Assembly: GCF_033153115.1 (NCBI RefSeq)
Contig: NW_026889771.1
Coordinates: 6,510,001-6,574,000, forward strand
Direction of reading: 5' to 3'
Length of the DNA: 64,000 bases
DNA from: Saccostrea echinata
Lineage: Eukaryota
Part shown: positions 1 through 64,000 of the stretch, one piece after another
Layout of the letters: each line of letters begins with the position of its first letter
Position numbering within the stretch: the stretch's first letter is position 1
Notes under the pieces: model-generated
Seen by the model: the letters and a program-made list of their open reading frames with translations, nothing else
The model's database searches: none
What the model was told of the DNA's origin: nothing
Position numbers and translations under genes: made by a program

Positions 1-258
1 TCGAATGAAAAAAATACAAAAATTACTCAAAAAACAAAAGTTTAAGAAACATTCTGCACCAATTACAGTGGAAACTTTCAAAAGTTTTATCAAATTATTA
101 TTTCCTCTCACATGACACAGAAATCAAGATTATATTACCCATTATTACTGAGTATATACTGTATTTAATAAGAAAAAAAGAACTTTGTAGTCCTTTAGCT
201 GTGTTTAACCATATTTTGTCTTACCTAATTTATTTTTTCAAAATAAGGAGCGTCTTAC

Positions 259-3200
259 CTGTACATGCCAGGAATATTCCCCCAGAAATACCTAGCACGT
301 GAGGCAGGTGAAACATACTTAGCATCCCATAAGGCAGGGGGACACTGGAAAATGGGGTACAAATTTCTGAGGTAAATTCTTCTTTGTAAAACAAATCTGA
401 AGATTCTAATCTAACTACCAAATCTTTCATTTCCATTAGGTTGAAATTTTAACTTCATGACTATGTTTTCATAGTCCAAGAATGAATTCAGGAAAAAGTA
501 TGCACACCACAAAATATGAGAAAATAAATCATAGATTGCTACATATATTTTATCACAACTGTTTATTTCCTTATCATTGCTTCAATTTTTATTTACTTAT
601 GATGTATCAAATTGAAGAGTACACTTGCATATAGCATTATTCATCCATAACCTCACAAAATAGAAGACAAATGCAGATTTAAACTATGAATGCCATGGTA
701 CCTTGAAACATTCACTGATGTTGTCTCTAATTTCTGCTCTCATAGAAGCCACATTTTCAAACATCCAGAAGAGGTGCTGGCCCTGGGCTCGGGACTTTGA
801 CTGTAGATACTCCAGTACCCTTGCAAACTCAAACACTAGGTACCCCGTCCCCTCTACAAATACAGTGTATTATGTCATCAGTTTCAAAAAGTGGTAACAT
901 GGATTCAGAAAACCACAGTGTGGTGATTTAAAAAGTTTGATCACATTGTAACAATACGTTTGATTTCCATTAGTGAACTCTTCAAAATTAGAGGCGCGTT
1001 TGGTCGTCTGACTGGGACAGCATGGCATTGCGGATAATACAAAACATGCCAATCTCAATCCAATTTTAAATGTTAAACGTATTTGTCATTCCAATTAAAG
1101 AAAAGAAGAACTAAAAGACATATGTAAGAGAGCGAGAACCCTAAATTTATCATCCATTAATAAACAATACATTTCCGAGGCATGTGTATTGTATTAGATG
1201 TACCATACGATAAATAGAAACATATGATCAACAACAGATATAAATTGATATCGTTGTCATTCCTACTCTTGATGTATATAAAGTCCACCACAATAAAATA
1301 TTTCATTTGCATTTTGTTAGGATTTGTTCATCGACATTCAACATATTGTTTACATGTTTATGTTACGTTTGTCCCAGAAATCCCGCGAGATTTGTACATT
1401 TTCCGACTTTTTCACAAAAGAGCGTACTAAGAAGGATAACTCTTCCATAGTGGAAATAGAACGTATTGTGCGAATTGAATGATACTACTGTTATCAAGAC
1501 TGACACATTTTGTAAAAGTTGCCTCCAAAAGAGGTTCATGTGCTTGGACTGAGAATTCAGTCTACACAACTTCCACAATTCTAAAAGTTGTCTGCAACTT
1601 CCAACCAGATTTTTTTAAAAGTTCTAAAAATTCTACACTTTTTTTTGGCACTGTTAAATACAAGCATGTCCCCCACATACCCCCCTCCTGAACATAATTC
1701 CTATTTTCACTTCATTTTTAAGAAATCTACAAATTGTTGCTCTGAGGTTGTGGACACTTTCTTACCTTCACTCAAACCTCTCCGTGCTGGGTTTACTATA
1801 GACAGATCATTACAAGGAGAACCTCCCATCAAAACGTCAATTCTTCCAAGTTTATCCAGCTTAAACGAAGGTAAAATGAAAATTAAAAATATGTATATAA
1901 TACAACTTTTCATTTTTTTTTTAATTTAGATAAGACAGAAATGTATGTTACTGAAATATCATGTTTTCTTGAGGTTTCGATAAATCTCACTTTTTCAGGG
2001 GTAAGTTCTCTGACATCTCCAAGATGCTGCACTGTGTCTCCATGATTTACCATAGAAACCAAGATGGCTTCTTCATCTATCTCACTAGCATAGTATGTTT
2101 CTACTTCAAAACCAAGACTGTCCAAAACCACCTTTCCTTTATAAAAAGAAAATCAGAAAAAAGAGATTTATAAATGCAAATTAGTATGGGTAATTGCAGT
2201 TTTATGCAATGCTACTGCTATACAAACTGAAAAATTTACATGTCACAATTTTAGGCCATGCAGTTCCTATTTATAGGAAAGGTCAGCTTATATTTCATTA
2301 GAAAAAGAAGTTTTATTTATGCCAAGCATTTGGTATGTGAAAAGTAAGTACTAGTATCTCAATGTATTTTAATATCACATCATGCAATGCTTTATTTTCC
2401 GAGATATACATGTATATATACTCATAGGGGTTTAAATTCAGTATTAAATTCTGCTTATTCGATCATTGCTATTTTAATTTTTGCAAATATCAAACATGTC
2501 TTCAAGGTGTTTTTAACAACTTTTAAGCATACAAATTAACCCCCCCCCCTTTGCCCTCTTTTTCTTTAATCCATATGGATCCATCAAAAAAGCAAATATA
2601 ACAAAACACCAAAAGTTATTTCCCCCTTTACAGTACTCAATCATGAAACTAAGACAATGTTGACTACATCTACACAAATAATCAAGAACTTTGTTCACTG
2701 ATACATTACTCTGTATTTATATAGAAATTACAAAGTCCGTGCCAAAAAGCAAAAGTGAAAATTAATTACGTATAGATTTACCGGTTGAGATTCCATCAAA
2801 GAGAGACAATACCCTTACTGTCTGTTTGGGACCTTTGAAAAATGAAGGTGACATCTGAAATAATTTTCATGAAAGCAAGTCACTTTAACATTCCTTTTTC
2901 AAGGAACTAAAATAAAATAATGATTAAAAAAAAAAAAATTCAAAATAATTTTTAAAATGAGTGAAAAAAATAAAAAAATAGTGTTGCTGTTAGTGAATAA
3001 AAGAATTTTTTATGAAATGTTATGAACAAAATTAAGAATAAATCATTGATCATAATAATAATTGTAGGGGATTTAAATTACAGGTCAATTGTATAATCTT
3101 ACATCAGTTCTGTATCCAGAATCAAAGATGTGGACTGTTTTGTCCCTCCAGTTAGGACGGGGGATAAGAACTCCATGGGTGGGCTTAGTGTAAGTAGTAC

Positions 3201-6200
3201 ATAGAAAACAGTTCCAAATCTTAGTGTCTTTTATCTACAATTCCAGCATTATGATACATGTTATTTAGTCTTTGACTCTGTTTCCTTAAAATGACATTGG
3301 ACCTTGCCAAAGTTAATATTATTAGTTAATACATCAAAAATATCCATCTTACTTTTTTGAGCTGCCCTTCACTTAGAAAGTTTTTGATACACTCCACACA
3401 GTATGACCTGTTAGTAGAAGGCACTGTTAGTCAAATGTGAGGTACAGAGAGATATAAGGATAAATCTGAAGGTGGAAGAAGGACTGGTTTGTGACCTTAG
3501 TGCTTGTAATACATAAAAGATAAGAATAGATAGGGTACTACTTCATCACAGGTATCCAACTATTACAGGGTAGAAAGTAGAGGTAAAATGGTGAAAGGTT
3601 TTACCAAATTGTTTAGCATCAGTTAGTATATGTATTTTGGTAAAAATTCAATGAAATCTGACATCAAGCATTTGAAATCCCCCTCCTCCCCCCTTTTTTT
3701 TTTTAAATATTCAGACTGATGTTACAGTACTGTGAAATCACTGTTGTTGCAGGTGTTTAATTTTCATCATATGCAGAGACCCATTTATTCATATCCTCCA
3801 CAAAATGCTAAAATTTGAAACTACAGTATCATGTTTGTCTACCATTTCTACTCCACACATCTTTAACCAAGAGATAAAATCCCCACAAACCAATTTTTTT
3901 TCCCCTCAAACCATGAAAAATAATTGATTTTATAGTAAAATTAAAATGAAATGCACATGACTTACTTTCCACAGTTTACATCTTCACATACGACAAGATC
4001 TCCTCCAGTAGAACAAATCACACAAAAAGTCTATTTATAAAAAAGTAAAATAAAGGGAAAAATTGATTTCAAATAATTTCTTGTCTTCAGTGAATTTTTT
4101 TCTTTTTTAATTTCTAGGGTGTGCACTATATACAGCACATTTTTATTAATTACAGAAAATTGCTCAAAAGTTTATATACAGTATATACAGTTCACATACA
4201 TGTATAGGTCACAAAGTATCAATTAAGATGGATTCAATATTTAAATAAGAATAATAACCTTTATTTATTAATTTCAACCTCCAGATTGACTGTTTACTCC
4301 ATAAGTTTACTTACATTGGTTTGATCATCATCATAGATATGTATGCTCTCTTTCCATTCCTCCTATAAAAGAAAATAACTGAGGATAAAATGAGTTTATT
4401 AAAATATATAGTATAACCAGTGAGTCTTCAATATACTGGCTACAGTAAACACATCATATCATCCATGTATAACAAAGGTATGAATTATTAACTAAATATG
4501 AGAAAAATATAGATTATAAATGTAATGAAACAATTCTGACCTTTCCCACTGGTTCACAACATCTATGTTTTTACTACATACCTTGCATGTTTTACAGAGT
4601 CCCCCAAAGAATAAAGGATGATCCTCAACCTCCACATGTTCAATGTCATCACAAGATAGGCAGATTTCTGAGTTTGAAAACAATAATAGAATTAAATGTC
4701 ACCAATTTCATATCTTTGTCACAAGTAGTACCACTGTACAAATTAATGCCTAAAAACTATATACTTTTTTTTATCAATATGTAAATATCTTTCCAAAAAA
4801 AATGTGAAAAAAGGTTTAAAATCAGGACAGTTATATGCATGCATATAAAACAACTCACCAGATAATTCCTTTTCACCAGCTTTCAGCGCTTTTACTGCAC
4901 TCTCTACAATGAGATGCAGTATTTATCAGAGATAATGAAGTTACCTCCCTTTAAGGCAGATTTTTCTAAAACTTTATAGACTATTGCTATACATTTTAAA
5001 GCACATCTTTCCTTTTATTTTACAATGTATGTACAGAGAAAGTAGTTGCTTACTATTTGGAGATCTTTTTTTGGATGTTTCTACATGTTTCAAATTGTCC
5101 TTTATCTTCATGAGGTAGTTTTTCACCATAAGAGGTAAAGGGTCATCTACAAAGTCATTCAGTTCATATGAGATTGGTTTCAATGCATATTTTGTAATTA
5201 ATTATTTTCAACCATTCATTTTCTAAGACTTTTAGCAAATATATTTCTTGTAATACCAACTTTTTGTTGCATTATAGTCCAAAAACCTATACAAGTAAAA
5301 TTTTTCTCATGAAAAGAAATATACAACTGAATTTTTTTTCATAAAAAAGTTGCTCTTTTCTCTCTCTCTCTGGAATACATTGTATAAGTGTTTGTCACTG
5401 ACTTTGATCAGGCAAGAAATGTCCATGATCTGAGGGGAAGCCATCTTTTGCCCACATTAGTAGTTCCTCTTCATATATATCCTCTGTGTCTCTGGCAACC
5501 CTCTCAGCACAGATCTGAAATGATTGTTATGTACTGGTAATTAACAAAGGCAATACAAAATGGAGCATTCTCTTGCAAAACAGCACATCAATCCTGATAT
5601 AAATTATTACTTGTGTAACTTCCATTATTCATGCACTCACTCACATCTCCCCTCAACCCCACCCCATACAAACATGCTACCATATCCACTCCAACTTCAT
5701 TGCGAGAGGATAAAAATATGACAGTGCCTACTATATAAAGTAACTTGTAGATTAATTAACACTCATTAAAATCTAATTTTCCATATACTTCGTTGTGACA
5801 AGGCCCTGTATGGGTAACAAAAGGTTGATTTAAAAATGTAAAATACTTGAATCTGATTGGTCATAATTATAAAGATAATTCATATACAGTGTGATTTCTA
5901 CTGTTCTGAAATGAAACCTTGTACTCTTCTATGTAGCAACACACCTTCTTACCAAGATATATCAACTGATCATAGGCCAAGTGGAGTCCAAGATATGCCT
6001 CCTTTTAAAGTGCACTCACCTGAATAGCTTCGCTCAGACCTTTGTTAAAGTTTGGACAATTCTTCACTATCTTATTGCACAATCCGTATTGAGTAAAATT
6101 GGATGGAAAATCCACTATATTACTGGCCATAACCTACAGGTAAATATACATTACATTTACTGAACTTAAACTAAAACACACTACTAAAACTAAAAGGATA

Positions 6201-9200
6201 TGTGTTGTGTCTCTACTGTTACTTTTTGAATACTAACTACATACTACTATCTACTGAGTACCGGTATATTTGCTGTTACAATGTATTTACTTATTAATGT
6301 TATTTACTGAATAATTATTGTTATTTGCTGCAAATAGCATTAAAGGTATTTACTATATACTTATTATATTTTACTTAATACATAAAGGATATGTATCACT
6401 TTTTTAATTAAAAATTTTGAAATGTATTTCTTCGAAAATTTGACATACCTGAGATATCCTATGGTCTCCAAACCAAAAGATCCAGACAAACCCTGCCTTC
6501 TCTGGTTTATTCACTTCCTTGCCCTCTATAACGATAGCTGGCCACCATCTAGATATACTGGCAGTGTTTTTAAGGCTTGCAAACACTATTTTCCCAACAT
6601 GATTATCCTGTGAAATACCAGAATATATACTCTTCAGAAAAAAAAAAGAAAAGCATAGTGAAATTTTAGGGATACACTGAACATAACAATTGTTTAACAG
6701 AATAGTGTATTGATAATAAAGAAGTATGCCAAACAATAGGTCTACAATCTAAATGCAATAATTACTCAAAAATTTTACAATCATGGACAGTTCAAAGTCA
6801 TTGAAGATCAATATCCGATATGCCCCCATCAGACATCAAAGATAGCCTAAAACAACATCCCAATGGATGCTAATGAGTGTGTTAAAAACTGTATGGGAAT
6901 GCTATCCCACTCTAAATGTAGAGCTCTGGTCAGCTGTTGCATAGTCTGGGGATGCGACTGTCTTTGGCAGATATGCCTATCCATTTTGTCTAACGCATTT
7001 CTTAATGGGTCTTAAATCTGGTGATTAGATGGCCAAGGCAGAACAGGATGCTGTAGCTTTGCAAGAATGCACTTGTCAAACAATTAAGCCATGTATGGCT
7101 GTTATGGTCAGACTGAAATACAGCTCCACAATCTGCATTAATGGAAAGATGTGCAAGTAGGACATCTTTAGAGTACCATTTTCTGTCAAAGTCCTTTGAA
7201 TATGAACCAAATCAGTCTTACTTGTATGTAATACCATTTTCCATATCAATACACAACCACCACCAAATCTATCTACCTCCCTGAGGCAGTTTTCTGTACA
7301 GTGTTCATCAAGAAGCTTATGCATGCTGAATCCCAATAAACATTTTCGACTAGTAGCTTCACCAAACTGTTCAGCGGTGTTCCTGTAGCCATACTCTGTT
7401 GGTCTGAGACCTTTAAGAGGGCTGGGTGGTTGTGGCCATTTTCAGACTATATTGATCTCCTTTAGAAGAAGAGCTCCATATAAAGATATACAAAAATGAT
7501 CAAATTTTAAAACTAAAACGTATGAAATTTTTGTTTGCCAAATGATAGTTGACAGCTTAAGATATTATATCTAAAAAATTAAGTTATATCTGATGGTTAA
7601 TTTGTTGACCCCCCAGCCTCCTTAAAGTCAATGGGATCAGAAAAATGGCACGAGTCCTCAAGCATTAATTCCAGCACCCTGTAGTCAAATGCAAATGGTC
7701 TTGTTGGATATATTCTGCAGTTGAAGGATAGCCAATTCTGTAGACAAGATCATTGTGAAATAATAATAAAAATTATGTAAACCACTGAAGTGATCCTGTG
7801 CTGTTGACGTCACACATGGTCCATGCAACATTCAGATGCAGCATTTTTAATAGTGTCAATTTTCAGAGGAAAAAAAAAACAGAATCAAATTATCAAGAAC
7901 CCCAGCTCTTGATAACCCTTTTGTACCTAAAGGATGTGGATAAGAAACCAACCAAGGAAAAGTGTAAAAAAAAAAAAAAAAAGGCCAAATTTTAATATTT
8001 AGCTAAATCAAGTTTTTTGTGTCTGTTAGTTTTGTAGAATGGCTGTCAAGTTAACAATAAAGTTAAAAAAAATAATGTATTTTACTTGAATGATTCATAT
8101 TCATCTAAAAAAAAATTGTATGACAGAACTATTATCTCTTATTAAGGGTATTATTCCTATTATGGTATGCGTTTCTTTTTATGAACAGTATACCACTTTG
8201 TGTGAAACATATGGACTTGCTTAAGAATCCTTTACATAGAGGAAGTCCCATAGTGAGGCAAAGCAATGCAAGAATGTCAAAATTATATACACAAAATGAT
8301 TCATCAACAAAAGTTCATCAAAATGTTTTAAACTACGTTTAGAAAATAAAAACAATAGGAAAAGTCAATGTGTATGACAATGAATACAATTATTGTCCTT
8401 AAATCATCATCATGGCCACATATTTTGGTTGAGAGCATTCTTATAGTAAGTATGATGCTTTATTATCAGACTAGTATTTCCAAGACTATGAACTGGCTTA
8501 TAAAATGTTCATTTAATATTGAAAAATCAAAGCTTTTCCTTTTATTCTTTTATATTTTAAAGTTAATTCATTTCTTAAATCCAAAAAATAAGCTTAAGCA
8601 TGATTCTTCAAAGGAGGATAATCCCACAAAATTAAATAATCCTCATCATGTCTGATATGTGATAGTCTATGAATGTATACATGGGACTTCAAACCAAATT
8701 GAATTAAAATCTATTTTAAAAAAATGCCTATATACAGTCAAACCTTGTTATCTTGAACTCAATGGGACCAAGAAAAAACTTCCGAGATATTCAAGGATTC
8801 GAGATATCCAGGGAAAATACTTATAGAATTAGGGGTTGGGACTTCCAAATCACTTCGACATATCCATGGTATTCGAGATATCAGTGTTCAAGATAATGAA
8901 GTTCAACTGTACATATAATTATCCAATATTATTACCAATAATAGAATTTCATTTCACCTGAGTTTCGTCTGATGACTCCATTGGGATTGAGGAATCTGAA
9001 AGTGCTGAAACCGATTGCAGAGCTTCATTTGTTCCTGAACTTGATGTACTTTCAGAAGAGCTTCGAGTTTTCCTTCTACTTTCAGTTTCAGTATAACATC
9101 CCTTCTCAGTTTCAGATGAACTACCTTTCTCTATCGAAATTTTTGAGGAGCTGCCACATTCATTGGATGACCTCTGTTTTTGCCAAGGACCAGACTTAGG

Positions 9201-11383
9201 GTCCTTAAGTCTCTCTTTATTCAGTGGACCGGTCTCATGACCTCTCGGTTCCTCTTTCTTCTGTGAGCCAGACTTGTGACTGTTAGGTCCTTTTTTCTGT
9301 AAGCCAGACTCATGACCCCTAAGTCCCTCTTTTTTCTGAAGGTCAGACTCATGACCCTTGGATCGCCTTACAACACTGTACAGAGAAGTTGTACAGGAGA
9401 TGTGACACTGCAGGTTTTTATTAGTCAGTGTGGTCTTCAACTTCTTTAAAAAAAATAATAAAATCAATAATTAAATTCCAGACATTGTTCACATTCAAAT
9501 AAATTAAATAGTATCAATCATAATATATTCCTTACATAAATGCTTGGAGTAAGGATCAGACTTGTAATTTGTAAGCTTACGACATATTCATAATATTTTC
9601 ATCATGTATATTCATTAATTCATCTGCACTTCAAAGAGAGTTCATAGACCTTTCTTGGATCAGTGGAGCAAAAACTGATCTCTGGATGGGTTAAAAGTTT
9701 ACAAATTGAAGTGGGTTTTCAAAACATAAGGCCCTACATGGGCATGGACAATGTACATTTGTTCCCGTTATTACATCTAAGCCAACATTTTTCAAATGAA
9801 ATAGGATATGCTTACAAGCATTGTTAATCTACAAGGCCCTGATAAAATGCAGAATTCTTTCCCTGTTTTTCACAAGGGCTTGCTCTTGGAATGTAAACAA
9901 TATTAATTTAAAACAAAAAATCATATTGGTCTACTACTAAAATACATCTATTACATGTATTAGTATGCCCATACTTTTTTTAATTAATAATGTTGACATT
10001 CTGGAAGCAAGTCCCTGTGGTTTTACAGCATTTCTAAAAGCACTCAATAATTTAATTGTAGCGCAGCCTAATACATGTACAAAAGCTTCATAATCTTTTA
10101 AATATTGATTGAAAATTTTACCATTTTCTGTAATTTTAATCTCCTGTACATAAACGGTCTCCGGAAATCTTTATGCTGTCTGAATTCATCTAACTTTGGC
10201 TTCCGTCTCATTGATTTTCCTGAGTTGGCAGAGGGAGTATCAATATTAAATCTCCGAGCCTTTGGTTTCTTCCTGGTCTGTCCTAGATTATTCTTGGAAT
10301 TAGGCCTTTTACTTGAAGCAGGGTCAGTGGCTGAATTTAGGTCAATTTTTGCTGAGTTGCAATTGTCGCTAAAGGTATCCGGCAATGAAAAATCCGAATA
10401 ATTCTGAGATTGATCAGGGATGTCAAAACCCTGAAAGAAAACATACACACATTTTGTAAATTTCATGTGGTAGTTCACCTAGTTTCCGAAATTAACTGAC
10501 AAAATGTCTAGACAGACTAAACAGTTCACGTAGATGCAAAAATATGTCACACAATTCCACAGTGCAAATAAAGTGCATCAAGAGGCTTTTATTCCATTTT
10601 ATGATCGGTGCAGTAACCGTTATCAGTTTAATTGAAGGTTTTAAATTTCCAGCCTTTAGCAGGAAAAAAAAATTGTCTGCTATTTTCAAATCTAGACCAC
10701 CTAGATGAGTCACAGTATAACTGCTTATCCCACACCAAGTGGTGCAAAAAAGTCCCAATAATGATATGGAAGTAGGTCGTTATATCTTATAGCAAACCGT
10801 AATTCTAGAATCATAAATTATTTTCATACAAAAATGCAAATTGTCCTACAATACCTGAGAGCAGACTACTTATCACATTTCGTGTGAACTTAAGAGGCTC
10901 AAATTGGGAAAGGAAAATTAAAAATTACCTTGAAAACGGAGAACTTTTCTTTTTCTTGCATCCTGAAATGTGAGGTCCAAGATGGGGGTAAAGTAAATTC
11001 TATTGGCAACCAAGCCTCAGCTGGGATGTGCTTAAAATTTACCGCTGCAACATACAGAAACTGAGCTATAAATAGTAGTGCTTTGTATCATAGGGATAAC
11101 GCAACCTTGCCGGCGAAATTTTCTCAATAATTATTTAGTTGCATTTTATAATAGGCTTAATCATAGTGTGGTAATCGAAAGTTACAGCACTGTGCTACAG
11201 TGCAGGGGCAATATTTTCTTTCGTCATTTCCAAAATATTTTCCCGGCAAAACGTCATTACACAACTCGAGGGAGTCTCTTTACTTATTTAACTGTTCTAC
11301 TAAGGGATTTTATCTGATCTGTATGTGTGTGTTTTAAATTTTAAATTACCTTGGAACATCTTGGGCTGCAGTCTGGCGTCCAT
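259..11383 (-). CDS. DNMT3: DNA (cytosine-5)-methyltransferase 3; 19 coding exons in window, C-terminus continues beyond position 1
   Basis: Phase-consistent GT-AG exons: 11383-11350, 11044-10929, 10430-10122, 9443-8958, 6631-6449, 6133-6020, 5514-5403, 5146-5054, 4903-4859, 4667-4582, 4362-4315, 4030-3966, 3407-3353, 3234-3103, 2854-2782, 2136-1991, 1859-1766, 853-702, 344-259. The translation shows a PWWP domain (RWWP...WFGD), ADD Cys fingers ([30 protein letters not shown]) and MTase motifs [45 protein letters not shown]. Confidence 0.96.
6900..7340 (-). mobile_element. Degenerate Tc1/mariner transposase relic in a DNMT3 intron
   Basis: The minus-strand translation gives [10 protein letters not shown]...TDLVHIQ (Tc1 'FGGGSVMVWG' region). 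Near 7000-7040 it gives WPS*SPDLRPI (Tc1 WPxxSPDLNPIE motif). Stops and frameshifts are present. Confidence 0.75.
8733..8911. mobile_element. Short TA-flanked MITE (Tc1/pogo-type termini)
   Basis: Imperfect TIRs tacagtcaaac...gttcaactgta and internal inverted ttcgagata/tatcttgaa motifs. Confidence 0.6.
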
Positions 11384-11399
11384 CCCAAACCCAGAGTCG

Positions 11400-11430
11400 T
11401 TGTAGTTTGCCGCGTTTTTGCAACACGTGG
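11400..11430 (-). promoter_or_regulatory. Candidate DNMT3 proximal promoter motifs
   Basis: An E2F-like TTTGCCGC (11406-11413) and an E-box CACGTG (11424-11429) lie in a CpG-containing patch just upstream of the ATG at 11383. Confidence 0.4.
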
Positions 11431-13358
11431 TTTATTCTTTTAGGGGAAAAGTGCATACGTCTGCACATTGCAATAAGAGAAAAGTTGTCAAAATATTGTA
11501 ATAAGAATTTAAACATTTGTATTAGAGAACAAAATCGACATTCGTGGTGATGATGTTATCTGTTGAATGCTCTGCTATTTCAAGTGCAGCAATACAAATG
11601 CCAGCAAAACGCTCTTGATTATGACATTGATGATCACTCCTCGCTCTCTAAATCTAACAAACTTTAAAAAAAAAAAACTAGGAAAAGTCTGATTTTGTGC
11701 AAATCGGCAGTTGCAACGGATAAAGAGCTCTAGGGGTCTGGGTAGGGTTGAAAGACGGTGGATGCTATCCTAGTTGGCATACGTCTCAGTGTGGGTTCGT
11801 CATATTACATTCTCTCTAATACCAGAAAACCAAATAATTCATGATTTAGTCCAAATTAGCCAACAGTGCAATAACTTCTAGAGGTTTCTAAATCTAATGC
11901 ATTATTATATGGTGCACTTTTGATTTTTTAACCATAAACTCATAAATTCAGTGATGAGAAACGAAACACACATTCTTCAAAATTTATTGCAAAATCTAAA
12001 TTAAATGCCATTTTCATTTTAACTGGAGTAAAGATCAAAACATGATTAAAAAATTCATAAACCACATTAGGTGTACTCAAGTTAAAGATGAAAAGAAAAA
12101 AAAATTTTGCTTGTGATACAATGCAAGTCATGTAAACAAGGAGGGAAAAAAATATTTAACATCATTTTAATGATTTTTTCAAATCATAAAAATCAATTGA
12201 TTAAATCAAATAAATTACAACATAATGTAAATTACAGCATATTCATCTCATACAAGATCCATTAAAAAAGTAATGTGCTTGTTTTCCAGCAGATTACAAA
12301 TAAATCAAGCTTCATATATTAATTAAATCTCCATAGGAAAATATGCCCACACATTTCATTTTAATAATTCACCATTACCATTAAAAAAAATATACTTTTA
12401 GCTAACAGAATAATTACATCTATATTTTTTCCCTTCAATTCAATTGGAACATGTTCCAAAAAATGTTATTTAAGAAAGGGTTGATTTTTTTTTTGGGGGG
12501 GGGGGGGGGGCAGCTATTGATCCAAATTTGCATGACCATAAAATAAAGATATAACAGAGAAATTAAAATTCTTAAATTTTCAAGTTCATGAAAAATGAGT
12601 ACCAGTAAGAAAAATGCATGCTTCTGAAAAGACACATGTGTGTAAACAGCAACAGATTTACAGTGCAGTGCTTAGAAGTACAGCGTCAAGGATATTGGTG
12701 AGCAAATAACATGAACATCAAGTGGTAGCATATTTAGAAGATGTTAAAGAATATTATGCAATACATAATCAAATAAATGGAGCATAACCATATTATCAAT
12801 ATAATGCCATTTATATAAATATAATGAAAGATAACATAGCAATGAATAACATTCTTTAAAGATGCTTATAATTTCTCTCTCTCAAAAAAAAAATGATTTA
12901 CTAAAAATTTTCACAGTGGTTTAAGCCTACTTTGATCAAACATGCTTAACTTCTTCAATTACAATGATTATTTACCTTGAATGCAAATTAATAAAAAATA
13001 TAATTTCTCCTTTAGATACTCTGGTACCTTAAGCAAAAAACCCTATTAAAAGAAGCCACCAAAGACAAACTGACTTTCCCTCATAATTCAAATCTCAAAG
13101 GGCAGCAGCCCACATTACTGCTTATGAGTGGATAATAAACCATGTATTCTGTTTCCTTGGGCCATATTACACTATAATAATATTCACTTCTCAGCATTTA
13201 TGAGCTTTGAGAAAAATCCTTAGCTGGTTGCTGCTCTTTAATGCAGTTGTCAGGAGTAACCACTCTAAGCTCCCCTGAAATTATTATGGCATCTACATCA
13301 TGTGACATCTTCCCAGTCATGTGACATCTTCCCTGAGTCATGTAACCTCCTTCCTGGG

Positions 13359-16300
13359 TCATGTGACATCTTCCTCCGAGTCATCATCAAATTGACCAGC
13401 CTCCACCTGATGCTCTGTCCTATCTTTAGCCACTGGTTGAACATGCATATCATAGGGAAGGCACAAATGGTCATCTACAGTATAACCTGCCTCTGCCAGT
13501 GTCTTTGGTCTGGGGTGCTGGTAGATGTTGTTGAAGTAATTGTCATCTGCAACAAAAAGAAAAGTAACAATCAGATTTACAGATGTATAATTTATTATGT
13601 GATTTTGTCATATATCATTTGCAAAATAAATATCCTTTGCATTTAAAAGCCTGAGAAAAGAGCAGTTATGATATGTAACAATTTCTGTAATTGAACAAAA
13701 GTTTGAAATGTTCCTAGACATTTACAAAAGTAGCAGCCATTTTCTGTATATATAATGTAATGTAGAGTTTTATCAAAGTTCATATACGACACAGAAGCAA
13801 TTTCAACTGTTCCAAAACTTTCGAGTATATTATTACATATATTACTAGAAAAGTCAGTGATATGACAGTTGCATACATGTACATGCATTCCTTTTAGACT
13901 GGGAAAAAGCAGAGGAGAGTGTTTGTACGGAAACTGATTTGACTTGGACTTAAATAGTTACCATGGCCAACACAGCCTCAAAATTTATCTTTAATGATTT
14001 TAAAAATGTAGTTTTATAATTTCAAACTTACCATATTGAACATCAAAAGGATTGTCCACGTCTTCCAGCTCATCATCCCAGTTCTCTTCTGCTTCTGTTG
14101 CCTCGGTTACAGCTTTATATCCCTCATCCATCATATTGGATACTGGACTGCATACTAAAAATATTGCCTTAATTTGAATGGATGCTGATAAGTGCAGGGC
14201 TGTAAGATTGTAGCAGTTAGCCTAGCTGTAATTTAGCTTGCTATCACTATGTAGGTCTAGCATAGATGTTTATTTGACTTCGTAGCACTACAATCTATGC
14301 AGCTGCTATGATCTTGCATGCAGCCCAGATGTGTTTTGTACTTTCATTAAATGGATAAATCAGTTTTATCAAAAAAAAATATTTTTGATCTGCTCATGTT
14401 GAGTGTAAAATAAACTTTCAAAGGAGTCAAATAAAATGAATTACATCTTGATTACCCAAAGTAGATTACTGAAAAAAGTGAAGCAATACCTGTGAGAAGA
14501 TTATAGACACAATTTCAAATAGATTGACACATTCTTATCAATTTCAATCTATAAGCAAAATATTCCTTTATGGAGGTTTTTAAAATAAAAAGTTACTTGC
14601 TATTTCTTCAAAGCATCATAAATCTCAATGTAATATTGAGCTCTTCAAAAATTTATCAAGAAGGCAAAAAATCTCTTAACAGTATTTTTAGATAAGAAAA
14701 GTATTTAGGACTCACTATTTCCTTTTGGGTGAAATATGGGAGGCTCAAAGTCATCTTCTTCATCTTCAGTATCATCATCTTCTTCATCTTCTTCTTCTTC
14801 TTGGGAGTATCTCCTTTTTCTGACTTGGAGGAAGTTAAAATCATCCCTGCGTACAAACTTCTGTCTTCTTCCCTTCCCTTCATGAGATCTCCAGAAGGAC
14901 ATTCCATGTTCCACGGCATCACGCAGGAGATTTTCACTGAATCCAAGGTCCTTAGGTGGGGGTTCAAAGTCCAGCTCTTCAGTTGCGACATCCATCTGTC
15001 AGATAAATAAATATTCATTCAATAGATCCAGAAATATTTGAAATATAAAAAGTTTCAATTATGTATAAAATTAATACAGAAGACAATTATAATTGTGATT
15101 ATTGTTCAACATTTATCAACGGAGATACAATATCCAAAGAAAAAGTGATTGTAACAGGCTTTTCTGTACCTTGATGATTTTGTCCTCCATCATGGACAAA
15201 TCTTGTCGGGCTCGACCACGCCAGTTATTTTTCAGTTCTGGATTACGTGGCGGGTAGTGGGATTGTCTGACAATCTGTGGCACATCATACCAGGGAATGT
15301 TGAAGCAATTCTGGAATATAAAAAAAGAAGCTATTCCAACTAGATTTCAATGAACATACACATTTATTTCAAAACTCTAAACTAACAGATAGAAGTGTCA
15401 ACCTTAATTTATATGTACTTGCATTACTTTCACATTTTGAACTATTTTTGTACTTCTTGTACACTTTAAATATCTCAGCAACATACCGGTACATTTTTTT
15501 TATGACATGAATATTATATTTGCACACATAGAAAATCTCAAATTTTTAAGACAACTCCAAAGATGACATTGAAAAAGAATATGTTTTACCTATAATTGAA
15601 GATGAATCATGAAGCGTTACCCATATATGCCACTGTGATAATCATAATATTTATATGTGGACAGACATTTTCAATTCTTAGACCAAGAGTTGTCCTTATG
15701 TTGTTAAGGTTCATTAATCCTCTGATAAGAGAGATAACTCTTAATAAGATTTATGTCTTTTACTCCTATTTTTTATGTGTGAACAGTGGGTGATGAACCT
15801 TAAATTAAAGTTAGAAACACTCTAACACCTAGATACATGTAAGTGATTTATAGTTGTTAACACATAATTATAGCATTAAAACTACTCAAAGATTGGGGGT
15901 GATAGATGCTTAACCTGTCAGTGACATAAAAAAATACATTATGCTAAAATTTATGTAAATTAGAATGTTATGGAAATCATAGAAAGTTTCCCCCCAGTGT
16001 TATTCTATAGTTATCACTGCATTAGTGAACAGATGAAAGTGTTTGTGTTATCAAAGAATTATATCACTTCAAAAAGGGATATCAGTCTATATCATTCTTG
16101 CCCAGATAAAAATCTATTAAAATAAATGACTGATTATACATACAGATACATAGTTTATGTTTATTCTTCATTTCTTTAAAAAGAAAAAAAAATCACCTCT
16201 GATAAATCTAGTCGCACCAATTGTTTGAAGTAACCTAAAGCCTCCGGAATTTCTGTTAACTTGTTGTTGAACAAATCCAATGACTTAAGACCTGTCAATT

Positions 16301-19300
16301 TGTTCAAAGACTCTGGGAGTTCCTCAAGCTAACAATGAAAGCATTGATGATGGTTAATAAAAAATGCCAAACAAGTTAGGCACCAGATTATACATGGAGC
16401 AAAAAAAATTTCATGGAATTGTTTAAAGTTCAAAATCTCTGTAATTTAAGTATTTCTATGAAACAATTTTTTTAAATCATTCACTGTAAATTACTCATTG
16501 TTGTTCTTTATATTATTTATTTATCATTTATTTTTTTTTTTGTTACCAAGTTGTTATCAAGATGAAGATCCTCTAGTGCAGAAAGGTCTCCAAATGCTGA
16601 AGGCAAAATCTGAATTTTGTTCTTTGATAGTTGGCAAACTTTCAAGGACTTCAGCTTACAGAAGGATTCAGGCAGCTCATGCAATGCATTCTGACCTGCA
16701 ATGTATTAATCTCAATTGTAGAAGCAAAAGAAGACGTGCTGAGAATTTCTTTGTCAATATCAACAATGAATCTCACATCATTAAAAACTGGAATTAAAAT
16801 TTGGTGTCTTATTTTTCTTCAGTTCTTAATATTTTTAAATGGAGACTATATATGACATAGACTAGGCACTGAGATTTGTAAGCCTGACCACTGCCCTTCC
16901 AGAGGAATTTTAGAATACATTATACAATGATGCATATGGATTGGACAATTTACAGCCTTACATTCTTGAGAAAAAGGTTTTTATCACTGTGTTAAGAGCT
17001 CAGTGTAGATAGAACAGTACGAAAAAAACATCTGCACTGCATGAGCATCCTTGCAAATGAATTTGAAAACTTGAAACCCCTTAGATCTTGAGAAAATGTT
17101 TCCTAGATAGATATTTCAGTGTAAAATAGTGAACTCTTTTTGCGACTTAAACTTGCCTTCGGGTTCAAGGTTTACACAAAACTGAATCAGTATTTCCCGA
17201 CATTCAGCAAACCTCTGATGATTCCATTGCCTTCATCAAATGAGATGAAGGTACGAATCAGTTGAGGTGTGCCTAGTGTACTTCCTGAGAATGAGCATGA
17301 TGAAAGCCCATAAATCTGGTAATTTCTTGATTTTCAAAAATACATTGTTTATGAGGTATAAAGAGACCCATGAATTTATGTCCACCATGAAATGTAAAAT
17401 GTCACATACATAACCACACAACAATTCTTCACCCATGAAATCAAATCCCCCAAAACCCATAGTTCTTCCAAAAACCATGAAAACTGGACCCCATGAAAAT
17501 ATGTGATTTTACAGTACCATCTTGACCTAAGTGAAGAACAGAATGTACATCTATTTCTACTAATCTTAAAATCTATGTTTTAGTAATCAACATGGATGAT
17601 TTTCTTGGGATAACAAGCATCCAGATTAATGACGATCAATGGAAGTTTTTTTTTCCCTGTAAATTTCTGTGAACAACTTTTGACCCCTTTTGGTTCCATC
17701 CCTATCTTGGTTGCCAAAGTCTGGCATCTACCCTATATGAAGATGCCTTCATATACATTTTACAACAATTACTTTATTAGCCTAGTAGTTCTTCATCAGA
17801 AGAATTTAAAAGCTCTTCCTATAAAACTATGCACCCATTTTATAGTCCCAAATAGGCTTGTTTATAAATGTCTGACAATTTGTAGCCTTGTACTTTTTGA
17901 GAGAATGATTTTAAATAATATTTTTTCTTTTGCCTCTCTAAGAACCAATTTGTGGCCCCATCCCTGCCTCAGAGGTCATGATTTGATCAAACTTAAATCT
18001 ACATTTCAGAAAGATTGATAAAATTGAAAAATTGTAGCCTTGTGTTCATCATAAATTTTTTAAAAGATTTTTTCTTTATACTTCTATGTAAATTTTTAGA
18101 TTCCTTTTATGGCCCCTCAGCTCATGATTCACAATGCATGTTTGGAACAAACTAGAATTTACATTATGGAAAGCTTCCACATCAGTTTTGGCCATTTCTG
18201 AATCACAGTTTCTTGAAAAGAAGATTTTCATATTGGCCCAACCATATTTTCACTATTTCCTAATTATCTCCCTTTGAAAGTGTACAGCAAGTCACTTGAA
18301 TAAAATCCAAGAATGCTTTGCAGCAAGTTTGGTAGATATTGGAGAAGTAGTATGTAGTTTAACAAGAGGCCCAAGGGCCTTAATGGTCAGCTGAATATAA
18401 TACAACTTTGTAAAGGATCCATGGAATGGTAAATAAATTTTACATAATAACACAAAATAAACTGAAACTCAAAAACAAGTGAAAAAGGATAATCAGGGGT
18501 TGACAAAATAGTTAGTCTGGTAATCAGCAACACTCAGAAACTTGCTTGTATATGCCAGTGCTATCTATACCCTATCACCATCACCAAACATAACAAAACA
18601 GTGCTTTAGCATAAAACATAATATTCAAATTATACACCCAGCACAATACCCTCTCTTGATTTTTTAAATAATATTTATTGCATATATTTAAAGTATTTCT
18701 GTCTGAATATCATGATTATTTACAAGTCTACCTGACTATCAAAAACTACATGCATGAAAGTACTTTTTATATTGTATATTTACATTTCTTGTATAATTCT
18801 TTTATTCAATTTACTGTTAATTATGTTATTTACATTGATTGATTATAAATAACAAAGAAAAATAAATACTCTTAAAGCAGAGTAAATATTCCCAGGACCC
18901 ATATTCCCATACATGATCATAATAGAGCCCCACCCTAACTCCAGAACCTCCGTCTCAGGGGCCATGGATTTCAGAATTTTGGAAGACACACTTTTTCTCA
19001 TTTTAAGCATAAACTTAGTTTCTCTGCTAAATACTCAAGAGCATAGAAGATTTTCAAAGAATTAATGCATTTTCATTACATGATCAATAGAGCTTTGACT
19101 TAACTTCAGAATCCCTGTCCCAGGGGCTATGAATTTCAACATTTTGGTACAGGGCTTAGTGTTATTCTCTTTAGAGAAAGATCAGGCTTAGTGCTTTATT
19201 ACAATCATGCCAACAGTGTGACTGCTTGATGTCCATGAGTAAAGAAGATTTTTTAAAGATTGCATTAATTTTGATGGTTTGAGTCCCACCCCTCAGGTCG

Positions 19301-20730
19301 GGGGGGGGGGGGGGGGGGGCAGAGACCAGGGAATTCACAATTTTTGTTTCCCTTCACCCAAAACTGCTATATGCCAAAATTGGTTGAAATTAGTTCTGCA
19401 GTTCAAGAAAAGACGCTGAAAATGTTCAAATGTTAGCGCATGAGATGTATGAAAACAGAAAGCAAATATAGGTCACCTAAGTCACTCAGCTGGAGACCTA
19501 AAAATGTGACAAGTTCAAGGACAACACTGTTTCACACAGCAGCTGACGAAAGCAGCAACAGGTCATCTAAGTGACTCAGGTGTCCTAAAAAAAATTATGC
19601 TCAAAATCCTCTGAACCAAATATATGAAGTAGGCTGTCCTTACCCAAATCAATAAATTCCAGGTTTATAAGATTTCCAAAATCATCAGGCAATTCTTGGA
19701 GCAAGTTTTCATCCAAATATAGAATGGTTAGTCTAGTCAATTCACAAAAACTCTTTGGAAGATAAGTCAACCAGTTGCCATTTTGAAAAGCTCTCCTTTC
19801 TAGTTCACCAATACAACTTCCAAGTCGCAGTGTCTCTAGGTTCTTCATGCTTCCAAAAGTGTCTGGTAACTGATCCATGAAGTTTCCTCCAATGTCTAAC
19901 AAAGTTAATTTAGTACAGGTACATCCCATTTTCTCATTTATGGCACATTTTGAAAACTGGTTGTCGCTCAGAGAGATTTCCAAAGCCTCGCTCATGTCCG
20001 CCACCCATAGTGGAATGTCTGCCAGTCGATTCCGATCAGCATAAAATTTCTGAACACATTTCACAGAATGAAAATGATCTGGTAAACTCTCCAAATGATT
20101 TCTCGAAAGATCCACAATCTCAAGATTTTCAAGATCTCCTAAACTATTGTGAATTTTTTCCAGTTTGTTGTTTGATACATTGAATATCTTTAGAGATCTT
20201 AACTGACCAATGCCTTCTTGAATAACAACAAGGGAGTTATCACTCAGCTCCAAAATCTCAAGATTTGTGAACAACCCCAAAGTCAACGGCAGTTTTGTTA
20301 ATTTATTTTCATCACAGTAAAATGCTTTTAGGCTACGAATTTCACCTAGGTCATTGGGTAGCATTTGAAGTTGGTTGCCTGTCAATTTCAAAACTTCTAA
20401 GTTACACAATTTGCACACTGAGTCTGGGAGATTCCTAAGTTCATTTTCATTCACATTTAACTCTTTTAACTGAGACAGACTCCCCACACTTTGAGGAAAC
20501 TCTTTCAGTTGGTTACCAACCAATGAGAGCACCTGGAGATTCACACAAACCTCCCCAAAAGATAATGGCAACTCTTTAATATCATTAAAATCCAACTGCA
20601 ATTTAGTGATATCTGGACCAATTCCATTTACAATCTGAGGGGGTAGAGTAACAAGATCTTCAGAGGATAAATCTAGAACCCCTCCAATGACTTTCTCTCT
20701 GTAGTCTTCATTTTCTGATGCACCTGCCAT
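13359..20730 (-). CDS. Leucine-rich repeat protein (SHOC2/LAP-type 23-aa LRRs) with acidic C-terminal tail, ~699 aa, 7 coding exons
   Basis: Exons 20730-19644, 16695-16547, 16328-16197, 15310-15170, 14995-14716, 14154-14032, 13546-13359 join in frame (2100 nt). Many LxxLxLxxNxLxxLP repeats, then D/E-rich segments; TGA at 13361-13359. Confidence 0.9.
17560..18360 (-). repeat. Old degenerate copy of the 166-bp satellite-bearing HINE family
   Basis: Eroded matches to the 45757-47088 element (tgtggcccca, catgatttgatcaaacttaaatctaca, aattatctccc). Confidence 0.55.
18361..19590 (-). mobile_element. Helentron-associated non-autonomous element (HINE/DINE-like), same family as 56109-58580
   Basis: It begins aacaagaggcccaagggcc (3' palindrome, reversed) and ends ggtcatctaagtgactcaggtgtcctaaaaa (5' subterminal hairpin, reversed). 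It contains reverse-complement copies of the ~168-bp unit. Confidence 0.75.
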
Positions 20731-21365
20731 ATCTGAAAAAAATAAATAAATGAGAATGTTTAATTCATTTATCAAAATGTTACAGACACTAAATTGTCAA
20801 AGGAATCTGTGAGATAAAAACTTTTCATGAATATTCGTCCATACAACAAATAAATTATCATGACCATTCAAAGCCATTAAGTTATTCATATTTGTCCCTA
20901 TATATTGATTGTCAAATGGAACAAGTGACACTAGTTTGCGTAAAACCAATTTCAACTTATCAAGGATGAGTGAATGAGTGCAGATTTTGGTAATGGGTGT
21001 GCCGGAATTAATCCAAGGTATTTGACTGGGTATAAATTATGATCACTCTAGAAAGTAACACTGAAGCCTTGTACTAGTTCCTGAACGAACTTCATGTGAT
21101 TGTTTTATGTGCGACTTAACTGACCATATCATTCTTTTAATAATACATATACTGTATATCAACTATTAATCATGATATCTTTTATTGCCATTTGTCAGTT
21201 TGTAATTAATCTGCCACTACTAATTTTTCACATTTTTCAAGGAAACACTTATTAATAACATAAATATACAAGAGGATCAATGGTTCATGGCGAGAAATAT
21301 TCATGGGGTAAAGAAGGACGCGAAACTCGTGGACATTTCTTGAAACTAATAAAAGTTGGTTTACA

Positions 21366-21372
<7 letters not shown>

Positions 21373-21443
<71 letters not shown>
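21373..21443. repeat. (TA)n microsatellite
   Basis: Pure TA dinucleotide run. Confidence 0.97.
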
Positions 21444-21447
<4 letters not shown>

Positions 21448-21962
21448 TACAGTGCCAAAAAAAGAGAGGATTTTTTGGGGGCTATAAATATTGTGATTCT
21501 GCATTAATATACATTGAATGCAACAACTTTTGGTAAGCAAGTTTTTCTATAACCCTACAGTTTGTCAGATTGAAGTCAGAAGAAGTTTAGGATCTTTTGA
21601 GGGATCAATTTCCTAAACAGTAGAGATACAAAAAAAAAATGCTTACCCAAAAATGTTGCTTTTCACATACTGGTTTTCTTTTCTTTGGTTTCTTATGGGA
21701 TGAAAACCAATTTTATTAAAATGAATTTTTCCCGTTTCGCGAATTGTGCCACAGGAAATTATAATCACGGTAAATTTCGAATGACACTCTTTTTATAAAT
21801 ACAAATATAGTCGATGTATAAAATTATAGCAACTTCCTGAAGGGACCTAGGCTCCACCCTTCATGTGTCATTCATTCTATCCGTTTCACAAATATCATAT
21901 TTGAGGAATTTTGCGGAAAAATTGATATCTTTTACCATATTATTTTTTTCTGAAATTCAACA

Positions 21963-22057
21963 TGAGTCTGAGGCCCGTGACTTCAACGACACCCTATATA
22001 GAACTGAGTATGAGGCCCATGACTTCACCCACACCCTATATAGAACTGAGTCTGAAG
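21963..22057. repeat. 42-bp tandem repeat, ~2.2 copies
   Basis: tgagtctgaggcccgtgacttcaacgacaccctatatagaac repeated with few substitutions. Confidence 0.85.
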
Positions 22058-22472
22058 ATTTACAATATTTACATGTATAGCTACAGTTGTTTTACCAATT
22101 CTGAAAAGGGTACTGTAAATATCCGCAGGCATTATGTTAAAAATCTAAGTTGTTTATCAAAGTAGCCCAAAGACATGCAGATTTGAATGTAGCATTATCA
22201 AACTAAAATCTTCCATAAGAACTTTTATTTTAGCATGGGTAGTCATTTTACAAGTTGCAAATAAACCAATGAGTTCCAAATACATTAGTGGTTCCCATGC
22301 AAATCAACCCTAGATTAAAAATATCTGTCCTGTACACCACTGACTGACATGCCTAGAAAAAGTTGAAAAAAAATGCTACCCAATAACTTATTATGGTATT
22401 TCATGCAATGAAGTTTACAATGAGGAAACCAAATAGTAGTGTTTATTATGGGTATTTGAACTGGTAAAATGA

Positions 22473-23258
22473 TAGCTGCAATAATGTAGCCCTCTCCCTT
22501 TTTTTTTTTGGGAGAGGGCTACAACTCCTTAGGATCTCCATAATGGTGCAAGTGCGGGAGTGATTCACTCCCGCACGGATTTCGGATTAAATTATCAGTA
22601 AATGGCTATTTAATTAACATTTCTTACCTGAACTCCAAAAATGTAGTTATACAAAACAGAAATCAATCCAAACATACACAGAACAATCCATATATCGGTT
22701 ATTTTTCGTGTATGTCAACATCACAACTTGAATTTATCCGCCATGTTTACTGACCTTGATCGATTTTATTTTGGGACAGCCAATGAGACTAGGGATCTCT
22801 AGGGAGCGGATCTCTGTAGGAATTACCTTATTTTAGGCATAAATATCACTGTTTACAAAAAAATGTCACATGGAATAGTTTTATTTATCAATATTTAGTG
22901 ATGCCATACAGCACAATCATTTAGTAACCCCGAAAATCTACTTTACAAAGTAATTTATAATTTTCAAGCGCAAGTCTCAGTGCATCACGCGAGAACTGTC
23001 ATGGCTTCTGATGAGAGTGACTGGTAAACAAGCAGATTTATTATATCTGGTTTTCGCGTTTAACGGGCTATGTTGTTGACAGTGAATAAAAATTTCACCA
23101 TTTTAGAAGTAAGTTGAATGTAAAAGCAATTTATTTTGCCTGCAGTCACCCGTATTTAAAAAATATATTTGCACCATTACAGAGATGCTGTGGAATTGTA
23201 GCCCTCTCCAGAAAATATCAGATAAAAAAAATCGGAGAGGGCTACATTATTGCAGCTA
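22473..23258. mobile_element. ~790-bp non-autonomous DNA transposon with long TIRs, TA-flanked
   Basis: The TIR tagctgcaataatgtagccctctcc / ggagagggctacattattgcagcta is a perfect 25-bp match. Each end also folds on itself (gtagccctctcc...ggagagggctac). Confidence 0.85.
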
Positions 23259-23889
23259 GTAAAATGAGAGCACAGAAATATTTTGATATCTCCAGTGGTC
23301 CATTACTTAATTTTCCAAAAGCCTTTGTTGTTTGCTAAAATACATTTCATGCTTACTTTTGATTGCTGAAATGTTTTAGTGTGAAAAATTAAGGTGTTGA
23401 CAGATGATTTTATACAGACAATTGCTTTTTGGTGATCCAGATTTATTGCAAAGTATGTTGACTATTTTAAGTAAGGTATCGAATACAAATTGACAGCAAA
23501 AAAACAAACCATTACAGAACTTAAACAAGCATAACTTATTAATTAATCCCTTCATAACAAAGGTACTGTATGAATTTATTTTTACACTTCTAAATTTATT
23601 TATTATAGTTCTTAAATTATTTATTATTCGGAACTAGCCAATATTATGTTCGGAACTGGTAACTTGTTTCAAAATCTTAAAAATTGTAAATTTATATCCC
23701 ATTTGGGCGGTTGGTCCCAACCCGTTTTACACAGTCCATTTCGATATATTCAAGATAAAACCAAGTCGCATTAAGACAGCTGCTTGAATGAAAAAATAAG
23801 AAACGATGTTGGAATTCTGTCATTAATGTCAAATTAAAATTCAGTTATATGAACAATGTGTAACTGAGAAACAGATTTCAACAAAAAAT

Positions 23890-24250
23890 AAACACCTGCT
23901 TGATGTGCATTGAATATTTGAAGTCCACGATGATGGCAATCGCCGCAGGCAATGTGCTCAACCTGCAACCGGAAGTTTACGATTACGATATACAGTAGTT
24001 ACGTTTCAATTATATATTATGAACATGCACAACTCACTTACGAATGGGAAAAGTAATAGACTGAATGATTTTTGTGTGAATATTTACAGTTTGAGTCGTA
24101 AATTAACCCAGTTCACAAAATCGAGTGAATAGACGTTTGCGACAACCAAAAGCCAACAATAACAACTTTTCAATTTTGACAGGTGGTTTGCAGAATGAGA
24201 AGCAGAATGCAAGCTTAAAAAGTCCGCGTATTAAATCTTCCTTAGGTAGA
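23890..24250. promoter_or_regulatory. Likely shared divergent promoter region of the LRR gene and CCDC57
   Basis: CpG-richer patch with ETS motif CCGGAAGT at 23969-23976 between two head-to-head genes. Candidate 5'UTR donors at ~24246 (+) and ~23896 (-). Confidence 0.45.
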
Positions 24251-25090
24251 TAACAAAACTTTGACAATTGCATTTGAATTTAGCAATATTTGGGCATAAG
24301 TTGTCATCGAAAACGGAAAATGCACAGATATGTGTGAACCTGACAGGCCCCGACATGTACAATTTTAGCTTCTATCAATGTACATTTTAACTGGAGGAAA
24401 ATTTCCCTTGTTTCAACTTTTCAAAGACTGTGATAAAGTTTTTTTTTAAATATTGGTACCCTGTATGTATTAATTACCAAGTCTTAGTTCCTTTTTTGTT
24501 GAAATGCAGGACCCACTCAGGAGTATTACTTTACTGTGCAGTGATACATGTAGATGACTTGAAGAAAAAAATATTTTCTTTTTTTTTTCATTTATTCCCA
24601 TAGATTTATGAGAACAAGAACATCTTTCATACTTTAAATCTGCTGATGTAGTGTACACTTCATTGAGTAAAACCCATAAAACTTAGTGCAACAAAGATTC
24701 TGCAACGGCTTCCTTACTAGCCTTAAAGTTTTTCTGTCATAGTCCTTCATGGCTCTTCAATTTATCAACATGTTCATTATTTTAAAATTTTGGTTTGCCT
24801 TGTGACTGCAACACTCCACATTGATAGCAGCAACATTATAGTCACAATTTTAAAGAAGGGAAAAAATCATTGCCAAATAAAATGTTTATTTTTCAAGGTT
24901 TTTATAGTAATGCAAAATTATAATGCTTTTTGAAATGTATTGTTCTGTTTGAAAACAAATTGTTCAAATTATTAATAATTTTTATATAAATAGAGCAGTG
25001 TTAAGACTACTTTATAAGGCCCAAGTATTGGTATAAGAAATCAAATTGCTTTTCAAATTCAAATTGTTTTTCAGACAAAAATAAATAGAA

Positions 25091-28000
25091 ATGGACACGC
25101 AGGGTAACTGGAAAGAATTAGCAGCTCAAAAAGAGAGAGAATGGAAAGAAGTTACAGAGTTAAGGTAGAACTTTATTCCATTCAAAGCAGATTTTTTCCC
25201 CCTATAATTATTGCCTTTATAAGGTACTTGTATTATCTACAGCTTCCAATACCAATTTTAGCTTACTTACTGCAAAAAACTCAATATCTCTTTTGTTACA
25301 CATTTCTTTAGGCAGTGCTATTTGAAATATTGTAATGGTGACAGAGTCTCATGATTCAATGTTTAGTATTATGTCCTCACTTTTAAATCAGGATTCAAAC
25401 TTTGGAAGAAGCATTGAATGGGAAGGAAAAAGAGCTGCAAGAGGAGAGAGCAAAATTCTCAAAACTTAAAGAGGATTTTAAGTACAACCTCAAAGTTTTA
25501 GAGGAAAGAGACCAAGAATTAGAAAGATATGATGTCACATTTTCTGGTAAAGTTCAGCTTTTTATTTAATAAACAATTTTATTGAAACATAAACTCTTAA
25601 AATTAATGCTGAAACTGGCACATTTTATGTTTATTTCAAGTGATTCCAAATAAGTTTTCATTGTTTATATGTAGAAGTAAAAGCACAGTTAAATCTGAAA
25701 ACTGCAGAGATTAGTGAGCTCAAAATCCAACTAGATGACACCAAATCTACCATAAATAGAGAAATTCTTGCTCAAGAAGATCTCCAGAAACACTATCAAC
25801 ATAGACTTAAAGAGAAGCAAGCAGAAATTGACTCTTTTAAAAGGTATTGTATCCTGTTAGTATAGACAAGCATAAAAAACAATAAAAATCAGCACCTTAT
25901 CTTTTAGGTATAATTATTAGACATTCCTTTATTTTATCTCTCTTACTGAATTAATGTCTTATTTCTATCTTCTCCTGTCTGTCCTGTTTATGACATCATG
26001 TGAGGTGTTTCATCTACCAGTGGTAAACTTTTGAATACTTTCAGCTCCTTCTCTGGAATTCCTGAACTGATCTTTACCAATTTTTTGTATTTACATGATG
26101 GTATTGTCTTAGGTAGAGAAACATATTTTACGAATATTGTGGTTGGGGCCTGGATCACCAAATTCAATGCAACTTTGTACACCAAAACTTGTAGCAGACA
26201 AACTGTTTGATTGATTATAATGAGCAATGGCCCCTCTACCAACAATTGTAAAATTCATGTCCCCAAGGTTCTGGCTAGCTCAGACCCCATGAAATATTTA
26301 TTGTGACCTTGACTCAGTAACTAAAGAAAATTACAAGCTCATATTTGGCAGAGAATCCACCCATGTCCTGTTTGTGCAGTAAGTTTGTAAGCGCAAGCCT
26401 GTTGGCCTATTGTACATAGAGATATTGAGAATCTCAATGTGTTGTTGAAACGTAAGTTTGATAGCAAGGTTTTATGTAATATTACCTAAATTTTCTTTGT
26501 TATTTGCAGCTCAAAAGATTCAGAAATTCATAAAGAGAGAAAAGAGTTTGAAACTTTTAAGAGAAACTTACAGCGACAGTTAAAACAGGTGGAGGATGAC
26601 TTGGATACACAGAAAAGAGAACTGACAATTAGTAAGTTATAGTAAGAGGGGAAGAAAAGCTAAAGCAAAATTACAAACATACAAAAGAAAAAAAGAGGAA
26701 TCCCTGGATAATTGACAATTTGTATGTCACAGTTAAAAAAAAAAAAAAAACCAAAATTACAAACAAAGGAACAAAAAGGAATCCCTGGATGATTTACAGT
26801 AAGTCATAGTAAAAAGAAAGATAAAAAAAAGAAAAGGAAAAAGAGAAAAGAAAAAGAAATATACTAGCTAGTGTAAAAAAAAAATGACAATAAGTCTAGT
26901 AAAAAAAAAATCAAATTTACTCCCTTGGTCTTCTTCTTTTTGATAAAGGATATTCCATTTCAATTTTTTTTGCTTAAATTATTTCTGATTATGTTACTGG
27001 AAGCTTGGGAATATTAACTGTAGGTCTGTTGATTTCCATAGGTTTTGAAGACGCTCTCAAGAAGAGAGAACATGAATTCAGACTGCAGAAAGATGAAATG
27101 AGTGCAAAAGTCCTAGAGTATGAATTAAAGGTACTTTACCAGACCATAAAATTATTTTACAAAAATTTATGACAATTGTATATTTATCAAATAATATTAA
27201 TGCAGATAAAAAAGTTATATACATGTACTTTGTTTCGTAGAAAAACACTCAAGCATATAATAAAAATAATCATTGTGTATTATCACAGGCAAAACTTTTG
27301 GCAAAAGAATTAGAGATAGTGAAAACCAGTCAGGCTAAAGAGAGTGAGCAATTAAGTGACGTAGAACACAGTCACAGAGAGCTCGAGAAAAAGCTCAAGG
27401 AAAAGGAATGGGAGCTCGCAGATGTCACCTCTATGAAAGATGCTAGGTACATACTGGTACTTACGCTAGTACATTTCACTGCTTCTTCTATTGGGGGAGG
27501 GGGGTTTCTTCTTAAATGGACAGATTCTTGGGATAAAATTTGTAGTTGCTGGTTTGTCTTAGCAGCAATTAGGTTTATTGTATTTCAGTGATGGAGTAGT
27601 TAATATTTGTATTTCAAAACTTTTGAAACTGAATTTTTATTTTTGATAAGCATTACTTCACTAATATTTATTTTAACGTGTTGTAGGATATCTGAATTAG
27701 AAATTCAAGCCCAGCAAATGGAAACAATGATGAATAGGATGAAAGAGGATTTCCAAAGAAAGTGAGAACATATTTATTATTTACAAACATTACATAGAAA
27801 ATCTTAAGTTTTCAGTTACATAAACTTAATTTATACAACATTTGATTATGATGGTTTGATTTCAGACATGCAGAACTGGATAAATTAGCTCGTGAGAAAG
27901 AAACTGCCTTGTCTAAGATTAAGGAGGGTTACATTGAGAGGGAGCAGTCATTGCAGGCTAACATCAGAGAACTGCAGGCAAAGCTGGAGGACGGCCAAGT

Positions 28001-42097: not shown

Positions 42098-43202
42098 CTC
42101 TCACTTTTTGTGTAGTTAAATTGTCCCATAGAAAATTAATAAAATTGCTAATGGAAAAAAGTTCGAACCTATGGTACCAACGGCCATGAAATAGAATTTT
42201 GGGGTTTAGACAATTTCCTTTTTTTTGCTTGTCAAAGTATTTTTTTTCAGGTAAGTTATCAATTTTTTTCTGACTGTCTCTTTTATAAAATGATACTACG
42301 TGTGCCTGCATCAACATATGACAGCCTATATTATTGAACTTGAAACAGTCTGACTGCTTTGGATGTTAGCGGAAGTGAAAATAAATTTTATATTAATTTT
42401 AGGGAATTACGATATCATAGCTGTCTGTATCTTAACAGTTGAATAAGAAATTTTAAGTCTCAAAATAGGGAAAAATCAAAATGGTACCATTCATTAGACG
42501 AGATAATAAGGTAAAAAAAAAAATGGCTGCAATTCTTAAAAAAACAACACACACACACATACATAAAAACTGTGCATTAAAATCATATATGGCATATTTT
42601 TTGGTAAGTTCAGGCAACCAAAATTAAACAGATCTTTCTATTTGTTTTATTACTTTATATAAAGATAGGACTTTCCTGTAAATTACACAATTTACCATAA
42701 ATCAATCGCATTTCAAAGATATCAAAAATTTAAAACAATAACCGATTTATTTACCGACTCCACATTTAAATAACAGATAATTTACAGTCAATTTAACTAT
42801 AGAAATGCGAGGTTATTCAAGCTCAAAATCAGTGAAAATTTTAATTTGAACATAAATAACAAATATCATGTATATTTACACTCAATCTTGTATTATTATT
42901 TTTCAAGCTCAGATACGCCACATATAACTTTAAACTGCAGGTTTTAAAGTATATGGGAGGAACTTTTTTGTTAGGTAATTTTGCAAAAAAGAATTTCTCT
43001 CAAATTACAGAAATAAAAATACTTCCTTTTATACTGTTGAAAAATGTTTTAAGGTTATTGATTGACAGTCCACTTGTGATTGATCTGACTTCTATGAGTC
43101 ATTTTGATATATTAAGTACTCATGTTTTAGTGAATCTTGCTCTTAGCAGCGTTTAAGCATGACTTAGCTTTTCACAAGGCAATACATATATATATATATT
43201 AT

Positions 43203-43355
43203 TATAACCGTAACTTGATCCGAAAAGCTGTCTCATGTCAAGTTGACAGGCGCGGATCATCAGATCAAATGAGACACAAAGCGTCGAGTTTGATCTGATG
43301 ATCTGCGCCTGTCAACGAGACTTGATACGGCTCTTCGGATCAAGTTACTGTTATA
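43203..43355. repeat. ~150-bp near-perfect foldback palindrome (mini-MITE)
   Basis: ataaccgtaacttgatccgaa..gttgacaggcgcggatcatcagatcaaa / tttgatctgatgatctgcgcctgtcaac..ttcggatcaagttactgttat. Confidence 0.85.
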
Positions 43356-43412
43356 TTAATGATAAATTTATTATATACCCCTTTACAACTAGCAAAATAT
43401 AATAAAGGGATT

Positions 43413-44276
43413 TTTTTATGCCCCTGGATCGAAAGGTCCCGGGGGTATATTGTTTTTGTCCTGTCTGTCTGTTTATCTGTCTGTCTGTTGTCAACTTTAA
43501 CCTTGCCCATAACTTTTGATTGGTTGGAGCTATGACTTTCATATTTCATGTGTGTATTCCTTGTGAGAAGACTTATCTTTGGGTACCATCATATTTGACC
43601 TTTTGACCTTGACGTTGGAGTTTGACCAAATTTGCAAAATTTTTAGAGACTTTAACCTTGGCCATAACTTCTGAACAGTTGGTGCTTTGGGTTTTCAAAC
43701 TTCAAATGTGTATTCTTTGTGACAAGGCCTTCCTTTGGATACCAACAACTTTGACCTTTTGACCTTGACCTTGGAGTTTGACCTTCTTTTGAAAAACTTA
43801 ACCTTGGCCATAACTTTTGAACAGTGGGTGCTTGGGGTTTCAAACTTCACATTTGTATTTCTTGTGACAAGACCTTCCTCTGGATATCAACCTCTTTGAC
43901 CCTTTGACTTTGACCTAGGAGTTTGACCTACTTTTGAAAAACTTTAACCTTGGTCATAACTTTTGAACGGTTGGAGATAGGGCTTTCATACTTCACATAT
44001 GTAATCCTTTTGACAAGACCTTCCTTTGGATACCAACAACTTTGACCTTGACCTTGATGTTTTACTTACTTTTAAAAAACTTTAACCTTGGCCATAACTT
44101 TTGAACAGTTGCAGCTAGGGCTTTCAAATTTCACAGGTATATTCCTCGAGACAAGACCTTTCTTTGGGTATCTTTTTTATCTTTTGGCCTGGATTTTGAC
44201 TTGCATTTGAGAAACTTTAACCTTCGCCATAAGCTGCCATATGGGGGCATCAGTATTTCCAAACACATCTTGTTTG
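43413..44276 (+). mobile_element. HINE/DINE-like element, same family as 28599-29779, ~5.5 internal repeats
   Basis: Same 5' atgcccc hairpin, GTCT microsatellite, ~145-bp units and gggggcatcagt..aaacacatcttgttt end. Confidence 0.85.
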
Positions 44277-45756
44277 GATCAATTACATAACTTTTATCCA
44301 TTAAGGGTTTGGTTCTGTGTGCAGCCAAGTGAGACTCACTAAAAATAAAAACCTTAATATCTCAGAAATTAAGCCTTGCTAACACTTGAAAACTGGTCCA
44401 TGTCATCTTCATAATGAAAACAATCTCTGGGTATATGCAGCTTAATTGACACTTGCAGCAGTTTGCAGCTATGAAGTGCACAATACACCTGCAGGACTGC
44501 GCAGCCACAGGTTTTAGTAGTGCACCAAAAAATCAAAAAAAATATGAAATAGTTAAACCAATTAAGTGGCTACAACTATTTGTGAAGAACCTTTGATTTA
44601 AATGTAAACTCACTACAATAGGTGCATTTCTTTAAATGCATACTTGTTTGTTAAACAAGAAAATGTTAGCCATGAAAGTAGTCCCAACCACATGGCAATG
44701 TGTTAAAAATAGAATTAAAGAGACTCACTGTTGATCTAAAAATAGCACTTTATATGAAAGCCCAGATGTATCTGTAATATTCTTATATTTCATTCAGTAT
44801 TTTATATCTTGATTCCCACGGAATGAGCTTAACCCTCACTCTTTATTTGTTTATACAACGACCTCCAAGCTTAACTGATTCTGACAGTTCCATTGAGATT
44901 TGATATTTTGGTTTACTCGTTAAAATTACTCAGCAGACATGTGGCTTATATACAATGTATTTAGTTATGTAGTTGTAGATTAAAAGTTAGAACTGGACAG
45001 ACGTGTTTCTTTATTCCTGTGCTCAGAGCACGCATTATATTATAACACACTGTTACCTATAGTATTAGAGACAGGACATTACAGTATCTAAAATATTACT
45101 CTATGGTGTGTACAAAACACAGTGAAATTAATGTTAGAAAAATAATTTTCTCCTTAAAAAATATGCCAAATAAGATGTTAAAAATCTGCAGGGATAATGA
45201 AAGTGGGTGATTTAAATAAGAGGCCTGGCCCACAACATTCACTTGAGTTACCTTGGTGTTCTTCAGATTTCTAAGACATTCTTATCCCCCTTAATTCTCA
45301 TAAAAACAAATTTGAGCCAATATTGTGGCCCCACCTTGGGTCATAAGGCCATGTCTAATCCAAAACTGATTGCACAACATGAGGATATTTCATTATCAAT
45401 ATGGCTAACATGGCTTTTATGTTTTCTAAAGTTTTTTTTTCACATGCATACATGCATTTACCAATTTATATATAAAATCTGATCTCAGATTTATTTGAAG
45501 AAAAAAAAATGAAAAAAAAAATACAAATAGAGAATATTTTAATATTATTATAATAATAAGTCTGGCAAATGATTTTGACCAACTTGAATCTTCACTACTT
45601 GAGGATGCTTGCATACATTATGAGTAAATCATTACCTTGTTGTTCATTAAAGGATGATTTTTTCCTATCTATTCCCATGTCAAACTTTGATACCCCTATT
45701 TCAGGGTTTAATTTTTATGGATGACAGATGGACAGACACCAGAGACTCTTTGATCA

Positions 45757-46835
45757 AACAAGAGGCCCAAGGGCCACATCGCTCACCTGAGCACTGTGGC
45801 TAGGAAAAAAGGAAAAATCAGTTTAGTATTGAAAAGCTTAAATGCATAAGTGGTCCCAACCTACCCTAAAAATGGAGTGGGGGGGGGGGGGGGTGGTCAT
45901 CATGAGTTGAACAAACTTGAATCTACACTATCTGAGGATGCTTCCGTATAAATATGACAAACCGTGGCTTTGCTGTTCTTGAGATTTTTAAAGATTTTTC
46001 CTATATATTCCTATGTAAAACTTTGATCGTCCATTGTGGCCCCATCCTACCCCCAGGGGTCATAATTTGAACAAACTTGAATCTACACCACCTGAGGATG
46101 CTTCCACATAAATATGACCAATCATAGCTTTGCTGTTCTTGAGAAGAAGATTTTTGAAGATTTTTCCTATGTACACCTATGTTAAACATTGATCGTCCAA
46201 TGTGGCCCCACCCTACCCCTGGGGGTCATGATTTGAACAAACTTGAATCTACACCACCTAAGGATGCTTCCACATAAATATGACTAATCATAGATTTTCT
46301 GTTCTTGAGAAGAAGATTTTTGAAGATTTTTCCTAGATATTCCTATGTAAAACTTTGATCGTCCAATGTGGCCCCACCCTACCCCTGGGGGTCATGATTT
46401 GAACAAACTTGAATCTACACCACCTAAGGATGCTTCCACATAAATATGACTAATCATAGCTTTTCTGTTCTTGAGAAGAAGATTTTTGAAGATTTTTCCT
46501 ATATATTCCTATGTAAAACTTTGATCGTCCAATGTGGCCCCACCCTACCCCCGGGGGTCATGATTTGTACAAACTTGAATCTACACCACCTGAGGATGCT
46601 TTCAAATAAATATGACCAATCATAGCTTTGCTGTTCTTGAGAAGAAGATTTTTAAAGATTTTTCCTATATATTCCTATGTAAAACTTTGATCGTCCATTG
46701 TGGCCCCACCCTATCCCCGGGGGTCATGATTTGAACAAACTTGAATCTACACTACCTGACAATAATTCCACATGAGTTTCATCTTTCCTGGCCCACTGGT
46801 TCTTGAGAAGAAGATTTTTCAATAATGCCATTAAT

Positions 46836-46867
<32 letters not shown>

Positions 46868-46869
46868 GG

Positions 46870-46936
<67 letters not shown>

Positions 46937-46954
46937 ATTGAAATTGGCCCAGTA

Positions 46955-47002
<48 letters not shown>

Positions 47003-47027
47003 GCCGACGACGCCAACGCCGACGACA

Positions 47028-47070
<43 letters not shown>

Positions 47071-47088
47071 AGCTCAGGTGAGCTAAAA
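45757..47088 (-). mobile_element. HINE with ~6 tandem ~166-bp monomers resembling the oyster Cg170/HindIII satellite
   Basis: Ends aaacaagaggcccaagggcc..gctcacctgag and gctcacttgagccttcagctcaggtgagctaaaaa, with a (GACGCC/GAC) microsatellite. The unit marker aaacttgaatctacac recurs at ~160-166-bp spacing from ~45912 to ~46737. The satellite name is from recall, not alignment. Confidence 0.85.
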
Positions 47089-47619
47089 AGTTCAATAGAG
47101 CCTCTGCTCAGATGAGCTAAAATGTAAAATGTCTTTGATTATTGTAAAAAAGTCACCAAGAAGAACAAAAGAAAAGGATGATAAATGAACTTTTTTATTC
47201 TTAATCACTTCCAGGATATTATATTTCTTTTAATATGTTAACCAGTATATGTTTGACTATTTTTTGTGAAACTTTCTTTAAAGATATAAGGTATAATTTT
47301 ATAAATAAGCTTCAATTCTAACAATATAACTCTAATATAACTCTCTAAGATATTTGAGACCTGTGGTCTTAGCATGGGTTTCACAAGAGTGACTTTAAAA
47401 CATTTTTTGCATTTAATGCACTAAACAATATGAATAAATTAGATAAAACACTATTATAATATCCTGTATCAAGATCCCAAAATGTTCTTCATTGTAAACT
47501 CGTGGAAAGTTCAAATTAATATGTATTTTTGTTTGGTCATCATATTAACTTTTTTTTAAAATGATGTTTGGAAAGTTCATAGCATTTGTTCATACAACCA
47601 TGAAATCAAAAATATTAAC

Positions 47620-50600
47620 TTTCTTTAGTCATATCATATGAAACTAAATCACAGTCTTCACATGTTGCTGATATTTTCTCCAACACTGCTTTCCAAAAGA
47701 TTAACTGTTGAGACAAACCAACATGGACCAAACCCTCTGTCATTTGAATGATCTCCTTGACTTTGAAATCTGTAAAATATTAAATATAAATAATTTATTA
47801 CATACCACTAAAAAAACAATACTGTTGATCACTCTCAAAGAGGGAACTTGAATTGAAAGTTAAATCTTTACATCATGACTAAGTAAAAAGTATGCAAAGA
47901 TAGACATGTAAATTTCAGGGTCAAAGGCTACACATCCCTCAGCAATGATGGTCACATTGTAAATGTTGGTTAACACTGATTGTTGGACTGAATATATCTT
48001 ATTTTAATTTACAATTAGTGTAGATCAGAGTAGTTTAATCCATGTAGAGATAAATGAGTCTAATCTGTATACAAAGAGGTCAAACATAAATAAGATCAAT
48101 TAAGGTAAACCCAAGTGATGGTCATGTCATCTTGCCTTGGGAAGTAGATGAGACAAGCATATAAGATCATAATGAAATAAAGCAAACAAGTACAAAATCT
48201 GAAGGTTAAATGACAAGGTTGGGATTTGATGGCAGAATTTTAAAAACCTGATATGATGACATGTGTGTTAGTAAGCTACAAGAAGATGATCAAAAACAGT
48301 TCCTTACAAAAGAGATTGAAGTTTTCAATTATTTAAGGACATACGCAACGTACCTTACCTACTGATAATTTTTCAAGATATTCTTAATTTAAGATTATAG
48401 TGCCATCAAATGTTCGTAGACAAAAAATCAGCATGCATTACCAGGGGTTTTGAAAAGATATCAATTGTTGAAATTTTGTGTATAATTTAAAGAAAAATAT
48501 ACAAAAATTACTAAACATATATTGTAGATGTTTTGTTTATCAAAACTTGTTTTAGAAGAAGTGTACAACAGCATATATAGACAATAAAATGTATCACACA
48601 GTTCCTTTAAGTATTGGAACTCTTCAGCTCCAGGGAAAAAGACAATAAAGTTCAAACTACGTTGCGTATGTCCTTAAAAATAACCTCTGATGTGACTTCC
48701 TTTTTTCAGTCACTGTTTACCTAACATTTGTTTTTTTATCGTTAAAGTCAACTGCAATATAAACAATTACTTTTATTGGGTTATAACGTGACATCACACA
48801 TATTAGGTTTGATTATTCATGATAACGATACTTAATTCACTCAAGCAGCCTCGGGTAGGAGAGAACTGTAGGCGGACTCCAACCATGGCTTGAGACAATG
48901 TGATGGACACATACACAACATTCACTTAGACAAAATCTTTCTTTTCATCCAACCGCATATATATTTCTCATCATAAAAATTGTACATTCTTTCATTCATT
49001 ACCCATAGAATAACATCTGAATCCAATCATACAAAATGAAAATGACTAGTCAGCTCATTGTGATTATAACACCTACCTTATACCCTTATACACATGTCTA
49101 TTAAATTAACAGAATCATTTCATTGGGATATAAAACTTACCTTACAGGGGAGGTTTTTGGGAGGGCTCCAACACAGGTATCACATGATTATGAAATGCAG
49201 AAATTGACAGTCCAGAGAAAATATCTATCAACAGTGTTCTTTTTTGTGAAACAAGGCATTCTGTAAACATGGTAAACATAGTTATAATAAATTTTAGGAG
49301 AAAAGTTCAAAAACAATTCTTTTAAATCTAGATATTAATATTAATCTTTGTTGAACATGTTGAAGGGTGTCAGACTGTGTTTTAACTGAATGGGATTTAT
49401 TTCCTGAAACTGTGTCCGATAAAACTTTTTTCTATGAGACATTATAAGAATAGAGTTTTGCTTCCATCTCTCTAAATTATTTGAATTTGATTATTGTTTG
49501 TTATCTTCATATTTCATTGAAAGTCTCTTCCATTTTTTTCTTTAAGCATTTTAACCTCAATGTGTCAAACTATACCAGATTTCTTGATTTTTTTTATTGG
49601 TCCCATCATGATAGAAATAACAAGGTTTGCCTGTACCATTAAAATGCAGGTCCTCAAAAAAAATATAATAATAATAACCTTTGAGATAAAGTGGTGGCTA
49701 CATGTACATTCATTTTTTTTCTTCAATTTTATAGAAAAATCTTAGAGGTTTCTACAAGAATATTATGGTATTTATGGATCAATACCAAGGTTTACCCCCC
49801 CACCCCCACCCCCCACCCCACCCCACCCCCAGCACCTTATCTCTTCCTTACAAGTGCAACCAACAACTTAAGTCTGATTGAGCATATGAAAAACTTTCAT
49901 AAAATGAACATTCAATTAAAAATAAACATGCATGCTTGGTAGCATTTGATTCAGCATGCTCAATGGTAACTTAAGATCAGGTAAGACCCCCTTATTATAC
50001 TCCCTTTTTGATAAAACCAATGCAGCTGCAGAAATTCAAGTTTTCAATCTTAACCATTTCAACTAGAGAATATTAATTATTAATACTTTATGCAATTTTC
50101 ATCTTTAAAAAAAAGCTATTTTTCAATTTTGCTGCACTCTTTATCAAATTGATGAACACTGAACAATTTACATATCAAGCAATAAGCAAATTAAGTTAAC
50201 ATCCTTGAAAATTTTTATTGTTTAATTTACTTTTCCCCACGAGAACTACATATACTGCACTAATCTGCAAATCAGAAGGACCAAGTCCAAAATGATGGTT
50301 TGTATACAGTACAAACTTATGTGAAAATTATTTATATAAATAATTAATAATACTTGCATCTCTTTTACAAAAAGTAAAACAAAAAAGCAATTAAATTTGA
50401 ATATCAAAATTTTGATCTACAAATAACACATCTGATTTACCATATATGTGTACTACGTAGAGCCACTTCACTTAGCCGTCATTGGACATTTAACTTGGTG
50501 TGTCTGAGGCTCAATGAAGGATCTTACACAAAAATCGCTCATTAATGAAAACAAAATTTAGTTCTTTACTCTATACTCATAATATTTGAAACCATGTTTT

Positions 50601-51110
50601 TGACTGAACTATATTTTTATACAATAACGAATACTTTTAGTATTTTGAAACATAGTAATATTTATTAGAGGAACCTTAAATATTGCCCGCTACCAAATTG
50701 TGGTCTGCAAGAAACACGTGGAAATTCTCAGATCCTTTGTATAACGTTTAACCTTTTTAAAATTGATGTGCATCAGATCGCAGGCGTTGTCATACTCAAA
50801 ATGTATTACTGATACTAGGAGTTATATCGTATTTCTGAGATAAGGCTCATAAATCACAATAAACACAACAAATGGACTTACCAGCTCCTACTTTCACTTT
50901 AGCCGAATATCGCATGACAGACCTCAGAAATAAACTACGCTGAGTGATTATAGTTCTTAATTTTCGTGCAATATTTTTCAATATTATATGACATTGTCCT
51001 ACATTTGTAGGATTAATATGCTTATTTGATAAAAGGTAATTAATAGCCTTACCTGCAAAAGAAACAACAGACGTTAAATTCAGTCGGAACTGCTAAAACT
51101 GGGCGCGTAT
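47620..51110 (-). other. Putative spliced small-ORF or long non-coding gene, head-to-head with the zinc-finger gene
   Basis: Strong splice signals delimit candidate exons: ~51110-51053, ~50922-50882 (ATG MRYSAKVKVGA), 50522-50441, 49260-49142 and a terminal exon from 47770, with AATAAA near 47195. No long ORF or recognisable domain. Confidence 0.4.
48333..48677. mobile_element. Kolobok-like non-autonomous element with TTAA TSD
   Basis: ttaa-ggacatacgcaacgta ... tacgttgcgtatgtcc-ttaa: a perfect 16-bp TIR with GG..CC termini and TTAA duplication. Confidence 0.85.
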
Positions 51111-52584
51111 TAATTTATCTGTCCATTGTAAAATCGAAGACGGAGCATTCCCTGATATGACGTAAACATCGATGTTACTTTTATAATAAACAATATTAAA
51201 CATTTAGATCGAAACATTCTAATAGCTGGAGATGTTTTACGAAATATCTCTCTAATTGCTTTGTGTAATCGGGGTACTAGAGACATCAGATTACAGAAAT
51301 AGTCAATTGGTTTCAATACCGGAATGGCAGCCCCCAGATTTCGCATGGCGGACATGCCTAGTTGAAGAAAAACAGACAGTTATGGAAAAAGTACGCACAG
51401 AATTGTTAGGAACGAAACAAATAGTTGTACCCATGACGTTCAACTATCTGCACATATACAACAAATGTCATGTTATTGTTTTGTTAGACCTGTAGCTGTG
51501 CAGTCCTGCAAGTGTAATATGCACATTATTGCTGCATGACACTGCAAGTGACAATCAAACTGCATACATATCAAGACAGCTTTCCCATGGAAGGTGTCAT
51601 AGGTCAGTTTTCAAGAGTAAGCAAGAAGTATTTATTAAGATATTGAGATTTTTATTTCGTACGAGTTTCACTTGGATGAACACAAAACCAAACCCTTAAA
51701 CAAACCATTTTGTCAGGGAACTTTTTGATGCACATGAATAAAAACGTCATTTATGTGTGTACACATCATCAGTTTCAGAGAGGGGTAAACTACAGTGTGG
51801 TGATCTGGAACGTTAGATCACACCATCACTTGATTTCATAAATTCATCAGTAAAACAGAGTGACAAACAGTTGGGTATATTAATAAAAACCATGAACACA
51901 CATGATATATGTAAGAATGTTTCTCTCAGATGCAGGTTCAGATGCAACATCTGACAAGCATTTTACACTTCACTGACTCTAGTGAACAATAGTATTTAGA
52001 CATAATTCAAGCATAACACAAGTATACAAATTAAACTTTGTGAAATCTTTTTGGGATGAGTTGTGTGTTGTCAGAATTACTGGTAAAAAGTGTCTTATAT
52101 TTTCAAAAAAGTAAATGCATAGATTTTAATTTTTACGAAGGTGTACATGTAGTTATGAACCTATTTTGAGAAATTTTGTTTGCTCAATCATCTTAATCCT
52201 GTCCGTTTCCCATTTGCCCTTATTTATATGGTCATGACTCGCATATATATCCACTTTAATAGTGTTTCAAGAGCAAAAATTTTGATATAAAGATCAGTTG
52301 TGCAATAAATTTAATTGTATTACTAATTAATGGGTTTCAAGCTTGGTGAAGACATGAATTGATAATGCAATATTTTCAATAATAATTGCTTAAATATTTT
52401 TTTAAGTGCTAGTATTAAAGGACAATTAGAATGTACAGGTAGATTAACTTTATAATACATCTAATCAGTGTTTCTATTAATTTCAGGAGACAGAAAATGG
52501 ACAGAAATTGATACAGAGTGCCATAACCATAACTGCAGATGATAACAAGTTGGTGTCAAATTGGAGCAAATAATTACACACAAA

Positions 52585-55500
52585 ATGATTTTCATTGATA
52601 ATAACAACGTGAAGTACGAGGTCTGCCAAGTAACGGTGACAGAGGATAGTAAAATTGAATTTACTTTAGAGAATGAACCAGGCAAGAGGGTCATTGAACA
52701 GATGCCACATAAGTTTACTCCATTACACACTGGAACATTACATCCAGAAATAACCCCCGTCCAGCCGGGGGAACATCGAAAATGTAAACTGTGTGAAAAA
52801 CGGTTCACAGACACAGAGTCGTTAGAAAAGCACATGGGTTTACACACATATGGCAGGGGATATAACTGTGAAGTATGTGGGAAATCTTTCAGTGCCAAGT
52901 CCTTCCTAAAAGTCCACATGATGATTCATACAGGGGAGAGGCCTTTTGTCTGTGAAATTTGCAACAAGGGATTTTCCAGAAGTTCCAACCTAAAGGCACA
53001 CCGTCTTACTCACACGAAGGAAAAGCCTTTTAAATGTGACTTCTGTGAGAAAGTTTTCACTCATCCGTCTAACATGAAGAAACACATAAACTCACAGCAC
53101 TCGGAAGGAAGGCCTTATAAATGTGAATACTGCGATAAAAGCTACAAACTATCCAAGCATCTAAGAAGACACATTTTGGTTCATAATGTAGATAAAGATA
53201 AAGTAAAGTATGCCTGTAATATTTGTGACAGATTATATTCTTCAAAAGAAGCAGTAATTAGACACAAAAAGCAGCACAAGTTGCCTCCAGCAAGTGATGT
53301 TTCTGAAATGTCTGATTTAGTTGGTGAAGAGCTCTTTACCGATGAGAATGGTATTCTGCAAGTAAAACGAGAGGTTGTAATTCCCCCCGAGAAAATCCAG
53401 ATTGAAATGCCGTCCCCTGTAAAACTAGTACCAAAAAGGGTGGTGAATACAATGATGAAGTGTGAGCATTGCACAAAAAGATTTGTGAATCAAGTGGACC
53501 TGGACAAACACTTGACTCTACATACAGGAGAAAGACCTCACAAATGTCTAGTCTGTCACAAGGCCTTCAACGCAAAGTCATTTCTGAAGGTCCACATGGC
53601 CACACACTCCAGTGAGAAGCCGTTCAAGTGTGATGTATGTGGAAAAGGTTTTAACCGACCCTCAAACCTGAAGGCTCATAGAATAACTCACGATAATCCA
53701 AAGCCATACCCTTGTAATATCTGTGGAAAGATGTTTTCCCATCCCTCAAATGTCCAGAAGCATATCAGAATACACACAGATGAGAGGCCTTACCAATGTG
53801 AATATTGCGATAAAAATTTCAGACAATCCAAGCATTTGACCAGACACATGCTTATACACACATCAGCGCCCGGTTCACTTAGATGTGCTCGATGTGATAA
53901 AAGATTTTTAGATGAAGAGGAGTACCTAAGGCATAAGCGAGAACATGAGCTGAAAAAGCAGTTCCAGTGTGAAGTTTGTGACAGAACTTTTTTCCGTTCA
54001 TCACATTTGAAAAGACACATTCGAACCCATACCTCAGGAAGAGCAAATCCATGTGATTATTGTGGAAAGCCATTTAACTCCATAGCAAACCTTAGGAGGC
54101 ATCTGATGATAAATCATAAAAAAAATACCAAACATCAGTGCCAGGTCTGTGGTCAAATGATTCTTCAGCCATCTCATCTAGAAAAACACATTAAAGAACA
54201 TCAGTGCCCTGTTGTCAATGTGAAGGAAGGAGAAAGTATTTTCCCAGAGGAAAACAACACAGATGAAAGGGCCTATAAGTGTTACCTCTGCAAGAAAACG
54301 TTTAAGCAACACACTTTTCTGAAGAAGCACCTCGAAATGCACAACAGTAAGGTTCTGTACAAGTGTGGGGTTTGTGAGAAAATTTATCCTTCTATGGCAG
54401 GCATGAAAAAACATATGGAAATGCATGGTGATGGTCCATTTAAATGTTTTGTATGCTCAGTAGAATTTGAGGAGTATTTGGACTTGAAAGAGCATCAAAA
54501 TATACATCAAAACAGTGAAGAGGAGAAAAAATATGCTTGTGACCTGTGTAAAAAACGTTTCAAATATCGACTGTCTCTTAGAAAGCACAAGGAACTGCAT
54601 AATTTAGAGGAGCCAGTTGCTACAATCTTTCAATGTGAAATTTGCTCACAAACTTATCACAGCCGTGCCTCTCTTTCAAGACACTTGAAAACTCATGAAG
54701 TGCAGTCTCTCGAGATAGAGGGGGATGGAGGAGTGTCCCAGACAATACATTACGTGTTAGATCACAGTGTTCCTATTTCAAATGAAATGGAGCTTCAAAA
54801 CCAGACAGTCCAATTACTACCAAGTAATGAGGCTACTGATGAAGTAGCCGAAATTGAAATTCCAGCCAATGCAGTTCAATATTTTACAGAGGAAGGAGGA
54901 CAGCAAGTATTACACATTGCCTTCAATGATATAGAAAATCAGATATCAGAAACAGTCCAGTCAGTACAAGTGATATCTTATGGGGCAGATGGAAATGTCG
55001 AGGTACAAGAAGTTGCAGCTGATAACAGTAAGAGAACAGAATTGCAGATAGCTACTGATGATTCTGTTAGGAGAAAGGACTTTCCAATTCCTGCAGCCCA
55101 TAATGGAAAAACAGAATATCAGGTCATTGAGACAGACAGGCAAGGAAATCCAGATGTGCTTGTAGTAACTGCCGATAAATGTCAGAATGAAAAACGTCAA
55201 ATTGTTGCCAGCAACATCTCTAACAATGCAGATAACCATTCTTTTACAGCAGATGGCAGAGGAATAAGATTGACATCAGCAAATTATCAAGTTGCTACAA
55301 GTAGCAGTCAGAAAAACACAGGAGCACATGTTGCTGTGGTAGATGGCAAAATGATTAGTGATACTTCTGCAAATTATCAAATTGTTACCTCCAGTAACCA
55401 GAATGTAGAAAGACATGTTGCTGCAGTGGATGCTAAAGCTGCTAGTGTAGCACTAAAATCTGTTAGATTTAAGAACATTCAAACTGTTACAGAGGTGCAA

Positions 55501-55965
55501 CAATCAAAAGAGGATCCAAATACAATGACTGTGATGAACTTCAGTGAAGGAACCTCTGATGGCAAGGATCCATTTGAGAGCATATCATTGGTGTTGTCTG
55601 ATGAATCTGGAAAACAGTATATCCAGGTCCCATCAGAAATTCTCAACAAAGCAATCAAACTTCAGTCATCTTCAGCAGAACCAATGGTTTGCACTGAACC
55701 AAGTTCAAAAACACATCCCTTGGACAACAGTTCCTCTGTTGAAACTGTAAATATTATCTATGAAGAAGCCCCTACAGGAAGTGAAATTTCAAGTACCGAA
55801 GGACTCATCCAACTAGCAGAAAGAGCTATACATTCAGAAGTGAATGGACCTGAACATTTAGCAGAGACTGTTGTTATTTTTGAGTCACCCTCTAAAGTTT
55901 CCAACTCAGATCATTCCTATGTTAATGTCGCTGAAGAAGGTATTCAGCCTGGTCTAGATGTGTGA
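52585..55965 (+). CDS. C2H2 zinc-finger protein with 20 fingers in a single coding exon (~1126 aa)
   Basis: The ORF 52561-55965 has its first in-frame ATG at 52585. It has 20 CxxC..HxxxH fingers with TGE(R/K)P-type linkers and an acidic low-complexity C-terminus. Acceptor at 52486 and upstream donor at 51391. Confidence 0.93.
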   Translation: MIFIDNNNVKYEVCQVTVTEDSKIEFTLENEPGKRVIEQMPHKFTPLHTGTLHPEITPVQPGEHRKCKLCEKRFTDTESLEKHMGLHTYGRGYNCEVCGKSFSAKSFLKVHMMIHTGERPFVCEICNKGFSRSSNLKAHRLTHTKEKPFKCDFCEKVFTHPSNMKKHINSQHSEGRPYKCEYCDKSYKLSKHLRRHILVHNVDKDKVKYACNICDRLYSSKEAVIRHKKQHKLPPASDVSEMSDLVGEELFTDENGILQVKREVVIPPEKIQIEMPSPVKLVPKRVVNTMMKCEHCTKRFVNQVDLDKHLTLHTGERPHKCLVCHKAFNAKSFLKVHMATHSSEKPFKCDVCGKGFNRPSNLKAHRITHDNPKPYPCNICGKMFSHPSNVQKHIRIHTDERPYQCEYCDKNFRQSKHLTRHMLIHTSAPGSLRCARCDKRFLDEEEYLRHKREHELKKQFQCEVCDRTFFRSSHLKRHIRTHTSGRANPCDYCGKPFNSIANLRRHLMINHKKNTKHQCQVCGQMILQPSHLEKHIKEHQCPVVNVKEGESIFPEENNTDERAYKCYLCKKTFKQHTFLKKHLEMHNSKVLYKCGVCEKIYPSMAGMKKHMEMHGDGPFKCFVCSVEFEEYLDLKEHQNIHQNSEEEKKYACDLCKKRFKYRLSLRKHKELHNLEEPVATIFQCEICSQTYHSRASLSRHLKTHEVQSLEIEGDGGVSQTIHYVLDHSVPISNEMELQNQTVQLLPSNEATDEVAEIEIPANAVQYFTEEGGQQVLHIAFNDIENQISETVQSVQVISYGADGNVEVQEVAADNSKRTELQIATDDSVRRKDFPIPAAHNGKTEYQVIETDRQGNPDVLVVTADKCQNEKRQIVASNISNNADNHSFTADGRGIRLTSANYQVATSSSQKNTGAHVAVVDGKMISDTSANYQIVTSSNQNVERHVAAVDAKAASVALKSVRFKNIQTVTEVQQSKEDPNTMTVMNFSEGTSDGKDPFESISLVLSDESGKQYIQVPSEILNKAIKLQSSSAEPMVCTEPSSKTHPLDNSSSVETVNIIYEEAPTGSEISSTEGLIQLAERAIHSEVNGPEHLAETVVIFESPSKVSNSDHSYVNVAEEGIQPGLDV

Positions 55966-56108
55966 TTGGTTACATTATTATTGGAAGTCCGACTTTTGAG
56001 CTATCTTTTTTTATTTGATAATTATTGTATTAATGCTTGGATGAGATTAGCTCAGATCTGCAGTTCACTGGCCTGAAAACACTGATTTGCTCATGATCAT
56101 CCTAACTT

Positions 56109-58580
56109 TTTAGGTCACCTGAGTAAACTCAGGTGACCTATTGCTATCTGTTTTCGTCCGTCATCGTACGTCGTATGTCGTTCGTAAACTTTTGAACATT
56201 TTTAGCTTCTTCTCTGGAACAACTGGACCAATTACATCCAAATTTGGTATACAGCATTTATGGGTGAAGGGGAACAAAATTGTGAATTTCATGGTCCCTG
56301 CCCCCCTGGGGCCTGAGGGGTGGGGCTAAAACCACCAAAAATAATGCAATCTTTAAAAATCTTCTTCTTTACTCCTGGACATCAGGCAGTCAAACTGTTG
56401 GCATCATTGTAATAAGCATTGAGCCCTCTACCAAATTGTGAAATTCATGGCCCCAGGGTGGGGCTATATAGATCATATAGTGAAAGTGCATTATTTCTTT
56501 GAAAATCTTCTTCTCTGCTCCTGGGTATTAAATAAAGTTACTAAGTACATAGTTATGATGAGCAAGAGTGCCTCTTCCAAAATTCTGAAATTCATGGCCC
56601 CAGGGTCAGGGGTTCTGGTGTTAGGGAGGGGCTCTATTGATTATATAGTGAAAATGCATTAATTCTTTGAAAATCTTCTTCTCTGCTCCTGGGTATTATT
56701 TAAACAACCTAAGTGCATGGTTATGATGCATAAGGATGCCTTTTCCAAAATTGTGAATTTCATGGCCCCAGGGTCAGGGGTTCTGGTGTTAGGGCGGGGC
56801 TCTATTGATTATATAGTGAAAATGCATTAATTCTTTGAAAACCTTCTTCTTTGCTCCTGGGTATTAAATAAAGTAACTAAGTACATAGTTATGATGAGCA
56901 AAAGTGCCTTTTCAAAAATTGTGAATTTCATGGCCCCAGGGTCAGGGGTTCTGGTGTTAGGGCGGGGCTCTAATGATTATATACTGAAAATGCATTAATT
57001 CTTTGAAAATCATCTTTTCTACTTCTGGATATTTAATAAAGTAACTAAGTACATAGTTATGATGTGCAAGAGTGCCTCTTCCAAAATTGTGAATTTCATG
57101 ACCCCAGGGTCAGGGGTTCTGGTGTTAGGGCGGGGCTCTATCGACTATATAGTGAAAATGCATTGATTCTTTGAAAATCTTCTTCTCTGCCACTGGAGAC
57201 TATTTAAACAAACTAAGTGCATGGTTATGATGCATAAGGATGCCTTTTCCAAAATTGTGAATTTCGTGGCCCCAGGGTCAGGGGTTCTGGTGTTAGGGCG
57301 GGGCTCTATTGATTATATAGTGAAAATGCATTGATTCTTTGAAAATCTTCTTCTCTGCTACTGCAGATTATTTAAACAAACTAAGTGCATGATTATGATA
57401 GACAAGGATGCCTCTTCCAAAATTTTTAAATATATGGCCTCAGTTTTTGGGGTTCTTGAGGAGGGGGAGGGGGGGCTCTATTGATTATATAGTGAAAAAG
57501 CATTAATTCTATTAATTAATCATTAATTAATCCTGTCGGCTCCTTAGTGTTGAGCTGATAAATAAATTGCTTAGCTATGATGAAAATGGGAGCTTCGAAC
57601 AGAATTTTTAAATCTTGTGGTCCTAGGGTCAGGGGTTCTGGCATAACGAAGGGGGGGGGGGGGGGGGGCTTTTGATAATATAGTGAAAAGTGTTAATTCT
57701 TTGAAGTCCATAGTAATGATGATGAGGATAACTCTTCCGAATTTGTAAATTTCTTGACCCTTGGTCTTGGGTTCTGCTGTTAGGGTAAGGCTTTGTTGAA
57801 TCTGTAGTGAAAATGCATTGTACCTGTGAAATTCTTCTCTGCTTCTGGGCATATCGGAAGCAAACTGAGTAAAAGTTTAAATGATATGAGTAAGCGTATT
57901 TCTACCAGATTTTTAAACATCTGGACCATTCGTCTAAGCATTCTGGTCCTGGGCAGGGCTCTTTTAATTCGTATTCTACTGAGAGAAGTTATTCCCCTTT
58001 TCCATTCACCTTTGATAATTAATCACTGTTAATAATGTATTTGAAAGGTTAATAGAATAAGATAATTATGCAAGAATGTTTATTGTATAATTAAAAAAGT
58101 ACTTTCTTTTTTTAATAATCAGGTAGACATGTAAGTAATAGATAAATAAAAATGAGACAAAAATAACTTATCTTATTAAAAGTTCTCTAAAGACCATAAG
58201 AGAGGTCAATGCTAGAGGTCTTAATATGGGTTTAAAAATAGTACAGAAGCACTAATAGTTTGTTAATAGTCTGCATGGTGATAGTGTAAAGTGGGGGACA
58301 GATTAGAACTCAATTTCTGAGTTGATAGTGAATAATACTAGACTAATTATTTTGTTGATCCTGATCTTCCTACCTCTCTTGTTTTTGTTCCTCTGCTCTG
58401 CCTCTGGGTATTAAGTAATCAAAGTAAGCATGCTAACTGTATAGTTATGATGAGCAATAGTGCCTCTTTCAAAATTGTGAATTACATGGCCTCTGGTTTA
58501 AAATACAAACCAAATTCAATTGTTGGAAAGTTGTTACACGATACTCAGGTGACCTATAAGGCCCGTGGGCCTCTTGTTTT
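56109..58580 (+). mobile_element. HINE with internal ~168-bp tandem array, 145 bp downstream of the ZNF stop
   Basis: 5' taggtcacctgagtaaactcaggtgaccta hairpin, (CGTC)-like microsatellite, units marked by ttcatggccccagggtcaggggttctgg at ~168-bp period, then 3' ctcaggtgaccta plus the aggcccgtgggcct palindrome and ttgttt. Confidence 0.88.
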
Positions 58581-58833
58581 TAAACCTGTGAACTACAGAT
58601 TTGCAGCTAGAATGAGGAATTTTTTTCTAATCTATGCTGCATTGAGTTGATGTTTTGAATTTTGGTTTAATTTGTATATCTTTATATCGTTCATTATGAA
58701 AGCTTTTCAACAAACTTTTCAGTTCTGTTTGTCATTTTTATTGTAAAGGACTATATAGAATGGTTATTTAATTCATAGCTCTTTCTCTTTCTATATGTAA
58801 TCACTCCACCATGGAGCCAAGGTTAATCCAGTA

Positions 58834-58836
<3 letters not shown>

Positions 58837-58897
<61 letters not shown>
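58837..58897. repeat. (TA)n microsatellite
   Basis: Pure TA run. Confidence 0.97.
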
Positions 58898-58900
<3 letters not shown>

Positions 58901-59339
58901 CCTTTATGCCCGTGATATTGACTTGGGTGGAGCTTATTTATTGTCTAATACATGATAGAAATACATGTACGTCATTGGGACATGCTGAACTTGTAGGTTT
59001 TTTCCTCATTACCAATTTCATAATACAATGTACATGTACAAGTTTCCATATTCAAATACTGTTCATTCTGTGTTGACAATAACTATGATAGAAATAATCA
59101 ACAAATTCTGGTATACATGTATTTTCTTCCAAGAAAGTAAGGGTGTCTTTAGTAAAATTTATTATTTTTTCCTACTTGGCTAAATTTAATGGAACTCTGA
59201 TTGTATGCATTACTTGCACATATTTTTTTTCTTAATTGTTACCTGCATGAACTTGAAAACACTGATAAATAAAGGCATAAAAATCCTCCAGTCATATACT
59301 TGAGATTTTTTGAGGCTATATTTTCATACAAGTCATATA

Positions 59340-59640
59340 AAAACACCTTTTCACTTCGCGTTAAATTATTAAATTAGATCTTTGATCCGCACCAACTAGA
59401 TCGCTATGCTACATAAAGCTTTGTGTAGCGATCCAGCAGATCAAAAAACTCATTTTAATTAGATTGCTCGCATTACAACACCTTTTTCAGAGGCATTATA
59501 ACGTCTTTCAATCTCCCCATCACACCTTTTAAATAGATGTAATAACGCAATATAAGACCTTTTCGATACTCATTAAAACGCCTCTTTTTAGCGTTCTTGC
59601 AAATTGGTTGGATTATAACACCTTTTCACTTTACGTTATG
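59340..59640. repeat. Degenerate dispersed repeat of acaccttttc-like motif
   Basis: About six copies of (a)cacctttt at irregular spacing, probably a TE remnant. Confidence 0.45.
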
Positions 59641-59924
59641 TAATGCTTTTTTTTTTTTAAAAAAAATATTGAGATTGAGATTGTCTACAGGTTAAAACGT
59701 GTTAAATGGAAGGGGTAAATGTTCGAGAGGAAGGTTTCACGTGTTCTAATTATTGAGTTTCTATACCTTGACATAATTCCACCAAAAATGAAACAATCAA
59801 TTCAATAAATAATATTTATTTCTCTTATTAATTACAATAAAGCATGATTTGGAAGGAAAGGTAAATGAAACATATGAATTCAACAATGTTTTTGAAAAAG
59901 TTAGTTTCTTCATCGTGTCAGTGT

Positions 59925-62091
59925 TTACTTCAGACCGAGGAACCTTTTTAATCGATCCTTGAGTGGCATCTTTCCTTTTCTTGCCTACAAAAATAAAAAA
60001 ATCCAAAAAATTGTCCTGCTAAGTATAAATAAATCATAATCATATACTAGAATATTACGTCTGTCTTCTTAAATTCTGTACCTTTTGTGTACGAGGTGAT
60101 GTGGTGCTTTCTATGTTCTGTGGTAGTACATTGCTTTCTTTGACGTCAGCTTTTATTCTGCTATCACTGACGTCCTTCAACTGACAGTGTTCCATTTCCT
60201 TTTCTTCTACTTTCAGATCACTCTGAAGTTACACATGAAGAGAAAGGATTTATAGCAAAGTAAAAATTTTAATTATAAAATGACCCAAAAAAATCGACAA
60301 AAAGACCATAAATAAATTCCAATTATTTCATTTTCAAGTTTTGTAACTGAGTTGTCTCCCTGTGCCTGTTATGCATTCCTTAGTTATAGACTATATTTCA
60401 AGGAACACTAAAATTATTGGCTATAGTTATAGCAAAAATAAAATTAAGCCCCCTTAATTGAGAAAAAAATCCATAAAACAATGTTTTTTCTATGGAAGGT
60501 TTATAATTATTATGTGTATAGTGATTCTCAATTCAAAAATGGATTTTAATGGAAGTATAATGTATATATAGTCATTTAATAAGGACATACAGCTATGTGT
60601 AATTGATTCAACTGGATTAATAAAAAATACCTTTGAGAGAGTCTTGAAGGTGACAATATTAAACAACAACAGCTTTCTTGGCACAAAATGTTCTCGTTCC
60701 GACTCTTTCTTTGCATGGCGACTCTGTAAAATACAATTACATTTTAATATTGTTATTTCAAACATATAAGAACTGAATACATAATGATACAGGTACTCAG
60801 TAATAGCTCTGTCTGAATTCAACCAGTTTTATGATTTTTATCACACACAGAATAATATATATCTGCATACAATTTGATTTTGTTATTTGGAACAGGGTAA
60901 TACTTTGAAATTTTTTTTTTCTATTTTACTCTACTGCTATAACATAATAGAAAATAATGAAATTGAAAATTAAATACATATTTTATAATGACATATATTT
61001 CCTTACCAGAAGCTCTTTGTGAATTGTTTTCACAATTTGTTTAACTTTTTCCTTTTCTTGAAGTCTTGTCTACAAGAAAATCACATTTTTTTACTTTTAG
61101 TAAAATAACTAAATAAAATGTATCTTAATGAATGCAAATAATATTTTGATCTCTTACCAAAAGCTCCTTGTGGACTTTTTGAAGACATTGTCGATGAACC
61201 ATCTTAACTTGGATGCTTGTCTGAAAAAAAAATCTNNNNNNNNNNNNNNNNNNNNNNNNNNNNNNNNNNNNNNNNNNNNNNNNNNNNNNNNNNNNNNNNN
61301 NNNNNNNNNNNNNNNNNNNNNNNNNNNNNNNNNNNNNNNNNNNNNNNNNNNNNNNNNNNNNNNNNNNNNNNNNNNNNNNTTATTTTCTTTAGTCGAATAT
61401 TCGATTGCATTATTCGAACGATAGTCGAATATATTCGAAACTTTTTCGGAAACTAAAATTTTATTTCAAACTTCACTGGTACATCACATATTTAACCCCA
61501 AATTCCCCTTTTTTAAATTGATTAAAAAGTTACATCAAATGTTACACACAGATGTTCACATGGACTTAAAATGTAGATAGCGTGTTTATATTTACTTAAT
61601 AAAGACCGCTAATTTCTCCAAAATGTAGGATCTCCCCGTCAATCATGTTCATAAGTCGGTTTTTAGGAAGCATAAAAAAATGACAGTGTGATATATTTTT
61701 TAAAGCTTATTAAAATGATGGGGGGGGGGGGCACAAACGGTGACCTTCATAATGTTAAGTATTTGAATATACTTGAGGTCCAATTAATAATTTTAGAAAG
61801 AAAGCGCAGTATGGCGAGATAATTTTATTACAAAACAACACATTAATTGACAAATAATTCTCGCGGAAGCATTTCTAATCACTGTACTTTCTACGTGTAA
61901 AGTCAGCAGTTTTTAATGAGGAAAATTATCTTATCGACTGTGTCCGAGGAAAGACGGTTTCTCAATTTTAGTATGAGAATTCCATCTCTTTATCACTCTT
62001 TTATTGAATTTATTTATTCGAATGTCGTTTCGTTATTCGATCGTCGGTCCATTCGACTGATGGTCGAATAGTCGACTATTCGTCGACATCC

Positions 62092-62163
<72 letters not shown>

Positions 62164-63884
62164 TTAAAGAAGNNNNNNNNNNNNNNNNNNNNNNNNNNNN
62201 NNNNNNNNNNNNNNNNNNNNNNNNNNNNNNNNNNNNNNNNNNNNNNNNNNNNNNNNNNNNNNNNNNNNNNNNNNNNNNNNNNNNNNNNNNNNNNNNNNNN
62301 NNNNNNNNNNNNNTGACTTCAAACATGTTTTATCACATTTCTTACCAGCAGTTCTTTGTGTAACTGTAACAACATCTGATAACGAGATTTCTTCTCTTTG
62401 ACTTTGTTCTGGAAAAGAACATACTTTTAAAAAGCATTCACACAAATAAAAAGGCTTCAGTTACTACACATCAAATTTCTTTCATTATTTGTAGATGTTA
62501 ATGTCTGATCTAATTTTTGTACCAGAAGCTCATCATGTACTTTGTGCAGCATCAGTTGAAATGCCCTTTTCTCCTCTATTTTTATCTAGGAAAAATTGTA
62601 AACGTTTAAAAGAATATCCACATAATCATATAATAAAATTGAAATTAATAATTTATGTACAATGATTTAAAAGATAGGTATTGTTTACTTACTAAGAGCT
62701 CATTATGGAGATTTCTCATTGTCTGCTTACGAGCCTCCCTATCTTTCCATTTTTTCTGGAACAAAAAAAAATGCATTTAACTAAACGCACTGACAAATGG
62801 AAATAAATAAATGTATAATTTAGCATGTATACAGATATCTATACAAGTCTGAAATAGACATGTATAGATACCTGTATACATGCTAAATCAGTGATTTTCT
62901 TTTTCTTACCATTAGTTCCTCGTGCATTTTTGTCAGTATCTGCTGTTGGTTCTTTTTTTCCTGAATTTTTGTCTGAAAAAGACACCATAATTCTGTTTAT
63001 ATACAAGATCAGGCAATTTATTTCATTTTAGAAGAATGGCAGAAATTCCTTGACCCTCCACCCACCCCTCCCCCGAAAAAAGGTTCATCAGACATTATTC
63101 TTGAGGGGGCACAACTATAAATCAAAATAGGTTTTCTATCGTTAAGTTACCTGAGAGACCCGATTTTATTTATCCATTTATAAAATATAACACCCAATAC
63201 AGTACGTACCCAGGAACAGAAAAGGTCAATTATTTAAAAGACAAGGTAATTAAATAAAACTATTTATAATGCCAAACAAAATAAAAGTCATCAAAACATT
63301 AAAAAAAAAAAATGGCACAATTCTTAAACAGTTACATAATACTAACAGAAAATGTGTTATATAATAAGAAAAAGTATTTTCGTATGTGTAGACAAGATCT
63401 GGCATATAAGAAAAAAATTACATGTTCACCCCCACCCCTCCCCCGAAATAGTACAAGATTGGGCATATCCGCCACTAAACATAAACTGTACGCTGTTTTG
63501 ATCCTGGCAATATTATTTGGGGACCCCCACCCCCTTTGATCTCTCCGGTTTCTAACAGGTTTGTTTACCCTAGATACACAAGTCTTTATCTTACCAGCAG
63601 CTCTTCATGGATATTTCTCAGTCCATGTGCATGTATCTTATGTTGGTTTTTCTTTTCGTGGAATTTTTTCTAGAAAAACAGTATAAAATGTATTTCAAAT
63701 TAATATCAGTCTCAAAAAAATAAAATTATCCCGCGTGATCATGAACTGCTTGTATCTTTCTCTTTTATTGTCATTTTTCTTTCTGCCGTTTTTGTATATG
63801 CATGGTTCGTTTTACTTTATTTAAACTTATTACCTTCACTTCCTCGACAATTTTCTTCATTTTCTCTTGTCTTCTTTTTTCCTC
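59925..63884 (-). CDS. Unrecognised multi-exon helical/coiled-coil repeat protein built from 63-nt phase-0 exons; 5' end beyond window
   Basis: Exons 63884-63834, 63669-63595, 62972-62910, 62755-62693, 62585-62523, 62408-62346, 61220-61158, 61069-61007, 60723-60631, 60222-60082, 59984-59925 all have AG/GT boundaries, are phase 0 and are stop-free. The protein ends MPLKDRLKRFLGLK*. Confidence 0.85.
61236..61379. other. Assembly gap (N run)
   Basis: Ns in sequence. Confidence 1.
61388..62094. mobile_element. hAT-like MITE fragment with subterminal (t)attcga/tcgaat repeats, between two gaps
   Basis: The right terminus ...tcgtcgacatcccta (TAGGGATG reversed) and clusters of attcga/tcgaata at both ends. 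Confidence 0.55.
62095..62157. repeat. (TA)n microsatellite
   Basis: Pure TA run. Confidence 0.97.
62173..62313. other. Assembly gap (N run)
   Basis: Ns in sequence. Confidence 1.
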
Positions 63885-64000
63885 CTGTCGAAGAAATTTT
63901 GAAGATATTTAAAAGATCTCAATGATTTTCTTTCTGACACTTAAAGATTTTCCCCTCATGAGCAAATTTTGCAAATTATGCAAAAACTTGTATAAAATGT

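Follow-up and report, generated by a model that had tools for sequence, protein, structure and literature searches.

An oyster gene family encoding exon-built, predicted helical proteins with a match to the SLIP1-binding motif

SLIP1, CTIF and PAIP1 form a hub where the export of mRNA, the translation of histone mRNA and the loading of PABP are connected. The short SLIP1-binding motif (SBM) has been described in three metazoan proteins only, SLBP, DDX19/DBP5 and eIF3g, according to PMC3763545 and 10.64898/2026.07.31.742013, and makes its contacts through a Trp at position 0, a small residue at +1, Asp at +2, Val at +4 and Glu at +5 and +8 (PMC3763545). The SBM of DDX19B holds CTIF in a translationally incompetent state (PMC8373075), and PAIP1 too reads SBMs, as stated in 10.64898/2026.07.31.742013.

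The window analysed here is a stretch of 64,000 nucleotides from the oyster Saccostrea echinata. An earlier sequence-only reading had assembled from it a gene of seven small exons with one repeat each, and these were recovered on the minus strand exactly as described (six of 63 nt and one of 75 nt, flanked by AG and GT, in phase 0, with matching peptides). They correspond to the middle part of a full gene that encodes a protein of 305 aa and whose first two coding exons sit past the end of the window (Table 1). The most informative of all exons, coding exon 2, was thus outside the window and invisible to that reading. The pattern H-x-E-L-[LMIV] occurs nine times in the six frames of the 64-kb window, seven of these being the ends of the seven exons. 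The gene had also been described as hidden, being missed by the list of open reading frames; RefSeq does have a model, P0001 (LOC133190826), which comprises the last 170 aa only. The 3' UTR reaches at least 59804.

All 12 coding introns are in phase 0, those flanking repeats and the others alike. Among the joints listed in contigs of four public runs, which represent at most three samples from two studies, at least 10 of the 12 were joined at CT..AC ends, bearing out the proposal of a real spliced gene, and one further coding intron is backed by loose ends in the same contigs. The RNA nature of these runs is the tool's guess, none of them being recorded as RNA, and they were used through their joints only. 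The joint 62972/63595 was absent among the 15 joints listed of 37.

Table 1. Features of the gene. Plain coordinates are those of the window; in the L009 numbering base 1 is the next base after window base 64000.
Feature	Position	Strand	Description
5' non-coding exon, spliced	L009 about 1140	-	
Coding exon 1	L009:964-1008	-	ATG and ILDFGE motif
Coding exon 2	L009:315-389	-	25 aa; ILKF patch and SLIP1-binding-motif match W-A-E-A-M-E-E-E-D
Intron 2, window's share	63885..64000	-	continues into the features past the window's last base
Coding exon 3	63834..63884	-	17 aa; charged helical linker
Repeat exon 1	63595..63669	-	25 aa; H-E-E-L-L at its end
Repeat exon 2	62910..62972	-	21 aa
Repeat exon 3	62693..62755	-	21 aa
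Repeat exon 4	62523..62585	-	21 aa; P0001 begins here at an internal Met
Repeat exon 5	62346..62408	-	21 aa
Repeat exon 6	61158..61220	-	21 aa
Repeat exon 7	61007..61069	-	21 aa; duplicated in paralog B
C-motif exon	60631..60723	-	31 aa; signature F-V-P-R-K-L-[FL]-L-F, includes R-x-L-[FL]
Variable linker exon	60082..60222	-	47 aa; disorder predicted
Last coding exon	59925..59984	-	basic amphipathic tail helix; ends F-L-G-L-K and stop codon

The window gene is a member of an oyster gene family with at least 54 related genes, the C-terminal motif FVPRKLFLF being carried by at least 54 loci on 18 contigs. All the database relatives with a name come from oysters, and the annotation calls them trichohyalin-like, golgin-like or uncharacterized. 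The repeats had not been recognised in the sequence-only reading, and no known family was matched in Pfam (P0001, 16 relatives, C motifs and SBM exons), in the ESM Atlas and Foldseek, or in the PDB, searched with the sequence of P0001 and with the repeat, C-motif and tail profiles. Word-based protein searches returned P0001 itself and no other protein, the 209 pattern matches in metagenome contigs yielded no confirmed case, and the family gene ids were not found in papers or in the supplementary file of PMC12564202.

The closest comparison is with paralog B, which is collinear with the window gene over ~12.5 kb. Exons 1 and 2 each show three synonymous and no nonsynonymous changes, the protein of the C-motif exon is identical, and the repeat exons give a dN/dS of 0.49, in agreement with the earlier claim of a protein-coding gene under selection. 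Over the family, the terminal motifs are under purifying selection, with paralog-pair dN/dS values of 0.12 for the SBM exon (13 pairs; 0.23 if one mis-registered pair stays), the C motif giving 0.08 over 14 pairs. As for spread by a transposon, which shared element ends around the copies would indicate, the similarity between best partner loci stops at varied places; no intronless copy of the gene was seen, and the Ostrea protein P0027 carries a different N-terminal module. In a tree built on 129 bases, the loci with repeats, 28 of 42, group in a single clade (support 97). Repeats are present at 25 loci with a single SBM and lacking at 14 with several, three loci have both several SBMs and repeats, and none has a single SBM without repeats. 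This pattern was not taken as evidence that the rod is needed by single-SBM genes and dispensable in multi-SBM ones, since the repeats are confined to that clade and the association therefore amounts to one event.

Coding exon 2 carries the match to the SBM. Positions 0, +1, +2, +4, +5 and +8 are occupied in the window gene by W, A, E, M, E and D, and oyster SLBP likewise has Met at +4. A profile of 31 exon-2 peptides, run against 177,635 PDB sequences, gave as top match the SBM peptide of zebrafish SLBP (4JHK_C, E=0.002), with eIF3g as the fourth of four matches (E=1.4); because the motif is short and the likeness had been proposed ahead of the test, this search is a targeted check and not a blind discovery. 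The core (W, V/M/I at +4, D/E at +5 and D/E at +8) is found in 58 of 61 family exons, chosen by their sequence up to the Trp only, and in three of 9,186 Trp windows taken as background, which include the one in oyster SLBP. The residue at +4 is Val (53 exons) or Met (7) in 60 of the 61, positions +2, +5 and +8 are acidic in 54, 60 and 60, a small residue occupies +1 in 47 and Asn, Ser or Asp precedes the Trp in 59 (Ser in the window gene), all six side features being combined in 40. The SBM is not a universal feature of the family: at 10 of 52 loci the 10 kb covered showed no SBM exon, and the motif is present in 13 of 67 database proteins, many of them incomplete. In P0043, a protein of M. 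gigas, position +5 is Gln.

The receptor for such a motif is encoded in the same genome, where a SLIP1 ortholog was found (G000:C17 gene) with an exon at L116:5119-5313 whose best PDB match is 4JHJ_A (E=1.2e-5); CTIF and PAIP1 were not located. The histone stem-loop RNA-binding domain PF15247 had no match in P0001 or the 16 relatives, and in the genome it occurs at one locus only (C1:45.21 Mb). A complex prediction with the SLIP1 ortholog, given as three exon-coded pieces, and the exon-2 peptide, run without alignment or folded controls, gave a score of 0.06 and a mark of 0.34 and points neither way.

The SBM match in a protein with no RNA-binding domain therefore suggests that the protein likely binds SLIP1/MIF4GD-type factors and would hold them off SLBP, DDX19 and eIF3g. 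The reading that we prefer, with a confidence somewhat short of even, is that the window protein would be an SBM-tipped helical rod binding such factors away from these three proteins, probably at a membrane. The SBM helix probably docks in the groove of SLIP1, CTIF or PAIP1. The repeat exons would act as a spacer or as a dimerising rod, extended by exon duplication in whole helical turns, and a dimerising rod could offer two SBMs to one SLIP1 dimer. The C-terminal tail, predicted as a short basic helix with one hydrophobic face, is a putative membrane anchor that would fix the rod, although it may instead serve in nuclear targeting. Of 67 database proteins, 32 show its pattern, with a net charge of +5 to +8, and so do 21 of 52 loci within the stretch searched, one of these being a weak chance match; the tail profile had no meaningful match in the PDB. 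The R-x-L-F motif could dock another partner, possibly a cyclin timing turnover as in SLBP. The net effect would be that of a tether or sink damping histone-mRNA or export-coupled translation, and sequence alone cannot separate a sink from an activator. The wider proposal is rather doubtful: a large oyster-specific family of SBM decoys or tethers, with tunable exon-built rods, membrane anchors and one to several SBMs, that would titrate the SLIP1/CTIF/PAIP1 hub as the host's equivalent of viral mimicry at the SBM groove, and that would have expanded in the manner of a conflict or germline family.

The same motif evidence, namely the PDB profile match and the core in 58 of 61 exons, would also suit a positive adaptor, in which the family SBM fills one site of the SLIP1 dimer and SLBP or eIF3g the other, so that mRNPs are brought to the membrane for local translation. 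The SLIP1 dimer does have two SBM sites and has been proposed as a bridge between different SBM proteins (PMC3763545). The adaptor is nevertheless unlikely, as 17 of 52 loci have at least two SBM exons, enough to occupy both sites of the dimer, which favours competition, and the family has no RNA-binding domain.

Another reading places the function in the C motif and the tail of a lineage-specific helical scaffold, where the likeness to the SBM would have arisen by convergence, in an acidic Trp helix that an unrelated partner recognises. It draws on the C motif being the most constrained element and, together with the tail, the most widely shared one, on the members that lack an SBM, and on the K-x-x-I-L-K-F and LDFG patches, which adjoin the SBM and do not vary, although known SBM complexes give them no role. 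Convergence sits poorly with the pattern of conservation, in which precisely the residues that make contacts, +4, +5 and +8, hold in 60 of 61 exons apiece, against variation at +3, +6 and +7, and with the SBM of SLBP as top PDB match, and such a scaffold appears improbable to a degree similar to the adaptor.

The C motif itself contains R-x-L-[FL] in 34 of 36 aligned copies, a short and common pattern in a region of low pLDDT. In human SLBP a consensus cyclin site stands directly after the SBM (PMC3764509). Oyster SLBP has RRKL in the exon next to its SBM exon. A cell-cycle or cytoskeletal regulator could be drawn from this, with R-x-L-F docking cyclins, or with cross-junction repeats acting as WH2-like actin-binding helices, both of them putative likenesses. 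WH2 and beta-thymosin sequences consist of an amphipathic helix followed by an LKKT/V-type motif, and no conserved LKKT-type motif follows the helices here. Pfam gave no WH2 or CDK-inhibitor match, the C-motif profile had no PDB match at E<=10 and gave the SLBP exon no score, and the single PDB match of the repeat profile was unrelated, all of which makes this regulator very unlikely. Putative resemblances to WH2/actin, thymosin, PAM2, eIF4E-binding, B56, PP1 and CDK-inhibitor sequences found no support in any search.

The sequence-only reading had seen in the repeats a coiled coil of three heptads with an invariant His in its core, responsive to metal, haem or pH and tuned in length by exon skipping. 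Its helical part stands, as AlphaFold2 predicts the repeats as one continuous helix (pLDDT 90-99 in 10-residue blocks, residues 1-80) in a protein with no globular domain, where a long helix from near the SBM is followed by a disordered linker and the tail helix; in the model of the relative P0043 the N-terminus is of low confidence and the helix starts at residue 29 and runs on into the rod. The three-heptad register with the His in its core is not supported. Repeat lengths are 21, 24-26, 27-29 and 32 aa, and each of the four main ones (21, 25, 28 and 32) can be composed of 7s and 11s; hydrophobicity recurs most strongly with a period of 4.2. The best heptad register (0.57 hydrophobic vs 0.48 for the one proposed) places the His at e, whereas the proposed one puts the always-charged position 6 in the core and excludes positions 12, 16 and 21, which are 77-100% hydrophobic. 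The His, Glu and Leu are conserved at the protein level, as had been claimed, since both or several synonymous codons are in use, and the His is kept in 34 of 35 repeats of 21 aa and 97 of 100 of 32 aa. It is not invariant: 15 of 43 repeats of 27-29 aa keep it, and in database relatives 37 of the 76 motif matches do. The residues that stand there instead in the 27-29-aa repeats and in Magallana relatives are L, F, Q or K.

As for skipping, the phase-0 exons would permit it in frame, but the non-repeat exons are in phase 0 as well. No transcript skipping repeat exons with splice ends was seen among the 15 joints listed of 37, in contigs that lose rare variants. The sole skipping-like joint, 62409/62696, has no splice ends and lies in contigs bearing paralog-B letters, the paralog-B counterpart exon at that joint differing at 14 of 63 bases, below the 88% placing limit. 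Length differs instead between genes, with 1-13 repeat exons detected in each. The His-core metal coiled coil is not supported, and with skipping as its length control it is the least probable of the readings. The 97% His of two subfamilies is left unaccounted for by the SBM model and counts against it.

If the SBM-tipped rod is correct, a multigene SBM family with no RNA-binding or enzymatic domain would represent a new way to control the SLIP1 hub, and its naturally occurring differences in how many motifs there are and how long the spacer is could be tested directly against the two-site SLIP1 dimer. The analysis brings to light a family of more than 50 genes, generically named or missed by annotation in farmed oysters.

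Among the known systems, the N-terminal region of SLBP has an SBM with the same determinants, and in both cases an R-K-L motif follows it, the SBM exon of oyster SLBP being succeeded by the RRKL exon. Unlike SLBP, the family lacks PF15247, has a helical rod between the motifs and a basic amphipathic tail, is multi-copy, and has phase-0 introns around the motifs, which are in phase 2 in oyster SLBP. SLBP was considered as a possible origin of the family, whose profile gives the SBM exon of oyster SLBP a weak score of 7.5 bits. DDX19/DBP5 and eIF3g resemble the family in having at the N-terminus an SBM by which SLIP1, CTIF or PAIP1 could be fixed at one location, but each is a conserved single protein that bears a helicase or RRM domain, whereas the oyster family has no globular domain, its genes contain from one to several SBM exons, and it is so far confined to oysters. 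In oyster sperm bindin, too, each exon codes for one repeat and the number of repeats varies, but this secreted protein is built of F-lectin repeats diversified by splicing and recombination; it shows no sequence relation, and the family has no lectin domain. SARS-CoV-2 NSP3, which according to 10.64898/2026.07.31.742013 occupies the SBM groove of PAIP1, resembles the proposed rod as a non-core protein in that groove; it is viral and unrelated in sequence, whereas the oyster genes are host-encoded, intron-rich and expanded.

The window spans C22:6510001-6574000 of the genome (G000). The window gene, taken together with the adjoining DNA (L009, whose base 1 follows window base 64000), revealed 13 coding exons in a single open frame, encoding a protein of 305 aa with a predicted pI of 9.7. 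The seven repeat exons that the sequence-only reading had proposed could be placed at the same positions, on the minus strand and with canonical phase-0 splice sites, and all 12 coding introns are in phase 0. The pattern H-x-E-L-[LMIV] has nine matches across the whole window, seven of which are the ends of these exons. At least 10 of the 12 coding introns, and likewise the 5' non-coding intron, are bridged at their splice ends by contigs from four public runs, which come from two studies and no more than three samples and are presumed to be RNA; the support for the exon 2/3 joint consists of loose ends only. Among the joints listed (15 of 37), one is readable as the suggested skipping of repeat exons, but it is without splice ends and in contigs with letters of paralog B; the joint 62972/63595 is absent among those listed. 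The sole protein retrieved by a word search of the databases was the RefSeq partial model (P0001, Saccostrea echinata LOC133190826), corresponding to the last 170 aa.

Coordinates of the first coding exons and of other features in the window and elsewhere in the genome (G000)
Feature	Position	Strand	Remark
Coding exon 1	L009:964-1008	minus	just past window end
Coding exon 2	L009:315-389	minus	just past window end
C2H2 zinc-finger frame	window 52546-55965	plus	single open frame, 1139 aa, many fingers; convergent with the studied gene
Leucine-rich-repeat frame	window 19585-20796	minus	403 aa
DNMT3-type methyltransferase-like exons	window about 1900-15000	minus	PWWP-like stretch; putative
Short frame like BIR domain end	window 36452-36712	minus	putative
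Tandem arrays	window 28697-29736, 43649-44167, 45900-46773, 56455-57510		units 146, 166 and 168 bp
SLIP1 ortholog	C17:5.16 Mb
SLIP1-ortholog exon copies	C63 100.6 kb, 138 kb, 209 kb (L119, L121, L120)		one identical (possibly haplotig), one partial (87%), one with stop (75% identity)
Oyster SLBP	C1:45.21-45.22 Mb (L098:2811-2907, 721-769)	minus	SBM exon (Met at +4), then the RRKLQLYG exon
UPF2-like gene (presumably)	L102:1859-2850 (C51, about 3.282 Mb)		exon runs on in frame as a tandem array, a 29-aa coiled-coil unit being repeated many times
Actin-like loci	C2, C3, C22, C25, C1		more than 20; at the locus inspected codon 42 is followed by an intron, where most matches begin

Four genome searches with the exons of the C motif (the FVPRKLFLF-type signature) as queries returned at least 54 loci on 18 contigs, 52 of which match the strict pattern, the remaining two having a variant motif. 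A common plan could be seen: an N module made up of an LDFG exon and an ILKF..W exon comes first, the exons of the helical repeats follow, and behind the acidic exon with FVPRKLFLF a variable linker leads to a basic tail. This plan was obtained by automatic chaining of phase-0 exons, in which the phase is assumed by the method, and its exon counts are lower bounds because one of the window's seven repeats was missed; in P0016, an independent RefSeq model, 9 of 11 introns are in phase 0. When 1.84 billion representatives were searched with a profile of 36 C motifs, 50 proteins matched at E≤0.001. Among the 30 relatives looked up, 22 are named, generically, and 8 unnamed, all 22 coming from Saccostrea, Magallana/Crassostrea or Ostrea. 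P0021, P0027 (Ostrea edulis) and P0036 carry an N-terminal module LNP...EFVP.RK...LP.W in place of the module with the SLIP1-binding motif (SBM). Exons of 20-23 aa with the pattern Y/F-I-x-x-I-I-x-x-A, which we take to resemble AKAP or DPY-30 docking helices, occur in these three proteins (four repeats in P0021), in P0042 and in the subfamilies of loci L043, L047, L055 and L061. No Pfam family was above cut-off for P0001, 16 relatives, the C motifs or the SBM exons, in line with the sequence-only reading, which did not recognise the repeat. The accessible parts of the open-access full-text literature on oyster coiled-coil families, SBM, SLBP/SLIP1, Ostreidae expansions and the gene ids, with 10.64898/2026.10.14.759114, PMC10415446 and one supplementary file of PMC12564202, gave no description of the family; bioRxiv supplements could list further SBM proteins. 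The gene is real, its oyster family is undescribed in this literature, and it would represent a novel form of a motif-based system that is already known.

The likeness of exon 2 (W-A-E-A-M-E-E-E-D) to the SBM was put forward first and tested afterwards. A profile of 31 exon-2 peptides matched four PDB sequences at E≤10, with the zebrafish SLBP peptide of 4JHK placed first (E=0.002). Next come two BCCIP chains, which align to the ILKF segment (E=1.1), and then eIF3g, which aligns to the SBM (E=1.4). At the contacts described in part of PMC3763545 (Trp94 and Val98, plus Asp96, Glu99, Glu102, Asn93 and Gly95) exon 2 of the window gene has fitting residues, with Met in place of Val, as in oyster SLBP. 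After removal of one chance match on the opposite strand from 62 pattern matches, the SBM core is present in 58 of 61 exons and all six side features in 40; in the same fetched DNA 3 of 9,186 other Trp windows have this core, one of them being SLBP. A stricter pattern occurs 21 times in 67 database proteins (shuffled mean 0.09). Counting against the SBM, 10 of 52 loci have no SBM exon within the 10 kb examined, the motif is present in just 13 of the 67 proteins, position +5 is Gln in the Magallana gigas protein P0043, and another N module occurs in part of the family.

Paralog B lies about 780 kb from the window gene on the opposite strand, is about 76-81% identical in DNA across the gene and has eight repeat exons, the last a duplicate; B-like letters in the public-run contigs indicate that it is also spliced. 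Divergence between both copies is 0.15 in introns and 0.17 at synonymous sites, with dN/dS values of 0.49 for the repeat exons and 0.16 for the other compared exons (linker exon excluded, its lengths being unequal), and zero nonsynonymous changes in exons 1, 2 and the C-motif exon. Over 14 paralog pairs dN/dS is 0.23 for the SBM exon (0.12 once one mis-registered pair is left out); that of the C motif over paralog pairs is 0.08.

The 195 repeat exons found at 29 loci encode 21 (35 exons), 24-26 (17), 27-29 (43) or 32 aa (100). The His regarded as invariant in the sequence-only reading is kept in 34 of 35 and 97 of 100 exons of the 21- and 32-aa classes but in 15 of 43 of the 27-29-aa class, and in 37 of 76 motif matches of database relatives. 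Nor is its proposed place in a coiled-coil core supported: in the register of that reading the hydrophobic fraction at a/d is 0.48 and one core position is always charged, and the best register (0.57) places His at e. What is conserved is a hydrophobic patch ending in x-E-L that runs over the exon junction, with charged stretches between patches; the strongest hydrophobic periodicity is 4.2, the next 3.5. Because the main lengths lie 3 or 4 residues apart, about one helical turn, the repeats would fit a continuous helix or an imperfect coiled coil that became longer as exons were duplicated. AlphaFold2 predicts for P0001 a single helix (residues 2-83), disorder and a tail helix, and for full-length P0043 (pTM 0.34) two long helices without any globular domain.

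The SLBP RNA-binding domain was not found in P0001 or the relatives examined, and in view of this and of the lack of a globular domain the protein most likely acts through short motifs. The SBM of exon 2 probably binds SLIP1-type factors by docking in the groove of SLIP1, CTIF or PAIP1, while the rod would set a distance or dimerise, the tail (helical, net charge +5 to +8) would anchor the protein, and the R-x-L-[FL] motif, present in 34 of the 36 C motifs, would bind a further partner. We infer the binding, localisation and regulatory steps, and the tether-or-sink model as a whole is tentative, falling slightly short of an even chance. A precedent is DDX19B, which keeps CTIF inactive via its SBM (PMC8373075, in part), and PAIP1 recognises the same motif (10.64898/2026.07.31.742013, in part).

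In human SLBP a consensus cyclin site stands behind the SBM (PMC3764509, in part), and oyster SLBP keeps the same order, an SBM followed by an RRKL-type exon, whose RRKLQLYG bears a loose likeness to the family C motif. However, the introns of oyster SLBP are in phase 2, unlike those of the family, and profile scores between both are weak, so that descent of the family from SLBP is no more than a candidate reading. The window-gene protein is not an SLBP; with the tested sequence determinants in place, it would be expected to work like an SBM protein.
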